Virus record (IMG/VR): IMGVR_UViG_3300025009_000050 | Span: 180,053-244,052 of that record | Length of the DNA: 64,000 bases | Reading direction: 5' to 3' (one strand) | Shown here: positions 1 through 64,000 of the stretch, in pieces | Layout: every line of letters begins with the position of its first letter | How positions within the stretch are numbered: the first letter of the stretch is position 1 | Made by a program: the position numbers and the translations under genes | The notes under the pieces: model-generated | What the model was told of the DNA's origin: nothing | Database searches by the model: none | The model's input: the letters and a program-made list of their open reading frames with translations, nothing else

Positions 1-3000
1 TGAAGGTTTCTCTATCTCCACGAATCATTGCATTGACCATTTCGGATGAAGAACTTATTCTCTTATCAAGTAGCTTATTCCTCTCTGCTTCTTGTCCTGC
101 AGAATCTATTCCAGCCCATTCATCAATTGTTTTTGCTAGATGATCATCAAGTGCAGATTTCGAGAAGTGTTTAGACGAGATAGAAGACTGTGTTACCAAT
201 TCACCGAGGGCTGTTACAGCTTGTGCTTTCTTCAAGTCAAACGACTGAGGATTTATTCTCATAGCAATCTCTGCCATCTTACGCATTGAAGTAGCTACGT
301 TCGAAGAGTAACCAATATATGAGCGGCCAAGTCTTGCTTCTAATTCGGCTCTTGCGACGCTTCCTACGGTTTGTAGCTCTGCCTTTGGTAGATCTATATT
401 TTCACCCGTATAAGCCTTCACCCAATCTCCGTATGATGCACTGCTACTCTTTCTATTGTCTGCTTCATATAGCTTAGATACTAATTCATCATAGAACTGT
501 CTTCTAGGTTCTATCTCTCTTATATGCGCTGCTATTTCACCTATTGCACCTGTGCCAGACCGTAGTTGAGATTCAATCTGCCATCTGGTTTTGCCTTTGA
601 AGTGTGCAAGCAGAGTGGACATAAAATCACCATCGTTGTCTGCTGCATAAGCTACGGCATCACCAACAGTTACTTGAATTGCATGAGGAGCTAGCCTATC
701 TAATGCCTCGTTAACTCTGAGCCAGGTAGGTTCTATAGACCTTAAGCCTTCTGTAGGATAACGACCTACTATACCAGGCAGACCTTTAACTCCATACTTC
801 TCCTGAAGTTCTCTAGTGTCTCCGAGTGCTAATTCTTCTAATAGCTCAGGAACACCTTTCTTCATACCCTTAGTCATTTCTCTTAATCTACCAAGGGATA
901 TTTCAGCAGTAGCTGCTGCTTTCTTTTGTCCAGGAGAGAATGTTTGAACTAAGAATTGTCCGCTATGTTGGAGTCTAGCAGATTCTATACTGTTATAAAC
1001 AAGACCTTTAGAATCGCTGACACCTCTGATGTTTACGTTGGTGAAATGATCCATTGCCTTTTGTAGGCTTGTGCTTGCTTCTTTCCCTGTTAGGTCAAGC
1101 GTAGCTATGTCTTGGAGCGTTCTAATCACTCTACCACTTGCTGCTAATAATTCATTAGCCTGTGGCATTTGAGCAACCCCTAGTTTCCTAGGCTGTCCTA
1201 TAGGTAGAAAGACTTTATTGATTATATTATCACCAGCAGTTACATAGAACGGTAACTCAAATACCGCTCCACCACGGGACAATATTTTCTCTGCCTTCTT
1301 TGGAGTAAGAGCTCCAGGTTCTCCAGAATGTACTTGGTTATTAGCTATCTTCTCTATGTCGTCATACCACGTACCGGTATAGTCGATATCACTCTTGACA
1401 TCTCCAGAACGTAGGAATCTTTTAAATGATGATAATGATACTCTGCCTTCTCCAGTTTCTCCTATAGGAGTCTGAGAATGTATTACTGTGTCTCTACTGT
1501 CTATCATTCCAGTTAGACTATTAATTGACCTTTCATACTTTCTTAACTGTGACTTTACTTCCTTCTTCCCAGCTTCTATGCGTCCATTTTCGCTAAGCTT
1601 GTCTGCAACTGCGCCATCTAATAGATCTACTCCAGCTTGTTCTCTAACCATCTTCTCGTATTCTTTAGCTGTTGCAGTTAACCCATTAAGTCGAAACATG
1701 CCTATTTCCTTGGGTCCTATCTTGTATATACCACCCTCACTACCTACTGCTTTGAACCATGGTTCAATAGGTTGTGCTCCTACATTCTCATAACCAGTCA
1801 TTATATTACCAACACCAGCAACATTAATTAATAACTTGTCCGTTAAGTTGCTTCCTATAATGTCACTTACTTTATCAAGCACTTGCGTCTTGAATAGCTT
1901 GTGATCTATTACTTGGTTCTTAGGATTATTGATCATCACAAGCATTTTATTCTTGCTTCCTGGTACGTCTTCAAACTTGAACCCGCTATTGCCGAAGAAG
2001 TTATTGAGAACTTTGATTACATCATCTTCTACTTTGTTTCTTACTAGATTCTTTGTAGTAATCTGATTCTGTACTTCATTAACCATAGCCCTTACTTGGC
2101 TACTTATGATGTCTCCATGTCCGCCGTGCTTGAGTGCTTGCGAGCCCATTACAAGATGAAGCTTATCGGCCTCTGCTCCGAACAAACTGTTCCATCTATC
2201 GTTCTCAACCAGAGTCAAAGTCATCTTATCACCGCTAGAGGTTATAAGTTTAAGACCATTTGCTGCTGGTAGTGTTCTTTCTACTGAAACTTTATATTTG
2301 TTTTCTCCAAGTTTCGTTATAGCATTTACTACACCAGGCTGTTTCTTATTATACCTTGCATCTCCCTGAAGTACGCCGAAAGTATTACCTTCGCCATCTA
2401 CTATCTTAGACTCTACCAATTGACCAATGGTGAATGGCTTTTCAGAGGGAGCGATAGTATAAGGGTCGCCCTTCTCTATCGAAGCTAGTATCTCCTTATT
2501 AATGTCACTAACTACATACTCGTTAACCATCTTCATCTTGAGAAGATCATTAGCTATATCGCCACGCATAAATGCTCTGGCGTCATACGTCGATTCTACT
2601 AATCCGGTTAAAGGAGCTCCAGTCCTCTCAGCCTCAGCAATCATCTTCTGTACTTGGTTATCATCCATGTAAGCTGTCTTAACAGTAACCCATGGTGCTA
2701 AGTTATTACCTGTGACTCCATATCTAGCTTTCCCTGCTTCAGTCATGAGTAGGGGGTTAGCTAGTTCACTATACTTCGTTCTAAGTGCTTCTGCTGATTT
2801 AGGGTGGAATGGATGGATATTCTCTGCCTGTGTCATCCTCATTGTTGCTGCAGATGAATGGTATCCAAATGGAATGAACTGACGTATGTCATTGACACTA
2901 CGACTGATTCTTCCATTCTTACCAGTAAACTGAGCTTCCTTGAGTGTGTGAGGATTTAATACGTCATTTATAACATCGATAGGAGTACCAAGTTTTACAC

Positions 3001-6000
3001 TTAATCTCTCTGCAATGGTTCTATTCAGGTTTACAGAGTCAGTTAAGTTCAAACCTGAGATGTCCTTCCCAGCTAGGAATTCTTTTATTCCTTCAAAGTA
3101 GATTACTTCACTACGCTGTCTTATACTAGCATGACTTAGGTTGCGTATCTTCCTAGTATCCATTACTTCATCGGAGTCAAGGAAATTGGCACCAGATAAG
3201 TCTTTAAGTACTTTGTTCTGAGCCCAGTTGACAAGTGCCTGTGCTTGTGCATAGTCTCCTTTCAACATTGCTTCTTTAACTCGTTTAGATATACCAACCT
3301 GAGATTGTAGAATCTTATCGAAGCTTGTTTCAACACCAATGTTCTTACCATCAAGTGTGAAGTCCATCTGGTTAATTCTCATAACCCTACCAACAGTAAG
3401 AATCCTTCTTTCATCCACCAATGGGATGTTAACCTTAACTACATCGCTATTATTCATTATCTGTTCTACTGTCTGCTTACCTACTGTTGCTGCTTTCTTC
3501 TCATCATATAGAGCAAAGATAAAACCCTTATTGTCAGGTGATGACAATATAGTCCCATCTATATTTGCATCTGTAAGATACCTTGATAGTAGCTTCTTTA
3601 TTGGTTCTTCTGCTTTCCTATTAAGCCCGAATAAAGGCCCTAGTCTTTTTAGTGGAGAAAGCTGTTCATGAATAATAGCATTATGCGCTTCTAACATCTT
3701 AGCAAACTCTTGGTTTGCCGCTAGGTTAGGAACAAAAGCTTTATCTATCTTCTGCCATGCACTACTACCACGTCTTTGTCCTTCATCTAGCGCATGATTA
3801 GCTACCAACCGCATTTGATCAGGGGTAAGCTTTTCCCATATGCCTCCATTATTGGCATCAACATGGGCAACCTTATATGACAAGAACTCATTAGCTAAGT
3901 TCTTAGCTTGTATGTCGTCTATCTTCATACCAGAAACAATATCATTAGCTATCCTAGTCCTATCAAAAAGCTTTGCTGCTATTTGCTTAAGTACAAAGTT
4001 ACTTTCTCTCGGACCTTGCTTCTGGATCTCTGATAGTCTTAGAAAGTTAGTAACTTCAGTACGATCTAATATATGCTTACCACCTAACTTATTTATTAGC
4101 ACTGGTAGTTCGATTTTGTCGATGGGTCTTTTGGTGATTTGCCTTAGCTGTGACACTATACCTTTATAACTACCAAGATTAAGAACTATATTATCTGATA
4201 GTTGTAACATTCTATTGTTAGTTGTAGTCTTAATAACTTTCTTAGCTGGACTAATCCCACCAGTAGCTTTACGTAAGTCAGGTATTTGGACCCTACCTTC
4301 CATTATGTCTTGTAGGGCAGTAAGGGCAAAGTCCTTCTGTACTCCTTTAAGACTTTGGAATGTTCCGCTACTAATGACAGCATTAATCATTCCTCTCTCA
4401 GCTCTTAGCCTATCTTGCATATAGTAGAAGTTTCTAGCTTGTTGCTCAGAATTGAATAGATCTTTAAATTGTCCCTTAGTTAAATCATCCATAGAAGCTC
4501 TATTGACTCCAGCTTTATCAATTGCATCAAGAGCTCTCATGTATCTCTCCGCTCTTACATGGCCTCCATCGGTATCAAAGATTCTATAATATGCACGTAG
4601 AGCTCTGTCCTTCATTCTCTCTGTCCTAGTTTCTTCACCACTGACACCAGTAATATGTTCAGCATTATATGGTACTAAATGAGAGAATATACTACGTATA
4701 CTATCGAACCCAGTACCACTAATATTCTCAGGTCTAACAAAGGTATGGTATAATCCTTCATCTACATTACGTAGGGTTAATGCCCATCCACCATGTTCAA
4801 AACCTTCAAGAGCGCCCTTCTCTATCTGCTTAAAGCTATGAATTCTGTACTCGGTATTCTTATATAGGTTCCCACTAGATATAGGCTTATCGGGGTTGTC
4901 TGAGTAAGCATCTATGAATTTGCCTGTATCATCAAGTTTATATATCCCATCGTACTTATTCTTTTCATAAGGACTTAATCCGGAAATTGAGAATAGACTA
5001 CTATCAGACTTTATTGTCTTGTTGTCTATAGCAAGTACTCCACCACTTATAGCATTCCAGTCTAATGATATGCTAGCCCCAGCTGCTATTCTTCTAGCAC
5101 TAGCTATCTTACTATTAATATTACCTCCAATGGAGTTGAGTAACATAGGTACTGCTTCAGCATCTCCACCAGCAAAGTGTTCAATTCTATTATTGAAGGC
5201 ATTAGACAATACCTCTAATGTAGTTAGACCTTGTTTCCCTCTTATCCCACCACTTAATGTCTTGTAGTGTTCCCTCATTTTCTTGTCACCAATTAGCGGT
5301 GCTATCTGTCCGATAGGGTCATGATATGCAAGGTCAATAAGTCTATTAACATCCAACGCTCTATGAGTACTATTAATGATATGTAGGTTCTTCATTAGGG
5401 TTTCAATGCTACTACTAATAGGACTCTGTGGTCCAAGAGCAGTCCTAGTCTGATTAAAGTATTCCATCATGGCAGGGATATCGTGTTCTAAGAAGTTATA
5501 CCCCATGAGGTTACCGCCATTCTTAGCTATGTTCTCTACATGATGATTTATAGCTTTAATCATGCCATCAAGATAGCTACCTGAGTTTCCATTGCCATAT
5601 AAATTTTTTAAGCCATTTCTCATCTGTGAAGTGTATGCTTTCAAATTAGTAAATGTAGATCTGTCTGGTAACTCAGATGGTGACTTAAGCTTATCTTTAT
5701 TGACAAGTCTTACATCTCCTATGCCTGGGATTGTCTCTGTCTTAAATACCTCAGAATCTTGATACCTCATTAACCACCACAGTGTACGTCTATGATCATC
5801 TGTTAATCCAGCCATTCCTGTGCTCTCTACTTGTTTGATTAAATTTTTTAGTTCTACCTTCTGCTTTTCATCTACGAAGCCAGCTAATGTCATAGTATTC
5901 ATTTTATCTAGCATTGGAGAGCCACTCTTGAGGCCATTGAACTGCCAACTAGACAAACCTACCTCAGTCATAGCAAATAGATTCATGCTCTGATTCTTTG

Positions 6001-6418
6001 CAAGTGGACTGACACCGAGGTTTTCAATATCTAAGCTTAAGTGAGTCATGCCTACATTTTTAACCATGTTCTCCCATGCGGTTATTGTTCTTTGCGCTCT
6101 AGTAGCTCCCCTGGTATTTATGTAATTAAACACACTAGTGCTTGGGTTACTAAGTACCCCATTTATTTCAGCGTTTAGTGCCCTACTAACTTTAGATCTC
6201 TCTACTACGCCACCAATGTTTCTAGGTGCACCAATGAAGTCTGGGATATTCTTAGAACGTATTATCTGTTCTTTAGTCGGTTCTGAATTAGGGTCGTAGT
6301 AATTCCTACCTGAACCACCAAAGTTCATAAGAACTTTTGGAGTACCTATACTATTAATAATACCTTTCTGTTCCAATACACTAGGTATACTAAAGAGTTC
6401 GCTATCATTAAACTTCAT
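1..6418 (-). CDS. Giant single-chain (beta+beta'-like) RNA polymerase with N-terminal DEDDh exonuclease; probable virion RNAP; 3' end outside window (>2139 aa)
   Basis: Manual translation from ATG 6418 (SD aaggtggg). All motifs are in one frame. Exonuclease: SLDIENLG (D130/E132), GYNFLEHD (D313), HFAGGD (H414/D419). Beta-like: FIPFGYHSSAATMRMTQAENIHP, GLKLITSSGDK (K1390/K1398), GGIYKIGPKEIGMF. Beta'-like: KGLVYNSIESARLQHSGQF, GRYP (R1886), AADNDGDF (626-640). Confidence 0.88.
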   Translation of the reverse strand, partial: MKFNDSELFSIPSVLEQKGIINSIGTPKVLMNFGGSGRNYYDPNSEPTKEQIIRSKNIPDFIGAPRNIGGVVERSKVSRALNAEINGVLSNPSTSVFNYINTRGATRAQRTITAWENMVKNVGMTHLSLDIENLGVSPLAKNQSMNLFAMTEVGLSSWQFNGLKSGSPMLDKMNTMTLAGFVDEKQKVELKNLIKQVESTGMAGLTDDHRRTLWWLMRYQDSEVFKTETIPGIGDVRLVNKDKLKSPSELPDRSTFTNLKAYTSQMRNGLKNLYGNGNSGSYLDGMIKAINHHVENIAKNGGNLMGYNFLEHDIPAMMEYFNQTRTALGPQSPISSSIETLMKNLHIINSTHRALDVNRLIDLAYHDPIGQIAPLIGDKKMREHYKTLSGGIRGKQGLTTLEVLSNAFNNRIEHFAGGDAEAVPMLLNSIGGNINSKIASARRIAAGASISLDWNAISGGVLAIDNKTIKSDSSLFSISGLSPYEKNKYDGIYKLDDTGKFIDAYSDNPDKPISSGNLYKNTEYRIHSFKQIEKGALEGFEHGGWALTLRNVDEGLYHTFVRPENISGTGFDSIRSIFSHLVPYNAEHITGVSGEETRTERMKDRALRAYYRIFDTDGGHVRAERYMRALDAIDKAGVNRASMDDLTKGQFKDLFNSEQQARNFYYMQDRLRAERGMINAVISSGTFQSLKGVQKDFALTALQDIMEGRVQIPDLRKATGGISPAKKVIKTTTNNRMLQLSDNIVLNLGSYKGIVSQLRQITKRPIDKIELPVLINKLGGKHILDRTEVTNFLRLSEIQKQGPRESNFVLKQIAAKLFDRTRIANDIVSGMKIDDIQAKNLANEFLSYKVAHVDANNGGIWEKLTPDQMRLVANHALDEGQRRGSSAWQKIDKAFVPNLAANQEFAKMLEAHNAIIHEQLSPLKRLGPLFGLNRKAEEPIKKLLSRYLTDANIDGTILSSPDNKGFIFALYDEKKAATVGKQTVEQIMNNSDVVKVNIPLVDERRILTVGRVMRINQMDFTLDGKNIGVETSFDKILQSQVGISKRVKEAMLKGDYAQAQALVNWAQNKVLKDLSGANFLDSDEVMDTRKIRNLSHASIRQRSEVIYFEGIKEFLAGKDISGLNLTDSVNLNRTIAERLSVKLGTPIDVINDVLNPHTLKEAQFTGKNGRISRSVNDIRQFIPFGYHSSAATMRMTQAENIHPFHPKSAEALRTKYSELANPLLMTEAGKARYGVTGNNLAPWVTVKTAYMDDNQVQKMIAEAERTGAPLTGLVESTYDARAFMRGDIANDLLKMKMVNEYVVSDINKEILASIEKGDPYTIAPSEKPFTIGQLVESKIVDGEGNTFGVLQGDARYNKKQPGVVNAITKLGENKYKVSVERTLPAANGLKLITSSGDKMTLTLVENDRWNSLFGAEADKLHLVMGSQALKHGGHGDIISSQVRAMVNEVQNQITTKNLVRNKVEDDVIKVLNNFFGNSGFKFEDVPGSKNKMLVMINNPKNQVIDHKLFKTQVLDKVSDIIGSNLTDKLLINVAGVGNIMTGYENVGAQPIEPWFKAVGSEGGIYKIGPKEIGMFRLNGLTATAKEYEKMVREQAGVDLLDGAVADKLSENGRIEAGKKEVKSQLRKYERSINSLTGMIDSRDTVIHSQTPIGETGEGRVSLSSFKRFLRSGDVKSDIDYTGTWYDDIEKIANNQVHSGEPGALTPKKAEKILSRGGAVFELPFYVTAGDNIINKVFLPIGQPRKLGVAQMPQANELLAASGRVIRTLQDIATLDLTGKEASTSLQKAMDHFTNVNIRGVSDSKGLVYNSIESARLQHSGQFLVQTFSPGQKKAAATAEISLGRLREMTKGMKKGVPELLEELALGDTRELQEKYGVKGLPGIVGRYPTEGLRSIEPTWLRVNEALDRLAPHAIQVTVGDAVAYAADNDGDFMSTLLAHFKGKTRWQIESQLRSGTGAIGEIAAHIREIEPRRQFYDELVSKLYEADNRKSSSASYGDWVKAYTGENIDLPKAELQTVGSVARAELEARLGRSYIGYSSNVATSMRKMAEIAMRINPQSFDLKKAQAVTALGELVTQSSISSKHFSKSALDDHLAKTIDEWAGIDSAGQEAERNKLLDKRISSSSEMVNAMIRGDRETF

Positions 6419-6430
6419 TGGTGTCCCACC

Positions 6431-9400
6431 TTAAACATTGATTATATTTCCAGGATCTCTATTCATAACATTGATTATCTCATTGGTTCTATCCTTGTCT
6501 ATTGATACATTAACATTCATTGAATGGGCTTCCGCAGCTGGACCATGAGATATTTGCACATCTATATCAGACAGTCCCGCTCCACGTAGTACTTGACTTA
6601 GCCTAGTTTGTATACTTCCTATGTAACTACTAGGCTTGAAGGGATCTACATCAGGAGCAGCTTCAGCATATGCCTCATCATCGGGCCAGTATCCGAATTC
6701 AGACATATCTAGTGCTTCGTTCTTTATTACCTTGAGTTTAATGTCCTCCAAACTTACGTTAGCTTTCCAGCCTTCCCAGTTAGCAGTTGGGAGATAATGA
6801 CCACGGAAGTAATCAGTGATACCGACCTTCTCATTTTGTTCCATTCCCCATCTTGCCTGGTATAGTCTACGTTGGTTCTTAGGAACTAGACTGAGAATTT
6901 CCTTCCTCTCACTTTGGTCTGCGCTCATGAAGTACTGATAAAATTCTCTATCCTTCTTAGGTAAGGCACGATATATGTTTACCATATCTCCAAGTGGATC
7001 AACGCCATATAATGTTGACTTCGCTTGTAGATTGTAGTATAGAGCTTGGATTGCATCAGGACCTAGTTGAGTGAGTCTTCTATCCTCGTCTATAGCAGTT
7101 AGCTCTCTATTGATATCTTTAAGCTTAGACTTGTTCAGGTCTGTATCAAGTTGTCCATCAACATCTTGTAACTTAAGCCATCTCTTAAGTGACTTAAGGG
7201 TGTTTCTCCTAGCCTTATTAATTCTTCCGCGCTTAGTCTCATCAGCAATTATATCCTCTACATCTACGCCTTCTGTAGCTATAGCTTGCTTTCTAGCTTT
7301 CTCGTAGAGTCCCTTATATTTAACGTACTTGAGCATATCGAAGTATTCGTTGATCTCACGTTCTTTACGACGACGCTTGGGTATCCATACTTCACCTGAT
7401 GAGTCTGTAGTCTCCCCAAGTACACGAGCTGTTGATAAGCCACCAGCAGTTACAGCACCGGTAAATGTGCCAAGCTTTCTACCGAGTACATTAGAGCCGA
7501 ATAGCCTACCTAGTACTGCACCATATAAAGCAGCAATTGGTGGTGACTTGGCAGCGAATGCCTCTAGTGTTGGCTTCATAATTCCGCTCCAGGGATCGTA
7601 CCATGGTTGCCATGCTTTACCGTGTACTTCCGTACGCTTATACATTTCAAGCGGAGATCTCACTTGTAAGAACTTTGTATGGAAAGCTGTATCAAGGTGA
7701 GCAAACCATTCCCACCACTTACCTACTGTTATCTCCTCAGGATAGAATCTAGCGTTAACTCCAACAGCGCTGAAATCAGTCTCCTTCTCAGTAACCTGAT
7801 CTCCAACTGTTCTGAGTAATTTAGCTTGTAGTGGACCACCTTCTGGAGTATATACTACGGCATGCATGGTGCTCAGTACGTCCTTCCGGACTCTATTAAG
7901 CGGGTCCTTGTCTATACCTATCTGTACTTTAGCTCCAGGGTATATTATTGCTTCTATCTCAGCTCTTGCTTCTGCTGAAGCTTCATCAGCTACTGGTACA
8001 TGTATGCCAGCAAGTCTAATTGGATGGTCTGGATGTTCAGCAGTCATGAATGTATTGGCATCTATAACCTTAGTTACGTTAACTTCTTCATTAATTATGT
8101 CAGCAGTTCTGAATTTATATGGATATAAGTTATATTTCTTCTTCTGCTGAGATACTTGTTTCTTAATGGTAGTCACTTGTTTTCTTTCTAATGGATTAAG
8201 TGACATCCTAGATACTATATCTTTATACAGCTTATGTTGTTCTGAGTATGGAGCCACGTCTGCAAGTATCTTGAATCTATCGAATGCGCCGTACTCACCG
8301 AACTCATCTGGGTGTAGATTATTTAATCTTTCATATCCAGAGCCTGGTAGTCTAGCCTCACCATTTTGAATCTTACCATATGGGTCTCCATGTCTAAAGT
8401 CCATAATATATTCTGGACCTGGCAACCAATCAGGCATCTGGTTCCCATATGGGTTGTATTGATTGCGTCTATGTTTACTATTAGGAGCAAACCTACGGAA
8501 TATCTCAGATACCGCTCCACCCATGCCACCAAGGTTTTGATCCCAGAATCCACGTCCAAAGCTGTTCATATATGATGCAGAAGCTAAGGTATTCCTGCTT
8601 CGTGGGTTATTCTCTCCACCAAACATCTGTGTTAATGTGAATCCGTAGATACCAGCCATTTCAGTTAGGCTGTAATACGTTTCTCCAGCCCTATATGCTA
8701 AGCTATTCGGGCTCATTACTTCATCTAGATCTGATATATTATCTATACCACGCATGAGATCGTTCTTACTGAATCTCATACTTCTTATTGCTCCACGACT
8801 AATAATACCTTGGTTTATGGACGTAAGTTGTTGACCACTAGCTGTTGACCCACTACCAGGAGTTCCTATAATGGGTACTCCACCGATGTTAACATTGCCG
8901 CCTGGGCTTATTGAGTAACCACCCATTGTGGTTGCTATGCCTGGATATATATTAGATAGTGCTATTCCACCGGATGCTGTTGAGTAAGCATAACCTTGTT
9001 CCTCAGCTGCCTGAGACTTAATTGATTCATTAATATCCGTAAGATACTGTCTATGAGCCTTAGATAAGTCTCCACGTTGCATATCAGGAGCAATTCCAGC
9101 CATGCTTAATGTCTTTGATGCAAGTGGACCAAAGAGTGGTAGTTCTTCTAATATGGATGCTCCACCAGTACTTGGATAAGGTCTGTCTTCCTTATGTTTG
9201 TAAGCATAGTGGTGTGGGCTAGCAATTATAGCATTTATAGGACCAATTGGGTTCTCAAGTGTTGGGTACCACTGATTCCCATAATACTCAGCTCTACTAC
9301 CATACATGACATCACTCATCATGTAGTCCGTCATTTTTCTTCTATACCAGTTGGGCATAAAGTAATCTACTTTACCGCCAGACCATGGTGTATTAGAACC

Positions 9401-12400
9401 AGTCCCCCAGTACCTTCCCTTTCTAGCCGGGTCATTTCCATATGAGTAGTACTCAGTTAGTTCCTGAGAGCTACGAGTATCGCCGATCAATCCAAATGTA
9501 GCAAAGTTAATTGCCTTGGTAGGCAACCATTCTGCAAGTTGGTCTGAGCCAGAAAACATGTCTTTCCAGCGCTTCATCATACTAGTTACGCCAGTTGCAT
9601 CTTTAAACTTGGCCATGTCTATTCTAGCGCCTACGTAGGCGCTAGATAGCTCTTCACTGGGCTTAAAGCCTGTTATACTAGCTAAGTAATCTGAATACCC
9701 AAGGTATCCAACAGTAGCCATTGGTAACAAGAATCTTCTACCAATAAGATTTAGATACGCATCCTGAGCAGAACCCAGTGACTTATTACTTAATCCAAGT
9801 CCAGCCTTACCTATGGCTTCATTCAGACGGTTAAACATGTAGTAACTTATTACAGATGCAGTAGATACTTTATCAAGGTTATCTCTACCAGCTCTAAAGC
9901 CAAATCCAAAGTCAAAACCAAGTTGACCTATAGTACTCTCAGAGAATGCCTTGATGACTCCGCCTATTCCTTCCCCACTCTTGATGGCTTCGTTAACCAT
10001 TTTGATCGGGTTGACGGACTTATTAATAACTAGGCTTCTAGCATTACCAAAGTGTTCAGGAGGAGGGAACCCAGGGCCTGCCCCCCACCATGGAGTATGC
10101 CTCTTTACTGTAGCATTGAGGCTTTCAGAGAACCACGTATCTTCCCCAGCAAGTGACCCTAAGAATCTATTTGCTGCGTCTGCTTCGTCCTCTGCATTAA
10201 TAGGTCTAAATATACCTCTGAATAGTTCTGCATTTTCACCACGCATACGATTAAGCAGCAGTAACTCTTCTGCTCTTTCTGCGTCTTTACCAGTTAGTGT
10301 AGATCTTACTAAACTGGATACTGTAGACTGACCCTCTGTATCAAACGTCTTTTGTATTTGGTACAGTAAGTCCATATGCATAGCTCTTCTAGCGTCTTCT
10401 AGTTGGGTTACGAGTTTAGTACTACCCTCGTTCTCTATCATTGAGAATATGCCAGGTAGTGCCGGTAACTCATCAGTAAGAACACGTGGTGAGTTAGCAA
10501 ACTTCTTCGGATCTCTATATAACTTTACATATTTGTTTAATAGATCTTGTACCGGGCTTCCACTAGCTGCTGTAGTCCTATGCTCTACCATCTTTCCAAT
10601 AGTAAGCATAGTCTCTTCTTCGGTTCTTGTTACAAAGTCAGCAGGTTCTAAACCGAATCTACTAGCCATAGTGGTACCATCAGGACCTCTAAGAGCAGCT
10701 AACCTCTCTATTGCATTGTTACTTAAGGCAGATGACTTTTGACTTAATATATTGTAAGCAGATCTATATGAATCTACTAGCTTGTCAGTGTCATTAACAT
10801 GGAGCATAGAACGTTCAAGAGTTTCTTCTAGACTCGCTCCTGATTCTCTTGCTTCATTCCATAACGCTACTCTCTTGCCAGTATAGTCATATTGATTTCT
10901 AGCCCAGGATGGGTTCCAGAACTTTGTGAATACACTAGTTATTTTACTAACATCACTCTGAGAATCTTGCATCCCGTAGTCAAATAGTTTTCTTATCGGT
11001 CCACTACGTTCTCTAAGTATCCTGGTCTCTTCTCGTTCAAGTCCAGCCATAGCTGATAATGTACGTGGGAATAAGCCAAACCTAGCAGAAGCTCTATATA
11101 CATTATCCTTAACAAGATTTACTTCAGGACTAAGGTCGAACACTTTATCATTAACAGCTAAGTAGTCACGCCTTATAGGTGATGTATGTCCAGTAAGAAC
11201 TGGCTGCGCTTGTCCTGTACCACGTCTAAGTATTTCGCTAAAAGGTGCACTTCTTATTCCCTGCCAACTAATCCAGTGAGCCAATCTTAATGGGTTAATA
11301 TTAACGAATGGTATATGGAAATTATTAGCTAGGAACCCTAGCGTGCTGTGGAATGAATCAGATACATGGCGCAGATCTATTATGTCACCAGTATCTTGAT
11401 GTACAAATATATTTTTATCAACTCTGAGTTTAGCTAGTTCTGCATCTTTACTAATTAGAGACTCTATCTTCTGGTTCCATTTCATAGTCCTTTGGACTAC
11501 TCTAGTCCTGTCTGTTCCCTTGATCCTCTTTGAAAATGGTATTACGGTATTATTAAAGAAATCTCTCTTAACTGCTTCGCCAACAGTTAACTGTTGGTAT
11601 CCAGCACCTTCCATTACCCTGGTAAACCAGGTATCCTGCACACGCATAGATTCCTTGAACGTGCTACGTAAGCGCTTTGCAACATTTGATAATGTTCTAG
11701 TAAGGATATCTTGTGCTTCATTATCGAATGAAGGTATAGAACCATATTGTTTAGCTAGTAAGCTCTGATTTCTTATTGCTTGAGCTATTACATCTGTGGT
11801 ATGGTCAGCTTCTGTATCACGCAAGCCTGACTTTCTAACTAATTCCCTAATGGCATCTGGACTGGCACCACGAAAGAATGCATCGTTCTTTTGCTCTAAG
11901 TGTGGTTTAATGGCATCAAACATGTCATCCGTTAGATGACCATGCCTAGGATTTAGCTGCTTCATCACCCTACTATAAATAAGATTACCAGTAGACTTCT
12001 CTAGAGCTTCTTGTGGGGTATACATCAGCTCCATCCTAGTTCTTACAAATTCAGATGGAGCTCTTCCTACGCTGTTCTTAGGAGTAAGGTGGACATCTCT
12101 CATTCTACTTCTGAAATTCTTAGATATATCAGCGATTGTATCTTCACTAAATATAGAGAACAGACTCTTATCAGCTACTGCCTCGTCAATAGACTTACCA
12201 AATGCGCTTGTGGTTTCAAAGAGTCTTCTACTCTTAGAAAGAGCTGGTGCTATGTACTTTGCTAATAGACTAGTGCCGCCAGCTCTATGAAAACCATATG
12301 CGGCACCACTAATAGCAGTAAAACCCAGGGCTGACCTTACAAAGCTGCCCTGGGTTTCGTTAGGGGAGCTGTTGAGGTACTTTTGGTATTGGTTAGTATA

Positions 12401-12406
12401 ATCCAT
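6431..12406 (-). CDS. Tape-measure-like/ejection virion protein (1991 aa) with a degenerate SNase (thermonuclease) domain
   Basis: Very long ORF directly after tube and chaperone genes; Gly-rich hydrophobic segments; VTKVIDANTF...IRLAGIHVP resembles the SNase VIDGDT...RLxGIDAPE motif. Confidence 0.65.
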   Translation of the reverse strand: MDYTNQYQKYLNSSPNETQGSFVRSALGFTAISGAAYGFHRAGGTSLLAKYIAPALSKSRRLFETTSAFGKSIDEAVADKSLFSIFSEDTIADISKNFRSRMRDVHLTPKNSVGRAPSEFVRTRMELMYTPQEALEKSTGNLIYSRVMKQLNPRHGHLTDDMFDAIKPHLEQKNDAFFRGASPDAIRELVRKSGLRDTEADHTTDVIAQAIRNQSLLAKQYGSIPSFDNEAQDILTRTLSNVAKRLRSTFKESMRVQDTWFTRVMEGAGYQQLTVGEAVKRDFFNNTVIPFSKRIKGTDRTRVVQRTMKWNQKIESLISKDAELAKLRVDKNIFVHQDTGDIIDLRHVSDSFHSTLGFLANNFHIPFVNINPLRLAHWISWQGIRSAPFSEILRRGTGQAQPVLTGHTSPIRRDYLAVNDKVFDLSPEVNLVKDNVYRASARFGLFPRTLSAMAGLEREETRILRERSGPIRKLFDYGMQDSQSDVSKITSVFTKFWNPSWARNQYDYTGKRVALWNEARESGASLEETLERSMLHVNDTDKLVDSYRSAYNILSQKSSALSNNAIERLAALRGPDGTTMASRFGLEPADFVTRTEEETMLTIGKMVEHRTTAASGSPVQDLLNKYVKLYRDPKKFANSPRVLTDELPALPGIFSMIENEGSTKLVTQLEDARRAMHMDLLYQIQKTFDTEGQSTVSSLVRSTLTGKDAERAEELLLLNRMRGENAELFRGIFRPINAEDEADAANRFLGSLAGEDTWFSESLNATVKRHTPWWGAGPGFPPPEHFGNARSLVINKSVNPIKMVNEAIKSGEGIGGVIKAFSESTIGQLGFDFGFGFRAGRDNLDKVSTASVISYYMFNRLNEAIGKAGLGLSNKSLGSAQDAYLNLIGRRFLLPMATVGYLGYSDYLASITGFKPSEELSSAYVGARIDMAKFKDATGVTSMMKRWKDMFSGSDQLAEWLPTKAINFATFGLIGDTRSSQELTEYYSYGNDPARKGRYWGTGSNTPWSGGKVDYFMPNWYRRKMTDYMMSDVMYGSRAEYYGNQWYPTLENPIGPINAIIASPHHYAYKHKEDRPYPSTGGASILEELPLFGPLASKTLSMAGIAPDMQRGDLSKAHRQYLTDINESIKSQAAEEQGYAYSTASGGIALSNIYPGIATTMGGYSISPGGNVNIGGVPIIGTPGSGSTASGQQLTSINQGIISRGAIRSMRFSKNDLMRGIDNISDLDEVMSPNSLAYRAGETYYSLTEMAGIYGFTLTQMFGGENNPRSRNTLASASYMNSFGRGFWDQNLGGMGGAVSEIFRRFAPNSKHRRNQYNPYGNQMPDWLPGPEYIMDFRHGDPYGKIQNGEARLPGSGYERLNNLHPDEFGEYGAFDRFKILADVAPYSEQHKLYKDIVSRMSLNPLERKQVTTIKKQVSQQKKKYNLYPYKFRTADIINEEVNVTKVIDANTFMTAEHPDHPIRLAGIHVPVADEASAEARAEIEAIIYPGAKVQIGIDKDPLNRVRKDVLSTMHAVVYTPEGGPLQAKLLRTVGDQVTEKETDFSAVGVNARFYPEEITVGKWWEWFAHLDTAFHTKFLQVRSPLEMYKRTEVHGKAWQPWYDPWSGIMKPTLEAFAAKSPPIAALYGAVLGRLFGSNVLGRKLGTFTGAVTAGGLSTARVLGETTDSSGEVWIPKRRRKEREINEYFDMLKYVKYKGLYEKARKQAIATEGVDVEDIIADETKRGRINKARRNTLKSLKRWLKLQDVDGQLDTDLNKSKLKDINRELTAIDEDRRLTQLGPDAIQALYYNLQAKSTLYGVDPLGDMVNIYRALPKKDREFYQYFMSADQSERKEILSLVPKNQRRLYQARWGMEQNEKVGITDYFRGHYLPTANWEGWKANVSLEDIKLKVIKNEALDMSEFGYWPDDEAYAEAAPDVDPFKPSSYIGSIQTRLSQVLRGAGLSDIDVQISHGPAAEAHSMNVNVSIDKDRTNEIINVMNRDPGNIINV

Positions 12407-12409
12407 TCG

Positions 12410-12961
12410 TTACACCCCTCTACTGCTCCCATCGTTTTTCATTTTACGTAATTCTGGGAAAGCATCGTAATCTATTGGTTGTTCCTGCGACTCATTTGTC
12501 AACGTAACTCCATGCATTGTTGACAACATCCATTCTGCCCTCGACATATAGTAGAGCGTTTTCCTTACGGTCCAACCATTAATCTCATCAAGGTCAAACT
12601 TAGGAAAAGCTGCACAAATCATAGGGGCGATTTGATGTTCAAAATTCATGGCTTCTGACCTGTAATAGTTAAGCATACTCCTACTACTATCTCCCATAAA
12701 ACCAGATTCCTTAAGTATTAATATGGTCATAGTAGTTGGAATTCCAGCATAACAATTAGTGTAGTCATAGTCTACAGGTGAAATTACGCACAACCGACAT
12801 ACGTGCTCTTCTCTTTCCTCCTCATTAGGATAGAATCTTTTAGCCTTTTCAAACTCGTCCTTGGTTAGTTCTCGCCATATAAATGTTTCATCACATATCT
12901 CAGTTTTATATACTGATTCATATTTACTATTGATGGATAATAGTACTTTTGGGTCGAACAC
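12410..12961 (-). CDS. Tail assembly chaperone (paralogue 2)
   Basis: Between tube genes and tape measure; shares FIWxxL..xE, EExVCxxC and AGIPT with the upstream gene. Confidence 0.6.
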   Translation of the reverse strand: MFDPKVLLSINSKYESVYKTEICDETFIWRELTKDEFEKAKRFYPNEEEREEHVCRLCVISPVDYDYTNCYAGIPTTMTILILKESGFMGDSSRSMLNYYRSEAMNFEHQIAPMICAAFPKFDLDEINGWTVRKTLYYMSRAEWMLSTMHGVTLTNESQEQPIDYDAFPELRKMKNDGSSRGV

Positions 12962-12980
12962 TATAATCCCACCCTGAGTT

Positions 12981-13418
12981 TTACAATTTTATAGCCGATG
13001 CTCTAGCTGAGAAACCGGATTTGTCCATAATCTGTTCACTAAGAAATGTAGGAATGCCTGCTTTACCGCTAGCCATATTTGAGAAATTGTAACTTACAGG
13101 CCATATGATGCATTTCTCACAGACACGTTCTTCCTTGTAGTAGCTATCAGCGCCCTGTACCTTCATAATGTCTTTGTATTCCTTACGAGACAAACAGTGC
13201 CAGATGAATACGTCTTCATCAAACTCTGTAAAGTAGATATCCTTATATCTAGACTTCCATTCTTCAATCTTGTTTAGTGTTGGACCTTCGGGGAATAGCA
13301 ATTCCTCACCATCGCTATTAAACACGGAACCATACTCTTCCTCAACAATATTGACTTCATCCACAACTTCTTCATCCATAATTTCTTCAACGACTTCTTC
13401 TTTCTTAATTTTAGCCAT
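12981..13418 (-). CDS. Tail assembly chaperone (paralogue 1)
   Basis: Position, acidic N-terminus, FIWHCLSRKEY / EERVCEKC / AGIPT. Confidence 0.6.
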   Translation of the reverse strand: MAKIKKEEVVEEIMDEEVVDEVNIVEEEYGSVFNSDGEELLFPEGPTLNKIEEWKSRYKDIYFTEFDEDVFIWHCLSRKEYKDIMKVQGADSYYKEERVCEKCIIWPVSYNFSNMASGKAGIPTFLSEQIMDKSGFSARASAIKL

Positions 13419-13432
13419 GATTATCCTCCTAA

Positions 13433-14230
13433 TTATTTGCCTAACCTAGTAAAATCACCATCTAGGTCTCTGGCTATAAATGAATACTCTTCAAACAATG
13501 GTTGTCCACTTGGGTCAATGCTTTGGCTACAACCAGTTAATTGCACACCAACAATAGTCTTAACTGTATGATTTATCGCTGTCTCTTGTTTGCCAGATAT
13601 CTCTGTTTCCCTTTCCATAGCTCCATATGTGATCATGATATTCAGACCATCCTTGTGTAGCGAAGGCTGTCTTCCTTTTGGATAAAAGTATGTCGAGTTC
13701 TCTTGTTCGTTTACTCTCTGTTTGAATGCCTCAGTACCAGAACCCCATAAGGACTCCTCATACACGTCTGCTAAGTTCTCGAACTTGTCTACTGTCATAT
13801 TACTTGCCGCAGCAAGAATACCTTCTATTGTATTTTCACGATATGTATTAGTAAATTCAAATGGAGGGTTTGTGGTTCCAGTTTTACGTTCATTTTCTAG
13901 TTCGTTAGTTACTGCATGAATATAATAAGCCTCTTTAAACGAGATACGAAACGATCCCTGGATAAGTCTAGTCCCTCTGGCTACAGCATCATAAGTATAG
14001 CTTGCATATCCATATATAGGGGCCACGTTCTCATTAATTGAGAACTGCATTGTTACTATGTCATCGACTAATACGTCTCCGAAATAGATACTGACATCAC
14101 AGCCACTAAAATATTCCTCACTGAATCTTTGATACTCAACCATACTACGTTGTCCAGAGACAAATCTTGGGCTCCTATGACTTCCATATTGAATGGCACT
14201 ACGCTCTGCACCTGGCCAATTTCTAATCAT
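13433..14230 (-). CDS. Tail tube-like protein 3 (tube initiator/baseplate hub-like)
   Basis: YFSGCDVSIYFG...APIYGYAS...ARGTRLIQGSF...YSFIARD parallels the two tube proteins. Confidence 0.6.
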   Translation of the reverse strand: MIRNWPGAERSAIQYGSHRSPRFVSGQRSMVEYQRFSEEYFSGCDVSIYFGDVLVDDIVTMQFSINENVAPIYGYASYTYDAVARGTRLIQGSFRISFKEAYYIHAVTNELENERKTGTTNPPFEFTNTYRENTIEGILAAASNMTVDKFENLADVYEESLWGSGTEAFKQRVNEQENSTYFYPKGRQPSLHKDGLNIMITYGAMERETEISGKQETAINHTVKTIVGVQLTGCSQSIDPSGQPLFEEYSFIARDLDGDFTRLGK

Positions 14231-14233
14231 ACT

Positions 14234-14779
14234 TTAACCTCCAATTAACCAGCTATAATCTTCTTCTTCAATTTCAGTCAGCACCTCTATATCTATAGCC
14301 ATGTAAGACATGGTTTGTTCTGTGATCATATCTTCGATACTCATTGTCTGTCCTTCGTCTATGAAGGTGATACCATATAAACGGATAACTGCCCTCTGGC
14401 CATATTCGTTATTGAATGTGATTGTTATATCTATTGGAGGCATTTCATCCATCTTCATATTAACCATCATATCCTTCTTATCGAGTTCAGGTATGCTGCT
14501 GTAAGATGTTCCTACCAATCCTTTCTCGATGAGTTTTCTTATAATGTGTCGATCAAATACTGTGAATATTAGCGACCCAGCTATAGTACGTGGTCCCTTT
14601 GTAAAGCCTTTAGGATTAATTCTACCAAGCGTTCTCACTGGAAACTTCTCTCTATGAATACTGTAGGATATAGTTTGCAATTCTCCAATCACCATAGTTG
14701 AACCACCAACTGGAGTGATTGTAGCTACAATATCTGAACCAGAAAAGCTAGTATATGTCTTAGTATATTTGCTTGTCAT
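14234..14779 (-). CDS. Tail tube protein paralogue 2
   Basis: YTKTYTSFSGSDIVAT...GELQTISYS...IAGSLIFTVFDR; clear paralogue of 14828-15367. Confidence 0.7.
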   Translation of the reverse strand: MTSKYTKTYTSFSGSDIVATITPVGGSTMVIGELQTISYSIHREKFPVRTLGRINPKGFTKGPRTIAGSLIFTVFDRHIIRKLIEKGLVGTSYSSIPELDKKDMMVNMKMDEMPPIDITITFNNEYGQRAVIRLYGITFIDEGQTMSIEDMITEQTMSYMAIDIEVLTEIEEEDYSWLIGG

Positions 14780-14796
14780 AGTATTTCTCCTTATGT

Positions 14797-14828
14797 ATAA
14801 GTGATGGGGCTATAGCCCCATCACTTAT
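14797..14828. terminator. 32-bp perfect palindrome between tube genes (terminator or mRNA-stabilising hairpin)
   Basis: ataagtgatggggctatagccccatcacttat; no U-tract. Confidence 0.55.
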
Positions 14829-15367
14829 TAGCTTTTAGGTATCATATGGCTGAGTCCACGAGCAACGAATGTGCAAGCTTTCTCAGTAGTTATATCGTCA
14901 ATTGATAAACCCATACCTTCATTGAGTATTTCTACACCATAAATAGACATAGTAGAAGATTGACCATACTCGTTCATGAATGTTATTACGATATCAAACG
15001 GAGGAATTTGGTCAGCATAGATTGCGTCAGCCTCAACGAATTCGTTATTATTATCCTGAGCAGTATCCCATTCATCCATACTCATGGGATCTTTTGTGTT
15101 GGCACTAGCAGTCATGTACTTACTGTCATCCTTCATATTGTGGAATACATCACGGTCAAACACTTGGAACACTAAGGAACCAGCAATACCGCGTTTACCA
15201 CGGCTAAAGGACCTAGGGTCAGGAGAACCCATTGTGTAGATCGGAGCTTTTTCACGGGTGACTGAATAAGTAATAGCTTGTAATTCACCAATTACCTTTC
15301 CAGCAAATGTTGCAACAATGTCAGCACCGCTGAAACTAGTATATGTCTTTGTGTAACTTGATTTCAT
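14828..15367 (-). CDS. Major tail tube protein
   Basis: Immediately downstream of sheath; TYTSFSGADIVATF..GELQAITYS..RGKRGIAGSLVF. Confidence 0.75.
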   Translation of the reverse strand: MKSSYTKTYTSFSGADIVATFAGKVIGELQAITYSVTREKAPIYTMGSPDPRSFSRGKRGIAGSLVFQVFDRDVFHNMKDDSKYMTASANTKDPMSMDEWDTAQDNNNEFVEADAIYADQIPPFDIVITFMNEYGQSSTMSIYGVEILNEGMGLSIDDITTEKACTFVARGLSHMIPKS

Positions 15368-15383
15368 TGGAAAACCTCCTCAT

Positions 15384-17024
15384 TTAGAATGTGGCCCTTA
15401 AAGATACATTAACTCTGATCTTGCGATTCTCTAATGCAGGAACCAATTCAAGGTCAATATATGATTCGCCAAGAATTTTCTGCTCTAATGTAGCAGTGAT
15501 GCTGAATCTATGGGCAGTTATAGCACCAGCAGTTTTCATCTTATTGAGTCCAGATTTGATTGCTGTGTTAAGTGCATTACGTTGCGGAAGTTCATTAGGC
15601 TCACCAATGAATGGCTCAGCTTCTTCACGCACTAATTTAACTGCAGCAAAAACAATTCTCATCGTACTTAAACGAGAATAATCGGATTTCTGTCCATTAG
15701 CTAATGGAGCTGATGCTGTACAACCATCTGTAACAGCTACGCCTTCAGTACGATTTTTAAATGTCACGTAGTTATATTCAGTCAGATCATTGAGTTGGGC
15801 TGGACTTAGCTTGTAGCGGAGGGAACGAACATTAGATAGAATTTTATTTGTGGGAGCAGATTCTGCTGGCAAACTAGATATTAAACCAGCATAAGCAGCG
15901 GCACCAGGAGCATAATATCTACCGATAACTGGGTGAACAAATTGCAATTCCGGCATTGCTACTACATTTACATAATGACCAACTGAAATTTGTATACCAG
16001 TCAATACGTTCTTCTCATAAGCAGGGAATGTGAAGGTCCCAGCCTCCTCATCATGAGTAACCTTTATCTTGTAATATTTATTTGCATTGGTTCTAGTCCT
16101 AAGCGCTGTTACCTTAGTCTTTACGTTAGTCTGACTTACCGTAGCAATTGGCTTACAAGCGATAACACCGAATGTTTCGATGCCTCTCTCAGATACATTA
16201 GCACAATGGTTAGCTAGTTGTTCTGCATAACCGATTTCTTCACCAGCTTTGGCATGACCTACCGGATACACATCATCTGCATACAAACCAAGTACAGAAA
16301 TAGAATCTGTTTCATAATCCTCTATTGCCTGGTATGCATGATACATTTCATGATAAGTATCGTCGGCAGTCATATTAAGACCATCGCTACCGCCTGTTAA
16401 CTTAGTAGCTGGTTTAACAGCTAATACATCTGCAGCTACATCAGCTAAGATACCATCTTCTCCTAACTCAGCAATAACAACGTTGTTATTAGGATTGTCA
16501 TTGATAAGTTTAATGAGTTCTTCTATAGTCATGGTAGGTGTGATATTGAAGGTTAGAGTTGAACTACCCTTCTCTGCTGGTTTAGTAATAGTTAATGTGG
16601 TTGCTTTAGATTCTACTACAATAACTGTATACGCAGTGTTATTGTATAGGGAGCCTGCATAAACGGCTGTTAGTTTAATTGCTTTTCCGGGTGTTACCGC
16701 AGTAATGTCTTCAATGTTGGCAGACGCAAACTCGCCACCTACTCTGACTAAACGGATATCGCGGCAACCTGCATTGTAACTCTCCAACATTCCAAGCAAG
16801 AGACTTGTTCCATTGGCTATGCCATTAGCAACATTGTATGGTTTTCCAAAAACTAATTCAGCATCTTCTGGACGATATACAGATACAGGTTCATGCTTTG
16901 GACCATCGGTAGCAGTACCAATCAGTGTTACACTATTAGTTGTTACTGTCTCACGAGGTATAGTCAAACCTCCATCTTTATATTCGATAGTAAAACCAGG
17001 AAGATATTGATATAAGTCTGTCAT
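15384..17024 (-). CDS. Contractile tail sheath protein
   Basis: YLPGFTIEY, IGTATDGP, LVRV, LSTMRIV, EPFIGEPN and C-terminal LELVP..IRVNV sheath motifs. Confidence 0.85.
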   Translation of the reverse strand: MTDLYQYLPGFTIEYKDGGLTIPRETVTTNSVTLIGTATDGPKHEPVSVYRPEDAELVFGKPYNVANGIANGTSLLLGMLESYNAGCRDIRLVRVGGEFASANIEDITAVTPGKAIKLTAVYAGSLYNNTAYTVIVVESKATTLTITKPAEKGSSTLTFNITPTMTIEELIKLINDNPNNNVVIAELGEDGILADVAADVLAVKPATKLTGGSDGLNMTADDTYHEMYHAYQAIEDYETDSISVLGLYADDVYPVGHAKAGEEIGYAEQLANHCANVSERGIETFGVIACKPIATVSQTNVKTKVTALRTRTNANKYYKIKVTHDEEAGTFTFPAYEKNVLTGIQISVGHYVNVVAMPELQFVHPVIGRYYAPGAAAYAGLISSLPAESAPTNKILSNVRSLRYKLSPAQLNDLTEYNYVTFKNRTEGVAVTDGCTASAPLANGQKSDYSRLSTMRIVFAAVKLVREEAEPFIGEPNELPQRNALNTAIKSGLNKMKTAGAITAHRFSITATLEQKILGESYIDLELVPALENRKIRVNVSLRATF

Positions 17025-17050
17025 TGAGATATTCCTCCTTGATTAGTTTG

Positions 17051-17629
17051 TCAATCTTCTACTTTAAATACAAGATCGCCATTAACTCTTACTGTAATCA
17101 TATTAAGTTTAGATGAGCTTACCGATGTAAGTTTTTCTAAACGAACTTGATATAGTAATGTTCTATGAGCTAATTTGACTCTAGAACTACTTTCGCTGTT
17201 ATCTTCTAACTGCTGGTTGAACAAGATGTTTTGCACTCCACTACGCATCAAATCGCCTTTATAGATTATTAATGTGTCTTCAAACTCATTCATGAGTTTG
17301 TTAGCTGATTCATTAGTAGCGCACCATATACTAAATTCAATTATATAGTCAAACTTTTGACCATATATTAATATGGTTTTATTAGGTTGATTGGGATCTT
17401 CGAATGGGAGTTCTCTAATCTTAGGCGTAATCTCTTTATTTGATGGAACCCTGCTCATTACCTTATATGTTATTAAAGGAGGTTTTATTTGTTCAGGGTC
17501 TGTTCCACTTGGGAATGCTTCTACAAATGTTACACCCTCCATAGTGTTATCGACTAAAGACTTGAGAAGAGTTGTGAATCCTTCGAAGTCACAGCTACTA
17601 TCTGCCTGTAATCTAAATTCCTTAGGCAT
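17051..17629 (-). CDS. Putative tail terminator/completion protein
   Basis: Position upstream of sheath; PLITY...IEFSIW pattern typical of tail-completion proteins. Confidence 0.5.
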   Translation of the reverse strand: MPKEFRLQADSSCDFEGFTTLLKSLVDNTMEGVTFVEAFPSGTDPEQIKPPLITYKVMSRVPSNKEITPKIRELPFEDPNQPNKTILIYGQKFDYIIEFSIWCATNESANKLMNEFEDTLIIYKGDLMRSGVQNILFNQQLEDNSESSSRVKLAHRTLLYQVRLEKLTSVSSSKLNMITVRVNGDLVFKVED

Positions 17630-17641
17630 AATAATCCCTCA

Positions 17642-19069
17642 TTATACTCTTACTGTTACAGTTATTGACTTTATCTCGCCAATAGGTACAGCAGTTATAG
17701 TTATAATCTTCTCGTCAGTTGATTCAGTAATGTTTATTGAGAATTCTCTTACATAATTATTAGTAACTAGATTCGACATAACAGTCGTAACCTTTTGCAC
17801 AATATATGAGGAGTTAAATCCAGTGTCTATACTACCTATAAAATTTGATAGGACTTCTTGCACATCATTCGATATCTTCTGGGATATCCGAACATATGTT
17901 AGTGATTTATATATACTTTTGTCTTTATCTAAAGTTAAGGCCGAATTTACAACTGGACCATTACGAATAGAATTTCTTACTGGGTTTAATCCTACATTAG
18001 TAAGTGCATTAATTTCCTTCTGGCTAAATGAGTACAATAATTCACCAGAGCAAAGACGTTTGTTCATAACGCTATTACTACTAGGAAGCAATGTGCACAA
18101 TCCACCAATTGCTGGAGCTAATGTAGTCTTGAACGTACTTGTGCCATCATATATGTTTGCTTCTCCAACAATTACAGATACGAAACGGCCAGAATCACCA
18201 TCATTTTCAGTTAAATCATTCTTGTGTTCTGACGTAATTAAACTATTGACATACTCTTCGACAGTTTCAATGTCTGTCTTTGGTCTTGCAGAAACAATTC
18301 CAATAGTACTCATGCCTGTCTCATTCCGTTTATAGCAGAATGAAGCTAAGTCCTTAATGTAATTTTCATTACCAGCGTAATAAGCACCGCTAAGTACAAT
18401 AACTTCAGCTGGAAAATTGAAAATCATGTCCTCGTATCCTTCTAAAAGTGACTGTGCAAGTGTTTCAGAATCATAGTCACGTCCATTACTAAGCATTGTG
18501 AAAGGTTGACTAGCTAATGAACTAGTATGGATAGAAGCTGATGACAAGTCATCATTTAATATCGCACAAACATCTACAAGCCCAATCTTAGAGTCGTCAT
18601 TTATGGCCTCACATAGATGGCCTAATGTAGGGTAAATAGTCAAATCATAAGTTCTATTAGTGTTATTAATATTCTTTATAATTAGCTTATCTGCTAGTCC
18701 TGATGCTACCGTTACACTAAAGCTTATTGCATCATTATACTTAACTCCAGCATTCTTACTATATAAAGTAAAGGCCACATCTGTTGGACTATCTATTATA
18801 TCTGGCTGTGTTCTATATGGTACTTGGTACCAAGAGGCACATCCATTTACTCTCATTAGATATATATCGACAGCACCAACTTCGCTAGCAACATACCAGG
18901 CTTCAGATAAATCACAACTGCCGAAAGTACTACTAGCAACTTCATAAGAATTGATATATGTTGGTTCCCATACGGGACCATCACTTGCGTATCCAATTAT
19001 GAGGACAGTATTGCTGGGGACAATATCATAGCTAATTTTAGGAGATGAAAATACGATATGGATACTCAA
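17642..19069 (-). CDS. Second tail sheath-like protein
   Basis: IIGYASDGP, YLMRVNG, LNPVR, YVRI, FIG, PIGEIKSITVTV; divergent sheath paralogue. Confidence 0.75.
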   Translation of the reverse strand: MSIHIVFSSPKISYDIVPSNTVLIIGYASDGPVWEPTYINSYEVASSTFGSCDLSEAWYVASEVGAVDIYLMRVNGCASWYQVPYRTQPDIIDSPTDVAFTLYSKNAGVKYNDAISFSVTVASGLADKLIIKNINNTNRTYDLTIYPTLGHLCEAINDDSKIGLVDVCAILNDDLSSASIHTSSLASQPFTMLSNGRDYDSETLAQSLLEGYEDMIFNFPAEVIVLSGAYYAGNENYIKDLASFCYKRNETGMSTIGIVSARPKTDIETVEEYVNSLITSEHKNDLTENDGDSGRFVSVIVGEANIYDGTSTFKTTLAPAIGGLCTLLPSSNSVMNKRLCSGELLYSFSQKEINALTNVGLNPVRNSIRNGPVVNSALTLDKDKSIYKSLTYVRISQKISNDVQEVLSNFIGSIDTGFNSSYIVQKVTTVMSNLVTNNYVREFSINITESTDEKIITITAVPIGEIKSITVTVRV

Positions 19070-19073
19070 TTAT

Positions 19074-19607
19074 TTACCTCCTAAAACCAATATCATATAT
19101 TAGATCTACTCCAGATTTACGTACATTGAAAGCAACGATTTCCTTTTGAACTGCTTGGATTCCACAAAATATTTTAGAGTATTCTACTCTTCCATTATCG
19201 CTTCTAAGATTATCAATTGTATTTATCTCATAAATGGAGTAGTCAGATAGTATCGGTAATCCATTTTTGTCAAAGTCACAATCTATCAGCAAATCCTTGA
19301 TATTGGGTTTGACATTATATCTAAAGTAAAATACTCTTGATGGAACGGCTACCTGCCCATAATCAGTTTGTTTGTTAGACCTTGCTAGTGTTTCAGGTAT
19401 ATTTGCTATACCGCTTCTACATCTATGTCTCTCAACTACAGATATAAAGCCAAGTCCATAGCAATATGGACAAGTTACTGGAGACTCTTGAGTTTTATCA
19501 TTCCAGCAGATACATCTTCGGTTTTTACCACTACGGATAAGTAATACAGAATAACCATATTTAGAAAGCAGGTCTTCAAATTCTTTTCTAAGATCCAACG
19601 ACCTCAC
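19074..19607 (-). CDS. Putative head-closure/neck protein with Zn-binding Cys motif
   Basis: Position after adaptor; CxC...CPYCYGLG. Confidence 0.5.
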   Translation of the reverse strand: MRSLDLRKEFEDLLSKYGYSVLLIRSGKNRRCICWNDKTQESPVTCPYCYGLGFISVVERHRCRSGIANIPETLARSNKQTDYGQVAVPSRVFYFRYNVKPNIKDLLIDCDFDKNGLPILSDYSIYEINTIDNLRSDNGRVEYSKIFCGIQAVQKEIVAFNVRKSGVDLIYDIGFRR

Positions 19608-21082
19608 TCCTTGTATGCTATTCTATCGTGGAATGATTGATAAGCAGAGACATTTTCTCCTCTTACGGCTGATTTAGGAGTTGCATATCCTCGGTTAAAG
19701 CCTAGATTCATTAATTGGTCTAACCAAGGTTTAATTCTTTCCTTAAGCATACGTAGGATGTTTGTTGCGTCACCCAATATAGGTAGAAGAGATTGGACAT
19801 GGAAGTCTCCTAATTCCTTACTCATACCTACAGTAGATGACTTCTCCATATATGCATATAAGAAAGTGTCATATCCAGCTTGATATCTAACATACTGTTT
19901 TATATAGAAAGGAAGGTTAGCTGTATCGGTCCAATCCGTTGGAACTGAACCTATAACGCTAGCTTCGACTAATGTTCTAAGTTCTCTAGCATTTATGCTT
20001 GCATCTCTTATCGCTTTATAGATAATATGAGGAGGTAGGTGACCAGTGATTGGATAAATATCTGTAGCAACATCACTGAACTCACAATATAGTGGCGAAT
20101 AAGTTGTAGTGAATATATACTCATAGTCATATATCAGTTCATCACCATCTATAGATGATATCGAATTATTAACTATGATTCGATACTCTTTATTGATTAG
20201 TAGTGATGATGTAGGGACTATTGTGATTGTATCTTCATTGAGGGTTATAGTTACTTCGATATTGCCTGAAGGGAATTCCTGAAGGGTTATTCTATTGGAT
20301 ATTGAATCAGGGTCAATATTGTAATTAAAGGTTATACTCAGAGGAGTATTTATTCCGATGTTACATGCTTTATCGAGTGGTGAGGTATGTATGACCTCTA
20401 ATGATCTAGATTCTATGTATGAACTACTAACTATATTAGAATAATAGAACCTTACAGTATCGCTAAATTCACTTTGACCATTAGATGTTGTATACAACAT
20501 TCTACAAAAGTATGGACCATCAATAAAAACTATATTAGGGGTTACTGATGTTGAACCATCTATGATAGAAGTAAACCATAAATCTACACTAAAATCTGAG
20601 GATGGACTAATCTGTATATCGTATGTTAGGGCTTCGTTAATACTACTCCAACTAATTGTTGGGGCATTACTGATTGTTGTGTTAGATGCTGGACTAATTA
20701 TAACTGGCTTAATCAATATCGGAGCATCTACAGTAGAAAATAGATATTGGAATTTTCCTAACATTCCATTGCCGAATATGTCTTTAATACCAGTTACGAT
20801 ACTGTCATTCCCATTAAGATCACCTATTACAGTGACGCGATATACAGTATTAGCGTCTAATGGTTCTGATGGTATGAATGTAGCTACTTTCTTACTATAA
20901 GAGATTGTACCGCTGATATTAGTGAATATATTATCGACTTTCTTGTCTAATAGGATATTACCAGCCAACGTAGTTGGGCTTAAATCCCTATTAAATGTGA
21001 TATTAATTGATGTACTTCGAAGTACATCAATGGAATCCTGATTTGGAGATACATCATCAATTGTCAATAAATAAGTTGGCAT
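19604..21082 (-). CDS. Ig-like (SbsA/Big_5, FN3) domain protein fused to a putative head-tail adaptor
   Basis: Two SP......I.ITFN..I/L.P repeats with PL..N..YR; C-terminal ~160 aa helical adaptor-like region; directly after MCP. Confidence 0.6.
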   Translation of the reverse strand: MPTYLLTIDDVSPNQDSIDVLRSTSINITFNRDLSPTTLAGNILLDKKVDNIFTNISGTISYSKKVATFIPSEPLDANTVYRVTVIGDLNGNDSIVTGIKDIFGNGMLGKFQYLFSTVDAPILIKPVIISPASNTTISNAPTISWSSINEALTYDIQISPSSDFSVDLWFTSIIDGSTSVTPNIVFIDGPYFCRMLYTTSNGQSEFSDTVRFYYSNIVSSSYIESRSLEVIHTSPLDKACNIGINTPLSITFNYNIDPDSISNRITLQEFPSGNIEVTITLNEDTITIVPTSSLLINKEYRIIVNNSISSIDGDELIYDYEYIFTTTYSPLYCEFSDVATDIYPITGHLPPHIIYKAIRDASINARELRTLVEASVIGSVPTDWTDTANLPFYIKQYVRYQAGYDTFLYAYMEKSSTVGMSKELGDFHVQSLLPILGDATNILRMLKERIKPWLDQLMNLGFNRGYATPKSAVRGENVSAYQSFHDRIAYKE

Positions 21083-21120
21083 CTGTTATCACTCCTTACA
21101 ATCAGGTTTTATGTAGATGA

Positions 21121-21148
21121 AGGGCAGACAGACTAAGCCGCCCGCCCT
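21121..21148 (-). terminator. Hairpin after major capsid gene
   Basis: agggcgggcggc-ttag-tctgtctgccct on the minus strand. Confidence 0.5.
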
Positions 21149-21156
21149 CGTTATTC

Positions 21157-22254
21157 TTACAGGATAGCATCGGTAATTTCATTGGCAGTACCAGAAGCAG
21201 GTAAATCAACTTGGAAGTTAGCTTGCGGCAGCGGATAAGTCTTCTTGAATGGAATGTTCTTAGCTACGGCAATACCGTACCCGCCATTTAATATACCAAT
21301 TCCATAGCGCTCTCTTACTTTCATAGCCTGGATATCTCTAGTAGGATCGTCGAATTGTTCGGTAGACATGTCGTCTTTAACTAACATTACACCTACGTTA
21401 TTGCGGTCCAAGATATAGAAACTGAACTTCTTATTAGCTTGATCAAACGGAACCCATGGAGAGAAGGACAGATTAAGTCCACCAACAGGAATACCAGTAT
21501 TGATGCCTACTTGAGGCGGTGCTTGAGCAATTGAAGTTGCAGGAGCACTTTGACCAAATGCAGAAACCTTCAAGCTATCGAGGATCTCATTCTTATAGAA
21601 GAGTGTCCAGCATAATGGGTGCATGATAATATCGGTAGGATTAAAACCAGCAGCGATGATGGAAGTACACATATCTACGAGATCTTCTGCAGTCAGAGTA
21701 CCATTCTTATTACCGTAGAAGTCACGACCATTACCTTTAGCTTTGGGATCTGCAGAGTCGCCATCGAATACAATATGACCGTGCTTATTAAACTCACGGA
21801 AAATATTTTCTTCCTTGAGGCGAGCCATAGCAGCACCAGCAGCACGTAAATGCATACCAATTACATCCCACTGTGAGTCAGAAATCATTTCATCAGTGAC
21901 CTTAATTTTAAGACCATATTTCTTTACTTTGACTTCAGTGGTCATCTTATCAATGTGGTAATTCAAGGTTTGCTCAGGATATTCCTGTCCCTCAGCGACT
22001 TCGAATGCACGAATAGCGCCAAAGATAGGGAATTCCATGGAACGGCCTTCGGTAAGTTGAATACGCTGTAAAAACTTAGAAGCTAAGTATGCTGGTTCGG
22101 CAGCTTCTAACATCATAGTACTTACTACCTTGGGGAAGAGAATGGATGCATCAGGAGTTGATAAAGCTTCAGCTACCGCAATGCGGTCTTTATTGGGAAC
22201 TTTACCTCCGGGAGCAACCTCCATAATCTTCATATATTTTTCCATTAAATCCAT
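21157..22254 (-). CDS. Major capsid protein (HK97 fold)
   Basis: AFEVAEGQEYPE, KYGLKIKVTDEMISDSQWD, IIMHP, KVRERYGIGI; strong SD. Confidence 0.9.
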   Translation of the reverse strand: MDLMEKYMKIMEVAPGGKVPNKDRIAVAEALSTPDASILFPKVVSTMMLEAAEPAYLASKFLQRIQLTEGRSMEFPIFGAIRAFEVAEGQEYPEQTLNYHIDKMTTEVKVKKYGLKIKVTDEMISDSQWDVIGMHLRAAGAAMARLKEENIFREFNKHGHIVFDGDSADPKAKGNGRDFYGNKNGTLTAEDLVDMCTSIIAAGFNPTDIIMHPLCWTLFYKNEILDSLKVSAFGQSAPATSIAQAPPQVGINTGIPVGGLNLSFSPWVPFDQANKKFSFYILDRNNVGVMLVKDDMSTEQFDDPTRDIQAMKVRERYGIGILNGGYGIAVAKNIPFKKTYPLPQANFQVDLPASGTANEITDAIL

Positions 22255-22281
22255 TGGATATTTCCTCCTTAGTCTATATGG

Positions 22282-22304
22282 AGAGTGGAGACAAGCTCCA
22301 CTCT
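22282..22304 (-). promoter_or_regulatory. Hairpin just upstream of the MCP ribosome-binding site
   Basis: agagtggag-acaag-ctccactct, 9-bp stem. Confidence 0.4.
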
Positions 22305-22314
22305 AATCAATTAA

Positions 22315-23799
22315 TTATTTGCAAAGCAGAACTCTAATCGCACCAATAGTTCCACTGTAATCCCATTCAGTCGGCAGACCAGGGAGTTGATCTTCAATCA
22401 ACGCACATGTAATGGTTACTACTTTACCATTGTCATTTGCATCCAACAGAAGAATTACAGTATCATTCTTGTAGTCAACGTGATATTTCTTACGCTCTGC
22501 TACTTGTACACCATCAAAGTATACTTTGATACCAGTAAAGCCACGGCTGTTGCTATAGTCACGAATGTCACCATCAACGGCAATCGGAGCTTTCATCTTG
22601 ATATACAAGTTAGTGTCTCTTGCAGTAACTGGAACAGCTAATGTACCGTTAGCATCAGCGAAGCCAACATTAGCAGTTTCGGAGAACGGAGTGACACCAG
22701 CAGCTGCCAAACTATTAATAGCGACTGGAGTGCTAGCCCCATAAGTTTTCTTAGCTCTGAAATAACCATCAGTCAAGAATGGAATACCTTTAGGACTTTG
22801 AGCATCAAAGAGTTTCTTCATTTGAGATACGTAGTTCTGAGCATAACCATATGCAGGATAGCCACCTTCAGCAGCCGGAGGATAGCTGGTTTGTTTCATG
22901 GCGTTATTCAATTCATTGTCAGCATCCTGACGAATATCCATGAAATATGCTAACCATCCCAGCGGAGGAAGATCAGTTTCTACTGCAAGTGTTTGACCTA
23001 CCATCTGTTCAACAGGATCAGATAATGCCGAAGTGTAATTGACAGTCAGGTCCTTATCAGCTGCTACAAGACCTTCCTTTGCAACAGTGATAATAGCACT
23101 GCCGTACCATACAGTAATATTTGCGCCTGCAATGGCGGTCTCTTGACCTTCTTCTGTAATAGTTACGGTTGTACTAGGCTTAATGGGCTCATTAATGTGT
23201 AAAACAACATCAGAAAGAGTATCTCCAGTTGCATCTGTGAAAACTTGAGTCATAGGTTTGTTGCTGAACCACTTAACAAAGCGACCCTTACCGTCTGGTT
23301 TCACAAAGTCACCAGCTGAGAGCATTGCTAATGTATTAGTTGTATAGGTAGAATTGAAGATACGTGAACTTGCACAGCCCCAACGCATTTCGCTAAGACT
23401 TGCGCCTTGAGCAGTTGCATCAGCATTGTGAAAATAAGGAACTTCGATATAGGTACGATTCTCGATAGAGAGTTGGTTGTCGCCCATACGATCTTTATTC
23501 TTTTCATAGAAGTTGTATGGAGCTACACCGATAGGAGTGTTAGCACCGTTAGCAATTGTTAAACAGTTGACAATCTTCTCAGTTTCCCAATCGTATTTCG
23601 GAGCAGTTACAGAAACGATAGCACCTTTCGGAACAACTACCATACCAAAACCACCGAAACGATATTCGAAGAGACCGGGAAGATCCGGGTCTAAAATCCA
23701 TTTTTCTGCAGGAGACATGCCTTCAGAGCGAACTAGATTGGTATGAGTCCGATCATTAAGACCTCCAAGTGTGAAATATTGCTGAGGGAATAAAGCCAT
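22315..23799 (-). CDS. Capsid decoration/auxiliary capsid protein
   Basis: Between protease and MCP; VVVPKGAIV, PIGVAPYN, AGDFVKPDGKGRFVKW; strong SD. Confidence 0.55.
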   Translation of the reverse strand: MALFPQQYFTLGGLNDRTHTNLVRSEGMSPAEKWILDPDLPGLFEYRFGGFGMVVVPKGAIVSVTAPKYDWETEKIVNCLTIANGANTPIGVAPYNFYEKNKDRMGDNQLSIENRTYIEVPYFHNADATAQGASLSEMRWGCASSRIFNSTYTTNTLAMLSAGDFVKPDGKGRFVKWFSNKPMTQVFTDATGDTLSDVVLHINEPIKPSTTVTITEEGQETAIAGANITVWYGSAIITVAKEGLVAADKDLTVNYTSALSDPVEQMVGQTLAVETDLPPLGWLAYFMDIRQDADNELNNAMKQTSYPPAAEGGYPAYGYAQNYVSQMKKLFDAQSPKGIPFLTDGYFRAKKTYGASTPVAINSLAAAGVTPFSETANVGFADANGTLAVPVTARDTNLYIKMKAPIAVDGDIRDYSNSRGFTGIKVYFDGVQVAERKKYHVDYKNDTVILLLDANDNGKVVTITCALIEDQLPGLPTEWDYSGTIGAIRVLLCK

Positions 23800-23820
23800 C
23801 TCGTGTTTCCTCCTTTAGGA

Positions 23821-25149
23821 TTACTTACGTTTTGAACGATTTAATAGGCCATAGAAGACATCTTCAGTTGTTATTTTGTTATCTTCTTTGCATTCTTTAA
23901 CAGTGACGTCACCAGGTTGCTTATTGCCACTGTTATCAACACCAGGATGTTGTATTTTTTCTACAACGAATTTACCAGGTGTCTTTTCCATTTCTACAAG
24001 TAAATCAATTAATGAGTCTTGTAATGACTGAGCAGATCTTTCAATATGTGCTGAAACTGCTTCTTCTCTGGTTTCTACTCCAGGCTTACTAAGTACTCGT
24101 TTGATATCAACAACTCTCTCAGCCAATGTTTTATGGATTTGAGTTGCCATATTAGAATTCTCTTCTAGCAACCTATCGTTCTCAGCTTTGAATGTGTTGT
24201 TTTTATCTTCAAGTTCTTGTTTGCTTTGAGTAAGTTCAGTAATTTGAGTTGCAAAGTTTGAATTATCTACTGTAAGCTTCTGGATTTGTTCATCTAACTG
24301 ACTAATCTTATCGTTAGATTCCTGCAATTTAGAATCCTTAGCAGATAGCTCAGTTTCTAATTCTTCAATAGTTTTCAAGATTGTAGTTCCTCCTTTATGG
24401 GATTCTTCAAGCTTATCTATATCTGGAGCTGTAATTCCTTCCAGATTCGCTTGTTCATTAGTCATCAGACTTTTATCTGATGGGACCTGTAAGTTATATA
24501 AGTTATTATCCTTATATGCGTAACATTCCATCATCATAATCTCTCCAGTAGCTACAACTTGAGCATGCTGGTCTGCTGGAACATTAACGAAACTGACCTC
24601 ATTAAACCATATATTACCGGCTTCCCAATAACATTCTTGTAATTGGCCTTTAACTTCATATTTCTGACCACGAATATGCTCACACCAACCTTCTTCAACT
24701 ACGTTGGTGCCACATATGCTACAAGTAGCAGAATCGGTTTCAGCTCCAATGGATACAGTTAAATATCTGCCATCAAGAATCTTTGCTATTGCGTCTTTAT
24801 CCGTAATAGTAGGCATAACTACTACAGCATTCTTTCCAGTTGTAGAATCGGTGATAAATTGAGCGTTAGTAACTCGACCTAGTGGTTCTGTTTCAGTGTC
24901 ATGATTCTTTAATACTGGCTTAGGGTATGGATGGGTCCAACTGTATATCCCACTACGTAAATCAACAGTACCCTGTAATCCTTGACTACTGTACATAACC
25001 TTGTTCTTTGTGATTCCAGCATGTATAGCCTCGATTTTAGGTATAAGTACAGAGTCACCGAATGACTCAGTTAATATAGCTGCACTATCTTGTCTAGAAA
25101 TCTTACTCTCAACAATGAATTGCTCTGTTAAACGCAGTCTCTCAGCCAC
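23821..25149 (-). CDS. Prohead protease fused to coiled-coil scaffold
   Basis: PVLKNHD, GRV, VSIG, CSICG..CEH, EVSFVNVPAD; C-terminal heptad repeats. Confidence 0.85.
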   Translation of the reverse strand: MAERLRLTEQFIVESKISRQDSAAILTESFGDSVLIPKIEAIHAGITKNKVMYSSQGLQGTVDLRSGIYSWTHPYPKPVLKNHDTETEPLGRVTNAQFITDSTTGKNAVVVMPTITDKDAIAKILDGRYLTVSIGAETDSATCSICGTNVVEEGWCEHIRGQKYEVKGQLQECYWEAGNIWFNEVSFVNVPADQHAQVVATGEIMMMECYAYKDNNLYNLQVPSDKSLMTNEQANLEGITAPDIDKLEESHKGGTTILKTIEELETELSAKDSKLQESNDKISQLDEQIQKLTVDNSNFATQITELTQSKQELEDKNNTFKAENDRLLEENSNMATQIHKTLAERVVDIKRVLSKPGVETREEAVSAHIERSAQSLQDSLIDLLVEMEKTPGKFVVEKIQHPGVDNSGNKQPGDVTVKECKEDNKITTEDVFYGLLNRSKRK

Positions 25150-25153
25150 CTAT

Positions 25154-27241
25154 CTACACCTCCTTATTAGATATTTTTAATATGCATGTACAGTTAGGAT
25201 GTAGCGGTGGTATAGACTGTGATATTGTAGTAGCATTCTTAGTTGAAATTCTATTACCGTGGGCAGTCGAACAAATATCACAACCATTAGTACTAACTAC
25301 TTCTACTTCGTCAATACCCATAGCTGCAGCACATTTAATAAAACCATAATTATACGCAGTATAAAGTTCTGAATTAGCAATAAACTCTAATCTATAATTA
25401 AGTGCTTGGAAAGCACCCATTATCTTTGCAATTGCGTTCTCTACAGTTGCTGATCTTATAGAAACTGTTATCAGATGATTTAGATCTTCATCAAGTAATC
25501 TAATGATAGAGTCCTTCTGATGGCTAAGTACTTCTTTAATCCCTGCATCGTAATTAACACTAGGTATTAGTTGCTTCCCTGCTTGTACTCTAGCAGCATC
25601 CACACCATGAATAAAGGATGGTCTGATGTACTTCTCAGATACTCTCTGCATTGACTCACGGGTAAGATGTAATATCCCATTAATCTCATTAGAATCATAA
25701 GATCCAAATGTACGTTCTTTGTTAACGTAGTATTGTTTAACTAGATCTATCACATCAGAACGAGTGAGTTCCCAATGATATTGCAACATCTCGTGATATT
25801 CTATAGTTGACACAGAATATGATTCAGACATGCTTGCTGCTGTCTTTTTCTTAGCAGGAGCTGCTTTCGGAGTTGCTTTAGCCTTAGCAACTGCAACCTC
25901 AACATCAGCTTCAGCCTGGGTAGTTGTTTCTGTAGCTCCGACGACATTCAAGTACAATCTTGATTCATCTGCAACAGGATCACGGCCAATAGCTTGTCTA
26001 GCTTCTTCAAATGTAATGAGGTTATTTAACCATAATTGAGTGATATTATTTTCAAGCTTGGTTCTCATATCAAGATCTATTTCTTTGAAGTTAAAATCTA
26101 CATCATCATCAGGAGTTGTTAGTGGATCAAATCCACCCTCCTGTAGTAATTCTCTAATGATGAAGTAATCAATTGCTTCAGCCATAACACGCTGAAATGC
26201 TTTAATCCTATCATGCATCTCAGTAGTCATTGATTCTGCTGTCGATCTGTTAGACGAATCGCCTATGCCCATAACGGTTTCAGACACACCCATACCAGTG
26301 AATACTCGCTTACGGAAATATTCTAGGTATCCTTCTACATCAAGTGCTTCACCTTGAGATCCAACAACTGTTATATTATGTCTCTCAGGAACTACTATGC
26401 CGCCATCAAGTGGCATGTTCCTGATTTGCTCCCTAACTAACTCAATCTCTTCATCAGAAGCTTCAAAGCCTGGTTTATCAATACCAACTTGGTACTGATG
26501 GAGTGGGAAGAGGTGTCTGTATACTAATCTTATGACGTCTTCTTCCATCTGTCTTAAGATCTTAACATCATCTAACACTGGAATTAGGAATGGCACACCA
26601 AATGCTTGCCCGCGCTCCTTCTTCCATGCTATATGGATAATATCTTCTGGTTTGTACTCCACCGGAGTTTTACCAGCAACGTTTTGTTGATAGTTAACTA
26701 TAGTACCAACTTCATCTCTAGCTATCTTGATTGTGGTTGGTGGGAGTACAAAATACCCTGCTATCGGAGCTGCACCAGTTATAGGTTGAGCTTGTACACC
26801 AGCAGGTAATAGATATGTTCCCTTAGCTCTAGCTTTAATTAGAAATGAATTACCGTATTTAACAAGGTCTTCAGCAATGTTAAGTAGAAATTGCTTAATT
26901 GGAGTTTGGGTTGCTTCAGACATTACAGTAAGTCTAATTTTTATGTAATCAACAGAGTTTTGGTTCTTACCTGTTATATCCCAGTCTGCCTTGAACATAA
27001 GATCCACATATTTGTCTATAGCTTGTCTTATATATGAGTCAGTGTTGTAAGCCTTAGTAATTTCCTCTAAATCGAAGACAGGCTCTTCAAAGTTCTTTTT
27101 ACCACCTGTACCTTTTGTAAATGCGAGACCCAGTCTCTTAATTATTGTTTTCTTGGGGTCTATCTTAGCAGAGCTAGATGGCGCATTAGTTATTCCAATT
27201 CTATTACGTATATATTCGAGAAATGTCACAACATCATCCAC
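25154..27241 (-). CDS. Portal protein with C-terminal MuF-like (SPP1 gp7-type) minor head domain
   Basis: DLVKYGNSF, EDIIHI, FGVPFL, ITFEEARQAIG portal motifs; C-terminal CDIC...PPLHPNCTC. Confidence 0.85.
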   Translation of the reverse strand: MDDVVTFLEYIRNRIGITNAPSSSAKIDPKKTIIKRLGLAFTKGTGGKKNFEEPVFDLEEITKAYNTDSYIRQAIDKYVDLMFKADWDITGKNQNSVDYIKIRLTVMSEATQTPIKQFLLNIAEDLVKYGNSFLIKARAKGTYLLPAGVQAQPITGAAPIAGYFVLPPTTIKIARDEVGTIVNYQQNVAGKTPVEYKPEDIIHIAWKKERGQAFGVPFLIPVLDDVKILRQMEEDVIRLVYRHLFPLHQYQVGIDKPGFEASDEEIELVREQIRNMPLDGGIVVPERHNITVVGSQGEALDVEGYLEYFRKRVFTGMGVSETVMGIGDSSNRSTAESMTTEMHDRIKAFQRVMAEAIDYFIIRELLQEGGFDPLTTPDDDVDFNFKEIDLDMRTKLENNITQLWLNNLITFEEARQAIGRDPVADESRLYLNVVGATETTTQAEADVEVAVAKAKATPKAAPAKKKTAASMSESYSVSTIEYHEMLQYHWELTRSDVIDLVKQYYVNKERTFGSYDSNEINGILHLTRESMQRVSEKYIRPSFIHGVDAARVQAGKQLIPSVNYDAGIKEVLSHQKDSIIRLLDEDLNHLITVSIRSATVENAIAKIMGAFQALNYRLEFIANSELYTAYNYGFIKCAAAMGIDEVEVVSTNGCDICSTAHGNRISTKNATTISQSIPPLHPNCTCILKISNKEV

Positions 27242-27248
27242 CTCCTAG

Positions 27249-28643
27249 TCATTTGATGTTCTTTATAATGCTATCTATGTCTGTATCAGAAGGAACATTG
27301 CCAGTATCTTGTATGAACTTTGATATGGAACTCATAACCTTATAATAACTACGAGTATAATGTTTGTCTTCTATTTCATTGAAACGGGAAGTTCTCATAT
27401 CATTATCTACTTTATCGATACTATGATATGCATCTAATTGGTTAGTATATTTCTTCTCTGATTCTACAATCCCATTAGCTATCCTATCTATCATGTATAT
27501 GGCATTAGGAATATCGTCGTCATTTATGTTCATAAGTTTACGAGTCAGTGGTTTAGTAAGATTCGATCTCATATGTGATTCATAAGTTAAATCATTATTT
27601 ATTTGTGATTTAGTCTTATTACTAACAAACGATCTACGCTTCTTGTCAATATCCCTTAACCTAGTTTCATGAGTCTTCATCATACTACTCAGACTTACTA
27701 TTACAGATTGAATATCGCTCTTATCTATGACATTAAGTAGTTCCTTTACAGAAACATTAATCTCACTAGAGTAGGCATCCTCTAACTGTAGGGAAACTAG
27801 ACTCTGTACCTTATCAAGTGCATTTCTAACGTATGAAAGTTTGAGATTCGTAGCATTGGTAGTTTCTGCTTTATTGTTGAGTTTATCTTGTTGAGTGTTA
27901 ATAAGTGAGTGTAACCTTGTATATTCATTCTCCTTAGCAGTAAGTGGTTCTCCAGAGTTGTTAAGTATAATTCTAGATATTTCACTCTCTAATCTAGCTT
28001 TATCAATAGTCATAGAAATCAGATCTGATATTTCGCTATGCTCTTTATCTGATAGCCTGCTCAAACCATCTCCACCAGAGGTTAAGGAACTTGGTGCACT
28101 CTTATCTACCTTCGTTAATACAACATTTAAGAAGAAGCTCTTATTCATTGACCAATCTTCATAAATTTCTCTCAAATCCCTATACACTTCAACCTCGTTA
28201 ATACCATTGACACCCATATGATATGACTCATAGATTTCCATAATGAAGCTACGCAATGGCTCTGGAGCCTCATCTATAGCTAATCTATAAGTTCTAAATG
28301 ATATTCCATTGGATATGTCAGGAACGAAATAGATTGTATCGAATGCCTTAATGTAGTCCCTATCTTCATCAGATAATGGAGCTACTGCATCAATTGCTGT
28401 AGGTAATGAATCATCTAAATATCTGCTCTCAATGCCACTAATCATGACAGAAAGATACGTAAGGAGATCCTGGATATTAACCCATGTATCGGTTGCTATA
28501 TTAGAAAGAAGGAAGGAGTTTTGTTCGTTGAATACATTCGTTTTGTTATATCCAGGACTTGATATCTTCTCACGTATATACTTTAGAGACGGATGATATG
28601 TTAGTAGTTGTTTTTCTTTATCAGTTAATTTCCACTTATTCAA
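27249..28643 (-). CDS. Hypothetical coiled-coil protein of the head module
   Basis: 464-aa ORF, SD gaggtg, co-oriented with the operon. Confidence 0.6.
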   Translation of the reverse strand: MNKWKLTDKEKQLLTYHPSLKYIREKISSPGYNKTNVFNEQNSFLLSNIATDTWVNIQDLLTYLSVMISGIESRYLDDSLPTAIDAVAPLSDEDRDYIKAFDTIYFVPDISNGISFRTYRLAIDEAPEPLRSFIMEIYESYHMGVNGINEVEVYRDLREIYEDWSMNKSFFLNVVLTKVDKSAPSSLTSGGDGLSRLSDKEHSEISDLISMTIDKARLESEISRIILNNSGEPLTAKENEYTRLHSLINTQQDKLNNKAETTNATNLKLSYVRNALDKVQSLVSLQLEDAYSSEINVSVKELLNVIDKSDIQSVIVSLSSMMKTHETRLRDIDKKRRSFVSNKTKSQINNDLTYESHMRSNLTKPLTRKLMNINDDDIPNAIYMIDRIANGIVESEKKYTNQLDAYHSIDKVDNDMRTSRFNEIEDKHYTRSYYKVMSSISKFIQDTGNVPSDTDIDSIIKNIK

Positions 28644-28766
28644 ATTGTCACCTCATAGAAAGAGAGCAATGATGTCTGTTGGGGCAGACATCACCACATA
28701 AGAAGGGAGGATAAATGCTATTGAATAATAGCAAGGGAGGGCCTGTGTTTGAGGTCTTGTAACCTC

Positions 28767-28913
28767 TTATATATAGTCTGTGACATCTAAGTTAGTTAAC
28801 ATAGTTCCACAGCTAGAACACTTCCAATTCTCTCCCTCTTGTATTGCAGATCCTCTACACTTACTACATGTTCCATCTGGATACATAATGTATATTTCAT
28901 ATGTTACATTCAT
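28767..28913 (-). CDS. Small zinc-ribbon protein (48 aa)
   Basis: Not in ORF track; ATGA overlap with upstream gene; CSKC...WKCSSCG. Confidence 0.55.
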   Translation of the reverse strand: MNVTYEIYIMYPDGTCSKCRGSAIQEGENWKCSSCGTMLTNLDVTDYI

Positions 28914-29146
28914 AATGAGTCAACCTTTACTAGTTCTAAGTTCTCTACAAGCGCATTAGAATAGATAGTCAGCGTATTAATTAACAATAGTTTAGCTGCT
29001 TTATCCTGCTTGTCAGATAGACCAAGAACTTCCACTACATTATCTAATTCATACCCAAGATCTACAAACATATTCTTAGTAAGACCTCTCAGGTAGTTTA
29101 TTTGATCTGCATCAAATAGCTTTGGTAAGTTAGTCGAATCTCTCAT
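28910..29146 (-). CDS. Hypothetical protein
   Basis: SD aggaggg, co-oriented. Confidence 0.55.
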   Translation of the reverse strand: MRDSTNLPKLFDADQINYLRGLTKNMFVDLGYELDNVVEVLGLSDKQDKAAKLLLINTLTIYSNALVENLELVKVDSL

Positions 29147-29211
29147 TATTGCCCTCCTATAAAATTAATCATTAGAGACGAGCTATGGTCTCCGATATTG
29201 GCATTCCGCCA

Positions 29212-29283
29212 TTATTTCTTAGGTTTTTTAGGCTTCTTCTTAGTAGGCTTAATCTTGCCCATGTCACCAGAACTTAGAGCCAT
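29212..29283 (-). CDS. Lys/Pro-rich micropeptide MALSSGDMGKIKPTKKKPKKPKK
   Basis: SD ggagg 7 nt upstream of ATG; fills the intergenic gap. Confidence 0.4.
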   Translation of the reverse strand: MALSSGDMGKIKPTKKKPKKPKK

Positions 29284-29294
29284 CGTCTAGCCTC

Positions 29295-29975
29295 CTAGCA
29301 TTTACCGCAACCACCAAGCATGTTAATCATACTAGCCTTGAGTAACAGTAGCGTTGCTGTTATAATCCCAATCCCTCTAGAGTCACCCTTCATGGTTTTG
29401 ATTAGCATCTTTCCAACTTGAGCACCATCTATGACTCTATCATGATCTAGATACCCAGTCTCGCGAGCCATAGACATATAGGCTATTGCTTCATCTGCAT
29501 TAAACCAACTAATAGCTATATCTAATAGCTCAAGATAATTGACGCCATTTAACATGCAGATATTAGATAACCTCTCTACTGCTTCAAGATCTACAGCTGG
29601 TATGAAGTACTTAGAACCTTTCTCTTCACCACTACTCTTATGGAGATGAGCATCTAATGCGTGATCATCTTCAAGATACATCATTGTTAGTACCATTGGC
29701 TTCAATGCGTATATGATGGCACGAACCCTCTGCCTATTATCTAAGCATTCATTGATCAAGAACTTTCCGCCAACCTCAGCTAACTCTATGGCTTCCTTAT
29801 ACAGCTCAACGTCAAATTGTTCGTCGTAACATAGTCTTATCAATGCCAGAGTAGCCCCTATATCCAGCAGGTGTTCCCATTCAAGCTTGTTATCCCCACA
29901 TGTCTTAGCTACTACCCTTATCTTTCCTTCCTCAACATTTGGCTTGAATACATTGATTTCAGGCCCGACCTCCAT
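29295..29975 (-). CDS. Hypothetical helical protein (likely start 29975)
   Basis: SD aagggag before MEVGPE. Confidence 0.55.
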   Translation of the reverse strand: MEVGPEINVFKPNVEEGKIRVVAKTCGDNKLEWEHLLDIGATLALIRLCYDEQFDVELYKEAIELAEVGGKFLINECLDNRQRVRAIIYALKPMVLTMMYLEDDHALDAHLHKSSGEEKGSKYFIPAVDLEAVERLSNICMLNGVNYLELLDIAISWFNADEAIAYMSMARETGYLDHDRVIDGAQVGKMLIKTMKGDSRGIGIITATLLLLKASMINMLGGCGKC

Positions 29976-30134
29976 AATAATTTCTCCCTTATTCCATGTC
30001 ATCCACACCAATCCTATGAATTTCGGTATCCATATGATATATAGGTACAAATGCATGTATTATATGTTCTAATGCATGTTTAACAGAATATAAAGCGCAA
30101 TGCAGGTTTAATCCCATATGCATGAAATAACTCA

Positions 30135-31757
30135 CTACCACATCTTCCTCCTAGGCTCACCAGTTTGCTTACTGCTTCCTCTCTTGCCCCATCCATATTG
30201 TTGACCGTCCTTCTTTGGATTATATCCAACTGGAACCTTACGTAACGGAGGTGAGGGCTCGTCCCAATCGTCCTCCTTCTTATTCTTGTCGAAAGAAACA
30301 AGTGATTTAAGTGGGTCTGGGAATTGAAACTTTGTTTCTCTCATTATGCGAGCTATTTTCTTATCTTTGAGTATAGATGCTAGATTAGGAAATTCTAGTT
30401 GAAAAGCTAGTATTGCTAGCATTAAAGCATCTACAGTGTGTTCATTCTCACTTGTGAATACTGGTTGTCCAGTTTGTGTGAATCTTACAACCTGATAGTT
30501 CTCAAGTTGCTTCCATATCATCTCGTCATAGTCACAAAGTGCTAGTAAATCTCTCTCCAGAACATATACTAATTGATTAACCATGAACGGCTTTAATGGA
30601 GTATTACGAAGTTCCTTAGTTATAGGATCTTGAACTTCATAGGATGATCCAAAGGACCAACCCTTAACTTTACGTCTAAGACCTGATTCTGGATGTTCAT
30701 CTCCATATATGTGTAATGTTTCTACCTGATATTCGCCGTAGCCTCTATCGACATATATGAAATCCGGATTGAAGTTATTATTCAGCTGTATTATCTTCTT
30801 AACGGCGTTGTGTAATGTGAACTCGCCCTTTTCAATTTCCTCCCGATTAATTACCTTAAACTTACCTAATTCCATGTCGTACTCTACTACTACTATCTGA
30901 CTTGCATTGGAATATTTATCCCAGTCTACTCCTATGCAAGTATACGATGTATTCTTAGATTCCTTGACGTATTCGTAGTCCATCCTAGCTCTATCGATGT
31001 ATTCCTTCTTGAATACACCTACGGTCTCTTCACCAAACTCTGCTAGTACTTCATGTTCCCATGCTACTTGAGTGGAGAACATACCGCGAAGTTCTTTCTC
31101 CATTGATGCGTCCCATTCTGGGTTTACCATGGTTGTATAGTGGAATTCTTTCCATCCTATGCTCTTATCGGTACATAATTTCCAGAACATACCCCTACGT
31201 CCAGTAGGTGTGGATGCAATGGTGATTCCAATTCTACTGGGTGCTTCTAGTGATATAGCATATATAGTATCGAAATCATTATCTGTCATATAATCTACTT
31301 CATCTAGGTATAGCCAATCTGCTCTCTGACCTCTTAAACTACCACCTGCAGCTCCTGATTTAGTACCCGCTGTGAATCCCTTGATGTATGAACCGTTCTT
31401 CAGTTCTATGTGTTGAGGATGTCGTCTATCTTGCCTTACACTATCTTGTAATTCTGGTGCCTTATCTATGAATCTACGTAGTTGGTCGAATATCAGTGAT
31501 ATTTGATTTTCGTAAGGGGCTGCAACGATTAGTGCAGCATTCTTTCTAGTAAAGGCCATCCATAACATGTGCGCGCACATTGACCAAGTTTTACCCGTTC
31601 TTCGGCCAAGTCTATAAACTTTGCGTATGGATGGATGACGTATCATATCAGATTGGTAGTAACGTGCCTTCTCCCCAGTAGTTGATTCTATCCAGAGTAC
31701 TGGGTCCTCAAGCACAGCTAATAATTCTAATTCTGATTCGGTAAATATGTGAGACAT
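30135..31757 (-). CDS. terL: Terminase large subunit
   Basis: Walker A GRRTGKT, Walker B LYLDE, ASTP coupling motif, RNase H-like GVDW...VDRG...HTVDA. Confidence 0.93.
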   Translation of the reverse strand: MSHIFTESELELLAVLEDPVLWIESTTGEKARYYQSDMIRHPSIRKVYRLGRRTGKTWSMCAHMLWMAFTRKNAALIVAAPYENQISLIFDQLRRFIDKAPELQDSVRQDRRHPQHIELKNGSYIKGFTAGTKSGAAGGSLRGQRADWLYLDEVDYMTDNDFDTIYAISLEAPSRIGITIASTPTGRRGMFWKLCTDKSIGWKEFHYTTMVNPEWDASMEKELRGMFSTQVAWEHEVLAEFGEETVGVFKKEYIDRARMDYEYVKESKNTSYTCIGVDWDKYSNASQIVVVEYDMELGKFKVINREEIEKGEFTLHNAVKKIIQLNNNFNPDFIYVDRGYGEYQVETLHIYGDEHPESGLRRKVKGWSFGSSYEVQDPITKELRNTPLKPFMVNQLVYVLERDLLALCDYDEMIWKQLENYQVVRFTQTGQPVFTSENEHTVDALMLAILAFQLEFPNLASILKDKKIARIMRETKFQFPDPLKSLVSFDKNKKEDDWDEPSPPLRKVPVGYNPKKDGQQYGWGKRGSSKQTGEPRRKMW

Positions 31758-31900
31758 GCCATCAACTCTTTAATATCCCTAAGTTCCCTAAGCCATTCAG
31801 CTAGTTGTTTATGTTCCATTGCGCAAGCACAGTCAGGTTCTGTGTCCTGATAGGATTGATACACTCCCTCGGAGTGTTTAATTGCTTCATCTAGTGTCAT
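31727..31900 (-). CDS. Small phage protein
   Basis: MTLDEAIKH...CAMEHKQLAEWLREL; ATGA overlap with upstream ORF. Confidence 0.55.
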   Translation of the reverse strand: MTLDEAIKHSEGVYQSYQDTEPDCACAMEHKQLAEWLRELRDIKELMACLTYLPNQN

Positions 31901-32430
31901 ACTGTATCCTCCCAATTAATTCTATATCTTGACCATCTTGGGTCGTAATAGTAATCATATAATGTGTCTGGCATACCTAATGGAGTTCCAATTAGTAATT
32001 TAGTGGCGTTCATACCTGATGCAAAGATATCGGAGATCGTGTCCTCATCCATGTATGATGGTTCATCGATCATTATGTGGTCATATGTTCTACCAAGTAG
32101 AGATCCAGTATTTGAGACGATGTGGACTGTAGCGCCATATGTAGTTTCTATCTCCTTAGATGAGCTTCTAGAGACACTCAGCAACCTCTCAGGTATTGCC
32201 GCCTTAATCTTATCGAACATTATACTAGCTAACATACTATTATGCGTTGCAATTAATATTCTACCAGTTAACTTTAATGCCCTCTGGACGACTACTTGAG
32301 ACTTTCCAGACCTTCTGCCCATTATTACTACAATCCTATCAGACCTATCATTAAAGATTTGGCCTTGGTAGTGATATTGATTTGATTCCATCTCATCAAT
32401 TAATTGACTGTACTTAGTTAATAGATCCAT
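31897..32430 (-). CDS. Stand-alone terminase-like ATPase domain
   Basis: YQ adenine motif, GRRSGKS, LLGRTYDHIMIDEP, IGTP; no nuclease domain. Confidence 0.75.
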   Translation of the reverse strand: MDLLTKYSQLIDEMESNQYHYQGQIFNDRSDRIVVIMGRRSGKSQVVVQRALKLTGRILIATHNSMLASIMFDKIKAAIPERLLSVSRSSSKEIETTYGATVHIVSNTGSLLGRTYDHIMIDEPSYMDEDTISDIFASGMNATKLLIGTPLGMPDTLYDYYYDPRWSRYRINWEDTV

Positions 32431-32439
32431 TATGTCTCC

Positions 32440-33102
32440 TTAGTAAGTATACGGACGGTGGAACATCCTGGCCTCTCCGCCCAATGCACTCCTAGCATTC
32501 AGCTTAGAACCGGATATTGCTTGTACGGCAGCTTGACGCATAGTAATGGCTTGCTGAGTGTCACGATATCCACCGCCAAAGCTTGGTCGGTGAGCCTGAT
32601 TCCACCATCTGCCCTGAGCCCTAACCCTATCAGCAACTGCCATACCAGCGCTTGGTAGTGTAGTAGCTAGTTGATAACCAATCATAGCTCCAGGTGCAAA
32701 TTCCCAGAGTAAGCTCTCGCCAATACCCTTGGCTACAGCGTTACCCATGCTCTCTCCACCGTACATCTCCATACCAGCGAATAATGCTGAGAAGGCCCAG
32801 AATGAGGGTTTAACACCCATGTGCTTATTAACGGCACCTAGTTGCTTCTGAGTTACGCTAGGATCATGAGGAGTTATCCTCATACCTTGTTCTCCTGTGT
32901 CTGTACGGTATCTATTACTGTGCATTTTACGTCCATGAGTAGGAGCATCCCATTCCTTCGATGGGGTGAGATAGAAGAATGGATCTTGAGTTACATTAAC
33001 TATCTTGCCATTTCTCATATGAACGTTCGGTATTGTTCCTCTATTGAGTGTCGGATTGATCATATCTAGATTCTGTATTCTACTACGGGATTTCCAGTCC
33101 AT
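32440..33102 (-). CDS. Hypothetical Gly/Ala-rich virion protein
   Basis: Late operon; DTQQAITMRQAAVQAISGSKLNARSALGGEA C-terminus. Confidence 0.5.
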   Translation of the reverse strand: MDWKSRSRIQNLDMINPTLNRGTIPNVHMRNGKIVNVTQDPFFYLTPSKEWDAPTHGRKMHSNRYRTDTGEQGMRITPHDPSVTQKQLGAVNKHMGVKPSFWAFSALFAGMEMYGGESMGNAVAKGIGESLLWEFAPGAMIGYQLATTLPSAGMAVADRVRAQGRWWNQAHRPSFGGGYRDTQQAITMRQAAVQAISGSKLNARSALGGEARMFHRPYTY

Positions 33103-33104
33103 AG

Positions 33105-33563
33105 CTATCCTCTCCTATTAGCACTCATAGCAAGTACTAGATCTCCGGTAGCACCAAAGTCACGTTTACCAGTAGCAGAGTTCACATTACCAGATCCATC
33201 ATAAGCTTGTGATGGTAATCCACCACTATATGCTACCTGACCCATGGCCTTATTCTGGTAGGCAGTACCAACTCCCCAGTTATTGTATGCCTGGTATGAT
33301 CCATATGCTCCCGCAATGCCAATACCAGCACCACTTAGGGCAGCTGTCCAGTTACCAGGTCCGCTCATCTTGTGTCCAGTATAGAAGTTGGATGCTGTCC
33401 TTCCTGCTTCTTTCTGAAAGAAACTGCTACCAGCCCATGTAGCTGCATTGAATACGGGCCTTGATGTCACATCTGCAGCCTTATATGCGATCTTACCAGC
33501 TTTGTTTACAGTATTAACGGAACCAGATAACATGCGCTTAGTTACATATCCAAGTACACCCAT
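33105..33563 (-). CDS. Hypothetical Gly/Ala-rich virion protein
   Basis: Late operon; C-terminal GATGDLVLAM. Confidence 0.5.
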   Translation of the reverse strand: MGVLGYVTKRMLSGSVNTVNKAGKIAYKAADVTSRPVFNAATWAGSSFFQKEAGRTASNFYTGHKMSGPGNWTAALSGAGIGIAGAYGSYQAYNNWGVGTAYQNKAMGQVAYSGGLPSQAYDGSGNVNSATGKRDFGATGDLVLAMSANRRG

Positions 33564-33564
33564 G

Positions 33565-34110
33565 TTACGCCCTCTTTGTTATAGCTTCAGCTTGTCTATT
33601 AGCTTTAGCGGCTCTAGATATAGCCATAACTTGTTTGCTTATGCTTTGATCTCCACGATATGCATCTATGGCCTCACGGAATCCACGATTCTTGTATGCT
33701 CCAGCGAATGGGGCTTGCTTCACTGCACGGAATCCAGCACCGGCGAAGGCACCTCTCCATGCTCCTGATTTAGCACCTTCCCAAAAGCTTCCACCCTGGG
33801 ACCATTCAGATATACCACCGAATGCACCAAAACCCATAGCACCCTTAATTGCGCTACCAGCCCATGCATCTAGTGGAACATCAGCTAAGCGATCAGCTAA
33901 TCCAGTGAATCCTGAAACTGCGTTAGTACCTGTAGCTCCAAGTTCAGACTGAGCCTGCAGGAGTCTCTCAGCCAGTCCTTCATGTTCAGGACCTAGTGCC
34001 CTAATCTTTGGAATATTTCCTTCAACGGCAGCTAGCACGCTTCTGCCCTCAGATGCCTTTAGTCCACCGATAAGACTGCCGAATGCACCGACTTTACTCA
34101 CAATTATCAC
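33565..34110 (-). CDS. Hypothetical glycine-zipper-like protein
   Basis: GAxxGAxxG repeats. Confidence 0.5.
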   Translation of the reverse strand: MIIVSKVGAFGSLIGGLKASEGRSVLAAVEGNIPKIRALGPEHEGLAERLLQAQSELGATGTNAVSGFTGLADRLADVPLDAWAGSAIKGAMGFGAFGGISEWSQGGSFWEGAKSGAWRGAFAGAGFRAVKQAPFAGAYKNRGFREAIDAYRGDQSISKQVMAISRAAKANRQAEAITKRA

Positions 34111-34493
34111 ATCCTAGTATGATTAGTCCTTTGATCAAACATATTCTGGACCATACCTAGGAATGGATCACCGGGTAGTCCAGCTATCTCTGCATTACGC
34201 TTACGTCTAGCTATATTGTCGCGCCTCACTAATTCTAATTCTTGCTTATGTAATTCCCTGGCCTCGTCAGCATTCTCCCGTAGACCACGGTCTATATCCA
34301 TGAAGGTCGCTAGTCCGAATAGTGTTACTCCAGTACCAGCTAATAACTTTCCATACTTACCCATATACCTAGTTAGCTTACTCGCTGAGCTACGTGCTCT
34401 AACCTTAGCATACACTCTACGATATGTGTCTTCACTAGTCGACTTCTTACTCCTAGCTGCATTTCTTCTAACTATATACTCTGCTGCGGTCAT
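34107..34493 (-). CDS. Hypothetical protein with one TM-like segment
   Basis: Overlapping stop/start with neighbours; LLAGTGVTLFGLATF. Confidence 0.5.
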   Translation of the reverse strand: MTAAEYIVRRNAARSKKSTSEDTYRRVYAKVRARSSASKLTRYMGKYGKLLAGTGVTLFGLATFMDIDRGLRENADEARELHKQELELVRRDNIARRKRNAEIAGLPGDPFLGMVQNMFDQRTNHTRM

Positions 34494-35155
34494 GGCGTCA
34501 CGTCTATAGTATTATCTTCTAATCTCTGCATTTCTGCACGACGAGCGAGTAATTTAGCAGCATAGTTACTTGCATCAATATTGATACTTAGTTTATCTGC
34601 CGCTTTATCCTTACGAGTAGCATGAAGTATCCCTAATAGTCTACAATGTTCTGATATGAGCCTAAGTTTAAAGTCTGCTGCCTTACCAAGTTCAGGCTTG
34701 TAGTATGCGTCACCATGCGCTGATATAGCAGCAATGACGTTGTCTATGAAGTCACCATTAATGGCTATCTTCTTATCTGCCCTAACTATCTGTATCTCGA
34801 TGTCCACCAGGTTCTTGAGTATACCTAGATCTACAGCGTTATCTTCCTCTATACCAAGTTGTCTCATATACTTATCGAATCTATCCATAATTGCCGCTAT
34901 CTCTAGTGGGCACCTTTCTCCTGGTGCATGTAGATCACGGAGTACTAGGATGCATGTATCTGCATATGGACATTGTTCACCCTTACACATGATGGGTACG
35001 TGCGCAAATAATCCATGCTTGGTATTACTCATAGCAACTGATACTCGAATGGCCTCTACGCCACGTTCGGATATACTCCATTCTGCTGGTAATTCAGTTG
35101 GTAAATTCTTAGTAACTTTAGCTATAGCTTCTGGTGTCTTTGGTCCTGGTTTCAT
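34490..35155 (-). CDS. Candidate terminase small subunit
   Basis: GPKTPEA...TKHGLFA, Cys cluster, helical core; first large gene of the packaging operon. Confidence 0.5.
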   Translation of the reverse strand: MKPGPKTPEAIAKVTKNLPTELPAEWSISERGVEAIRVSVAMSNTKHGLFAHVPIMCKGEQCPYADTCILVLRDLHAPGERCPLEIAAIMDRFDKYMRQLGIEEDNAVDLGILKNLVDIEIQIVRADKKIAINGDFIDNVIAAISAHGDAYYKPELGKAADFKLRLISEHCRLLGILHATRKDKAADKLSINIDASNYAAKLLARRAEMQRLEDNTIDVTP

Positions 35156-35216
35156 AATTTTAATACCTCTCTAGTGGAGCTTGATGTTTAGTTCTCTGCC
35201 TCCTATGGAGGTACTT

Positions 35217-35256
35217 ATACTATATAATACCTAAATTTGGGGTGTTTTATTACATG
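35217..35256 (-). promoter_or_regulatory. Candidate late promoter, copy 1
   Basis: atactatataatacctaaatttggggtgttttattacatg, similar to 35618-35655. Confidence 0.4.
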
Positions 35257-35261
35257 CCCTA

Positions 35262-35606
35262 CTAAATTTTTCTTCTACACCCACATGACTTAGGAATCTT
35301 ATTAGCTCTGACCTTCAATTCCTTCCCACATTCGCAGCGACACAGATATAGTAGCTCTCCACGATCATTATGACCATAGTCACCAAGTATGGTTAACATC
35401 CCAACCTTATCACCAATCACATACTTCCTACGACCACTAATCCTATCTAGTTCACTACTGGTCTTATGACATTCAGACCTGCTCCGTAGTGGTATACCAA
35501 GTCTCTTCAACTTCCTTTGCACCGTAGTACTGTACTCGCCAAGGGTAGCACCTATCTCGTAAGTACTCAGTTCTTGAGTGATGTACATATTATATAAATT
35601 CTCCAC
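35262..35606 (-). CDS. HTH plus Zn-binding domain protein of the type attached to HNH/AP2 homing endonucleases; no nuclease domain
   Basis: LSTYEIGATLG..TTVQRKLKRLGIPLR; GMLTI...LCRCECG...SCGC. Confidence 0.6.
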   Translation of the reverse strand: MENLYNMYITQELSTYEIGATLGEYSTTVQRKLKRLGIPLRSRSECHKTSSELDRISGRRKYVIGDKVGMLTILGDYGHNDRGELLYLCRCECGKELKVRANKIPKSCGCRRKI

Positions 35607-35617
35607 ATTATCACCTC

Positions 35618-35655
35618 ATACTACTAATACCTACATTTTGGAGTAATTTACACAT
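35618..35655 (-). promoter_or_regulatory. Candidate late promoter, copy 2
   Basis: atactactaatacctacattttggagtaatttacacat. Confidence 0.4.
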
Positions 35656-35675
35656 GGGAATTTCATGTAGAGTGA

Positions 35676-35723
35676 AATTATTTTATACTAGGGTCTAAAA
35701 CTTGAATTATTTTATACTAGGGT
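35676..35723. repeat. 19-bp direct repeat x2 at the strand switch
   Basis: aattattttatactagggt at 35676 and 35705. Confidence 0.8.
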
Positions 35724-35778
35724 ATTATGTATATGATGGAATATCAACTTTCGTGTTTTACCCACCCCCATCAATATA

Positions 35779-35831
35779 TACCTGTAAGACCTGACCAGAT
35801 GGCAGGCATGGATGAAGGAGAATGTATAATG
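35779..35831 (+). promoter_or_regulatory. Conserved early leader element, copy 1
   Basis: tacctgtaagacct-hairpin-ggcatggat.aaggagaatg..ATG; second copy at 36522. Confidence 0.6.
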
Positions 35832-36023
35832 AGATTAGCAACTATTAATGGTAGTACTGTAACTGTAGCCTTAAATCAACCTACTCTTGTGTATTACAAA
35901 GGTAGAGACATATGGGTAACAGTAGAACAGATACAACTACTACATGATAATGGTGAGCATGTACTAGCCGATGTACTTGATGTGTATAGACAGAACATTA
36001 AGTACTTCTGGAATGTACAATAG
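35829..36023 (+). CDS. Hypothetical early protein (64 aa)
   Basis: SD aaggag then ATG 35829. Confidence 0.6.
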   Translation: MRLATINGSTVTVALNQPTLVYYKGRDIWVTVEQIQLLHDNGEHVLADVLDVYRQNIKYFWNVQ

Positions 36024-36301
36024 TCGAAACATGGGTGTATGCCCATGTATACATAGGTAGCCTCTATGTACTGATGAGACAGACTAGAGAGGATGTGGTA
36101 TATATGATAGAACATGAGTATGAGATTACGTGTAATGAGTATGAGTACAGTGTAGTGCACTACTACATGTATGTACTCATGAGTATTATGTATAAGTATA
36201 TATCTATAGTAGATATAGTACTGTAGGTGTACCCATAGTAGCCCTGTATGTATGCGCACAGTGTATGTACAGGGCTATACTTATGTAGAGGAGGTGGCTA
36301 C

Positions 36302-36424
36302 ATGTATATAGTCACATATGTAGTAGATAACATAGAGCACACAAGACTCACTGCTAGCATGATGTACGTCAGCATCATGTGTGACATCTATACTGTAGTA
36401 GGTATACAGTATATAAGTAGATAG
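36302..36424 (+). CDS. Small hypothetical protein (40 aa)
   Basis: SD gaggaggtg; not in ORF track. Confidence 0.4.
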   Translation: MYIVTYVVDNIEHTRLTASMMYVSIMCDIYTVVGIQYISR

Positions 36425-36521
36425 TATATATGTATGCATACATATGTGTATAAGTACTTCTATGTATGCATATGGGCTCTATAGTGCATATATGTGTATG
36501 TAGTATAGGGTCTATATGCCC

Positions 36522-36577
36522 TACCTGTAAGACCTTACCCTGTATGGGAAGGCATGGATAAAGGAGAATGCGCAATG
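36522..36577 (+). promoter_or_regulatory. Conserved early leader element, copy 2
   Basis: tacctgtaagacct-hairpin-ggcatggataaaggagaatgcgcaATG. Confidence 0.6.
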
Positions 36578-36724
36578 ACAATGTACTGGGTATGGGTTAA
36601 GGCTAGGAACGAGAACAATGAAGAATTCGAGTTCCTGGAGAGGGTAAGAGCAAGAAATAGATATATGGCTGAGGCGTTATGCCTTGACATGTATAGATGG
36701 GCCTTATCCGCTAAGGCAGTATAG
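36575..36724 (+). CDS. Small hypothetical protein (49 aa)
   Basis: MTMYWVWVKARNE...; SD aaggag. Confidence 0.55.
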   Translation: MTMYWVWVKARNENNEEFEFLERVRARNRYMAEALCLDMYRWALSAKAV

Positions 36725-36804
36725 TAGATTGCTTGTGTGCACTGGCTTATATAGCGGTGCACGCTATGGAGTCTATTAGACTACTAATTAAGGAGGTATG
36801 TACA

Positions 36805-36948
36805 ATGAAATGGAACGTAGAAGAAACAAAGTTAGCTGCCAGGATGATGGAAAGAGAAAAGAGAAGAAAGGTAGATCAAGCCTACCTAGCGATGAAGGTA
36901 GGTGACTACCGTAAGTTCATGGAGGCAATGAAAAAGTTAACCAAGTAG
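36805..36948 (+). CDS. Small basic hypothetical protein
   Basis: SD aaggaggt. Confidence 0.55.
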   Translation: MKWNVEETKLAARMMEREKRRKVDQAYLAMKVGDYRKFMEAMKKLTK

Positions 36949-37053
36949 GGCGCTATATGCGCTCTACTATATCTATTCATAGTAGTAGGTATAGTAGGGC
37001 TCATATGAGTTACTATTAGCTGGCGAGCATGATACGCGGAAGGAGAATGTGTT

Positions 37054-37248
37054 ATGAAATTTGGATTAGTAGGAACTAGGAAGGCTATCACAATTGGAAA
37101 CGCTCTTATTGTAGATGCACCTATTGGTATCATCACTTTAAGAACAGACATCATCGTAATGCCTGAGGTTGAAAGCTCTTCTCCGTTCATCGAGGTACCG
37201 GATGTAGACAAGAATGAGTACCTGCACCTAGTACCTAAATGTAATTGA
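37054..37248 (+). CDS. Hypothetical protein
   Basis: SD aaggag. Confidence 0.55.
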   Translation: MKFGLVGTRKAITIGNALIVDAPIGIITLRTDIIVMPEVESSSPFIEVPDVDKNEYLHLVPKCN

Positions 37249-37358
37249 GGATGAACTATACGGTGACTAGAACTAGGGACACTCCGAAGAGTGTCCTTCT
37301 TCATGTCTACTGTTGTGGATATGAAAAGGGGCATTCCCTTAGTAAGGAGGTGAGAAAT

Positions 37359-37535
37359 ATGGCAGTATTCAATCTAGTTGAAATTATGGCAATTGCACCT
37401 ACTCTATCTGAAGCAAAGAACCAAGTAAGGTTAGCTAAGATGTTCGCTGAGAAGACAGGGATTGCATTAGACAAGATCCTTGGTGTCTTCAATGAAGTGA
37501 ACCAGGAAATCAAAATAGTAGAGGAGGCTGAATAG
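37359..37535 (+). CDS. Hypothetical protein
   Basis: SD aaggaggtga. Confidence 0.55.
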   Translation: MAVFNLVEIMAIAPTLSEAKNQVRLAKMFAEKTGIALDKILGVFNEVNQEIKIVEEAE

Positions 37536-37536
37536 T

Positions 37537-37794
37537 ATGCGTGATAGTTTATATGTTTATGTTGAGCATCAGCGTGAAGTAAAGTCTGCTGCTCGTAGTG
37601 CTTGTAAGCAGACTCATGGACGCAGAAATAAGCGTCCTAACCTGAGTATTGTGGACAACGCCCCCAGTGGTATGGTTGTCACACGTCCTGATGGCTTACA
37701 GATGTATATTCCTCCTGAAAGACTAACAAAGCAAGGCAAGGTTCGTAAAGGCTATCGCAAGATAGTTCGTGCCTTCCTTGAATTGGAGGGATAA
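37537..37794 (+). CDS. Basic hypothetical protein
   Basis: SD gaggagg; coupled to upstream gene. Confidence 0.55.
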   Translation: MRDSLYVYVEHQREVKSAARSACKQTHGRRNKRPNLSIVDNAPSGMVVTRPDGLQMYIPPERLTKQGKVRKGYRKIVRAFLELEG

Positions 37795-37796
37795 CG

Positions 37797-38336
37797 ATGA
37801 AATATATTATCCCTCGCGCACTGCACAAGCTTGGGTTCTGGATTACCGAGAATGAACTGCTTGACATGGGCAGGCAGATCATTGACGAGTATTCAGAACC
37901 AATTATTGCTGACTTATGTGCCGAATTCGGCATCGAGTCAGATGGAATAGAAGACAGAATGTTTGTGAGTGCGTCTGCTCACTGCATTACAACTGGCCAA
38001 CTATATTATCAATATCATATGGATGGCTATTATCATAAGTATACGTTAGGTTCAGCTAGTATTACATTATTCCCATTGGTATCCCAGTTCAAATACATTA
38101 ATGGTAAAAGATATAGAATACCATTATGCGAAATGATACCAAGAAGTGTATATAAAATGTTTCTTATAAAAAATCTTATTCATGAGCTACGTCATTGGGC
38201 ACAATTAGTGACTGGTAAGATATTCTATCATGATATGTGGTTCAACGGAGAATCACTTATCGAGTATGGTAATCGGTGGAGTGAACACGATGCTCAGTCC
38301 TATTCTATTCACTATATAACTAATAAGTTAAAGTGA
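37797..38336 (+). CDS. Putative zincin-like metallopeptidase
   Basis: IHELRHWAQ (HExxH) and downstream WSEHDA. Confidence 0.55.
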   Translation: MKYIIPRALHKLGFWITENELLDMGRQIIDEYSEPIIADLCAEFGIESDGIEDRMFVSASAHCITTGQLYYQYHMDGYYHKYTLGSASITLFPLVSQFKYINGKRYRIPLCEMIPRSVYKMFLIKNLIHELRHWAQLVTGKIFYHDMWFNGESLIEYGNRWSEHDAQSYSIHYITNKLK

Positions 38337-38343
38337 GTAGATT

Positions 38344-38367
38344 GAGCCCAGTATACCCGCTGGGCTC
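38344..38367 (+). terminator. Hairpin/terminator
   Basis: gagcccag-N8-ctgggctc after the stop codon. Confidence 0.45.
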
Positions 38368-38436
38368 TATTGTGCTCATGCACAGGAAAGGTGGGTAGCA
38401 TCAAACAGATTATGAAGAAGGAGGTGGATAAAGTAC

Positions 38437-38562
38437 ATGGAAATTGTTCTGGGAATCATCTACGTAGTAGTTGCAACAACCGTCCTGACTATTAATCACA
38501 TGACATCTAGCAACTGTCCTACTAATATTGTTGACGAAACAATAATAGAGGAGGATGTCTAG
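38437..38562 (+). CDS. Small membrane peptide (41 aa)
   Basis: SD aaggaggtgg; hydrophobic N-terminus. Confidence 0.45.
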   Translation: MEIVLGIIYVVVATTVLTINHMTSSNCPTNIVDETIIEEDV

Positions 38563-38789
38563 TGTTTAATGATTCAGTAAGAAGGGAGCTTCTTGACGTA
38601 GTCAGGAGGCTCAATTGCGGTATATGTGATGTTGAGGAGTTCAGATCTGATATTAAGTTTGTGTATCGGTTTGGCTTACATCAGACAGATATTGATGAGG
38701 CCAAGCTTAATCGCATTACTATCAGAGTCCTGAATTGTCCTGCAAACAAATTAGCAGGTGTGGTGAACCACATACTGCAAATATTATAG
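38562..38789 (+). CDS. Hypothetical protein
   Basis: SD gaggagg. Confidence 0.5.
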   Translation: MFNDSVRRELLDVVRRLNCGICDVEEFRSDIKFVYRFGLHQTDIDEAKLNRITIRVLNCPANKLAGVVNHILQIL

Positions 38790-38799
38790 GAGGGATAAC

Positions 38800-39318
38800 A
38801 TGAAACGTCCAGGAATGTGCACCATGATAGCTTCATTGGTTGTTCTGTGCTTTATCTCGTTCGCTAGTTTCTATCAGGCTGTGCAAGCACGTCCACAGCA
38901 AGTGGTAGAGTACGCGTCTATTCCTGCGCCTAGTTACCAGGTCAACGGCCTAACCACTGACCAGGTTAAGTGGATCAAGAGTCAGCTCAAATCAACTGTC
39001 ACCATAGATGCGCGTAAGCTGTGGGACAAGCAGTTATACGCTGACTTGAAACACGGCTGGCACAATGGTCTCCTAGGAGACATCAGTGTTGTCAATGGCG
39101 GCTGGCTTGAGGACAGGTATGGCAACGTCTTCAAGTTGCAGGAAGATCCCGGTCTCTTTAACGACAAGATAGTGGATGTTCGCGCTTTTGCCAAGCGCTC
39201 ATTTCTTGTCCAATATGAGTCTGGCATCTATGGTTTATACGATAGCCAGGGTTATAACTATTATACATCATGGAAGGAGGTAGATGTGAATGAAGAGTCT
39301 AATTATGAAGGCAATTAA
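38800..39318 (+). CDS. Secreted or membrane-anchored hypothetical protein
   Basis: Signal-peptide-like N-terminus. Confidence 0.55.
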   Translation: MKRPGMCTMIASLVVLCFISFASFYQAVQARPQQVVEYASIPAPSYQVNGLTTDQVKWIKSQLKSTVTIDARKLWDKQLYADLKHGWHNGLLGDISVVNGGWLEDRYGNVFKLQEDPGLFNDKIVDVRAFAKRSFLVQYESGIYGLYDSQGYNYYTSWKEVDVNEESNYEGN

Positions 39319-39811
39319 TGCAGTAAAGTCATTGTTTAAGAGACCAGATCCAGCATTAGAGCAGTTTAATGCTGCCATAAATAACTGGATAACAAATGGT
39401 CCTCGTGTACACAGACACAGGACCATTGCAACTCCAGTAGAAGCTGAGATAGTGCAGCCCAGCTCCTATGACCCTTGCGGAGCTAGCATTATCATTAGCG
39501 CTGACTCAAAGTATGTCGAGATATCGAATGACGATATCCTCGTTTGCTTGTACCGCAATGGGAATAACGATACTCTGATTATTCATTCGGTGTCTGGATT
39601 CAGAGCTTATGTATGGTTGAATACCAGAGATGAGCTCTCCGCATTAGATCGTGCCATTGCTGTATATTCCATGCAATGTAATGGCACTGTGCAGGAACCA
39701 GTAACTGTCGGCCCCACAGGCAAGGAATTATTCGCAAAGCGTCTGTGGTTGATTGACCGCTACATGCTAGCGGATAAGTTAAAGAAGGATATGGAGGGAT
39801 GTACATGTTAG
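39290..39811 (+). CDS. Hypothetical protein
   Basis: SD aaggaggt. Confidence 0.55.
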   Translation: MKSLIMKAINAVKSLFKRPDPALEQFNAAINNWITNGPRVHRHRTIATPVEAEIVQPSSYDPCGASIIISADSKYVEISNDDILVCLYRNGNNDTLIIHSVSGFRAYVWLNTRDELSALDRAIAVYSMQCNGTVQEPVTVGPTGKELFAKRLWLIDRYMLADKLKKDMEGCTC

Positions 39812-40185
39812 TATCTAACCTGTTTTTCGCGCTCGGTTGCATCAGCACATTAGGTGCTATCGTAGTAGCAGTTATGATTGGTGCTGAGTTGGCATCATCG
39901 CGGGCTAATAAGTCATCTGCTGATGAGGCTGGGAGGTTCGCTGAATTGTTGTGCGAAGCAGAAAAGATTATTGCTTCGTATAAGCAAGAGGTCGCTGCCC
40001 TCAGGAACCAAGTCAGTCAGATAGACAGGCTTAAAGAGTCTGTCGAGTTTTGGAAAGGTTTTGGCCAGAGAATGGCCAGGGAATATAGGATAGAAGGGCT
40101 TACTGCCTTGTCTACCTTTAACGGGATACCTGTGGTAGATATCCCTCCCTACGACATAGAGTTTGAGCGTTCTATGGGAATGTAA
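39799..40185 (+). CDS. Membrane-anchored coiled-coil protein
   Basis: N-terminal TM segment followed by heptads. Confidence 0.55.
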   Translation: MYMLVSNLFFALGCISTLGAIVVAVMIGAELASSRANKSSADEAGRFAELLCEAEKIIASYKQEVAALRNQVSQIDRLKESVEFWKGFGQRMAREYRIEGLTALSTFNGIPVVDIPPYDIEFERSMGM

Positions 40186-40233
40186 CAACCCCAATTGCTT
40201 AATATTAAATTCATAATATGGGGGGGAACACAC

Positions 40234-40749
40234 ATGACAATCATAATTTCAATCATAGCAGCTATATACATTGCTTATATGTTACAAACAAAATTGATAT
40301 CATTCACCAATCAGTTAGAATATAGGATTAAAGCAATAACGGCTTGTGTTGATGATTACTCCGGGAGATTAATCTCCGGTAATTATCACGTAGAGAACTT
40401 CCACGTTAAGTGCTACGTAAGAGCCGTGTCATACTGCTTGAGTAGCAAGATACGTAGAGTGGAAACAATTAACATCCTGATGGGTAGAGAACTTGAACTC
40501 CCTTTACTCTATCCATTGCAGCTTGAGACTACTGTCGAGAGAGAGATTGAACAACTATCCCGATTAGCAGCTGTTATTTACCGGGATAGACAGAAAAAGA
40601 CACTCAGAAGACTACGAGCTATAATAGTGGTGCCAAAGATTATGCCACTTATGGTGAGGGCAGTCAGGAGAGCAGTAACATTCATATTATTTAAACACGG
40701 AAGGAGAGACTCCAATGCGGAAGACAGCGGAGCAGATTCTCAGAGTTAA
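40234..40749 (+). CDS. Hypothetical membrane-anchored protein
   Basis: G-rich SD; hydrophobic N-terminus. Confidence 0.5.
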   Translation: MTIIISIIAAIYIAYMLQTKLISFTNQLEYRIKAITACVDDYSGRLISGNYHVENFHVKCYVRAVSYCLSSKIRRVETINILMGRELELPLLYPLQLETTVEREIEQLSRLAAVIYRDRQKKTLRRLRAIIVVPKIMPLMVRAVRRAVTFILFKHGRRDSNAEDSGADSQS

Positions 40750-41107
40750 GAAAATAGATTATCCCCATTTAAGTCAACATGAGCGTGCCGTGTTCTCATT
40801 AGTCAGGGGTTTAGACGAATACGGTACCTGCGTATACCACAGAGTTGAAGGTTACGTAGTTGATATTCGCTATGGACTTCGTGTAGGACCGACACATACC
40901 ACTGTTAATTTACCACCACAGAAAGCAAAAGCTTCCGTGTTTTTCGGTAAGTTATCAAGGTGCAGGGAATGTGTTCATCCGTATGAGTTGAAACAACTAC
41001 GTGATGACTATACCTACGATAATGGCACTATGAAGCGCAAAATGGCTAATAGAGCATCTTCTGCCCTTGAAGATGCTGCAAGGGCAAAAAGAACACGTCG
41101 TAGGTAA
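40715..41107 (+). CDS. Basic hypothetical protein
   Basis: SD aaggag. Confidence 0.5.
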   Translation: MRKTAEQILRVKKIDYPHLSQHERAVFSLVRGLDEYGTCVYHRVEGYVVDIRYGLRVGPTHTTVNLPPQKAKASVFFGKLSRCRECVHPYELKQLRDDYTYDNGTMKRKMANRASSALEDAARAKRTRRR

Positions 41108-41506
41108 TAGTATATAGTTCCTCTGTGGTAAATGGGGTAGAGTTAGCTATGCTCTACAAGGTGGGTGGGCAAGAAAAGTATTTAGCAGGAGGAGGGTTGC
41201 CTAGTCTTTCCGCAATACAGCATCATTCAATATACACAGTCTAAACATACTAATCGTCAGAAAAGGGGTTTTAACAATCATGCTCCAATATTCACAGCAA
41301 CATTATAACACTGCAAGACCTAGTAGTACCGTAATACCGAATGCCTGCGGTGTAGGCGTTCTACTGCGCCCCGATAACTTGTACCCGCGCATCGTCTTGA
41401 TCTTCGTATAACCAACATTTAGCCCATAGGAGGTGAATTGGGTCAGCTCATGGCGCTATAGTCCATGTATAATGGTCGATAAATAATTAATTAGGAGGAC
41501 GTGGGT

Positions 41507-41671
41507 ATGCATAAAATTGATGATGAGCTGTTAAGGATATCACGTTATATCAGCGAGTACGTTGCTGATCCCAGTGGAAGAGATCCTCTGCGTGTGCTCG
41601 CCACTATAGCAAAGAATGCAAGTAAAATTACTAGGAAGGAAGTGGAGAAGAGAAAACTAGCAATGCATTAA
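41507..41671 (+). CDS. Small hypothetical protein (54 aa)
   Basis: SD aggagg; followed by gccctcatatgagggc hairpin. Confidence 0.5.
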   Translation: MHKIDDELLRISRYISEYVADPSGRDPLRVLATIAKNASKITRKEVEKRKLAMH

Positions 41672-41787
41672 TCTTGGCCCTCATATGAGGGCTTTAACCT
41701 GGAGGAGGTGAAACAGGTTAATCAACTAGCTAGTGGTCGACATGCAGTTGAAAGACTGACATAAAATTATATTGGAGGAATTTAATA

Positions 41788-42381
41788 ATGAAAAACATTA
41801 AAGGCGTAGTAATCGTGAATAAGAATGGCAAGGAAATGAATGTGACTGATGTGCAGAAGGTCGCGTTCCTCACTATCACAAAGATATTCGAGGATAATGA
41901 ACAGCATAAGGCTGTCCGCATGATCAATAGCCAGACCCGTGGTCTTCAGGACGATATCAACGATGAAGACGATGAGGATACTATCGATCAATTACAGGAA
42001 GAGCTCAACGCCATCGATTGGGCCATGGCTAAACGTGCCCGTGGTTATGAGGTTAAGAAGGGCATTGTTGGTTCAGCATTAAAGAACCTGAAATGCACGG
42101 TTGATTACCGTACAAAGTGCAAGGAACTTGAGAAAGAACTGGAAGAAGTCAAGGATGAGAATGAACAACTCCTTGATGCTGCCGAAGAGTTACTAGAACA
42201 GCGTGATGCTCTTAATGAGCACTGTGCTGATCTTAAGAAACAAATTGCCGAATTAACCAAACAGTTAGAGGATCTTACTGCTCCTACTGTTAAACCTAAT
42301 GCTACAGTTAAAGATAATAAGAAACGCACTGAGAAATTACTCCAGCAGATCGAAGCTGGTACACCTGAATTTGATAGCTAG
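41788..42381 (+). CDS. Acidic/coiled-coil protein, paralogue A
   Basis: Aligns with 42461-42982 over ~90 N-terminal residues. Confidence 0.7.
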   Translation: MKNIKGVVIVNKNGKEMNVTDVQKVAFLTITKIFEDNEQHKAVRMINSQTRGLQDDINDEDDEDTIDQLQEELNAIDWAMAKRARGYEVKKGIVGSALKNLKCTVDYRTKCKELEKELEEVKDENEQLLDAAEELLEQRDALNEHCADLKKQIAELTKQLEDLTAPTVKPNATVKDNKKRTEKLLQQIEAGTPEFDS

Positions 42382-42399
42382 ATAATCAGTCGGCATTAA

Positions 42400-42432
42400 C
42401 CCCTAGCATGCCAAATGCATTTGTGCTAGGGG
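42400..42432 (+). terminator. Intergenic hairpin
   Basis: cccctagca...tgctagggg. Confidence 0.45.
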
Positions 42433-42460
42433 AAATTAAAATATATTAGGAGGAATATCA

Positions 42461-42982
42461 GTGAAAAAGTTAACAGTTGTTAGTTCAAACGGTATAGTAT
42501 TGCGCAAAGTCACTGAACTACAGGCAGAGACCCTACTTGAGGTCATTAGGTTATTCGACAAGAATAACAAGCGCAAGGCAAAGAAACTCATCTCAGAGAT
42601 CGTTGAGGACCTTAACGAGGAACTCGAAGATGTTGATGACGAGGATGAAGAAGAGTCCATTCTCGAAGAGATAGAAGCCTATGAATGGGCTTTAGAGAAG
42701 TATGAGGATGGCTATGAAGTTAAGTCCACTAGTGCTTCTCATGGAAGGATTGTCAATGATGTTATATTAACCACTAAGAATGTATTCAGCGCAATAGCTG
42801 ATGTATTGAGTGAATCTAGGACAACCACATCTAGAAGGTCAGATGCTGCAGAGGTTAAACGCCTCAAGAAGAACTATGAGAACCTGAAGAAGGATTTCAT
42901 AGCACTTGTAGAGGAGCAGGAAACTAAGTCTAAGCGCAAGAAAAAGAAGTCAAGGTTGGATAGCTTACTTGACCGTATATAA
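42461..42982 (+). CDS. Acidic/coiled-coil protein, paralogue B
   Basis: LEDVDDEDEEESILEEIEAYEWA..GYEVK. Confidence 0.7.
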   Translation: MKKLTVVSSNGIVLRKVTELQAETLLEVIRLFDKNNKRKAKKLISEIVEDLNEELEDVDDEDEEESILEEIEAYEWALEKYEDGYEVKSTSASHGRIVNDVILTTKNVFSAIADVLSESRTTTSRRSDAAEVKRLKKNYENLKKDFIALVEEQETKSKRKKKKSRLDSLLDRI

Positions 42983-43074
42983 GTAGCTTGAGCCCAGGAG
43001 TAACATCCTGGGTTTTCTGGTGCTTATGCACTAATATTGGGTGGCGACCTAACCGCCGAAAGGAGTGTGTCCAC

Positions 43075-44973
43075 ATGACACAAACCATATTAGCAAATCT
43101 CAGCAGAGAGAATGCTGAGGAGAAGATCAAAGCTTTATCCCTGGAAGCCAGAGAGTTAAAGTCCAGGGACGATCTTACACAGGCACAAAAGAATGACCGC
43201 CTGTCGCAGATCCATTCGGTGATTCTTCTACTGAAGGACGCTCATAGTAAACACGTTGGTACCGATGTATCAACTAAGAAGGAGGTGTCAGTCAAATATT
43301 CATCAGTTGATATTGGTGAAACCCCACTGGAGAAGATCCAGGAAATTACTACTGAAATAGTAGTAGTTGATGCTGAGGGATTTGGCTCGAAGCCAATGCG
43401 TTCCTTCACGTTTGACAAGCGTGATGCAGAGGGAAAGAAAACTGGAGAGAGAGGAACTGGACACCTACATGGTAGACTCTTGGTTCAACTACCTCCTGGA
43501 GTTGTTACCACTGGAATGTTCTACCGCTTTGGTAGTAAGAAGGAAGATTGGGTGTTGATAAAGGATATTGATGCCGCAACACTCAATTGTGTACCTGTAC
43601 GCAGGAAGGAAGGTTTTATTAAATCCGAGGGTACTGGCCTTTGGGTATTAGAAGCCATGAGTTGGGATGATGGCCCAGTAATGTGTGGCTTCCCGACTAG
43701 GAAGTCTAAAACCGATGGGAAATATTATAGTGACGTATGGATCACTAATAGATTCCAAGCGCTTGATCCAGCTTATTGCGGGAAAGGTGCACCAGTAGTC
43801 CAGGAGGTGAATGCCTGCCTCACTGCCATCGCCAATATGTTTAAGGGTACACATACCATTCATGATGGTAGTCCTGGAGTATGGCCTGATGGTGGTGTAA
43901 AAGTTCAGAGTTGCGTAACATGCGTGAACTTCAAGCGCATGTATCCTGATCATGAAGGGCACATGTTCTTATCCTTATCTGATTATACAATATCAGATAA
44001 GAAGAGGACAGGCAAGGATGCTAATAGCAGTAGTGTGTGTTGCATGACACTCACTAATCCTATGCTGGATGCTGAGAATGTCCGCAATGAGTGGGCATTC
44101 AGAGATAAAGAGGATGTCAATGCAATTATAGGTCATAAGAGGTTGGAGGTAGTTGATGCTACCACTGGTGAAAAGAGATATGAATACGAGTTGGATGAAT
44201 ACGGCAATCGCATACCAATATATGGTTATGGTGCTGTTGGAGGTGCAACATACCGTTATCCATATGGTGGAAAGATTGTGAACTGGACTGGTTTACTCTA
44301 CGATGTTGGGACCAAGATGGGTGGAAGCTGCCCATACTATAGGTTTAGCGGTCCTAGTGGTAGAATTCCTGGCTTATGGCATAGAGATTCATGGAACATT
44401 GAACATAAGATCGCTGCATTCACTGAGCGCATTCCTAAGGGTGCTAGTATCCCGTCATGGAGCATTGGTCTTCCTGGTGATGGTCATGGAATCAATGCTG
44501 AATACACTGGACGTGTGATGTTTAATACCGGGCATGGTATATACATCACGATTATACCTGAGCTATTCGAGGTAGTCAGGGATTTGAAGACTGTCAAGAG
44601 TAAAGTTGAGAATAATTTCGTTAAACCTACTCCTTATGACATACAAGGTAGAGAGAGGGAGCAATTCATTAGTGATGTACTCGGCATATTCTCTGAGTAT
44701 ATCTTTTCTAATATTGTTAAGTCAACTGATGAGTTACTCGTTGACTTAGTACCTATGGTTGAGGATATGCCTGCTGCACACCACAAGGAACTCGCCATAG
44801 CATTGGATGATGCAACTAAGGCTAGAGATTTCCTAGTCCAAGTTGCGGACAATATTGTGAAAGGCTCAATATTACCAGACAAAGGAGTTGAGGCCGTCTA
44901 TGAGTGTGTAGAAAAGCTGCATCCTGTCTTTCGAGATAAGATGTATGCTCTATTCACCAGTCTTTGTGGCTAA
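43075..44973 (+). CDS. Large hypothetical protein (632 aa) with Cys motif CVTC...C...CPYY
   Basis: SD aaggag before ATG 43075. Confidence 0.7.
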   Translation: MTQTILANLSRENAEEKIKALSLEARELKSRDDLTQAQKNDRLSQIHSVILLLKDAHSKHVGTDVSTKKEVSVKYSSVDIGETPLEKIQEITTEIVVVDAEGFGSKPMRSFTFDKRDAEGKKTGERGTGHLHGRLLVQLPPGVVTTGMFYRFGSKKEDWVLIKDIDAATLNCVPVRRKEGFIKSEGTGLWVLEAMSWDDGPVMCGFPTRKSKTDGKYYSDVWITNRFQALDPAYCGKGAPVVQEVNACLTAIANMFKGTHTIHDGSPGVWPDGGVKVQSCVTCVNFKRMYPDHEGHMFLSLSDYTISDKKRTGKDANSSSVCCMTLTNPMLDAENVRNEWAFRDKEDVNAIIGHKRLEVVDATTGEKRYEYELDEYGNRIPIYGYGAVGGATYRYPYGGKIVNWTGLLYDVGTKMGGSCPYYRFSGPSGRIPGLWHRDSWNIEHKIAAFTERIPKGASIPSWSIGLPGDGHGINAEYTGRVMFNTGHGIYITIIPELFEVVRDLKTVKSKVENNFVKPTPYDIQGREREQFISDVLGIFSEYIFSNIVKSTDELLVDLVPMVEDMPAAHHKELAIALDDATKARDFLVQVADNIVKGSILPDKGVEAVYECVEKLHPVFRDKMYALFTSLCG

Positions 44974-45137
44974 TCACAGGGGCGCGGGGGCGCAAGCCCC
45001 CGCTAATAAGGAGAGGGGCAGGGAGGACGTGAGTCCTCCCTTTGTTCATTTCTCCTACCATTTTGCCGTTACCGAGCGAGCGTAGCGAGCGAGGTAAGGA
45101 AGGGCCAGGGAAACCATAGGTGTACCCTGCGCTGTGA
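44974..45137 (+). other. GC-rich multibranched structured element
   Basis: Closing stem tcacag/ctgtga, two GNRA hairpins and a GA-GC-GA-GC-GTA-GC-GA-GC-GA hairpin. Confidence 0.65.
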
Positions 45138-45174
45138 CAACTGAATACAAAATAATATGAGGAGGTCATTTAAA

Positions 45175-46527
45175 ATGACTAAGAAAAACACTGTACAATT
45201 TCCTGAAATGATTAACGAAAGCACTGTAACTGATGTTGAGCTGGTTGTTCCCGTGCCTAGTATGGATGAGATTATTGCTAAGTGCATGGGTGCTGGTACT
45301 AAGATGAATCAGCATGATTTATTCAAGGGTTATGATACCCTTAAGATATTGGCTCCTGGTCTGTTCTTGCTCCTCTATGGTGGTAATGCCTATTATAGCA
45401 GTGATGCTGGGAATGTCGCGTTAGATGCTAGATTCAGAGTGGCTATGGTTAAGGGTCCTGTCCACTCATTGCTGGTTGAAATCCCTTATCGCTTAGCCCA
45501 TAGTGAATGGGAAATGGGCGAGTTAATTAATATGTTGGTTGACCGTGCAGAAGAGTTAGCAGCTCATCACGGTTTAACTGAAGTTAATAATACTAAGGAG
45601 GCTACTACTATGAATTCAGTAACTGAGGCTCAAACTAAATTGGCTGCATTAATCAACAATAATAAGGGGGAATCCACAATGACTAACGCTATGACAAATA
45701 ACATCCAGAACAAACTCAACCAACTTACAGGTGCTACCAAAGATGCTACTGCACCTGCTACCAATGGCGCTACCACCACTGCTACCGTTGATGTTAAGAT
45801 CAGCGACAAGACCATAAGTGCTAAAGGTGGTAACATGGCCAGTGCACTTGCTGCCTTACGTAACAGCACTGCTACCACTCGTCCGACCATTGGTGCTGCT
45901 GGTAGGCCGTCCATTACTGGTATGTTGAGTAGTGCTGGTGCTACTGGCCGTCCTGACACTGCTGAGATTGCAGCTGATTATGAGGCTGGAGCATTTGATG
46001 GTGACTATACACCTACTATGGGTGCTGGTGCTACATTAAAGAACAAATTGTGGTACTTAGAGCGTGGGTCATTATTCGTTGGTCCTAAGCAGATCGATAT
46101 GAGTATGGTGACTGATGAACAAATCAATGAGGAGTTGGGATTTATTACCATTGGTGATCAGCCCATCATGAAATTCAAGAGTGTAACTGAAGCACTCGTC
46201 AAGAATGTTGGCTGGATGACACGTGATGGTCATCAGGTAATATTATCCATTCGTGGAGTAGCAGGTGATGCTGAAGACTATGCCATAATTCAGGAGACTG
46301 ATGAGCTTGGTCGTATGTACGTCCGTCTCTCTGGTATATATGCTAGAGTAGAGAAGAAAGACAAGGACGGCAACCCTATGTTGGATGACAAGGGTGAGCA
46401 AGTTGTTGACTACTACTTCAAGAGAGCTGGTATGACTCATCAGATCTATGCGCAAATGTTAGGCTATGCTCATAAGCGCTTAGTCAACTACTTGACTATC
46501 AAGGCTGCTAGAGCAGCAAGAGTATAA
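45175..46527 (+). CDS. Hypothetical protein with Ala/Thr linker and two internal in-frame starts
   Basis: SD ggaggt at 45161; internal SD+ATG at 45610 and 45679. Confidence 0.7.
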   Translation: MTKKNTVQFPEMINESTVTDVELVVPVPSMDEIIAKCMGAGTKMNQHDLFKGYDTLKILAPGLFLLLYGGNAYYSSDAGNVALDARFRVAMVKGPVHSLLVEIPYRLAHSEWEMGELINMLVDRAEELAAHHGLTEVNNTKEATTMNSVTEAQTKLAALINNNKGESTMTNAMTNNIQNKLNQLTGATKDATAPATNGATTTATVDVKISDKTISAKGGNMASALAALRNSTATTRPTIGAAGRPSITGMLSSAGATGRPDTAEIAADYEAGAFDGDYTPTMGAGATLKNKLWYLERGSLFVGPKQIDMSMVTDEQINEELGFITIGDQPIMKFKSVTEALVKNVGWMTRDGHQVILSIRGVAGDAEDYAIIQETDELGRMYVRLSGIYARVEKKDKDGNPMLDDKGEQVVDYYFKRAGMTHQIYAQMLGYAHKRLVNYLTIKAARAARV

Positions 46528-46625
46528 CATATTAAGTTAATTGTGACATACTAATACGATTATCTCTATATAGGGAAATACCGTATTAGTATAACACATT
46601 AGTAATTAGTATAACACATTAAGAT

Positions 46626-46790
46626 ATCCTAGTTGCTTTGATTTAAGGCCCGTACAGTAGCTAATTTTCACTTCAGGACTCGTAATACCTGAAGTGGAGT
46701 TAGCTCATGCTGTAGGGCATCCTGGTGAGAATTAAGGGCATTGTGAGCTAAGCCTTCGGCTATATCATAGGCTTTCAGCTACAATAGGAT
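46626..46790 (+). ncRNA. Candidate structured ncRNA
   Basis: Long G-U-containing hairpins 46648-46718 and 46740-46785; closing stem atccta/taggat. Confidence 0.45.
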
Positions 46791-47028
46791 TTGAATGCGG
46801 CACTAGTGTATATGTGTGTATATATTTATGATGTGCACTTATAGTCTTATATATAGCATAAGGAGGTGATATAATGTTACAAACTGTTGTACTAATAATA
46901 ATAGCAGTCATTCTATGGAAGATACTCTGTAAGATGTAATGTTAGTCCCTATATAGGGAGAAATCTGAGAATTATCTGACAATTCCTATATAGGGAAGAT
47001 ATTAATATAAATATATAGGGGTGATAGC

Positions 47029-47253
47029 ATATATAGTATAACTAGTAAGTGTCCATACTATAATGATGGTATGTGCAATAGAAAGTGTAGGGCATTACTA
47101 AACTATAAGGGAGAAATAGTATATACACTTAAAGATATGATTATAGAGGACTATCATATATATAAGTGCTGTATAAACTGTGCTGACCTTAGTAATGGGT
47201 GCCATTGCCTCAGGATTGGTGATAAATTGATTGAGATTAGAAATACTCTCTAA
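47029..47253 (+). CDS. 8-Cys miniprotein family member 1 (probable ATA start)
   Basis: IYSITSKCPYYNDGMCNRKC...CCINCADLSNGCHC. Confidence 0.65.
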   Translation: MYSITSKCPYYNDGMCNRKCRALLNYKGEIVYTLKDMIIEDYHIYKCCINCADLSNGCHCLRIGDKLIEIRNTL

Positions 47254-47435
47254 ATGAGAGGGAGATACCCTGTAAGGCAATATGAAGCTCTGTCCGGTGA
47301 TAAGTGGCCATAAGTAGTCCTGTGCCCTATATAGAGGAGAAAATATATAGTTATCTAGGCTATATAGTAGATATATAGTATGAGAGATATGGCCTTAGTT
47401 CTAATGGGTGCATGAATAGTTACAGGAGGTATATA

Positions 47436-47630
47436 ATGCACAGTATCTACAATGTAACTAATAAGTGTATATGGTATGATAACGGTATGTGTAAGTTTAT
47501 GTGTAGTATACCATATGGTAAATACGAAGGTATGGCATTTGAGGATAGTCCTGCTCCATGTTGTATAAATTGCGTTCATCTCAGTTACAGGTGTTGTTGC
47601 CAAAAAATAAGATTTGTGATACAGCATTAG
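47436..47630 (+). CDS. 8-Cys miniprotein family member 2
   Basis: CIWYDNGMCKFMC...CCINCVHLSYRCCC; SD aggaggt. Confidence 0.7.
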   Translation: MHSIYNVTNKCIWYDNGMCKFMCSIPYGKYEGMAFEDSPAPCCINCVHLSYRCCCQKIRFVIQH

Positions 47631-47845
47631 GAGGAATGTAACATAGCAGATACACTGGCGTACGTCATAATGATTATAGCATTACTAATAATGATAGGCC
47701 CACTTATTGTATCACTAGTATGTAAGGGAAAGATTAGTAATGAGCAGCTTATACGTATGTATGATTGTATTATGTGCTCCATTATCATTCTGATAGTAAC
47801 TATGATTATATTCTGTATAATATACGATACGGGAGGAGTGATATA

Positions 47846-47989
47846 ATGGAATATGATAAGAATTGTGAGACTAGTATACCTATGAAAGACGAATGTAAAG
47901 ACACTAAACCAAAGTGTTGTAGGAAATGTACCATAGATTGTAGCGAACCATGTGATGCATGGTATGAAGAATGTTTTGGGCCAGATTAG
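47846..47989 (+). CDS. Small Cys-rich protein
   Basis: MEYDKNC...KCCRKCTIDCSEPC; SD ggaggagtga. Confidence 0.5.
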   Translation: MEYDKNCETSIPMKDECKDTKPKCCRKCTIDCSEPCDAWYEECFGPD

Positions 47990-48022
47990 TTGTCTACATT
48001 CTAATCACTAGGAAGTGATATC

Positions 48023-48151
48023 ATAGATGTATTTAACATAGTGACTAAATGTACTAGCTTCAAGAACGGTATATGTAATAGAAATTGTTGTGGCTGCAGC
48101 ACCAAAGATATGGGAGGATACAATCTATCCATTGTGTACAGGCAATGGTAA
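48023..48151 (+). CDS. Truncated 8-Cys family member 3 (ATA start)
   Basis: IDVFNIVTKCTSFKNGICNRNCCGC. Confidence 0.45.
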   Translation: MDVFNIVTKCTSFKNGICNRNCCGCSTKDMGGYNLSIVYRQW

Positions 48152-48219
48152 TGAAAAATGTAAGACATGCTCACTATGGATAGATTTAGATTATAATAGG
48201 TATGAATAGGAGGTCCATC

Positions 48220-48774
48220 ATGCTTAAAATAGGCAAATTCAATGGTTGCGGAAATTGTCCTGCATGCAAACATGATAGTTGTGTAGGTAAGGAAATCCCA
48301 GTTACTATTACATTCATTAAGGATGAGTATGCCGATAACTGTGGTAGATTCGTGGTAGTATTCAGAAAGGGCGAGAAAGTAAAGGCTATGGCCCGTGTTC
48401 TGGATGACACTATCCACTGTGTAACTGCTGAGAGCAATATATACAATGGATATTCAGATTATGTGTCCTTAGACAATGTTGTTGTCGTTGGATGTAATAT
48501 AGAGTACATTGCAAGCATCTACCAACAGCCTATGATGTTTAGTGATTATCAATTAGTGTATACGGATAAGGGTGAATTCACGCCTAATCCTGATAATTAC
48601 CCGACTGAGGAACTGGCAGAACACTTATTCACTAAATTTAATGTATATCGTCCTGATGACTATAGGGGAAGATCCATGTCTGTAGGAGATATCATTAAGG
48701 TTACGATGACTGATGGCTCGTGTACACTCAGTGATGTGTTCATTGTTCAGTTATCTGGATTCATAAAGCTATAA
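48220..48774 (+). CDS. Protein with C-terminal YodL-like domain
   Basis: LAEHLFTKFNVYRPDDYRGRSMSVGDII. Confidence 0.7.
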   Translation: MLKIGKFNGCGNCPACKHDSCVGKEIPVTITFIKDEYADNCGRFVVVFRKGEKVKAMARVLDDTIHCVTAESNIYNGYSDYVSLDNVVVVGCNIEYIASIYQQPMMFSDYQLVYTDKGEFTPNPDNYPTEELAEHLFTKFNVYRPDDYRGRSMSVGDIIKVTMTDGSCTLSDVFIVQLSGFIKL

Positions 48775-48983
48775 TGTATGACATAACTAGTAGGTGTGTC
48801 TACTTTAAAAATGGTATGTGTCGTCTACCATGTATGAAAACGTTACTTGGTACGACTACAATAAAGTATAGTGGCCATGCATCTGATATGTATGAGTATA
48901 AATGCTGCGCTAATTGTGTGAACGTTAGCGCAGATTGTGGATGTTATAAAATGAGATTACACATGAGGAATAGTAATGTATGA
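48774..48983 (+). CDS. 8-Cys miniprotein family member 4
   Basis: CVYFKNGMCRLPC...CCANCVNVSADCGC. Confidence 0.7.
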   Translation: MYDITSRCVYFKNGMCRLPCMKTLLGTTTIKYSGHASDMYEYKCCANCVNVSADCGCYKMRLHMRNSNV

Positions 48984-49182
48984 CATAACTAGTAAATGCC
49001 CATACTTCTATGATGGAAGCTGTAGAATGCCTTGTAAAACTATTTGCGGCATAACATTAAAATCTTATTCTCGTAGAAGTGATAAGCATAGATATAAATG
49101 TTGTATTAATTGCGCAAGTCTCAGTTATAGATGTGGTTGCGCTTATCTAAGGGAGGCGTGTGGATGGATAAAGCAAGAGTGA
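48976..49182 (+). CDS. 8-Cys miniprotein family member 5
   Basis: CPYFYDGSCRMPC...CCINCASLSYRCGC. Confidence 0.7.
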   Translation: MYDITSKCPYFYDGSCRMPCKTICGITLKSYSRRSDKHRYKCCINCASLSYRCGCAYLREACGWIKQE

Positions 49183-49700
49183 TTACTACACTGAGGTGTG
49201 ATAGGAAGTGTCCTAACTGCTCAACTACCGATATGATTGGTAGGGCAAAACTCATTTCAAATCCAAATGATCTCCTAGATTATAAGGAGATCATTATCAC
49301 AGGTGGTGAGCCTTGTAAGATACCTAAAAATATATTAGAATTTGTACAACGGCTCAATGATGTAAAATACAATGGTAAGGTTTATCTCTATAGTGCATTG
49401 TATAATAATGAGCTTAGAGATTTCTATAAAGTAATATTCAGATACATTCACGGACTACACTATACAGTCCATTATGAATCCACTGACGCTGATATTGTTG
49501 CTTTAAAACAACTGTCAGAAGTTCTTATTCAGTACTGCCCAGATTATATTTCATTACGTTTATCAATTGACAGTAGATTGTATGATAAGTATGACTTTAG
49601 TAATATTAACTTTAATGGGTGGTCAGTGGTCAGGAAACTACAGTGGAAGGAACACTGTCCATTGCCGCCTGGTGAAGAGTTACTACTTTATTTTTTATAA
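49164..49700 (+). CDS. Minimal radical SAM protein
   Basis: CDRKCPNC (CxxxCxxC) and ITGGEP. Confidence 0.75.
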   Translation: MDKARVITTLRCDRKCPNCSTTDMIGRAKLISNPNDLLDYKEIIITGGEPCKIPKNILEFVQRLNDVKYNGKVYLYSALYNNELRDFYKVIFRYIHGLHYTVHYESTDADIVALKQLSEVLIQYCPDYISLRLSIDSRLYDKYDFSNINFNGWSVVRKLQWKEHCPLPPGEELLLYFL

Positions 49701-49981
49701 GGAAGAAGTGTTAGATATGTTTATATTGATTTTAGAGATATTGCTTACAGTAACAATTACTGCATCCATAGTAACTTTCCTATTACATCAATTTGGGATG
49801 TTAAAGGAAAAATTATTCAATATTGCAGTCATAACATGTGCAGGTTCATTTGTATTCATAACTGGGTTATTAATGATTTTTGGAGATTAGTTATGCCACA
49901 AGTATGGTTAGAGTCCCGAAGTAGTTGATGGTCTATGCACTAATTGTAGCTTTGAGAATTTAGTCCAAGGAGGAATATGCA

Positions 49982-50557
49982 ATGAGCGCAACAACATTGA
50001 TTGAAGACGTTCATAGTGGCTGGTTTAGTAAAGCAGTAGCTGCTAAGATTAAGGTCATGACAGATAATCCTGTAATGCCATATACTAATATTGCGTGGCA
50101 AGTACAAGGAACTCAGGAATACATGATGAAAGCTTATGCTGAACTTATTGAGGATTACATACCTGAATTATTGGCTCAGGTTCCATTGCCTGAAGGATTC
50201 AGGTATAGGTCTTATACTGGTCAAGGAGAACATGGCTATATTGCTGCTGTCATCCTTGAATGGACTCCTAACTTCTATAAAATTAACTGCAAGTACCACA
50301 TGATACATGAGACTTTAATTCATGAGTTAAGTGGTATCTACGCAGGAACTAGTCCTGAAAATGCATTGCAAGGCTTGCACAATTGGTGCAGTCATGCATA
50401 CACCATTGTTGAAGCTAAGATTATTGAAAAACTGAAGAAGAAACAGCTCAGATGGTATGGGCTAGTTCGATATACCAAAAATGGAGTCTATGGATATCAT
50501 GATAGCTATAAGTGTTATGATATGCACAATATCTTCAATCGTAAGAAAGGAGCATAA
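49982..50557 (+). CDS. Hypothetical protein
   Basis: SD aaggagg. Confidence 0.6.
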   Translation: MSATTLIEDVHSGWFSKAVAAKIKVMTDNPVMPYTNIAWQVQGTQEYMMKAYAELIEDYIPELLAQVPLPEGFRYRSYTGQGEHGYIAAVILEWTPNFYKINCKYHMIHETLIHELSGIYAGTSPENALQGLHNWCSHAYTIVEAKIIEKLKKKQLRWYGLVRYTKNGVYGYHDSYKCYDMHNIFNRKKGA

Positions 50558-50742
50558 TGTTAGATACGCTAACTATGTTATTGGTAATAAGCTTTGTAAT
50601 AACATTAATGATGTGGACATTATCAATGTGTAATATAATTGAAGATAAGTATTACGAATGCAGTAGTAATATCACATTAGTATTATTGTTAATACAGGCT
50701 TTAGTATTTATGGTGATAGCATTCAAAGGTATTGTAACATGA
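50557..50742 (+). CDS. Small two-TM membrane protein
   Basis: Two hydrophobic segments. Confidence 0.5.
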   Translation: MLDTLTMLLVISFVITLMMWTLSMCNIIEDKYYECSSNITLVLLLIQALVFMVIAFKGIVT

Positions 50743-50815
50743 CATTTGGCACTATATTACAGATCTAAGTTGCTATATACCATATATTGGTAATTGTTAA
50801 CCTCCTCTATAATAT

Positions 50816-50894
50816 GCTATCCCTGCTCATCTGGGCAATGAGCAGTGGTGGTAATATTATAATGCCCGCAGGAGCAATATCCTGCACCATTAGC
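50816..50894 (+). ncRNA. Candidate pseudoknotted small RNA/leader
   Basis: Stems ctgctcat/atgagcag, tggt/acca, gcagga/tcctgc; loop gggca is complementary to tgccc. Confidence 0.4.
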
Positions 50895-50929
50895 TATTAA
50901 AAAATGTAGCTAGTGTATAAGGAGGTAGT

Positions 50930-51490
50930 ATGAAAGGATATATGTTTAAAACCTTGACCGAGCTTGAGAAGAAAGCTATGTTGACTGGTGTGCTAATTAA
51001 GCGCACTGGTGGTAGACTTGATAAGCTTAGGATTGAGTCTGTCATTAATAATCTTGATATTAATATCCAATATGGCATTAAGGTATTTGAAGATGCCAAG
51101 GAATTTGGGAAGGCAATAACTTTACCTAACCACATAATGGAACATTCATGGGCAGGTAGTAAAGAACATATAGGCCAAGGTATTAACTTGCTTGGTACAG
51201 ATCTTGTATTCGGTGAGAGTAAGACATATGAATATAGTGGTAATGGTAATATCACTAAGGATGAGAAAGAAATGACATTACCAGATTTTGGCATGCTTGA
51301 TATTCATGCTGTCTATGTGTTCGAGCATAATAAGAGCACATACGAAGGTAATGAGTATGACAATAAGTATAACCATATCTATGTATATCTACCAAGTGGT
51401 AATCCGTTCATCATGAATCCAGATGTTGAATATATCCTTGCTAACTTTGACCTCAGTAAACCTAAACTTGGGTTCGTGGGGGTGGAATAA
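50930..51490 (+). CDS. Hypothetical protein
   Basis: SD aaggaggt. Confidence 0.6.
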   Translation: MKGYMFKTLTELEKKAMLTGVLIKRTGGRLDKLRIESVINNLDINIQYGIKVFEDAKEFGKAITLPNHIMEHSWAGSKEHIGQGINLLGTDLVFGESKTYEYSGNGNITKDEKEMTLPDFGMLDIHAVYVFEHNKSTYEGNEYDNKYNHIYVYLPSGNPFIMNPDVEYILANFDLSKPKLGFVGVE

Positions 51491-51798
51491 TTGCCTTTTA
51501 TATCTAATGGTTTCGAAGCTGTGGTGTTTGGTGGTAGAGACACTCAGCTTCGAATTAAAGTAGACCCGTATCTTGATGTAAATCTAAGTCCAGAAGACAC
51601 ACAGGCATTTATGGCCTACTTATCTAGGTAAATGCCTCACCCAATAATTGAAGGTGAGATAACAAAATTACTGACTGAGATAGTCAATATAATGCCAGAG
51701 ACTAAAGGTTCTAGTATTAGTGCTACAATTGCTAGGACTAAAGTTGATATTCTGTTAGATGTCATAAAAGACCTTAACAGAATATACGGAGGAGAATT

Positions 51799-52092
51799 AT
51801 GAGACAGTTATTCGGAGACTTATTGAATAACTACATAGCATCAGAGAATGCAGACATCTATGATGATGCAGATCTTGTGCAACTGAGTATTGAAGTTAAG
51901 AAGTACCGCGATAAATATGACGACATCATCGGAGGTTGTCGTTATGCTGTAAGAGTACTGAAGGCTGAGAGGAAAGCCCTTATTTCTATCATACGTGGCT
52001 TTGTTGTTGCTGATAAGCATGATAATATGGAGGCTCGGCTTAATGCCCTCAGACAAGTGAACAAAGCTCTCAGATTACTGCAGGGAAGATAA
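51799..52092 (+). CDS. Hypothetical helical protein
   Basis: SD ggagg. Confidence 0.55.
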   Translation: MRQLFGDLLNNYIASENADIYDDADLVQLSIEVKKYRDKYDDIIGGCRYAVRVLKAERKALISIIRGFVVADKHDNMEARLNALRQVNKALRLLQGR

Positions 52093-52095
52093 GGG

Positions 52096-52368
52096 GTGAT
52101 AGTTATGGTTTGTGGTAAAACTAATAGATTAGTTAATCCTGAAGAATGCCATAGTTGTGATCAATTCGTTATAAATGACAAAGCTAGAAGTAAGTTTGAT
52201 GTGTTTAATACGATATGTAAGATGGAAGATCAAATTAAATATGATCCTGAAGTTTGTGCTAATTGTGCTGATAATCTGGAGCCATGCAATTGTTCCTACT
52301 CTTATCATGCTGCTTATACAAGACATTGTAAATCCTGCAATGGTTGTAAGACGAAGAGCTGCAAATGA
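52096..52368 (+). CDS. Cys-rich hypothetical protein
   Basis: Multiple CxxC motifs. Confidence 0.5.
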   Translation: MIVMVCGKTNRLVNPEECHSCDQFVINDKARSKFDVFNTICKMEDQIKYDPEVCANCADNLEPCNCSYSYHAAYTRHCKSCNGCKTKSCK

Positions 52369-52569
52369 ATAATCTGCGTAGAAGGAGTGACTAATATAAT
52401 GCGTCGTTCTACATATTGCTATAAACCTATGCTACGGGATTTTTGTAGGGATTGTGCCTTCTATCTGACTAGCGTAAATAAATGCACAAAGTGTAAAGGC
52501 TTAACTAAGCCTTTTAACCTTGCCTGCAGGAAGTTTAAAGCAGGATATAAGAAAAGGAAATAGTTAGAG

Positions 52570-53025
52570 GTGACATCTATGCGCTATAAGAATGATCGGC
52601 ATCGTATGTTCACAATATTATGCTACCTGTATCACTATCCTGGTGATGAAGGCATAGGTGGTATAAGAGCTGATTTACATAATGGTCATTGGAGAGCTGG
52701 TACTAGATTACGTGCTCCATGGGGACCGTTATGGGGAATGAATAAGAGTAAGAGGCTATCGTATCTTAATAAGTTAGTTGAAACTGATTGTCTACTAACT
52801 GATGGATCAGATTATGTAGTTACCGAGTATGGTCTGTCTCTACTCAAGAGATATCCTTACAGGCTCGTAGACTATGTAACATGGTACAAGCATATGGGTA
52901 CTGGAAAAATGAGTAGATCCAGTAGATATGCATACTGCGATCCAAATAAGATAATTTCCTTAGTGCAAGCTATATTGCCTGGATCTAACTATGGCATTAG
53001 TATATCAAAGATATACGACTTATAG
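52570..53025 (+). CDS. Putative winged-helix DNA-binding protein
   Basis: YLNKLVETDCL...YVVTEYGLSLL wing motif. Confidence 0.45.
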   Translation: MTSMRYKNDRHRMFTILCYLYHYPGDEGIGGIRADLHNGHWRAGTRLRAPWGPLWGMNKSKRLSYLNKLVETDCLLTDGSDYVVTEYGLSLLKRYPYRLVDYVTWYKHMGTGKMSRSSRYAYCDPNKIISLVQAILPGSNYGISISKIYDL

Positions 53026-53036
53026 GAGGCAAAATT

Positions 53037-53228
53037 ATGAATAACATATCACTTATAGTAAGCTCATTCGTTATTTTTATAACGACACAAATCTTATTCT
53101 ATAAGACTTTTGAAGAAAGGAATATTAATATCCCAGCGCTTGGATTATATGTATCTTCATTTGTGGTATTCGTTATGTCTCTAGCATACTTCATATGCGA
53201 TAATATCATTATATATATTACGAGGTGA
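53037..53228 (+). CDS. Small membrane protein
   Basis: Two TM segments; SD aggagg. Confidence 0.5.
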   Translation: MNNISLIVSSFVIFITTQILFYKTFEERNINIPALGLYVSSFVVFVMSLAYFICDNIIIYITR

Positions 53229-53232
53229 TATA

Positions 53233-53598
53233 ATGCTACAAGTATTACTGATTATAGAAGCCCTAGTGATCATCACACTATTTGCATTAATTAGTATATG
53301 CATACAATTAGACAGATATAAGCCTTGCCCTAAGTGGTTAAAGTTATCTCTTGGTATAATGGCTGCGCTACCATTCTCTATAACTATAGCCATTGGCATT
53401 ATAGAGAATGCATACACAGTAACAATAGTATTTATTCTCTTAATCATAAATATGGCAGCATCTATGTGTGCTGCCGGATATCTTATAGATAGAAAACGTG
53501 AGCCGCATACTTCATTGGCAGCTAATATAGTAATATCTCTCATCATCTTAGCTATACAAGCAATATATATAACACTGAATGCGCTTGAGAAGATATGA
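53233..53598 (+). CDS. Four-TM membrane protein
   Basis: Hydrophobicity; SD gaggtga. Confidence 0.55.
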   Translation: MLQVLLIIEALVIITLFALISICIQLDRYKPCPKWLKLSLGIMAALPFSITIAIGIIENAYTVTIVFILLIINMAASMCAAGYLIDRKREPHTSLAANIVISLIILAIQAIYITLNALEKI

Positions 53599-53906
53599 GA
53601 GTATTATTACTTTCAGCATTGATACTATTGGTATATTGGATTTATAGAATACATCATCCTAAATTGCCTTCACATGAAGTTGGAAAATGTGAAAGCTTTT
53701 CTAATGGAATGTGTATATACAAGTGCATGAGTATTGGAGGTGTTGGGCTCAAGAATCGTATACATGTATATGATGCAGATTGGATTCATAGTATATTAAA
53801 TGGGCATATCAAGAATGAATTTGCATGCTGCATTAATTGTGCTGAATTCGGACCTGAATGTGCTTGTCTTTTCTTACGATATAAATTTGAGGAGGGTAAT
53901 GCATGA
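53595..53906 (+). CDS. 8-Cys family member 6 with N-terminal membrane anchor
   Basis: CESFSNGMCIYKC...CCINCAEFGPECAC. Confidence 0.7.
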   Translation: MRVLLLSALILLVYWIYRIHHPKLPSHEVGKCESFSNGMCIYKCMSIGGVGLKNRIHVYDADWIHSILNGHIKNEFACCINCAEFGPECACLFLRYKFEEGNA

Positions 53907-54169
53907 GAGTGCTATATATAATACTGCTTATATTATTATGCACAGGATGCGCTCCTATACATACTGATGTAGTTAAAATATATGATGCTAAGGAGTTTGA
54001 TTACGACTGTTCTCGTTCCTACTCTATCTATGTATTAATAGAAGGTAGGAAAGTAGAATATATAGTGGGTAAAGCAATGTACCTTAAAGCTCTTAATGCT
54101 AATGAGGCTAGGGTTACATATAACTTTGAAAATGGCATTGTAACCCCACGTGATATTGGAGTGAGATAA
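53903..54169 (+). CDS. Putative lipoprotein
   Basis: MRVLYIILLILLCTGC lipobox-like. Confidence 0.55.
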   Translation: MRVLYIILLILLCTGCAPIHTDVVKIYDAKEFDYDCSRSYSIYVLIEGRKVEYIVGKAMYLKALNANEARVTYNFENGIVTPRDIGVR

Positions 54170-54369
54170 TGGAAGTTGCAGTATGCCCTAAGTGTGATAA
54201 GATTAATATACTAGATAAATGGGATGAATCTACTAAGTATACATTCGGTGGAGTAGTATCTATAACTAATAAAATTAGTGTGCTTTTATATGTATGTCCT
54301 AATTGTGGAAAGTTTGTTCATCTCTACAGTATTATATTTATTGATATTACTAAGGAGGTAAAATGTTAA
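54169..54369 (+). CDS. Zinc-ribbon protein, tandem family 1/3
   Basis: CPKC..WD..T..YVCPNC. Confidence 0.65.
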   Translation: MEVAVCPKCDKINILDKWDESTKYTFGGVVSITNKISVLLYVCPNCGKFVHLYSIIFIDITKEVKC

Positions 54370-54578
54370 CTATTGATGCAGCTATTTGCCCAAGGTGTGA
54401 TAAGATGAGCACCTTTGGTGAATGGGATAATGGAACTCTTAAATATTATAATAGAATAGTGTCCATGACAGATTTAAAGAATAGGAATGGTTGCTATTAT
54501 CATTGTCCTCATTGTGGGAAAAAGTCTGAATTTGTTCAACTTATATTAACAAAGTTGAACATAAAGCTGAAGAGATGA
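54363..54578 (+). CDS. Zinc-ribbon protein, tandem family 2/3
   Basis: CPRC..WD..T..YHCPHC. Confidence 0.65.
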   Translation: MLTIDAAICPRCDKMSTFGEWDNGTLKYYNRIVSMTDLKNRNGCYYHCPHCGKKSEFVQLILTKLNIKLKR

Positions 54579-54769
54579 TTAAACATATATGTCCCAAATG
54601 TGATGCTATAAATTCTGAGGAAGAATGGGATAAGGCTACTACCAAATTCTTTGGTCAGATTACTAGTATTACTGATAAACTACGCAGAAATCTATATGTA
54701 TATATGTGCCCTTATTGTAAGGGTATAGTTCGGTATATGAAATTAATAGAATTGGAGGATAATGAATGA
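54575..54769 (+). CDS. Zinc-ribbon protein, tandem family 3/3
   Basis: CPKC..WD..T..YMCPYC. Confidence 0.65.
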   Translation: MIKHICPKCDAINSEEEWDKATTKFFGQITSITDKLRRNLYVYMCPYCKGIVRYMKLIELEDNE

Positions 54770-54909
54770 AATGTCCGGTTTGCGGGTACGAAGGTACGGT
54801 GTATGATTTCATTCATATTATTGGAGATTTTGAAGCATACATAAACCAGAGTATGGTGCCCGTAACATTGTATGCTTGTCCCAAGTGTAAAATTATAATA
54901 ATGGATTAA
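54766..54909 (+). CDS. Small zinc-ribbon protein (47 aa)
   Basis: MKCPVCG...LYACPKC; not in ORF track. Confidence 0.55.
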   Translation: MKCPVCGYEGTVYDFIHIIGDFEAYINQSMVPVTLYACPKCKIIIMD

Positions 54910-54918
54910 GGAGGTAAT

Positions 54919-55461
54919 ATGATGCCAGCTAAGATTGAAAAGTTAATACATGGTGAAACTGTATTCCGAGGAAAAAGGATGGCCGTAAGAGTTGATAAAG
55001 TGCAAGTGGATGATTGTAAGCCTACAATAAGAGAGGTCGTTGAATCTTGTAATGCTGTAGCTATATTAGGTATCGACAAGAGTAACAATATGATCTTTAT
55101 CAGGCAGTATAGGCATGCTGTAGGAAGAATACTTCTAGAACTTCCAGCTGGTAAGATAGATCCAGGCGAATCTAAATATATGGCTGGTCTAAGGGAATTC
55201 AAGGAGGAAACTGGATATACTGCTGGTAGCATTGAGACTCTACTTTCTGGTTTAAGTTCACCAGGATTCTTAACTGAGAATATACATATACTACTTGCAA
55301 CCGATCTCACTGAAGGCAATCCAGAGCCCACAGAGAATGAGAACATAGAAGTAGTCGGGATTCCAATTCCCGATGTATTGGGTAAGATAGATAGTGGTGA
55401 GATCAGCTGCCTCAAATCTATTGCAGCTGTATATGCTTATATGGTAAAAGTTCTTTCATAA
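54919..55461 (+). CDS. nudF: ADP-ribose pyrophosphatase (Nudix)
   Basis: IRQYRHAVG, LELPAGKIDPGE...REFKEETGY Nudix box, SSPGF. Confidence 0.85.
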   Translation: MMPAKIEKLIHGETVFRGKRMAVRVDKVQVDDCKPTIREVVESCNAVAILGIDKSNNMIFIRQYRHAVGRILLELPAGKIDPGESKYMAGLREFKEETGYTAGSIETLLSGLSSPGFLTENIHILLATDLTEGNPEPTENENIEVVGIPIPDVLGKIDSGEISCLKSIAAVYAYMVKVLS

Positions 55462-55641
55462 CTGGAGGTTAATATGTGTTTCTTATGCCTATGCCAGCAC
55501 CTATAATTAAACCGCCGGATATCTCTATTGTTACTCCACCTTCAATAGTAGAGTTAGTGATATTTTATGGGATGATAGGATCGCTATTTATTGCAGTACT
55601 AGTATCTCTATATATATTCATCATTACTTATAGGAGGTAAG

Positions 55642-55812
55642 GTGTATAATTTAGTTAAAAACTGTGGATTCTTCAGTAATGGAATATGTAAATCAGCACC
55701 ATGTTCTAAAACAGGCGATAAGTTTTGCTGTATAAATTGCTCTAAGTTAAGTGCTGACTGCTCTTGTGCAACATTAAGTAGAAGAATAAAGGAGTTAGAT
55801 AACAATGGGTAG
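55642..55812 (+). CDS. 8-Cys family member 7 (56 aa)
   Basis: SD aggaggt, GTG start; CGFFSNGICKSAPC..CCINCSKLSADCSC; not in ORF track. Confidence 0.7.
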   Translation: MYNLVKNCGFFSNGICKSAPCSKTGDKFCCINCSKLSADCSCATLSRRIKELDNNG

Positions 55813-55975
55813 GTGTGTTAGTTGTGGAACTAAGGTCAACAGAGAAGAGAACATGGAAATGCTTGAGGACATATTTGAATCTGTTGACCTGTGTGGTGTT
55901 GAGTCACTACCTGAAGATGCACAGGTTGTCTATGAGGATAAGATGTGCTGGCAATGTTATGAGAAGAGGTGTTAA
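55805..55975 (+). CDS. Small treble-clef-like Zn-finger protein
   Basis: MGRCVSCG...MCWQCYE; SD aaggag. Confidence 0.55.
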   Translation: MGRCVSCGTKVNREENMEMLEDIFESVDLCGVESLPEDAQVVYEDKMCWQCYEKRC

Positions 55976-56029
55976 TTTACTGCTCTCACCTCTTTTCATG
56001 AGAGGTGTATGGAGTAAATTATAGGAGGA

Positions 56030-56383
56030 ATGCTAATGTTTGATGTAAAGGTATTTCAGTTTATACTAACTAATGATAAAATTCTACTTGTTGAAGCAGA
56101 CAGCATATCTGAAGCTTTCCAGGATCAACAGTTGTGGAATTTACGTGCAACTGAAATAAAAGATTTCAAACAGTTGAATTACCTCGAATTAAAAGATAAA
56201 ATAATTTATGCAGCAGACGATGTTGGTATTTTTAAAGTTCAGAATACTAATTTTATTGAAGTTATTAGAAATATTCCTAATTTGAAACAGCGTGATATCA
56301 TTACATGGGAATATGCAAGACATAAACGCATGTATAGAGTTATGATATTCAATACTCATATTATACTTACCACAGCTAATTAG
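56030..56383 (+). CDS. Hypothetical protein
   Basis: SD aggagg. Confidence 0.55.
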   Translation: MLMFDVKVFQFILTNDKILLVEADSISEAFQDQQLWNLRATEIKDFKQLNYLELKDKIIYAADDVGIFKVQNTNFIEVIRNIPNLKQRDIITWEYARHKRMYRVMIFNTHIILTTAN

Positions 56384-56394
56384 GAGGGTGCAAT

Positions 56395-56970
56395 ATGCAA
56401 TATGTTAGTTTGGAAGATAATACTTTAGATCTACAAACTGGCTCAAGAGTCTTCTCAAACTTTATATTTGACTACTTATTTAAGTATAAAGTATATCTAT
56501 TTCAATCCATAGTTGTCATTTGCATAGGAACTGACCGTTCCACAGGTGACAGCTTAGGACCGTTAACTGGACATATACTGAGCTCAATGGATAATGAGTT
56601 CCACTTGTATGGAACATTAGATAAGCCAGTTGGTGCAAGTGATTTAGAAGAAACAATTGAGATAATTAATGCTAATCACCCAGGTGCATTCATAATTGCT
56701 ATTGATGCTTGTCTTGGCAAATCAGAGAATATAGGACATGTACGCATAGAAGATGGCCCTATACACCCTGGATCTGGTGTAAATAAGAAATTACCTCCCG
56801 TAGGATGCATTCATATTATTGGAATAGTAAATGTAGCTGGCTATATGGAATACCTTGTTTTACAAAATACCAGATTGAATATTGTAATGAAGATGGCTAA
56901 CATCATAGCTCCTGCATTGAATTCAGCTATCAGTAGATATAATTTACTAATCAGTAAAACTGCTGTATAA
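56395..56970 (+). CDS. yyaC: Spore protease YyaC (GPR-like)
   Basis: CIGTDRSTGDSLGPLTG, YGTLDKPV, IAIDACLG, PGSGVNKKLPPVG, LQNTRL. Confidence 0.9.
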   Translation: MQYVSLEDNTLDLQTGSRVFSNFIFDYLFKYKVYLFQSIVVICIGTDRSTGDSLGPLTGHILSSMDNEFHLYGTLDKPVGASDLEETIEIINANHPGAFIIAIDACLGKSENIGHVRIEDGPIHPGSGVNKKLPPVGCIHIIGIVNVAGYMEYLVLQNTRLNIVMKMANIIAPALNSAISRYNLLISKTAV

Positions 56971-56971
56971 T
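56943..56971 (+). promoter_or_regulatory. SigA-like promoter for the tRNA-like RNA
   Basis: TTTACT-N17-TATAAT; predicted +1 about 56978. Confidence 0.5.
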
Positions 56972-56977
56972 GAGCTT

Positions 56978-57069
56978 GGGGCCAGCTTAGCCCCGCCAGA
57001 GGAGGAGAGCCTGGGTTCGAATCCCAGTAGCACTGATCATGCTATAGCCAAGTGGTCCAAGGCGCCTCC
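56978..57069 (+). ncRNA. Circularly permuted tRNA-like RNA (YrlA/Y-RNA-like)
   Basis: GGAGG - T-arm CTGGG TTCGAAT CCCAG - TAGCA ctgatca TGCTA - TA - D-arm GCC AAGTGGTCCAA GGC - G - CCTCC. Confidence 0.75.
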
Positions 57070-57093
57070 ATGACTTTATCAAGGAGTGGTTAT

Positions 57094-57492
57094 ATGCAAT
57101 TCATAGTTTGTGCTTGTAGTAAGAATGTTGATACTAGAGCAGTTGATCTTCCTAATATAGAAGTTGGATTAAAACTGCTGGGTGAACTGAGAAAGGCAGC
57201 AGGTAAGGATCTTGATATCTCAGTTATTAAGTCGTATGTAAATTCTTATTCTGAATATAGAGTTGAAATTGCAATTCCTGAAAAACTTGCTATTCAGTGC
57301 AATGATCTATTCAATGATAAGAATATTGTATATATTAAGGTTCCAGATAAGCATCTTAATCAATATGCAAGTATTGTCCCAATTATAGATCTAGAAGGTG
57401 ATATCCCTTCTGCTCACATGGAGTACCATCTTGATGGAGATAAATTCATTAAGGATTGGATGGAGGCAGGATGTCCGACAACATTACTATAA
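57094..57492 (+). CDS. Hypothetical protein
   Basis: SD aaggag before ATG 57094. Confidence 0.55.
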   Translation: MQFIVCACSKNVDTRAVDLPNIEVGLKLLGELRKAAGKDLDISVIKSYVNSYSEYRVEIAIPEKLAIQCNDLFNDKNIVYIKVPDKHLNQYASIVPIIDLEGDIPSAHMEYHLDGDKFIKDWMEAGCPTTLL

Positions 57493-57701
57493 TTGAATGC
57501 ACTGAATTCAAAGATGGGATGTGCAGTATAATGTGCCCCAGATTAAAGAGAAAGATATTGCACGAAGAAGTAGAACCTAACGCGGATTTAATGGTATGCT
57601 GCATAAACTGCTCTCAACTTGAAGCAGATTGTAATTGTGGTACAATTAGAAGTTGCATCAGGAATGGAGTGAAGTTCTTTGTTACACATTCGAACAGCTG
57701 A
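57471..57701 (+). CDS. 8-Cys family member 8
   Basis: CTEFKDGMCSIMC...CCINCSQLEADCNC. Confidence 0.7.
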   Translation: MSDNITIIECTEFKDGMCSIMCPRLKRKILHEEVEPNADLMVCCINCSQLEADCNCGTIRSCIRNGVKFFVTHSNS

Positions 57702-58020
57702 TATGAGTTATAACGGACTTAGTGGTCTTGATATAACAAGAAAGACAGCTGATATAACTGGTGATGAGACATTCGCTCCTAGTTGGAAAATTGTACGTGA
57801 TCATCAACAAGGTAAGATAACTGATGACCAGTACATAGAAGTCTATTATAAGATGATGCTCGATTCACAGATTAAGTATGCTGATAGGTGGAAGTGGCTA
57901 CTAGATCAGAATTATATAGTTCTTAAGTGCTTCTGTAAGAAGAATAAATTCTGTCATAGAATAGTATTAGCCCTGATACTTAAGAGCTTAGGGGCTAAAT
58001 ACTTAGGAGAAGTTGCATGA
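57679..58020 (+). CDS. DUF488/YeaO-like protein
   Basis: DITRK, FAPSW, LKCFC....CHR. Confidence 0.65.
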   Translation: MLHIRTADMSYNGLSGLDITRKTADITGDETFAPSWKIVRDHQQGKITDDQYIEVYYKMMLDSQIKYADRWKWLLDQNYIVLKCFCKKNKFCHRIVLALILKSLGAKYLGEVA

Positions 58021-58202
58021 GTGTATTAAAATGTGAGAATTATGTAGAAGGATATTGTACAAAACATTGTAATACAATTAATCTAGATTGCACAGTAAAC
58101 AACAGAAAGGTTCATTCAATTTGTTGCTTAAATTGTGCTTTAAGAAATAAAAGTTGCTACTGCTCTACAGTAGCAAACCTAGTTGAAATATGGCTTTGCT
58201 AG
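58017..58202 (+). CDS. 8-Cys family member 9
   Basis: CENYVEGYCTKHC...CCLNCALRNKSCYC. Confidence 0.7.
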   Translation: MSVLKCENYVEGYCTKHCNTINLDCTVNNRKVHSICCLNCALRNKSCYCSTVANLVEIWLC

Positions 58203-58331
58203 TTACACTATATGTGTTTCTATACAGTTACGCCATAGGTACCTGCCTAGGTGTAATCTATCCCGTATAAGTTAGTTGATTGACCTTAATAAGCTGGAAG
58301 GAGGTAGCACTTAATTTCACACATCATACTA

Positions 58332-58366
58332 AGGTGGTAGTCTCCTCTACCACCTATTCTTTTTTT
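58332..58366 (+). terminator. Rho-independent terminator
   Basis: aggtggtag-tctcct-ctaccacct followed by a T-tract. Confidence 0.7.
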
Positions 58367-58635
58367 AAGGAGGTGTTCTGATGGGAGATATACTGTTTGG
58401 ATACTTTTTTGTACTACTACTTATTGTACTAACATGCGGTGCTGCGTACGCTATATATATGATGTATTTATCGTTCATAGAAGAAAGGAGGAAGCATAAA
58501 GAGAAAGAAGCTAAATATAAGTTATGACGAGGAGGGAGTAAACTATGGGTTTTTGGTCATATATCGGGTTATTAATATGCATCATGGCTACTGGTGTTAC
58601 CGTCATAGTGCTATATTTTTTAGTCATGACTATCA

Positions 58636-58953
58636 TTGATAATATTAATGATAGGAGGGAAATACGTAATCAAAACAATCAAAGAGATGTTGACCAATAA
58701 TAAACTTGAACTTGCAATAATACTCTTAGCTGGCATTATAATCGCCGTATCTCTGTATCCTATAGGACTTAATGCAGCCATCAAACATACCCTTCAAATA
58801 CCAAGGAATTTATATCCACACCAAGTTATAACTATACTAACATACCTAAGTACAAGTTATTTTTTATATTACGTCCAAGTAATCTTCTTTATATCGATGT
58901 TTAGTGTTGCTGTATTTGGGCTTAAAAAGCATTATACTAGTAGGGCTGAATAG
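58636..58953 (+). CDS. Membrane protein
   Basis: Hydrophobic segments; start uncertain. Confidence 0.45.
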   Translation: MIILMIGGKYVIKTIKEMLTNNKLELAIILLAGIIIAVSLYPIGLNAAIKHTLQIPRNLYPHQVITILTYLSTSYFLYYVQVIFFISMFSVAVFGLKKHYTSRAE

Positions 58954-58969
58954 TATCAGCCCTATTTTT
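58941..58969 (+). terminator. Rho-independent terminator
   Basis: tagggctga-atagta-tcagcccta-ttttt. Confidence 0.7.
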
Positions 58970-59213
58970 GTTGAGAAGGAGTGATGCTATGGATATTGAA
59001 ACATTAAAAGAACATTATGCTAAGAGTGGATTTGTATTCTTCGGTTTTACTGCAGAGGGCAAACTTATATTCGCTCGCAAATGTGTTTCAGGAATTCAGT
59101 ATGTAAAGGTGAAACAAAATGGTATACAAGATACTGGTATACCTGCTATAATATCTACTGAAGATGCAGAAATTATGTATCTTACATATCAAGAATTTTA
59201 CGGAGGTGATTGA
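58968..59213 (+). CDS. Hypothetical protein
   Basis: SD aaggagtga before the internal ATG (MDIETL). Confidence 0.5.
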   Translation: MLRRSDAMDIETLKEHYAKSGFVFFGFTAEGKLIFARKCVSGIQYVKVKQNGIQDTGIPAIISTEDAEIMYLTYQEFYGGD

Positions 59214-59572
59214 GCTGACTAGTTTACTAGATAGCATACCTTTATTAACTATGGATCTAGCCTATGTCGAAAAACCAGATCCTGTGCTTAATGAGAAAAA
59301 GGAGCTTGTACCTGATATAGGTTGGATGCTAAGCCCACGTTTTATCTTAGATATAGGTGTTATAGCTAATAATTGGAAGATTGCTATACTTAATTAGGAG
59401 GATATATGATCTGCATCAATTGTAAGAAGGCTGCTGCACTCAAGAAGAGTTTATTCTGTAGTAAGAAGTGCAGTGCTAGATGGAGATCTGCCTTTGGCAA
59501 TCGAGATGAGTTTAAACTCATTGGTGCTCCTAGACTTAAAGAATTAAAAGAAAAATATTTGGGGGTGTAAAC

Positions 59573-60106
59573 TTGCCACCAAGTCTTAGTGAATTGTTAA
59601 AATTCCTAGGTAATGCCAAGACAGTGAATATTGGATTACTCAGACGTAAGTATAATGCTGAGCAAAACTATGAACTATATAAAGGTAGGCTTGAGGAAGC
59701 CTTTGAAGTATACAGCAAGGAAGAAGCTATAATGGAAGGTCTTAAAGCTCGCTATGAACGTAAAGTTGAGGAACTTAAAGCATACGGTAAAACTCTTCAA
59801 GAGAAATATGCTGAATATGAGCGAGCTGCTGATACGTTAGATGAGATCGATAATGAAATTCTGATGGCTAATGGTAGACCTAAAGTAGAAGCACCTAAAC
59901 CTAAGCCTAAGCCTCGTAAGAAAATGACTGTAGCTGAAGCCTTTGCTGTAATGGAACTGCAACAAACCAGGGACATGAACGTTATCCGTAGTAAATATCG
60001 TGACCTGGCTAAAGTTCTTCACCCTGATAGGAAAGATACAGGGAGTGAGGTAAAGTTTAAAGTTCTCAACGAAGCCCATACTATAATAAAGGAGTGGGCG
60101 GAATGA
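59573..60106 (+). CDS. Coiled-coil protein with C-terminal J-domain
   Basis: IRSKYRDLAKVLHPDR...FKVLNEAH. Confidence 0.8.
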   Translation: MPPSLSELLKFLGNAKTVNIGLLRRKYNAEQNYELYKGRLEEAFEVYSKEEAIMEGLKARYERKVEELKAYGKTLQEKYAEYERAADTLDEIDNEILMANGRPKVEAPKPKPKPRKKMTVAEAFAVMELQQTRDMNVIRSKYRDLAKVLHPDRKDTGSEVKFKVLNEAHTIIKEWAE

Positions 60107-60663
60107 GTATATTAAAGTTCTGGTATACACTGTTCTTTAAATCCAAGTCAACCAAGATAAATGTTATTGGTAATGAGCTTGGTAGTGACGCAAATAATGC
60201 CTCTCTTATGATCTTCCTTTCGTCTATAGTAGTATCTTATGTACTTTATGATATCTTATTCTCACTGCTATCTCTCACAGCATTAATTCATGAAATCATT
60301 GTATTATACATCATACGTAAATATCGTCTTTATTATTCCAACATACAAATGATTGAAAGACAAGAAGTAACAAAAGAGGCCATAAAGGAATGGGCCAAGA
60401 AGATACACGAGGAACGTGCTAAGCTTGCTCAAGAAAAATTAAGTACTACTCAGAGGAATAACCTGATTAGTAAGACAGTTGAGGATTGGCTAGTAGTTCT
60501 AAATCTTGAACCTAAAGTCAGTAGTCTTAATCTAAAGATGATTAAGGATAGGTACTGGAAACTAGCTCAACGTTATCATCCGGACAATAAGGACACTGGT
60601 GATCATGATAGATTTGCAGAGATCAACCAGGCTTATCATAATTTAAATTCATTATTGAGGTGA
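60094..60663 (+). CDS. Membrane-anchored J-domain protein
   Basis: TM segments; IKDRYWKLAQRYHPDN...FAEINQAY. Confidence 0.8.
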   Translation: MGGMSILKFWYTLFFKSKSTKINVIGNELGSDANNASLMIFLSSIVVSYVLYDILFSLLSLTALIHEIIVLYIIRKYRLYYSNIQMIERQEVTKEAIKEWAKKIHEERAKLAQEKLSTTQRNNLISKTVEDWLVVLNLEPKVSSLNLKMIKDRYWKLAQRYHPDNKDTGDHDRFAEINQAYHNLNSLLR

Positions 60664-60923
60664 TAAAAATGGAATTCTATGCACTTGATCTATCACTTTT
60701 AATTATCATGAGCATGTCTATCATTGTCTGTATATACGAGAAACATTATATTCAGGCTGGTACTTGTGTTGGATATATTATAATTATATTGCATACGTTA
60801 TTCGATGCTGCCTTTTCTTCTTTCCCGACTTATGCATTACATCCATTTGTATATATATTAATCTTTGTACAATCATACTTAGTATTCTCATACTTTATAG
60901 ATAATAAAGGAGTAATTCAGTGA
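60660..60923 (+). CDS. Small membrane protein
   Basis: Three hydrophobic segments. Confidence 0.5.
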   Translation: MIKMEFYALDLSLLIIMSMSIIVCIYEKHYIQAGTCVGYIIIILHTLFDAAFSSFPTYALHPFVYILIFVQSYLVFSYFIDNKGVIQ

Positions 60924-61156
60924 TACATGTTCCTTCATTTGGTATATCGGCTCTTATCATTGCAATAATCCTTTTAGTCTATCTTCTATGGAAGAAACAT
61001 CACAATGAAGCATTAGCCTATTTATTTTTTATAGCAGGTGTATCCATAAAGCTGTTTCTTGGCCCTGAGGTGCTAGTGATATCTATGGGCTTTATGTCTC
61101 TTACATTAGGAACTGCAATAGTTTCTATCATCTATAACAATGAGAGGACACTATAA
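60920..61156 (+). CDS. Small membrane protein
   Basis: Three hydrophobic segments. Confidence 0.5.
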   Translation: MIHVPSFGISALIIAIILLVYLLWKKHHNEALAYLFFIAGVSIKLFLGPEVLVISMGFMSLTLGTAIVSIIYNNERTL

Positions 61157-61562
61157 TGTGTCCTCAAAATGACCAAATAGGATTATAAAAGTGACTCAAC
61201 AAGCGGAAGTAGCAATCAGAGGTATATAGTGGGATTTGATCATAGTTATCCTTAAGCCAGTTCTTTATTAGTAATGATTCATTACATTCAGTAGTGTTAT
61301 AGTCTTGTATGATGTAGTTGAGACTTATGCACTTTAATTGTAAATCAGAACTAATCATTCATGAGGTTTAATATCCATTAGTGATTAGTTAGTTCTGATA
61401 AGTGAGTAAACTTACTTCTTTATGATGCATGTTATATATTTATTAATCATGTATCATTAATATATACTCAATGAGTATTGAAGCATTACTAATGAAGAAG
61501 TTTTAAGCTCCCAAAACCATTATACAGTAATGGGCTTATCTGTGTCAAGTTTTATTCCGCTC

Positions 61563-61591
61563 CTTAACATAAACTTAACACTATCTTAACA
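61563..61591 (+). promoter_or_regulatory. Pho-box-like / OmpR-family regulator direct repeats
   Basis: cTTAACA x3 at 61563, 61574 and 61585 (11-bp period). Confidence 0.6.
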
Positions 61592-61607
61592 TTTAGGAAG
61601 TAACAGG

Positions 61608-61796
61608 ATGGAAGAAAAAGAAACGTGTTACCGTTGTAGGTATATGAGACAATATACTCATTTCTATGCTGATTATTCATCTCTGTATGAATGTCTGAAA
61701 CCTAATAATGATCATAACACTTCACTGTACTATGATAAGCGTATGGAAATAAAAGACCCTACAATTAGTAAAGGGTGTTTTGAGATGAAAAAATAG
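61608..61796 (+). CDS. Small Cys-containing protein
   Basis: TCYRCRY...C...GCFE. Confidence 0.5.
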   Translation: MEEKETCYRCRYMRQYTHFYADYSSLYECLKPNNDHNTSLYYDKRMEIKDPTISKGCFEMKK

Positions 61797-61810
61797 ACTA
61801 GGAGGTTACA

Positions 61811-62116
61811 ATGTTTGGTGAATTTATAAGAGAACTTAGAACATCAAAGAATATAACCAAAGAAGATTTCGCAAAGGCAATAGGACTTAAAGACGTGAAA
61901 GGAGTAGATGTGATAGAAGAGAATAAACTTGAAATTGATTCATTTTCACATCTACTAGAACCAATGGCCAATTACTTTGAAGTAGATCTGCATGTGATAT
62001 ATGATCAGTATTACAAGTGTCTTATATCAGAAAGGTTTGCAACTCTTGGAATGTATTATAACAGAATTGTAGATAAACGGGTTAAGGACGAAGTGCTAGA
62101 CAACCTTAAGTTATAG
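61811..62116 (+). CDS. XRE-family HTH regulator
   Basis: FGEFIRELRTSKNITKEDFAKAIGL. Confidence 0.8.
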   Translation: MFGEFIRELRTSKNITKEDFAKAIGLKDVKGVDVIEENKLEIDSFSHLLEPMANYFEVDLHVIYDQYYKCLISERFATLGMYYNRIVDKRVKDEVLDNLKL

Positions 62117-62129
62117 GAGGTGATAGACA

Positions 62130-62549
62130 ATAAAAATCATTCCATATGACGTTAAATACGTTAAAGTTCTTGTTCCACTTCATGTATGTCTTGATCATGT
62201 TGATTTTAAAACATTGATGGATTATTATGACATAACAAGATGGAATACATTCTGTGGAATACCAAATTATCATCAGCATGAATTAATTAATGCAATGGTA
62301 GAGAGACTTGGTTTTTACCCCAATTTATATTATAATGATTATGGTAGTGCAGGTTGGGGCTTTGTGCTTACTGACGATGAAGGTTCAGTGGATACTAATA
62401 ATGTATTTATGCTGAGACTCAATAAAGTAGGCGCATGTATTAATGTGCATGAGGACTTTCCTGAAGCACAAATAATTCCTTTGATTATATACATGAAACA
62501 ACTTATGTTCAACGAAGTTAAGCAGCCATTATTGATTGCTGCTGGTTAG
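62130..62549 (+). CDS. Hypothetical protein (probable ATA start at 62130)
   Basis: SD aggaggtga followed by in-frame ATA; open to the annotated TTG at 62214. Confidence 0.5.
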   Translation: MKIIPYDVKYVKVLVPLHVCLDHVDFKTLMDYYDITRWNTFCGIPNYHQHELINAMVERLGFYPNLYYNDYGSAGWGFVLTDDEGSVDTNNVFMLRLNKVGACINVHEDFPEAQIIPLIIYMKQLMFNEVKQPLLIAAG

Positions 62550-62557
62550 GAGGTTAT

Positions 62558-62998
62558 ATGTTAATTGACATATCAGGTAATCTATTAACTTCTGACTGTA
62601 ATATTATGCTTCATCAAGTTAATTCCTGTGGTAAATTTGCATCAGGTATAGCTGGTCAGATAAGAGAGATGTTTCCCCAAGTTTACCTAGACTATATGAC
62701 CGCTTACAGAAATGGTAGACTTACCTTAGGAAACATAGTAATTACTTACCTACCTAAATTAACATTTGTAAGTATGTGTGCTCAAGCTACTTATGGTAGG
62801 ACAGGTAAGCACACAAATGAAGAAGCATTCAGATTATGCTGCAATAGAGTAAAGCTGTTGATTGATTCTACACCAGGTAAGAAAGTTGGTGTTCCTTGTG
62901 GCATAGGGTGTGGGCTAGGCGGGGCATCATGGTCAGTTATAAGGAACATCATAGATGAAGTGTTTAGGGAGAACACAATCCACATCTATAAGAAATAA
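62558..62998 (+). CDS. Macrodomain ADP-ribosylhydrolase (TARG1/DarG-like)
   Basis: GNLL....IMLHQVNSCGKFASGIA, AQ..YG, PCGIGCGLGGASW. Confidence 0.85.
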   Translation: MLIDISGNLLTSDCNIMLHQVNSCGKFASGIAGQIREMFPQVYLDYMTAYRNGRLTLGNIVITYLPKLTFVSMCAQATYGRTGKHTNEEAFRLCCNRVKLLIDSTPGKKVGVPCGIGCGLGGASWSVIRNIIDEVFRENTIHIYKK

Positions 62999-63021
62999 TT
63001 AAATAAAGGGGAGAGATTAGG

Positions 63022-64000
63022 ATGAGTTTAGAGACACTAGGTCAAAATCCATTATTTCATACCGATACCTATAATCTTGGACATGGGAGTTTCAAGATTG
63101 ATGTTGGCTTTGAGGGGAGCCACATGTACAATAGGGCGGCAGGCCAGATCTTATTTGGTCTTAGTGAGATAGCTAAACGATGTTTGAATGTGATATTAAC
63201 ACACGAACATATTGACAGAGCTATTAATCGGGCCAAGTTTATGAATCTTGAGTTTCCTGAAGCATTATTCAGACGAGTGGTCAATGAGCTTGATGGCCGT
63301 ATACCACTTAAGGTTGAAATGTTGCCGGAAGGTATCTGGTGTCCAAAAGGTACTCCATTTGCTCAGATACAGAACACCGTTAAAGGTTTTGGTGAGCTCG
63401 TTACCTGGTGGGAAGGTAGACTAATGAAGGGCTGGTGGCCCACGGCACTAGCTACAGAAGCCTTTTATATGAGGCAATACTTACTCCAGACTTGTAAAGA
63501 ACATGGATTTGACTGGGAGAAGTATAAGTGGAGATTCCACAGCTTCGGCTACAGAGGTCATAATTCAGAAGAAGCTGCATATTGGGCTGCAATTGCTTGG
63601 CCATTATTCCTGCATGGGACCGATGATTTCTTGGCTGCAGAGCATGCTGGTTCTAGTGCAGTTATAGGTAGTATTCCAGCACTAGCCCATAAGGTAACAC
63701 AGCAGTTTGATGTTGAAATGGACTGTTGTATACGTGCAATTGATGTTGCAGCAGCTAAAGGTTGGGGCATCGTAGCAATGCCAATTGACACATGGGATGC
63801 TAACAAATTTATCAGCAGAAATATGTACTATCTGCTTCACCGTGCAAAGAATGCTGGTGTGCACGTAGTACTTCGCCCTGATTCAGGACTTGTTGTTGAA
63901 CAAGCCATAGAAATATATAAGTCAGTACAAGAAATTGGAACTGGCAATTGTTCAACAATCATTGGAGAATCAATGTCATTGAGGATAGCCAGAATCAGAG
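63022..64000 (+). CDS. nadV: Nicotinamide phosphoribosyltransferase-family enzyme (NadV/Nampt or Namat), truncated by window
   Basis: Manual translation: FHTDTYNLGH, LPEG, FHSFGYRG, GTDD, SIPALAH, IDTWD, LRPDSG. Confidence 0.85.
   Translation, partial: MSLETLGQNPLFHTDTYNLGHGSFKIDVGFEGSHMYNRAAGQILFGLSEIAKRCLNVILTHEHIDRAINRAKFMNLEFPEALFRRVVNELDGRIPLKVEMLPEGIWCPKGTPFAQIQNTVKGFGELVTWWEGRLMKGWWPTALATEAFYMRQYLLQTCKEHGFDWEKYKWRFHSFGYRGHNSEEAAYWAAIAWPLFLHGTDDFLAAEHAGSSAVIGSIPALAHKVTQQFDVEMDCCIRAIDVAAAKGWGIVAMPIDTWDANKFISRNMYYLLHRAKNAGVHVVLRPDSGLVVEQAIEIYKSVQEIGTGNCSTIIGESMSLRIARIR

Follow-up and report, generated by a model that had tools for sequence, protein, structure and literature searches.

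Single-chain RNA polymerases (RNAPs) of the two-barrel type that have been described in bacteriophages include YonO of SPbeta and gp99 of 0305phi8-36, which are YonO-like, Pfam PF05183-related single-subunit enzymes. Both are non-tail proteins of 840-1220 aa with a DxDGD motif and represent a type found among Bacillus phages, one of which is related to the lineage analyzed here. A large single-chain enzyme is gp66 (PDB 6VR4) of the crAss-like phage phi14:2, which belongs to the podovirus-like Crassvirales. This virion-associated protein was recognised by its DxDxD motif and structure only and is structurally nearest to QDE-1 (PMC10770324). The precedent for a virion RNAP fused to a tape measure protein is gp96 of the Thermus phage P23-45 (PMC10770324), a siphovirus that bears a non-contractile tail of 800 nm and has a second, non-virion RNAP; in gp96, the N-terminal RNAP is followed by approximately 3800 residues of tape measure containing a metallopeptidase. 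Additionally, the jumbo phages phiKZ and AR9 specify split multisubunit RNAPs (vRNAP/nvRNAP) of 4-5 polypeptides that are readily recognised as RpoB/RpoC homologs, with packaging of a split set in the phage head.

The 64,000-nucleotide stretch of DNA analyzed here (the window) originates from a 244-kb jumbo myophage and contains a giant gene on the minus strand, where all features described below also lie. Translation of positions 6418 to 1 yielded a single open frame of 2139 codons with zero stops, whereas the remaining five frames over this stretch contain 59-297 stops each; given the base composition, a stop-free frame of this kind is expected by chance with a probability of about 1e-69. 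The gene is missing from the list of open reading frames only because its frame runs past the window edge. The ATG at position 6418 is preceded by the Shine-Dalgarno-like sequence AAGGTGGG and directly follows an open reading frame of 1991 aa (6431-12406), the stop of which lies 12 nt ahead. Public gene calls use the identical start, and public contigs complete the protein, designated P0001, at 2452 aa, such that the window covers residues 1-2139 (the first 87%) and the other 313 residues lie outside. A hidden giant gene running off the window, as proposed by an earlier sequence-only reading, is thus confirmed.

All sequence motifs quoted in that reading were found where it had placed them, and no in-frame stop occurs between them. 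They comprise FIPFGYHSSAATMRMTQAENIHP (residues 1181-1203), KTAYMDD (1247-1253), STYDAR (1276-1281), GLKLITSSGDK (1388-1398), GGIYKIGPKE (1562-1571), KGLVYNSIESARLQHSG (1804-1820), GRYP (1885-1888), DNDGD (1927-1931; window 626-640), IGYSSN (2035-2040) and QSSISSK (2077-2083). Two-barrel RNAPs are reported to share eight invariant residues (PMC2919709), and all eight have counterparts in P0001 that occur in order and are kept across 12-13 aligned members of the giant-protein family. Since the key residues are conserved at only 20-30% sequence identity, the motifs are not attributable to chance.

An AlphaFold model of the core (residues 1150-2300) was of moderate quality (pLDDT 66, pTM 0.60). 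The fold search of this model against the PDB yielded 674 matches at E<=1e-3, the best 50 of which were exclusively large subunits of multisubunit RNAPs. These include beta' chains, with AR9 nvRNAP (7s01_d, 3e-6) as the top PDB match along with bacterial beta', as well as the beta-type chains 7l7b_C, 6wvj_C, vaccinia 8p0j_B and Pol II 7pks_B. A search of BFVD gave the same picture of RNAP large subunits and matched beta-like subunits of NCLDV and poxviruses. Moreover, hhalign placed the family profile on residues 316-474 of E. coli beta' (Prob 77.7%, E=1.9e-5, 148 columns), with the SG-F, R-x-P and NADFDGD (DxDGD) blocks in register. Searches of the beta'-like segment by tblastn gave weak matches, the best of which outside the family were the RNAP beta' genes of the jumbo phages PhiEaH1, SPLA10 and PCH45. 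The view that this resemblance arose artefactually from short motifs and a model of mediocre quality, and that P0001 is an unrelated giant tail protein, could draw on the zero matches obtained by sequence in Pfam, PHROGs and the PDB and on the low TM-scores of the core to RNAP chains (0.11-0.20), which are low because the alignment covers parts only. It is hardly credible and largely refuted by fold matches to two subunit classes, by the independent profile match in the correct beta' region and by independent tblastn matches that land on phage RNAP beta' genes. The agreement of two independent tests, the fold search with both chain types and the E. coli beta' profile, supports the core as a homolog of RNAP large subunits of the single-chain beta/beta' two-barrel type. 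The polymerase assignment of the sequence-only reading therefore holds, and the model of the core appears to match both barrel-bearing subunits.

The core includes a predicted beta'-like double-psi beta-barrel (DPBB-A; residues ~1793-1940, window 599-1042), which is delimited by hhalign, conservation and fold matches to beta' chains (E~3e-6). This barrel contains the block S-x-R-x3-SG-F (1813-1822), the R-Y-P-T motif (1886-1889; window 752-763) and, at 1926-1931, A-D-N-D-G-D of the catalytic type, with its Asp triad at window positions 626-640; all 13 members share D1927, D1929, D1931, R1886 and P1888 without variation. A long helix in the model (residues ~2018-2055; window 254-367) resembles the bridge helix and carries the invariant residues A2028, R2029, G2036 and N2040, and its ARLG aligns to the ARKG of beta' at a non-significant E=0.65. 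The conserved block GELVTQSSISSK (residues 2072-2083; window 170-205), with the invariant residues Q2077, S2081 and K2083, may be equivalent to the trigger loop, its profile match to beta' being not significant.

The beta-like half (DPBB-B region; residues ~1180-1575, window 1694-2881) was delimited by fold matches and conservation. It comprises PFG..N (1183-1200), STY[DE] with the conserved acidic residue 1279, G-x-K-x5-G-x-K (1388-1398; window 2225-2257) and W..G..G.VK.G.KE (1554-1571); the two basic positions and the acidic one are kept in 12 of the 12 members covering the region. Sequence and profile alignment with RpoB gave nothing significant; the fold matches (E~1e-5) are to bacterial beta, vaccinia Rpo132, Pol II Rpb2 and plastid beta. 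The lysine pair shows the cellular K-x7-K spacing instead of the R-x4-K of QDE-1, and the acidic residue is followed by an all-beta insert of about 105-110 residues as opposed to a gap of 29 residues in QDE-1 (PMC2919709). Between the barrels lies a connector (residues ~1576-1790; window 1049-1693), defined by position in a part of the model that is partly of low confidence, which is located where the clamp-forming connector of other single-chain two-barrel RNAPs lies (PMC10770324). A likeness to YonO and QDE-1, which the sequence-only reading had also suggested, did not find support. The beta'-like barrel matches cellular beta' and not YonO or gp99, comparison of the barrel sequences of the family with YonO and gp99 detected no similarity, and the Pfam search gave no match to PF05183. 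At the level of fold, the core ranks cellular-type beta' and beta chains first, and the gp66 structure 6VR4 is absent from the best 50 matches. By model and sequence, the P0001 family thus appears to resemble cellular beta/beta' rather than YonO/QDE-1.

Towards the N-terminus, residues ~120-445 (window 5084-6061) form a DEDDh-type (DnaQ-like) 3'-5' exonuclease-like domain interrupted by long helical insertions. The residues D130/E132 of ExoI (window 6023-6031), N308/D313 of ExoII (5480-5497) and H414/D419 of ExoIII (5162-5179) are invariant in 11 members. Homology is less firm than the sequence-only reading had implied: the profile matched DEDDh-like chains over ExoII-ExoIII with a best E=0.003, hhalign against ExoIII of RNase T gave E=0.01, and a model with pLDDT 80-93 in this region had its best fold matches in ExoI of E. 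coli (prob 0.77, E=0.057) and in RNase T. A DEDDh exonuclease is therefore probable, with invariant catalytic residues and weak fold and profile matches. The middle region (residues ~446-1159; window 2942-5083) aligns collinearly with the Bacillus phage homologs and is conserved within the family; searches of Pfam, PHROGs and the PDB revealed no family or structure match. The fusion of a polymerase to a DEDDh 3'-5' exonuclease is the hallmark of proofreading DNA polymerases, the catalytic residues of the exonuclease are invariant here, and the fold extends beyond DNA-templated RNA synthesis, as exemplified by QDE-1 and the two-barrel DNA polymerase PolD (PMC10770324). That core and exonuclease of P0001 act together as a proofreading DNA or primer polymerase, or that P0001 copies RNA templates into RNA in the manner of QDE-1, is however highly unlikely, as fold and sequence searches alike rank subunits of DNA-dependent multisubunit RNAPs first, YonO/RdRP-type enzymes are unmatched, and the exonuclease, with its moderately supported homology, is located ~700 residues from the core.

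The gene is located in a tail module. The tail sheath gene (DUF2586; 15384-17024), small tube-like and chaperone-position open reading frames (together 12410-17024) precede the giant genes in an order common to KLEB27-3, WH1, 0305phi8-36 and ME3. According to blastp, the 1991-aa protein is an ortholog of WH1 gp096 (E=0) and of 0305phi8-36 gp145 (E=5e-136), which is annotated as a virion protein detected by mass spectrometry (MS), and it also matches ME3_35 (E=1e-16). The P0001 gene is flanked by orthologs of gp145 and the baseplate hub, that is, of MS-verified virion proteins, and slot and synteny are kept in metagenomic relatives, the Bacillus phages KLEB27-3, WH1 and Edson and the Acinetobacter phage ME3. 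The upstream gene is consequently not the tape-measure-like gene for which it had been taken; it is P0001 that fills the slot in which tail length led to a tape measure being placed for 0305phi8-36 (PMC2147016). The C-terminal module of P0001, a Gly/Ala-rich hydrophobic segment and a conserved end domain of ~100 aa just outside the window, is homologous to that of gp146 of 0305phi8-36 (E=2.7e-4; score 33.7 versus <=18.8 across 30 shuffles), a virion protein likewise detected by MS. The homologs of WH1 (gp095) and KLEB27-3 (gp034) are labelled virion or structural protein by their depositors. A promoter motif search found none; a single recurring motif was rejected as a candidate, being coding sequence.

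These data bear on whether an active RNAP might be made late, or act inside the cell as a non-virion enzyme merely encoded amid tail genes. Virion evidence for the P0001 family is indirect, and such large globular domains would be difficult to accommodate in the tail lumen. We regard this alternative as distinctly unlikely, given the translational coupling within a sheath-tube-giant-hub block of conserved synteny, the C-terminal module common to P0001 and gp146, and the virion location of the known giant phage RNAPs N4 gp50, crAss gp66 and P23-45 gp96 (PMC10770324); a late-made RNAP lacking a route to the next cell would have no obvious use.

Another alternative is a structural tail or tape measure protein of RNAP descent that no longer polymerises RNA, its core being an exapted scaffold in a phage using host RNAP throughout. 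Besides the tape measure assignment of the slot, it is in line with a 2026 review, according to which most jumbo phages lack an RNAP, and with gp146, which occupies the same slot without any DxDxD and indicates a structural role of the slot that is independent of the active site. This alternative is rather doubtful, since the eight active-site positions and the bridge-helix-like and Q..ISSK blocks are kept in 12-13 members at such low identity, which is hard to account for without catalysis, and since the far more divergent relative ME3_36 retains R-x-P and DxDxD. 

The reading that we favor, with somewhat more confidence than doubt, takes P0001 to be a giant virion component that is associated with the tail of a jumbo myophage (0305phi8-36/WH1 lineage) and delivers a single-chain two-barrel RNAP of the cellular beta/beta' type through this tail. 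The RNAP core is best placed in the C-terminal two-fifths, residues ~1180-2100. In favor of this reading, the slot RNAP and the gp99-type RNAP appear complementary in their distribution by sequence: 0305phi8-36 possesses the separate gp99, and no gp99 homolog was detectable in KLEB27-3, WH1 and Edson with their slot RNAP. What speaks against it is that about 1300 residues out of 2452, in the exonuclease and RNAP regions, are predicted to be globular, which fits poorly with a tape measure role within the tail tube. Synteny and the shared C-terminal module suggest that the protein would be built into the tail via this module, with the gp145-like protein on one side and the baseplate hub on the other, and be ejected into the cell at infection before or together with the DNA. 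We infer catalysis as well as template and promoter specificity for the core: the beta'-like barrel would provide the Mg-binding triad D1927/D1929/D1931 together with R1886 and P1888, the beta-like half would contribute K1390, K/R1398 and the acidic D1279, and both halves would jointly carry out transcription of the first phage genes independently of the host RNAP. The N-terminal domain would probably add 3'-5' exonuclease activity, and the protein might be anchored at the entry pore and help to pull the genome in.

A complete and hitherto unannotated single-chain relative of the catalytic core of cellular RNAP is located in a 2452-residue protein of the tape measure slot, and a lineage assumed to depend on host RNAP therefore probably injects its own enzyme. 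Among the known systems, N4 gp50 offers an analogy only, as a virion protein of ~3500 aa with a central polymerase between injection and packaging domains; its T7-like single-subunit (right-hand) polymerase is of unrelated fold. The split RNAPs likewise represent host-independent transcription enzymes of jumbo phages, and those of AR9 (nvRNAP beta') and of PhiEaH1, SPLA10 and PCH45 are nearest to P0001 by fold and by weak sequence matches, respectively. In P0001, by contrast, the halves are fused, beta-like then beta'-like, in one tail-module giant with further domains. YonO and gp99 share the single chain, two barrels and DxDGD with P0001 but not its size and tail location, and gp66 shares the large single-chain two-barrel architecture and the mode of recognition, with virion association observed for gp66 and predicted for P0001. 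A close parallel is P23-45 gp96: in each case a DxDGD-bearing core of the single-chain two-barrel RNAP type is concealed in a giant tape-measure-slot protein, missed by ordinary sequence searches and accompanied by a hydrophobic segment outside the polymerase, and both are proposed to be injected for transcription of the earliest genes. Within the readable 64 kb of the 244-kb genome, no counterpart of the second RNAP of P23-45 was seen. Set against the description of gp96, P0001 carries its RNAP in the C-terminal half and an exonuclease-like domain at the N-terminus, with no peptidase. The P0001 family is best read as analogous but unrelated to gp96, and as its putative equivalent in contractile-tailed jumbo phages.

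The first 6418 nucleotides of the window contain one uninterrupted reading frame of 2139 codons on the minus strand (6418 to 1); the other five frames of this region carry 59 to 297 stop codons, and the chance of encountering no stop is about 1e-69 at the given base composition. The frame was absent from the ORF listing solely because it runs off the window edge, and the sequence-only reading had correctly recognized it as a missed giant ORF. Its ATG start codon at position 6418 is located 12 nt past the stop codon of an upstream ORF of 1991 aa and is preceded by AAGGTGGG. The identical full-length gene is present on 244-kb contigs in public assemblies from JGI, ENA and IMG/VR and specifies a protein of 2452 aa, hereafter P0001; therefore, 313 of its residues lie past the window edge. 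All motifs that had been quoted from the sequence alone were recovered in P0001 at the places assigned to them, including DNDGD at window positions 626-640 (residues 1927-1931), and no in-frame stop codon interrupts the frame between them in window 1-6418 (-).

Searches of Pfam, PHROGs and PDB sequences with P0001 alone yielded no match, Pfam searches with four homologs returned only noise, and a word-based homolog search retrieved P0001 itself only. A tblastn search of 50,697 phage genomes detected one relative, gp034 of the Bacillus phage KLEB27-3 (2434 aa, 23% identity), which as a query led to gp095 of phage WH1 and to a homolog in phage Edson. The depositors labelled KLEB27-3 gp034 as 'structural protein' and WH1 gp095 as 'virion structural protein'. 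The resulting family, whose members are collinear in the alignment from end to end, escapes detection by Pfam and PHROGs. When 1.84 billion clustered proteins were searched exhaustively with HMMER, only 14 members were recovered, nearly all of 2260-2450 aa. Two metagenomic relatives are located in the same neighbourhood, consisting of an ORF of ~2000 aa, the family member and an ORF of ~2200-2300 aa; in one of them (L009), an ORF of ~90 aa lies between the family member and a downstream giant with an SNase domain, followed by an M15 peptidase and baseplate J. Locus searches with the close relatives detected only the same phage in IMG/VR, and a search with the four-member alignment found nothing in species-representative bacterial genomes.

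The predicted polymerase core of P0001 comprises residues ~1180-2100. An AlphaFold2 model of residues 1150-2300, calculated from a 13-member alignment, was of moderate quality (pLDDT 66, pTM 0.60), with values of 70-89 in the core blocks. A Foldseek search of the PDB with this core model returned 674 matches at E<=1e-3, of which the best 50 were all large subunits of multisubunit RNA polymerases (RNAPs). These 50 included beta'-type chains (AR9 nvRNAP 7s01_d with 3e-6 and many bacterial beta' subunits) as well as beta-type chains (C. difficile and B. subtilis beta, vaccinia Rpo132, Pol II Rpb2 and plastid beta), and the matches to bacterial, archaeo-eukaryotic, poxviral and phage RNAP chains had E values of 3e-6 to 4e-5 with prob 1.00. 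A single-chain model matching both chain types points indirectly to an active centre composed of two double-psi beta-barrels. The same picture emerged from BFVD, whose three best matches comprised the probable WH1 homolog (TMq 0.51), a gut siphovirus protein annotated as 'minor tail protein' (4.5e-17) and, from the Acinetobacter phage ME3, an uncharacterised protein (1.5e-8).

Independently of the fold search, at the level of sequence profiles, hhalign paired residues 1793-1938 of the family with positions 324-471 of E. coli beta' (E=0.0037), and a sub-profile of residues 1780-1945 improved this alignment to E=1.9e-5 (Prob 77.7%, 148 columns). The paired blocks comprise SKG..S.R...SG.F, RYPT with NRAPT, and ADNDGD with NADFDGD. 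A relaxed tblastn search of all phages with the beta'-like segment gave RNAP beta' genes of jumbo phages as top matches outside the family, and the family profile weakly touched archaeal Rpo1N at the catalytic loop (E~2). The 13 members share the aspartates D1927, D1929 and D1931, which correspond to D481/483/485 of Rpb1 and D1007/1009/1011 of QDE-1; 41 residues ahead of D1927, R1886 and P1888 are likewise invariant (R446/P448 of Rpb1). P0001 accordingly displays, as judged from its sequence, the putative Mg-binding DxDxD triad and the R-x-P motif of the two-barrel RNAP superfamily. With fold matches of both classes and a beta' profile alignment at hand, the proposal of a single-chain beta/beta'-type RNAP was borne out, and it appears extremely unlikely that the resemblance to RNAPs is an artefact.

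Eight residues are invariant in all two-barrel RNAPs according to Ruprich-Robert and Thuriaux (PMC2919709). P0001 contains ordered counterparts of all of them (D1279 as a putative one, K1390, K1398, R1886, P1888, D1927, D1929 and D1931), which are conserved in every aligned member. Within the beta-like half, the basic residues at 1390 and 1398 (K/R in both cases) are kept in 12 of the 12 members covering the region and correspond to K979/K987 of Rpb2. They are part of a G-x-K-x5-G-x-K motif with the cellular K-x7-K spacing of E. coli GDKMAGRHGNK, and they are equated with the two basic residues of the beta-type barrel on the basis of the motif, the order and the matches of the fold to beta chains. 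An acidic residue at 1279 (STY[DE]), the putative counterpart of Rpb2 D837, is also kept in 12 of 12 members and is separated from the lysine pair by ~110 mostly beta-strand residues, as in cellular beta and unlike QDE-1. No significant hhalign alignment was obtained between the beta-like region and E. coli RpoB. Downstream of the beta'-like barrel, two further blocks are conserved in every aligned member: A2028-R2029..G2036..N2040, within a long helix where the bridge helix would lie, and Q2077..S2081..K2083 (Q..IS[SA]K) at the expected place of the trigger loop; the alignment of this stretch with RpoC was non-significant (E=0.65). The core is predicted to perform template-dependent RNA synthesis, and the alternative that it represents an exapted, inactive scaffold is regarded as unlikely.

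The sequence-only reading had further noted a likeness to YonO and QDE-1, which was not found. Sub-profiles of the barrels scored ~14 in hhalign against SPbeta-type YonO and the YonO-like gp99 of phage 0305phi8-36, with alignments at wrong positions, and Pfam gave no match to PF05183 at E<=1. Since the spacing and the insert are cellular and no match to YonO, gp99 or PF05183 was found, the core is read as a beta-then-beta' fusion of the cellular/jumbo-phage type and not of the YonO/QDE-1 type.

The window derives from the genome of a jumbo myophage. Its minus-strand structural block encodes the terminase (30135-31757), a portal fused to a C-terminal Mu-F-like minor head domain (PF04233) in one ORF of 695 aa (25154-27241), a coiled-coil scaffold-like protein, an HK97-type capsid (21157-22254), an Ig-like decoration protein, a DUF2586 sheath (15384-17024) and small ORFs at the tube and chaperone positions, followed by the 1991-aa ORF and the P0001 ORF. 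Past the window edge lie a 94-aa ORF, a 1972-aa SNase-domain protein, an M15 peptidase, a sheath-initiator-like protein and Baseplate_J. With respect to the terminase, the nearest phages are the Bacillus phages WH1, Edson and KLEB27-3 and the Moorella phage MTATph1 (~45% identity); the identity is lower for 0305phi8-36 (34%) and then for ME3 (29%).

The gene order of sheath, tube, chaperone-position ORFs, gp145 ortholog, P0001 and hub ortholog is that of 0305phi8-36, namely sheath gp139, tube gp140/141, chaperone pair gp143/144, gp145 (1930 aa), gp146 (2537 aa, annotated as 'hypothetical tape measure protein') and the hub gp147. The upstream ORF matched gp145 (E=5e-136), WH1 gp096 (E=0) and ME3_35 (1e-16), and the downstream ORF matched gp147 (2e-62). 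P0001 had been placed after a tape-measure-like gene; instead, it occupies itself the slot to which the tape measure role was assigned in 0305phi8-36 (PMC2147016), the upstream ORF being the gp145 ortholog. The polymerase core is thus embedded in a giant protein of the tape-measure slot, as is characteristic of the P23-45 gp96 type. In KLEB27-3, the ortholog of the upstream giant is split: gp031 accounts for 1340 aa and gp033 for 677 aa, and a small ORF separates the two (L001:4539-11692).

P0001 showed no BLAST similarity to gp146, which contains no DxDxD motif. The C-terminal module of the family, consisting of a Gly/Ala-rich hydrophobic segment, a Pro/Gln-rich linker and an end domain of ~100 aa, was aligned by hhalign with the C-terminus of gp146 (E=2.7e-4, score 33.7); control scores were at most 18.8 in 30 shuffles and 10-15 for other giants. 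By this profile comparison, the two modules are assessed as homologous, in agreement with Hardies et al., who also reported that the gene at the same position in the BtI1/BwK1 elements aligns over the last 60 residues only (PMC2147016). Both gp145 and gp146 were detected in 0305phi8-36 virions by mass spectrometry, according to the annotation. The homology of the C-terminal module to the mass spectrometry-verified gp146, along with the depositor labels, constitutes the indirect virion-related observations on P0001, and an active enzyme that is not part of the virion is considered quite unlikely.

The corresponding slot of ME3 is occupied by the 'hypothetical protein' ME3_36 (1603 aa, L015:22173-26984), whose SSG.., R-x-P and GGDHDQD blocks are in register with the beta'-like barrel of the family. 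ME3_36 also matches the core model in fold (1.5e-8). It is likely a relative of shorter length that bears an RNAP in a Gram-negative jumbo phage, and ME3 is not among the listed RNAP-encoding jumbo phages. A homolog of gp99, which is encoded separately in 0305phi8-36 and adjoins the terminal repeat, was not detectable in KLEB27-3, WH1 and Edson, nor was one found in the window. With gp99 in 0305phi8-36 and the slot RNAP in the other three, the two putative RNAP types are complementary among these phages.

The N-terminal region probably represents a divergent DEDDh domain with large helical insertions. The motifs D130-x-E132 (ExoI), N308-x4-D313 (ExoII) and H414-x4-D419 (ExoIII) are invariant in 11 members and occur in this order, and the N-terminal model was confident over residues 110-440. 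The family profile matched small DEDDh-like chains of the PDB over ExoII-ExoIII (E=0.003). Foldseek ranked E. coli exonuclease I best (E=0.057, prob 0.77, many entries), together with RNase T, with no match at E<=1e-3; hhalign of the domain gave RNase T at ExoIII (E=0.01), exonuclease I over the right extent (E=0.13) and a non-significant result for DnaQ, and Pfam RNase_T was not matched. The proposed fused DEDDh exonuclease is thus probable from its catalytic motifs, whereas fold and profile matches were weak. That the core has another polymerase chemistry and works together with the exonuclease appears very unlikely. The motif D-x-E-T-T-G is the classic ExoI motif of such exonucleases. In gp146 (L008:22623-30233), which lacks DxDxD, the string YLDIETTG occurs at ~1223; therefore, an exonuclease-like domain may be a common feature of the slot, whether an RNAP is present or absent. 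At its N-terminus, the hub ortholog (1972 aa; L002:17656-23574) carries an SNase domain (8e-6), potentially the second domain of nuclease type in a tail giant; a hydrophobic segment is located at 1861-1891. A conserved ORF of 86-94 aa is located between the hub ortholog and the RNAP gene.

Additionally, the GC skew changes from ~-0.16 to +0.22 at window positions ~36000-37500, marking a divergent transcription boundary between the minus-strand structural block and a plus-strand block of small ORFs. The latter encodes a YodL-like protein (PF14191, 6e-9; 48202-48774) and a DUF1256/YyaC, germination-protease-like protein (2e-58; 56395-56970). Both families are typical of endospore-forming Bacillota, and their presence suggests a host of this group, as judged by homology; an interference with sporulation or cell shape is possible. 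A NUDIX hydrolase (54919-55461), two adjacent DnaJ-domain proteins (59573-60106 and 60094-60663) and a Macro-domain protein (62558-62998), all on the plus strand, are candidates for host takeover or anti-defence. No sigma factor was detected among 20 window ORFs scanned, and sigma70-like promoter sites were not enriched in the window (79 versus 70±9). A 63-nt repeat family with the core TAACTARTAAGT has five plus-strand copies at 38317, 47039, 47455, 48784 and 48986. Those at 47-49 kb are in frame and fall close to the N-termini of small paralogous ORFs arranged in tandem (47027-49182 (+), e.g. 47412-47630, 48774-48983 and 48976-49182) that have the Cys-containing motif ..T-[SN]-[KR]-C..NGMC.. 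in common. The recurring element is therefore coding, and its interpretation as a promoter was rejected; no other promoter motif emerged from the search.

The best-supported reading, which we consider rather probable, is that P0001 acts as a virion RNAP delivered by the tail. Its C-terminal module would build the protein into the tail beside the hub, P0001 would exit through the tube at infection, and the fused beta/beta'-like core would transcribe the first genes, presumably with specificity for their promoters, without host RNAP and perhaps at the entry pore. For P23-45 gp96, early transcription, perhaps at the entry pore, has been proposed (PMC10770324). On a broader and tentative reading, an 'RNAP-less' lineage of jumbo myophages would carry a cryptic cellular-type beta+beta' RNAP in one chain of the tape-measure-slot protein, delivered by a contractile tail, with an N-terminal DEDDh exonuclease acting with the RNAP, e.g. 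in RNA 3'-end trimming or proofreading. This lineage might comprise the 0305phi8-36/WH1 group (Bacillota), a shorter version in ME3 and, as a fold relative, the 'minor tail protein' of the gut siphovirus. This broader reading as a whole is considered less likely than not. If true, it would provide the first case of a proofreading-type nuclease fused to a two-barrel RNAP, as well as an independent beta + beta' fusion, apart from the YonO/QDE-1/crAss branch.

Virion RNAPs encoded by phages set the start of infection and confer insensitivity to host-RNAP inhibitors and some defences. To our knowledge, only three structural solutions are well known: the T7-like enzyme of N4, the single-chain two-barrel enzymes of crAss and P23-45, and the split multisubunit enzymes of phiKZ/AR9. 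Among 224 jumbo phages, with ME3 mentioned, Iyer et al. found double-barrel RNAPs only in group 1, 0305phi8-36 and c-st (PMC7824862), and a 2026 review states that most jumbo phages are devoid of RNAPs (PMC13282480). In the limited literature covered, no description of a slot RNAP and no work on WH1, KLEB27-3 or Edson was found, and the searchable part of the supplements to the P23-45 paper does not mention phages of the KLEB27-3/WH1 type. A tail-delivered RNAP in this slot would revise the notion that host RNAP is required by most jumbo phages outside Chimalliviridae (PMC13282480) and would provide a second, independent case of the P23-45 'tape-measure RNAP', suggesting that polymerase delivery through the tail lumen is recurrent. 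Direct testing is feasible, as three cultured Bacillus phages (KLEB27-3, WH1 and Edson) carry the family; KLEB27-3 infects Bacillus australimaris, an environmental strain.

Compared with known systems, P0001 would belong to the kind of single-chain two-barrel virion RNAPs hidden in giant tail proteins, as represented by P23-45 gp96 and crAss gp66, neither of whose chains was among the best 50 PDB fold matches of the core model. Similarity of the family barrels to the YonO branch was not detectable. In sequence, the family is closest to cellular beta', and a single chain nearer to beta' than to YonO/QDE-1 adds a further case for tracing how two-barrel polymerases evolved. The domain order within the giant protein is opposite to that of P23-45 gp96. 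Unlike both gp96 and gp66, P0001 possesses a fused DEDDh-like domain and its family resides in contractile-tailed jumbo phages, where it would represent a fourth variant, a cellular-type beta-then-beta' fusion in the tail.

Follow-up and report, generated by a model that had tools for sequence, protein, structure and literature searches.

P0001, a giant protein of the tail module of an uncultured jumbo myovirus of ~244 kb, appears from residue conservation and structure models to carry, at residues ~116-445, a DEDDh 3'-5' exonuclease domain of the DnaQ-like type in which the whole catalytic set is present and conserved and, farther along the same chain, a β'-type active-site barrel of RNA polymerase, whose DxDxD motif at residues 1927-1931 is invariant. 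The gene very probably encodes a DEDDh domain that is active and joined to a two-barrel polymerase. The window (the whole stretch of 64,000 nucleotides analysed) holds the 5' part of the gene, residues 1-2139, as an open frame on the minus strand (1-6418) that runs from 6418 past the window's left edge with no in-frame stop inside the window. This ORF matches the first 2139 residues of P0001 identically; gene calls on 244-kb contigs give a length of 2452 aa for the complete protein. Its ATG start codon (6418-6416) is preceded, 7 nt to the 5' side, by a Shine-Dalgarno sequence (AAGGTGG, 6426-6432, read by script) overlapping the TAA stop of an upstream 1991-aa ORF (6431-12406, minus strand). 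By synteny, that ORF opens a run of three giant genes in the tail module, with the P0001 gene in the middle; domain searches with the 1991-aa product found nothing recognisable. The N-terminus of an adjacent 1972-aa giant protein is nuclease-like: it matches SNase at E 8e-6, which passes the Pfam threshold. The gene order, tail tube, three giant genes, cell-wall hydrolase, baseplate, places P0001 between tail tube and baseplate genes, and the tail-tube-to-baseplate order is common to the window's phage, a metagenomic relative and phage WH1. In two cultured Bacillus phage records the depositors annotated the relative only as a (virion) structural protein.

The exonuclease domain (5084-6073, minus strand) was modelled by AlphaFold with a pLDDT of ~80-94 over residues 110-440 and a pTM of 0.71. 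When the model was compared with known structures using VIA-align, the best 50 matches all (50/50) had the DnaQ-like (DEDD) fold; they included E. coli exonuclease I (Z 12.8), Pol III ε (Z 12.1; 169/176 residues, 2.7 Å), TREX1 homologues and RNase T (Z ~11) and the proofreading domains of family B and T7 DNA polymerases (Z 9-10). RNase T, ExoI and DnaQ were also the top Foldseek matches (probability 0.95-0.98), the weak E-values (0.02) being attributable to large insertions and a disordered leader. Sequence-only searches of Pfam, PHROGs and the PDB returned nothing significant for this domain, the weak signals being DNA_pol_B_exo1 (E 0.004, two members) and RNase_T (E 0.09); its named language-model neighbours are DEDD families. 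A sequence-only reading of this DNA had proposed an RNase H-like DEDD fold, and the model bears this out, with Z scores of 10-12.8 to ExoI, ε, TREX1 homologues and RNase T. P0001 is predicted to share with the DEDDh enzymes (ε/DnaQ, exonuclease I, RNase T and TREX1) not only the fold (Z 10.4-12.8) but also DxE, NxxxxD and HxxxxD in the same order and on equivalent predicted secondary-structure elements. It differs from them in the absence of a significant sequence match to these enzymes or to Pfam models, in two large family-specific insertions (~220-300 and ~365-410) and in occurring only as the head of a phage tail-module polypeptide of ~2,300-2,500 aa.

The predicted catalytic set comprises D130, E132, D313, H414 and D419, plus N308. 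The Exo I motif, D130-I-E132 (LDIEN, 6023-6031; codons at 6029-6031 and 6023-6025), is invariant and sits in predicted strand β1, residues 125-135 of the model. Exo II is G306-Y-N308-x4-D313 (GYNFLEHD, 5480-5503), where G306, N308 (codon 5495-5497) and D313 (5480-5482) are invariant; the family profile aligned with Exo II of the herpesvirus and delta DNA polymerases, though not significantly (E ~0.6). Exo III, of the DEDDh type, is H414-x4-D419 (HFAGGD, 5162-5179; codons 5177-5179 and 5162-5164) and is invariant in all full-length sequences; hhalign paired H414/D419 with H162/D167 of E. coli ε, again without significance (E 0.38). All these codon positions were verified by script, and the residue numbers given for D130/E132, D313 and H414/D419 in the sequence-only reading proved exact, on a gene lying on the minus strand. 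That reading had also taken the aspartate of an IDL motif, D361, for a catalytic acid. D361 is not conserved; the nearby invariant acid is D356 (ALD, 5351-5353), directly after predicted strand 354-356, as seen in the model and in a nine-sequence alignment of the query, six metagenomic representatives and Bacillus phages KLEB27-3 and WH1. Also invariant in alignments is E152 (5963-5965), in a TE[IV]G motif on predicted strand β2, which presumably resembles the xxE[IL][GA] strand of DnaQ-like enzymes and is offered as a lead only. A conserved helix segment, G-L-T-D-D-x-R-R-T-L-x-x-L-x-x-Y-x-D...F (residues 204-225, 5744-5809), contains invariant R211, L216, Y219 and F225; the helix of the model spans 207-219.

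Conservation extends well beyond close relatives: none of D130, E132, N308, D313, H414 and D419 varies in the ten full-length relatives compared, whose identity is 20-46%. In a full-length alignment of eight sequences, 17 of the 341 columns covering residues 105-445 are invariant, and these include all five catalytic residues singled out beforehand from the sequence (hypergeometric p = 1.7e-7); adding the protein of Bacillus phage WH1, which is 20% identical, leaves those five unchanged. The expectation that the acidic residues would be conserved in homologues thus holds, and the histidine is invariant as well.

The polymerase part of P0001 is represented by a predicted β'-type double-psi β-barrel active-site domain (residues ~1814-1982, 473-979, minus strand). 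It contains the putative metal-binding motif D1927-N-D1929-G-D1931 (DNDGD, 626-640), with all three aspartates invariant, and, N-terminal to it, G-R1886-Y-P1888-T (752-766), with R1886 and P1888 invariant. Foldseek matched the domain to the largest subunits of the AR9, phiKZ, E. coli, cyanobacterial and Pol II RNA polymerases with a probability of 1.00 and E-values from 1e-5 (for AR9 and E. coli β') to 1e-3, and VIA gave a Z of ~11 to Rpb1/β' over 110-120 residues at 2.5-3.0 Å. The sequence signals are weak: a match of Pfam RNA_pol_Rpb1_2 in one family member, and an alignment of NRxPT...DxDGD in the family profile to the AR9 non-virion RNAP β' at a non-significant E of 0.41. The barrel is modelled with a pLDDT of 68-82; the core model overall is poor (pLDDT 51, pTM 0.33) and supports the β'-type barrel only, giving no support for a β-type barrel, a bridge helix or a trigger loop. 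A candidate β-subunit-like barrel may lie in a beta-rich segment around G-D-K (residues 1396-1398, 2225-2233), where a basic residue is present in all members and local model confidence is low. The sequence-only reading had placed the exonuclease in frame with an RNA polymerase core, a proposal now supported by the barrel fold and the invariant DxDxD; the distance it gave, about 1000 aa, suits the putative core start at GDK but not DNDGD, which lies ~1,500 aa after Exo III. The remainder of the chain within the window consists of a poorly conserved leader, predicted to be disordered (residues 1-105, 6104-6418; pLDDT <50 over 1-104, few conserved columns), and a middle region conserved within the family (residues 446-1380, 2279-5083). 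Pfam, PHROG and PDB searches with the middle region yielded no hits and no recognisable domain; a language-model search pointed to "large polyvalent protein" domains, weak leads with a score of 0.6.

In line with the fusion as first proposed, the combination is present in all full-length relatives, every one of them 2264-2515 aa long, in a set that was collected from the exonuclease side and would have missed members lacking the exonuclease. Three cultured Bacillus jumbo phages are among these relatives. The exonuclease and the core show similar mean pairwise identities (26.8% vs 25.5%), their divergence is correlated (Pearson 0.93) and both sort into the same three clades. Such parallel divergence speaks for two domains that have long formed a stable functional unit, and against a swappable effector.

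The closest parallels for the polymerase are found in virion proteins. In the crAss-like phage phi14:2, gp66 is a 2,180-aa single-chain virion polymerase with a DxDxD barrel that leaves the virion with the DNA and then transcribes early genes. Its gene is flanked by two others for large virion proteins, much as the P0001 gene has giant neighbours, and most of the chain is without recognisable homologues, as in P0001. The two proteins share no detectable sequence similarity, and gp66 is absent among the structural matches; in gp66 no exonuclease domain is reported, the N-terminal part containing a cleft-blocking domain, and the fourth motif position is I or V as against G, S or K in the P0001 family. 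The phage carrying P0001 differs too, in being a myovirus. In Thermus phage P23-45, gp96 is a giant tail-module protein with a two-barrel polymerase that is found full-length in virions, the polymerase lying N-terminal to a hydrophobic or membrane segment (PMC10770324); a nuclease is mentioned 0 times in that paper. A glycine-rich, weakly hydrophobic segment at residues 2322-2340 of P0001, close to its highly conserved C-terminus, may be comparable. Unlike P0001, gp96 has its polymerase at the extreme N-terminus and possesses a metallopeptidase domain, and P0001 is one of three giant proteins. By likeness to gp66 and to the tape-measure-fused P23-45 polymerase, P0001 would be carried in the virion, ejected with the DNA and employed to transcribe the first genes.

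We lean towards a role in which the exonuclease, identified as above, is coupled to the polymerase, whichever nucleic acid is its substrate. The N-terminal domain would remove nucleotides from a free single-stranded 3'-OH by two-metal-ion hydrolysis, in cis with the polymerase. Its preferred substrate may, tentatively, be RNA, namely the 3' end of the nascent transcript upon misincorporation or backtracking. One reason for favoring RNA is that, with one or few polymerase molecules per cell, an arrested complex would abort the infection. Another is provided by YonO of prophage SPβ, the one minimal single-chain two-barrel RNA polymerase tested, which is error-prone and shows no detectable RNA hydrolysis (PMC5467207); a lack of intrinsic RNA cleavage gives a rationale for an accessory exonuclease. 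YonO itself differs from P0001 in having no exonuclease domain and in not being reported as a virion protein. It is the architecture that suggests proofreading. Two observations count against coupling: a polymerase serving few early genes has little obvious need of fidelity, and the two active sites lie ~1,500 residues apart in the chain.

Nidovirus nsp14 ExoN is, to our knowledge, the only well-established case of exonucleolytic proofreading of RNA synthesis. There, as may be the case in P0001, a DEDDh exonuclease serves an RNA-synthesising polymerase (10.1101/2021.02.01.429129). However, nsp12 is a right-hand RNA-dependent polymerase and is separate from nsp14 after polyprotein cleavage, whereas P0001 would have a DNA-dependent-type two-barrel polymerase in the same chain and its proofreading is hypothetical. 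Archaeal PolD likewise pairs a two-barrel polymerase with a proofreading exonuclease; it makes DNA, and the exonuclease, DP1, is a separate subunit with an Mre11-like fold. PolD is described as homologous to RNA polymerases (PMC7281927), and no PolD chain occurs among the best 50 structural matches of the P0001 polymerase domain.

DNA nick or gap processing is a close alternative inside the polymerase-coupled idea. The exonuclease might act on incoming genome DNA so that the polymerase, having no sigma-like melting factor, can load on a single-stranded template, either by widening a nick into a gap or by trimming the genome end where it has a 3' overhang or flap. DNA exonucleases (ExoI, ε and TREX1 homologues) are the nearest structural matches, recombinant gp66 is strongly active on single-stranded DNA in vitro, and a stable, co-diverging fusion fits any polymerase-coupled role. 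However, the matches to RNase T and other DEDDh enzymes are almost equally good (Z ~11), so the fold cannot separate DNA from RNA. Polarity is also relevant: 3'-5' digestion from a nick would open a gap upstream of a polymerase entering the duplex, but at a duplex end it would remove the very strand read by an inward-moving polymerase. Resection of the injected end, as suggested in the sequence-only reading, would therefore work only for outward-facing genes and is mechanistically awkward. No evidence of nicks in this genome is at hand, and template preparation seems a rather doubtful explanation.

We regard as similarly doubtful the idea that the exonuclease is an independent injected effector, fused to the polymerase only for delivery with the DNA and degrading, in the first minutes of infection, nucleic acids of the host or of its defences, such as the 3' ends of host RNA or DNA, guides, primers or signalling oligonucleotides of linear form. 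DEDD exonucleases require a free 3' end, and cyclic signalling nucleotides could not be opened by them. Giant polyvalent proteins that accompany phage or plasmid DNA into the cell often join many unrelated enzymatic domains simply for co-delivery; like P0001 they are very large, multidomain products of late or virion genes, and N4-like virion polymerases are fused to a predicted RNase (PBECR), peptidase, lysozyme or ADP-ribosyltransferase (PMC5512222). Such co-delivery and the SNase domain on the next giant protein both fit an effector, as do the weak language-model leads tying the middle region to polyvalent-protein domains. The N4-type polymerase is, however, T7-like and not two-barrel, and polyvalent architectures are variable and shuffled, whereas that of P0001 does not vary among the full-length members, even at 20% identity, and its two domains co-diverge. 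Moreover, one or few molecules per cell would be ill-suited to bulk degradation, and no DEDD exonuclease is listed among polyvalent-protein domains (PMC5512222).

It is improbable, though conceivable, that P0001 is a polyprotein which the prohead protease or some other protease cleaves as the virion matures, leaving the exonuclease to work unlinked to the polymerase. A prohead protease gene is present in the window (23821-25149), the fused gp65-gp67 forms of some crAss-like phages are probably cleaved apart according to a preprint, and residues 443-480, following the exonuclease, are predicted to be disordered. Weak evidence to the contrary comes from the position of the P0001 gene in the tail rather than the head module and from the absence of a conserved motif in linker 443-480 in the alignment; in addition, gp96 is full-size in virions. 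Cleavage would in any event leave the identity of the exonuclease domain unaltered. Finally, a chance motif match or a catalytically dead structural or nucleic-acid-binding module, comparable to Maelstrom or to inactive exonuclease-like polymerase domains, is very hard to reconcile with six active-site residues kept invariant at 20-30% overall identity (p = 1.7e-7), even though Maelstrom and the ESRP1 RNase H-like domain occur among the lower structural matches, since inactive DEDD-fold domains typically lose acidic residues.

No description of a DnaQ-type exonuclease and a cellular-type RNA polymerase active-site domain in one protein was found. The domain architecture appears to be new, built from known kinds of domain, and its presence in cultured Bacillus phages makes the exonuclease-polymerase combination testable.

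The putative exonuclease reported from sequence alone at positions 5160-6040 is encoded on the minus strand, the plus strand holding no long ORF in that interval. On the minus strand, the reading frame stays open from 6430 to the window's edge at position 1. The gene starts at an ATG (6418-6416, minus strand) preceded by the sequence AAGGTGG (6426-6432, minus strand), which overlaps the TAA codon of an upstream 1991-aa ORF, and runs off the window's left edge. Its full product, a protein of 2452 amino acids (P0001), is found on contigs of ~244 kb; comparison by script showed the window translation to be identical to residues 1-2139 of P0001. The script also placed Exo I (LDIEN, with D130 and E132) at 6023-6031, Exo II (GYNFLEHD, with N308 and D313) at 5480-5497 and Exo III (HFAGGD, with H414 and D419) at 5162-5179, all on the minus strand, and found the original residue numbering of these motifs to be exact.

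The four acidic residues on whose conservation in homologues the sequence-only reading had staked its proposal (D130, E132, D313 and D419) are invariant, as are N308 and H414, in alignments with an overall identity of 20-46%. Exo I supplies a D-x-E on the first strand, D130 and E132 both lying within predicted strand 125-135. In Exo II, G306, N308 and D313 are invariant; a predicted strand (304-306) is followed by NxxxxD at the start of a helix (309-328), and in the DEDD superfamily the pattern N-x(2-4)-[FYH]-D occupies the start of the helix after strand beta4. The H-x4-D of Exo III falls at the start of predicted helix 416-447, with H414 and D419 invariant in all full-length sequences; a His rather than a Tyr in this motif is the mark of the DEDDh subgroup. 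Over residues 105-445, 17 of the 341 columns of the 8-sequence full-length alignment are invariant and include all five positions that had been named beforehand (chance 1.7e-7). Further invariant positions of the domain are E152 (in TE[IV]G), G306, P315 and D356, as well as R211, L216, Y219 and F225, which lie in one conserved helix. One element did not hold up: D361, in the "IDL" proposed as a motif, is variable, the invariant acid being D356, directly after predicted strand 354-356.

An AlphaFold2 model of the domain was built on an 8-sequence alignment that left out a GenBank Bacillus phage protein. The model has pLDDT values of ~80-94 over residues 110-440 (pTM 0.71), residues 1-104 and 443-480 being disordered. 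Foldseek searches against PDB and Swiss-Prot ranked RNase T, exonuclease I, DnaQ and a TREX1 homologue first, with probabilities of 0.95-0.98 and weak E values (~0.02). In VIA-align, the model aligned with ExoI at Z 12.8, with the epsilon subunit of Pol III at Z 12.1 (169 of 176 residues at 2.7 A; model residues 123-432), with TREX1 homologues at Z 11.4-11.6, with RNase T at Z 10.4-10.9, and with the proofreading domains of family B and T7 DNA polymerases at Z 9-10. Every one of the best 50 VIA-align matches has a DnaQ-like (DEDD-type) fold; the nuclease-inactive ESRP1 and Maelstrom domains are among the lowest-ranked of them. The predicted fold, as judged by the alignments with ExoI and epsilon, is that anticipated by the sequence-only reading, RNase H-like of the DEDD type, and the placement of the motifs on equivalent secondary-structure elements suggests that the catalytic residues would cluster around two metal sites. 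Among viral structures, BFVD entry A0A7R7G2L5_1 matches the model best (E 1.8e-9); it is a 1257-aa fragment, probably from the N-terminal part of a giant homologous phage protein.

With P0001 as query, no Pfam match was obtained even at E up to 10, and direct searches against PHROGs, PDB sequences (phmmer) and phages (megablast) were also empty; none of the curated sequence models (RNase_T, DNA_pol_B_exo1 and the like) was significantly matched by the exonuclease. The best family members reached DNA_pol_B_exo1 at E 0.004 (two members) and RNase_T at E 0.09. Against PDB sequences, the Exo II motif of the family profile paired with that of the herpesvirus and delta polymerases without reaching significance (E ~0.6), and hhalign against the epsilon sequence aligned only Exo III, pairing H414/D419 with H162/D167 at a non-significant E of 0.38. 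Those language-model neighbors that bear a family name belong to DEDD families. These sequence-level signals are faint, yet all point in the same direction. The exonuclease is a very divergent branch, so that its assignment to the DEDDh group rests on fold and motifs.

The polymerase half is marked by the segment G-R1886-Y-P1888-T...A-D1927-N-D1929-G-D1931, in which R, P and the three D residues are invariant. The full-length family profile aligns this R-x-P-T/DxDxD segment to beta' of the non-virion RNA polymerase of phage AR9 at a non-significant E of 0.41; tblastn touched RpoBC of Erwinia phage PhiEaH1 (E 0.2), and one family member matched Pfam RNA_pol_Rpb1_2 (E 0.004). The lineage is unrecognised by current family libraries (Pfam, PHROGs). 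The model built for residues 1300-2300 has low overall confidence (pLDDT 51, pTM 0.33), with pLDDT values of 68-82 around the DxDxD motif. Its Foldseek matches are exclusively largest subunits of RNA polymerases (from AR9, phiKZ, E. coli, cyanobacteria, plastids and Pol II), at E 1e-5 to 1e-3 and probability 1.00, and VIA-align superposed 110-120 residues at 2.5-3.0 A (Z ~11) over model residues 515-683, corresponding to P0001 residues 1814-1982. These matches support the presence of a predicted beta'-type double-psi beta-barrel, with the DxDxD metal-binding motif, as the active-site barrel of P0001. PolD, gp66 and QDE-1 chains do not figure among the best 50 structural matches of the core. 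On a bridge helix and trigger loop, the low-confidence model gives no residue-level indication: it shows long helices after the catalytic barrel, and some alignments extend to model residues ~700-800 at high rmsd. A second, beta-type barrel we only infer: the candidate segment is rich in beta strands, contains G-D-K at 1396-1398, has conserved basic positions at 1389 and 1398 and is modelled with a pLDDT of ~50, and Foldseek returned no beta-subunit match for the core model. A scan of the window for a second DxDxD polymerase found no other DxDxD in an R-x-P-T context. Language-model leads for the middle region (residues 460-1300) were of low score only. The most conserved part of the family is the C-terminal ~150 residues (2300-2452, outside the window), with a mean pairwise identity of 38% and values up to 72%; a Gly-rich, weakly hydrophobic segment (2322-2340) precedes the C-terminus, which may be an assembly or membrane-insertion module.

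An exhaustive phmmer search with residues 1-480 against 1.84 billion representative proteins yielded nine sequences: the query, six proteins of 2264-2446 amino acids, and two others, P0005 and P0009. P0005 is spurious, being a translated tandem repeat. P0009 (303 aa) was considered as a free-standing exonuclease or the product of a split gene and rejected. The gene in this metagenomic relative (L005:3778-11027) is seen as three ORFs of 303, 331 and 1777 amino acids, and in the scaffold a TAA lies in frame at 4687-4689, homology continues beyond it, and there is a run of 10 N at ~4763-4772; the interruption is therefore ascribed to an assembly or sequence defect or to a pseudogene, not to a natural split between domains. 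Searching phage records with tblastn added three cultured Bacillus jumbo phages: vB_BauM_KLEB27-3 (gp034, 2434 aa, L001:11716-19020), vB_BceM_WH1 (gp095, 2515 aa, L009:8893-16440) and Edson, whose homologues are annotated by the depositors of the first two as "structural protein" and "virion structural protein", and in the third as "hypothetical protein". Both the exonuclease and the polymerase domains are unannotated in all three records, and no paper on KLEB27-3 or WH1 was found in the literature searched. A word-indexed protein search, done with residues 1-480 and with a 7-sequence profile, had only the query among the matches listed both times, and a locus search with single proteins returned only their own contigs. 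The architecture is kept in every full-length relative; the relatives were collected from the exonuclease side only, so members devoid of the exonuclease could have been missed. Between members, the exonuclease is on average 26.8% identical and the core 25.5%; the pairwise values of the two parts are correlated (Pearson 0.93), both parts fall into the same three clades, and there is no sign of domain swapping between them.

The left half of the window carries, on the minus strand, the structural module of a myovirus, with genes for terminase (30135-31757), portal (25154-27241), protease (23821-25149), major capsid protein (21157-22254) and two tail-sheath paralogues (17642-19069 and 15384-17024) that both match tail-sheath PHROGs and are separated by a 192-aa ORF. 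Small genes follow, and then three giant genes. The gene order is a 1991-aa giant (6431-12406, minus strand) upstream of P0001, P0001 itself, a 94-aa gene, a 1972-aa giant, an M15 peptidase and baseplate-like genes; the same order is found in a metagenomic relative and in the Bacillus phages, which have tail chaperones ahead of the three giants and an amidase or LT-like protein behind them. In four genomes the P0001-family gene sits between sheath/tube and hydrolase/baseplate genes, embedded in the late/structural module. The three giants have no detectable similarity to one another and no common C-terminal targeting module. The 1972-aa giant (L003:17656-23571, in the same phage beyond the window's left edge) has an SNase-like domain at residues 45-150 (Pfam SNase, E 8e-6; score 26.7 bits, cut-off 21), so that two adjoining giants both begin with a nuclease-type domain; the SNase-like domain could instead be a baseplate-hub OB-fold.

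At ~36000, GC skew and coding strand switch. To the left lie the minus-strand structural genes; to the right the genes are on the plus strand, mostly short ORFs, with G+C down to ~35% beyond 46 kb, and this region looks like an early or accessory one. The motif TAACTARTARGTG occurs five times in the window (~0.7 expected by chance), always on the plus strand and in the small-ORF region: at 38317, in the last codons of an ORF, and at the intergenic positions 47039, 47455, 48784 and 48986. Four of the five sites are within a repeat family of ~63 nt, and the motif is a candidate phage-specific promoter or regulatory element. The whole window contains no tRNA genes.

An intact, conserved DEDDh domain and a beta'-type barrel thus share one chain encoded by a tail-module gene, and very probably P0001 is a giant two-barrel RNA polymerase protein of the tail module headed by an active-looking DEDDh exonuclease. 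The sequence-only observation of an exonuclease on an RNA polymerase stands, having been tried at its two vulnerable points, fold and residue conservation. To our knowledge, every cellular-type RNA polymerase uses its own active site to cleave RNA and thereby corrects errors and escapes from arrest. Gre or TFIIS factors aid this cleavage. Exonuclease-based proofreading of RNA synthesis is, as far as we know, established for nidoviruses only.

Ejected two-barrel polymerases are themselves an established kind. That of the crAss-like phage phi14:2, gp66, has ~1,600 residues without homologues and no described nuclease, and gp96 of P23-45, in which a polymerase is fused to the tape measure protein and which occurs in virions at full length, is reported with no mention of a nuclease (PMC10770324). 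YonO, a minimal single-chain two-barrel polymerase, is error-prone and has no detectable RNA hydrolysis (PMC5467207). The polyvalent proteins that are delivered with DNA and combine many enzymatic domains (Iyer et al. 2017; PMC5512222) resemble P0001 in size, gene context and the possession of at least two enzymatic domains; their domain combinations are variable, however, whereas the architecture of P0001 is invariant, and a language-model search of P0001 for a signature polyvalent-protein domain found none above noise. Virion polymerases of the N4-like (T7-type) kind occur as fusions with a predicted RNase, peptidase, lysozyme or ADP-ribosyltransferase, and DEDD exonucleases are absent from the domains listed for polyvalent proteins (PMC5512222). 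In the literature searched, no DEDD exonuclease is described on a virion or two-barrel polymerase.

Judging from the analogous gp66 and gp96, P0001 would be delivered into the cell and carry out early transcription there. Tentatively, the putative exonuclease could then trim the 3' end of the nascent RNA, coupled to the polymerase of the same chain. DEDD domains fused to polymerases are classically proofreaders, intrinsic cleavage can be missing from minimal two-barrel enzymes, and the fusion is fixed; moreover, with one or few polymerase molecules per cell, an arrested complex would be fatal. Set against these points are the ~1,500 residues that separate the two active sites and the small number of transcripts made, which leaves little need for fidelity. 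That P0001 is the first two-barrel DNA-dependent RNA polymerase with built-in DEDDh trimming of the nascent RNA 3' end is a rather doubtful proposition. A different and fairly unlikely role would be to prepare the DNA template for the polymerase. The closest structures are DNA enzymes, gp66 favors single-stranded templates, and 3'-5' digestion from a nick would open a gap upstream of a polymerase moving into duplex; from a duplex end, however, the same polarity would expose template for outward transcription only. The domain might also act as an injected effector independent of the polymerase, an idea that we regard with some skepticism: it follows the logic of polyvalent proteins, and the neighboring 1972-aa giant likewise starts with a nuclease-like domain, but the architecture is invariant, the domains diverge together, and an exonuclease requires a free 3' end. 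Cleavage of P0001 into separate proteins, which would be compatible with action on RNA, on DNA or as an effector, seems improbable. A dead or purely structural domain is highly improbable, since the catalytic set is invariant.

P0001 is a new domain architecture assembled from known kinds of domain, and within the tail modules of jumbo myoviruses its family forms a separate lineage of giant, putatively two-barrel polymerases. Three cultured Bacillus phages carry the family, and the role of the exonuclease is therefore open to direct bench test. Should it trim RNA, the DEDDh domain would perform exonucleolytic proofreading or arrest rescue of transcription, analogous to nidovirus ExoN, and the built-in exonuclease would replace the intrinsic or Gre/TFIIS-assisted cleavage of all two-barrel polymerases known to us. 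Transcript quality control or arrest rescue would then have a second solution; alternatively, the domain would reveal the way in which a sigma-less injected polymerase readies its template or, in the opening seconds of infection, disarms the host.

What the first reader, a model, noticed from the sequence alone, without database searches (positions are those of the whole stretch)
47029..58202. Dispersed family of nine 8-cysteine miniproteins: fixed metal scaffold with a hypervariable loop
Seen: consensus C-x7-C-x3(4)-C-x(variable)-CC-x-NC-x6-C-x-C, usually with [FY]..G before the second Cys. Members are at 47029, 47436, 48023 (truncated), 48774, 48976, 53595 (membrane-anchored), 55642, 57471 and 58017; two are absent from the ORF track. 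The Cys spacing is almost invariant, while the middle loop varies from 7 to about 30 aa with little sequence similarity. Inference: an expanded, diversifying binder/inhibitor repertoire (e.g. anti-defence) or Zn/Fe-S sequestering proteins. Copies are interspersed next to radical SAM, Nudix and DUF488 genes. I recognise no named family.
Basis: partly seen in the sequence, partly recalled or inferred. Interest (0 to 1): 0.75.

Follow-up and report, generated by a model that had tools for sequence, protein, structure and literature searches.

The report
Orphan eight-cysteine miniprotein family, jumbo phage
A 244-kb uncultured groundwater phage carries eight full copies and one half copy of a tiny protein with eight invariant cysteines; no relative was found in any public collection searched, it probably folds around bound metal, and its function is still unknown.

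Summary
Eight full copies and one N-terminal remnant of C-x7-C-x3/4-C-loop-CC-x-N-C-x6-C-x-C lie at 47.0-58.2 kb and nowhere else in the 244,052-bp phage genome. All eight Cys, one Gly and one Asn are invariant. Synonymous sites are saturated and TGT/TGC alternate at every Cys position, so these are old paralogues kept by selection on the protein.

No Pfam, PHROG, PADLOC or PDB family matches. An exhaustive HMM search of 1.84 billion representative proteins returned only the phage's own eight proteins. Ten related phages and scans of viral, metagenome and genome contigs gave nothing. AlphaFold models are poor (pLDDT about 55), and Foldseek found no match.

The genes lie in a lineage-specific accessory arm. 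It also encodes Nudix, Macro, NAPRTase-like, DUF488, YodL-like and YyaC-like proteins, two J-domain proteins and a small radical SAM.

My best reading, at low confidence (0.35), is a cytoplasmic metal-stapled mini-scaffold, probably with two Zn(Cys)4 sites. It would display a variable loop and act as a set of small binders during host takeover. Metal binding, expression and targets are all untested.

The "hypervariable loop" is overstated: the non-Cys scaffold positions are almost as diverged. It is a new orphan family of a familiar kind.

The parts
47029..47253 (+). m1: 74-codon full 8-Cys copy, loop 26 aa. ATA occupies the SD-spaced start position, and the first ATG (47071) would delete Cys1.
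   Evidence: HMM E 6e-24
47436..47630 (+). m2: 64-aa full copy, loop 18 aa. An alternative in-frame ATG lies at 47412.
   Evidence: HMM E 7.5e-22
48023..48151 (+). m3: N-terminal half only (C-x7-C-x3-C, then CGC and a stop). ATA at 48023 follows an SD; GTG at 48041. It is either a remnant or a half-domain gene.
   Evidence: HMM E 1e-4 and 9e-6
48774..48983 (+). m4: 69-aa full copy, loop 23 aa. Its start overlaps the stop of the YodL-like gene.
   Evidence: HMM E 1.4e-24
48976..49182 (+). m5: 68-aa full copy, loop 21 aa. It overlaps m4 by 8 nt, and its 3' end overlaps the start of the radical SAM gene.
   Evidence: HMM E 2.3e-25
53595..53906 (+). m6: 103-aa copy with an N-terminal hydrophobic anchor (residues 3-17) and the longest loop (33 aa). 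It sits between a multi-TM ORF and a lipoprotein-like ORF.
55642..55812 (+). m7: 56-aa minimal copy with a GTG start, a 7-aa loop, and x4 spacing between Cys2 and Cys3.
57471..57701 (+). m8: 76-aa copy, the only acidic one (pI 5.5). It overlaps the upstream 146-aa ORF and the downstream DUF488 gene.
58017..58202 (+). m9: 61-aa copy, the most divergent. Its start overlaps the DUF488 stop, and a terminator-like hairpin follows at 58332-58355.
49164..49700 (+). Context: a small (178 aa) radical SAM with CxxxCxxC and no SPASM domain, phrog_31524. It is 27-30% identical to the 'HxsC-like' rSAM of crAss-like phages.
52096..52368 (+). Possible distant relative: a 90-aa Cys-rich ORF containing V-C-A-N-C-x6-C-x-C. 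It is not significant against the family profile.
   Evidence: (repeat D4)
46528..47411 (.). Intergenic regions flanking m1. They hold five of the genome's sixteen CTATATAG palindromes and a strong hairpin at 46636-46737. This is possibly the control region of the cluster.

Best explanation
The nine ORFs are an old, lineage-restricted paralogue family of a jumbo myophage whose host is probably a spore-forming member of the Bacillota. Each encodes a 45-60-residue cytoplasmic mini-domain whose fold is held together by metal bound to eight invariant cysteines. The most likely arrangement is two Zn(Cys)4 sites.

Inferred architecture:
- Cys1 and Cys2 face each other across a beta-hairpin closed by the invariant [ND]-G turn.
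- Cys5-x2-Cys6 sit at the N-terminus of helix 1, giving a treble-clef-like first site.
- Cys3 and Cys4 flank the variable insert. Together with Cys7-x-Cys8, in the turn before helix 2, they would staple the base of the loop.

On this model the insert (7-33 aa) and the C-terminal helix are the variable surfaces. The paralogues would then be a set of small binders or inhibitors aimed at different host or phage macromolecules during host takeover or counter-defence, with one copy (m6) tethered to the membrane.

Shown here: the family, its invariants, protein-level purifying selection, its restriction to this phage, and its accessory-arm context. Inferred only: metal binding, ligand pairing, binder function and targets.
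For: - There are eight full copies and one half copy, found nowhere else in the genome.
- The 8 Cys, Gly and Asn are invariant. All 64 Cys cells are kept while TGT/TGC alternate at every position. Scaffold pS is 0.79 (saturated) against pN 0.39.
- Two independent AF2 runs give the same secondary structure: a hairpin at the NG turn, a helix starting at CCxNC, and a second helix after CxC.
- Seven of eight copies have no signal peptide.
- Loop length ranges from 7 to 33 aa, with near-random loop sequence outside the m1/m4/m5 group.
- The + strand arm at 36-62 kb has no counterpart in the closest complete relative, although the structural module is syntenic.
- The arm carries an ADP-sugar Nudix, Macro, NAPRTase-like, DUF488, J-domain, YodL-like and YyaC-like genes.
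- Most copies have their own Shine-Dalgarno sequence.
Against: - There is no experimental or homology-based evidence for any function.
- AF2 confidence is low (pLDDT 55-56), and Foldseek finds nothing.
- The spacings C-x7-C-x3-C and CC-x2-C-x6-C-x-C match no catalogued zinc-finger or Fe-S motif, so Zn versus Fe-S versus Cu is open.
- Non-Cys scaffold positions are nearly as diverged as the loop (0.25 vs 0.15 identity). The data fit relaxed constraint everywhere except the ligands, not targeted loop diversification.
- The phage has other small paralogue families that are not Cys-rich, so copy number alone is not special.
- Expression is not shown.
- Two copies lack a canonical start codon.
Confidence: 0.35

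Rival explanations
1. They are small zinc-finger nucleic-acid-binding proteins that act as transcriptional or translational regulators of phage or host genes. The C-terminal helices and basic loops would contact DNA or RNA.
For: - Seven of eight copies have pI 7.6-9.0.
- An Arg/Lys is kept 4-5 residues after Cys8 in seven of eight copies.
- The CC(C)INC-x2-[FL]-x3-CxC motif recurs in giant-virus Cys-rich proteins, one of which is fused to GIY-YIG and a CCHC knuckle.
- Palindromic CTATATAG sites cluster around m1/m2.
Against: - Eight long-retained paralogues, one of them membrane-anchored and one acidic (pI 5.5), are unusual for regulators.
- There is no similarity to any DNA-binding family.
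- The giant-virus resemblance is limited to the 23 columns that the search pattern itself selected.
Confidence: 0.2
2. They are iron-sulfur or other redox/metal-handling miniproteins: ferredoxin-like electron carriers, in-trans auxiliary-cluster partners of the adjacent small radical SAM, or metallothionein-like buffers.
For: - Eight invariant Cys include CC and CxC doublets.
- m7 has a weak Metallothio_6 hit (18.1 bits, below the cutoff of 23).
- The host lives in groundwater that is plausibly anoxic.
- The end of m5 overlaps the start of a 178-aa radical SAM that lacks a SPASM/twitch domain.
Against: - The spacing matches no known Fe-S, SPASM or metallothionein pattern, and there is no Pfam hit at E<=1 for seven of eight copies.
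- Only two of nine copies lie next to the rSAM.
- The rSAM's homologues in crAss-like phages sit in nucleotide-metabolism modules without such partners.
- Variable loops and eight diverged copies are not expected for a carrier or a buffer.
Confidence: 0.15
3. They are precursor peptides of a radical-SAM-modified natural product (RiPP-like), with many precursors for one maturase.
For: m4 and m5 lie immediately upstream of, and overlap, a radical SAM weakly similar to the peptide maturase HxsC (21.5 bits against a cutoff of 268). Multi-copy precursors with variable regions are known for other RiPPs (my own knowledge, e.g. prochlorosins).
Against: - The conserved parts flank the variable part on both sides; there is no leader/core layout.
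- The rSAM is minimal, without a SPASM domain or a peptide-recognition (RRE) domain.
- There are no protease or transporter genes.
- Most copies are kilobases away from the rSAM.
- Homologous rSAMs in other phages have no such neighbours.
Confidence: 0.05
4. They are disulfide-stabilised proteins acting outside the cytoplasm, in the virion or after lysis, like eukaryotic 8-Cys-motif proteins or knottins.
For: The only PDB profile matches are plant 2S albumins, through CC...CxC (E 0.14 and 1.9). A fixed Cys framework with variable loops is typical of secreted toxin scaffolds.
Against: - The E-values are at chance level, and the Cys order differs from the 8CM pattern.
- Seven of eight copies have no signal peptide.
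- The charge distribution of the m6 anchor favours a cytoplasmic domain.
- The genes lie far from, and on the opposite strand to, the structural module.
Confidence: 0.05

Closest known systems
Small zinc-ribbon / treble-clef zinc-finger proteins common in phage early and accessory regions (for example the four tandem CxxC...CPxC ORFs at 54169-54909 of this window)
   Same: They are of similar size (50-100 aa) and cytoplasmic, with Cys ligands as the only strongly conserved residues. They occur as multi-copy genes in accessory arms. The C-x2-C at a helix N-terminus after a beta-hairpin resembles a treble clef.
   Different: There are no paired CxxC knuckles. The N-terminal ligands are spaced C-x7-C-x3-C, there are eight ligands instead of four, and a variable insert sits between Cys3 and Cys4. 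There is no sequence or fold match.
Metallothioneins (Pfam PF05522 Metallothio_6; bacterial SmtA/BmtA)
   Same: Both are small and have high Cys content with CC and CxC doublets. One member (m7) gives a sub-threshold hit.
   Different: The hit scores 18.1 bits against a cutoff of 23, in one of eight members only. The family has conserved hydrophobic, Gly and Asn positions and predicted regular secondary structure. It also has long non-Cys inserts and eight diverged paralogues.
Giant-virus Cys-rich proteins carrying YWSDDCYGxCLxCCCINC-x2-F-x3-CxC (loci L013, L049, L051, L121)
   Same: They share an identical CCINC-x6-CxC core, with a hydrophobic residue at the same place and a C-x3-C just upstream.
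   Different: They were found by searching for that very motif. hhalign aligns only those 23 columns. They are parts of 145-250-aa multi-Cys proteins with CxxCxGxG-like elements, and they have no Pfam domain either. Homology is unproven.
Plant eight-cysteine-motif (8CM) proteins: 2S albumins, nsLTPs
   Same: Both have eight Cys including CC and CxC, with a helical C-terminal half. They are the top PDB profile hits.
   Different: The E-values are 0.14 and 1.9. The Cys order is C,C,C,CC,C,CxC here versus C,C,CC,CxC,C,C there. The plant proteins are secreted and disulfide-bonded, whereas these have no signal peptides.
SPASM/twitch auxiliary Fe-S domains of radical SAM enzymes
   Same: Both have seven or eight Cys in about 60 residues, including a Cys...Gly...Cys hairpin. 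Two copies lie next to a SPASM-less radical SAM.
   Different: The spacing differs from my recollection of the SPASM pattern (CX9-15GX4C...CX2CX5CX3C...C). These are free-standing ORFs, most are not adjacent to the rSAM, and there is no Pfam match.
Multigene small-protein families of large viruses (other paralogue families of this same phage)
   Same: They show the same genomic behaviour: dispersed or tandem copies in lineage-specific accessory regions, high divergence and no homologues.
   Different: Here the shared element is a strict eight-Cys framework, and this is the largest family in the genome.

Membership tests
Metallothionein (PF05522 and other Pfam MT families) | Score at or above the Pfam gathering threshold | tested here: not met
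   only m7 hits, at 18.1 bits against a cutoff of 23. The other seven have no family at E<=1.
Metallothionein | Binds multiple metal ions in thiolate clusters | not testable with these tools
   This needs ICP-MS or metal titration.
Zinc ribbon / classical Cys4 zinc fingers | Two CxxC (or CPxC) knuckles supplying four ligands | tested here: not met
   Alignment A1: the only C-x2-C is Cys5-Cys6, and the N-terminal ligands are C-x7-C-x3/4-C. There are no Pfam or PHROG zinc-finger hits.
SPASM/twitch domain | Pattern CX9-15GX4C-gap-CX2CX5CX3C-gap-C (recalled from memory), fused C-terminally to a radical SAM core | tested here: not met
   The spacing is different. The genes are separate ORFs, seven of nine copies are not adjacent to the rSAM, and there is no Pfam hit.
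Plant 8CM / 2S albumin superfamily | Pattern C...C...CC...CxC...C...C with significant sequence or fold similarity and a secretory signal | tested here: not met
   One search gives E 0.14 and 1.9. The Cys order differs, and there is no signal peptide in seven of eight copies.
rSAM-dependent RiPP precursors (SCIFF/ranthipeptide-like, Hxs system) | Leader-core precursor encoded beside a dedicated maturase with a peptide-recognition or SPASM domain | tested here: not met
   - The rSAM is 178 aa, core only, and scores 21.5 bits against a cutoff of 268 for HxsC.
- Its phage homologues lack Cys-rich neighbours.
- The conserved parts of the miniproteins flank the variable part on both sides.
Giant-virus CC(C)INC Cys-rich proteins | Profile-profile similarity extending beyond the motif used to find them | tested here: inconclusive
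   hhalign probability is 86% but covers only 23 columns, the selected motif. The exhaustive HMM search did not return these proteins.
Known anti-defence or defence protein families | Match to a catalogued model | tested here: not met
   PADLOC gives no hits for any member, and PHROGs gives none below E 0.007. No dedicated anti-defence library was available.

The most novel reading that the evidence does not exclude
The family is a previously unseen metal-stapled loop-display fold, a Zn2Cys8 mini-scaffold whose ligand spacing matches no catalogued zinc finger. On this reading the phage lineage duplicated it into a panel of small inhibitors, each loop neutralising a different host defence or takeover target. 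It would be a natural 'miniprotein binder library' in a bacterial virus.
Probability: 0.2. Interest if true: 0.75.

Novelty: new variant of a known kind. Interest (0 to 1): 0.45.

Why it matters
If the scaffold really binds two metals and displays a tolerant 7-33-residue insert, it would be a new minimal metal-binding fold and a compact natural framework for loop grafting.

If the paralogues hit different host targets, they would be a ready-made set of probes for the physiology or immunity of a poorly known groundwater member of the Bacillota.

The family also shows how much protein space is still unsampled. It consists of eight old, selected paralogues, yet there is not one relative among about 15 billion predicted proteins. 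Without a cultured host or any expression data it remains an ORFan family of unknown function, which limits its immediate value.

Tried and rejected
- **Family libraries.** Pfam, PHROGs and PADLOC scans of all members gave nothing usable.
- **Protein searches.** The word-indexed search of 5.8 billion proteins and the exhaustive hmmsearch of 1.84 billion representatives returned only the phage's own eight proteins. The one other hit was spurious: an actinobacterial repeat protein matched through 'YSYFTNGTC'.
- **DNA-pattern scan of IMG/VR for CCINC-x6-CxC.** It gave over 100 hits, nearly all non-coding or low-complexity chance matches. Four giant-virus proteins share the motif, but hhalign shows no similarity beyond it.
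- **Back-translated scans.** Scans of metagenome, genome and viral contigs with the four closest members found only the same phage.
- **Related phages.** HMM scans covered five cultured relatives (KLEB27-3, WH1, Edson, MTATph1, 0305phi8-36) and five uncultured ones. One of the uncultured ones is a complete 244,829-bp genome. None has the family.
- **Structure.** Two AF2 runs gave pLDDT 55-56. Foldseek against PDB, BFVD and AFDB clusters gave no matches. ESM Atlas scores were at most 0.83, which is noise level.
- **PDB profile search.** Only chance-level 2S albumin hits came back.
- **RiPP link.** The small rSAM's homologues in crAss-like phages have no Cys-rich partners.
- **dN/dS.** It is unusable because synonymous sites are saturated.
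- **Population variation.** The other contigs fetched are 99.4-100% identical (one 15-nt gap), and one SNP appeared across runs.
- **Expression.** The only RNA runs are tiny SOLiD libraries, and nothing was laid.
- **ORF 52096 as a tenth member.** It is not significant against the profile.
- **ATA as a general start codon.** There is no enrichment of SD-spaced ATA genome-wide.

Full report
**What the window is.** The window is the last 64 kb (180,053-244,052) of a 244,052-bp virus record rated 100% complete. The minus-strand half encodes tail sheath, major head protein, portal, prohead protease and large terminase.

The major head protein is 57-58% identical to those of Bacillus jumbo myophages vB_BauM_KLEB27-3, vB_BceM_WH1 and Edson. 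It is 44-48% identical to those of Moorella phage MTATph1 and Bacillus phage 0305phi8-36. The host is therefore most likely a member of the Bacillota. Phage-borne YodL-like and YyaC/DUF1256 (spore-protease-like) genes point the same way.

The same sequence occurs in JGI contig C687J13896_1000008 (244,136 bp) and in several groundwater metagenome runs.

**Checking the observation.** A regular-expression scan of all six frames of the whole genome finds C-x7-C-x3/4-C-x(5-60)-CC-x-N-C-x6-C-x-C exactly eight times. All eight are on the + strand between window 47,050 and 58,163. The N-terminal half alone occurs once more, at 48,050.

A profile built from the eight proteins (alignment A1) recovers these nine places with E from 2e-25 to 1e-4. 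The next-best frame in the genome has E 0.01. The invariant columns are the eight Cys, one Gly (the [ND]-G turn between Cys1 and Cys2) and one Asn (CC-x-N-C). The insert between Cys3 and Cys4 is 7, 17, 18, 20, 21, 23, 26 or 33 residues long.

Some details need correction:
- m1 has no ATG, GTG or TTG that would include Cys1. ATA lies exactly 7 nt after AGGGG, and the listed ORF from ATG 47071 would begin inside the domain.
- m3 likewise has ATA 7 nt after AGGAAG. It ends after C-x7-C-x3-C-C-x-C, and the other frame does not restore the C-terminal motif.
- SD-spaced ATA is not enriched genome-wide. These two cases are either rare non-canonical starts or recent start-codon losses.

**Are they real genes under selection?** Across the 28 pairs, a Nei-Gojobori count on 33 scaffold codons gives mean pS 0.79 (saturated) and mean pN 0.39. 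At each of the eight Cys positions TGT and TGC are both used among the copies, yet all 64 cells encode Cys.

The duplications are therefore old, and the cysteines have been kept by selection on the protein. Most copies have their own Shine-Dalgarno sequence or are start-stop coupled to neighbours. The first strong terminator-like hairpins downstream follow m9 at 58,332 and 58,939.

**How variable is the loop?** Mean pairwise identity is 0.41 over the 37-column scaffold, 0.25 over its non-Cys columns, and 0.15 in the loops. Shuffled loops give 0.129 +/- 0.009. Only m1, m4 and m5 keep recognisable loop similarity (0.24-0.41).

The loop is thus length-variable and almost randomised. The rest of the protein, apart from the ligands, is nearly as free. 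The data show a ligand-defined scaffold with little other constraint. They do not show directed diversification.

**Search for relatives.**
- No Pfam family matches at E<=1 for seven of eight members. m7 scores 18.1 bits to Metallothio_6, below the cutoff of 23.
- PHROGs and PADLOC give nothing usable.
- The word-indexed search of 5.8 billion clusters returned only the phage's own eight proteins.
- The exhaustive hmmsearch of 1.84 billion representatives returned the same eight plus one spurious repeat protein. The most divergent in-genome members score 54-56 bits (E about 1e-9) in that search. Relatives as distant as the paralogues are from each other would therefore have been seen.
- Back-translated scans of JGI metagenome contigs, 185,579 species genomes and IMG/VR found only the same phage.
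- Six-frame profile scans of five cultured and five uncultured relatives found no copy. One of the uncultured relatives is complete (244,829 bp, MCP 59% identical). That relative also has no comparable Cys-rich array.
- A DNA-pattern scan for CCINC-x6-CxC in IMG/VR yielded mostly chance hits. Four giant-virus Cys-rich proteins share CC(C)INC-x2-F-x3-CxC preceded by C-x3-C. Profile-profile comparison aligns only the 23 columns that the pattern selected. Those proteins have no Pfam domain over that stretch. I treat this as a shared short motif, not demonstrated homology.
- The PDB profile search gave only plant 2S albumins at E 0.14 and 1.9, through CC...CxC. That is chance level, and the Cys order is different.

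**Structure.** Two AlphaFold2 runs on the eight-sequence alignment, with m1 and then m7 as target, gave mean pLDDT of 54.8 and 55.9. Both predict the same secondary structure: a two-stranded hairpin around the NG turn, a helix starting at or just before CCxNC, and a second helix after CxC.

Foldseek against PDB, BFVD and AFDB clusters returned no matches. ESM Atlas feature scores were at most 0.83, within the range that shuffled proteins reach. The fold is therefore undetermined.

From the pattern alone I infer two tetrahedral sites:
- Cys1/Cys2 across the hairpin plus Cys5-x2-Cys6 at the helix N-terminus, which is treble-clef-like.
- Cys3/Cys4 at the two ends of the insert plus Cys7-x-Cys8.

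This arrangement would close the insert into a stapled loop. It is a model, not a result.

**Context.** The + strand arm from about 36 kb to 62 kb has no tblastn counterpart in the closest complete relative. The structural module, by contrast, is collinear at 25-59% identity. The family therefore sits in a lineage-specific accessory arm.

Recognisable genes in this arm are:
- a YodL-like protein (48202);
- a 178-aa radical SAM (49164; phrog_31524, E 3e-48);
- a NudE/ADP-ribose-pyrophosphatase-like Nudix (54919);
- YyaC/DUF1256 (56395);
- DUF488-N3a (57679);
- two J-domain proteins, a Macro domain protein and an NAPRTase-like protein further on.

The rSAM's nearest phage homologues (27-30% identity) are the 'HxsC-like' genes of crAss-like phages. 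There they lie among replication and nucleotide-metabolism genes, with no Cys-rich partner. The m5-rSAM overlap is therefore weak evidence for a functional link. Overlapping starts and stops are the rule throughout this arm.

The phage also has other small paralogue families that are not Cys-rich, with 7, 5 and 3 members. Multigene small families are a habit of this genome.

m6 carries an N-terminal hydrophobic segment. Its C-terminal flank is more positively charged than its N-terminal flank, which by the positive-inside rule puts the Cys domain in the cytoplasm. This is an inference from the sequence.

**Interpretation.** The invariant eight-Cys framework, the absence of export signals and the strong selection on ligands make a cytoplasmic metal-bound mini-domain the most economical reading. 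Eight long-retained copies with different inserts, one of them membrane-tethered, in a lineage-specific takeover or counter-defence arm fit a panel of small binders best. I put this at 0.35.

The rivals are:
- nucleic-acid-binding zinc fingers (0.2), supported by basic pI in seven of eight copies and a conserved Arg after Cys8;
- Fe-S, redox or metal-handling proteins, possibly linked to the rSAM (0.15);
- RiPP precursors (0.05);
- extracytoplasmic disulfide proteins (0.05).

Nothing here tests metal binding, expression or targets. The only RNA libraries from the site are 2-3 Mb SOLiD runs, and the one laid held nothing of the stretch. All other contigs of the phage fetched are 99.4-100% identical, and the runs show a single SNP, so there is no population signal.

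**Verdict.** This is a genuine, well-defined orphan protein family with an uncatalogued Cys spacing. Its existence is confirmed, but its function is unexplained. It belongs to a familiar kind of thing: small Cys-rich accessory proteins and multigene families of large phages. I rate it a new variant of a known kind, of moderate interest.

Noticed in passing
window 46528-47411: The intergenic regions around m1 hold 5 of the genome's 16 CTATATAG palindromes (T(C/T)CCTATATAGGGA at 46563, 46946, 46983; also 47327 and 47360). They also hold a tandem TTAGTATAACACATTA x2 at about 46586-46621. These look like operator or promoter elements of this gene cluster.
   Followed up: partly
window 46636-46737: A long near-perfect hairpin lies in the 350-nt gap before the cluster. 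The folded stretch 46636-46770 has RNA MFE -49.4 kcal/mol and z -4.2, and 0 of 200 shuffles fold as well. There is no Rfam match and no tRNA.
   Followed up: partly
window 47029 and 48023: Two family members have ATA exactly where ATG is expected, 7 nt after a good Shine-Dalgarno sequence. This is either non-canonical initiation or a recent G>A start loss. SD-spaced ATA is not enriched genome-wide.
   Followed up: partly
window 54169-54909: Four tandem, overlapping paralogous 47-71-aa zinc-ribbon ORFs (CPxC...W(D/E)...CPxCG) form a second Cys-based mini-family. Further Cys-rich ORFs lie at 47847-47989, 52096-52368, 52387-52563 and 55805-55975.
   Followed up: no
window 54919-55461, 57679-58020, 62558-62998, 63022-end: This is a set of genes for NAD/ADP-ribose handling: NudE/ADPR-pyrophosphatase-like Nudix, DUF488-N3a, Macro and NAPRTase-like. 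It resembles phage NAD+ salvage and counter-defence gene sets known from the literature. That comparison rests on my own knowledge and was not tested.
   Followed up: no
window 48202-48774 and 56395-56970: The phage carries sporulation-associated homologues: a YodL-like protein (E 6e-9) with an extra Cys-rich N-terminus (FNGCGNCPACKHDSC), and YyaC/DUF1256 (E 2e-58, GPR-protease-like). They suggest manipulation of a spore-forming host.
   Followed up: no
window 49164-49700: A minimal 178-aa radical SAM (phrog_31524) is shared at 27-30% identity with crAss-like and LoVEphage Bacteroides phages. There it is annotated 'HxsC-like' and sits in replication and nucleotide modules. Its function is unknown.
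   Followed up: partly
window 59573-60663: Two adjacent proteins have C-terminal J domains (DnaJ). They are presumably Hsp70 recruiters.
   Followed up: no
G000 genome 43.6-81.3 kb (outside the window): Other small paralogue families lie here. One has 7 members of 59-86 aa sharing 'TVDKIY...YFI'. One has 5 members starting 'MKIRTDFVTNSSSSS'. One has 3 members. A Cys_rich_VLP-looking ORF lies at 81305-81562.
   Followed up: no
loci L013, L049, L051, L121 (IMG/VR, some giant-virus MAGs): This is an uncharacterised giant-virus Cys-rich protein family with the conserved block CxACxGSGxSYWSDDCYGxCLxCCCINC-x6-CxC. In one case it is fused to GIY-YIG and a CCHC knuckle. There is no Pfam domain over the block.
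   Followed up: partly
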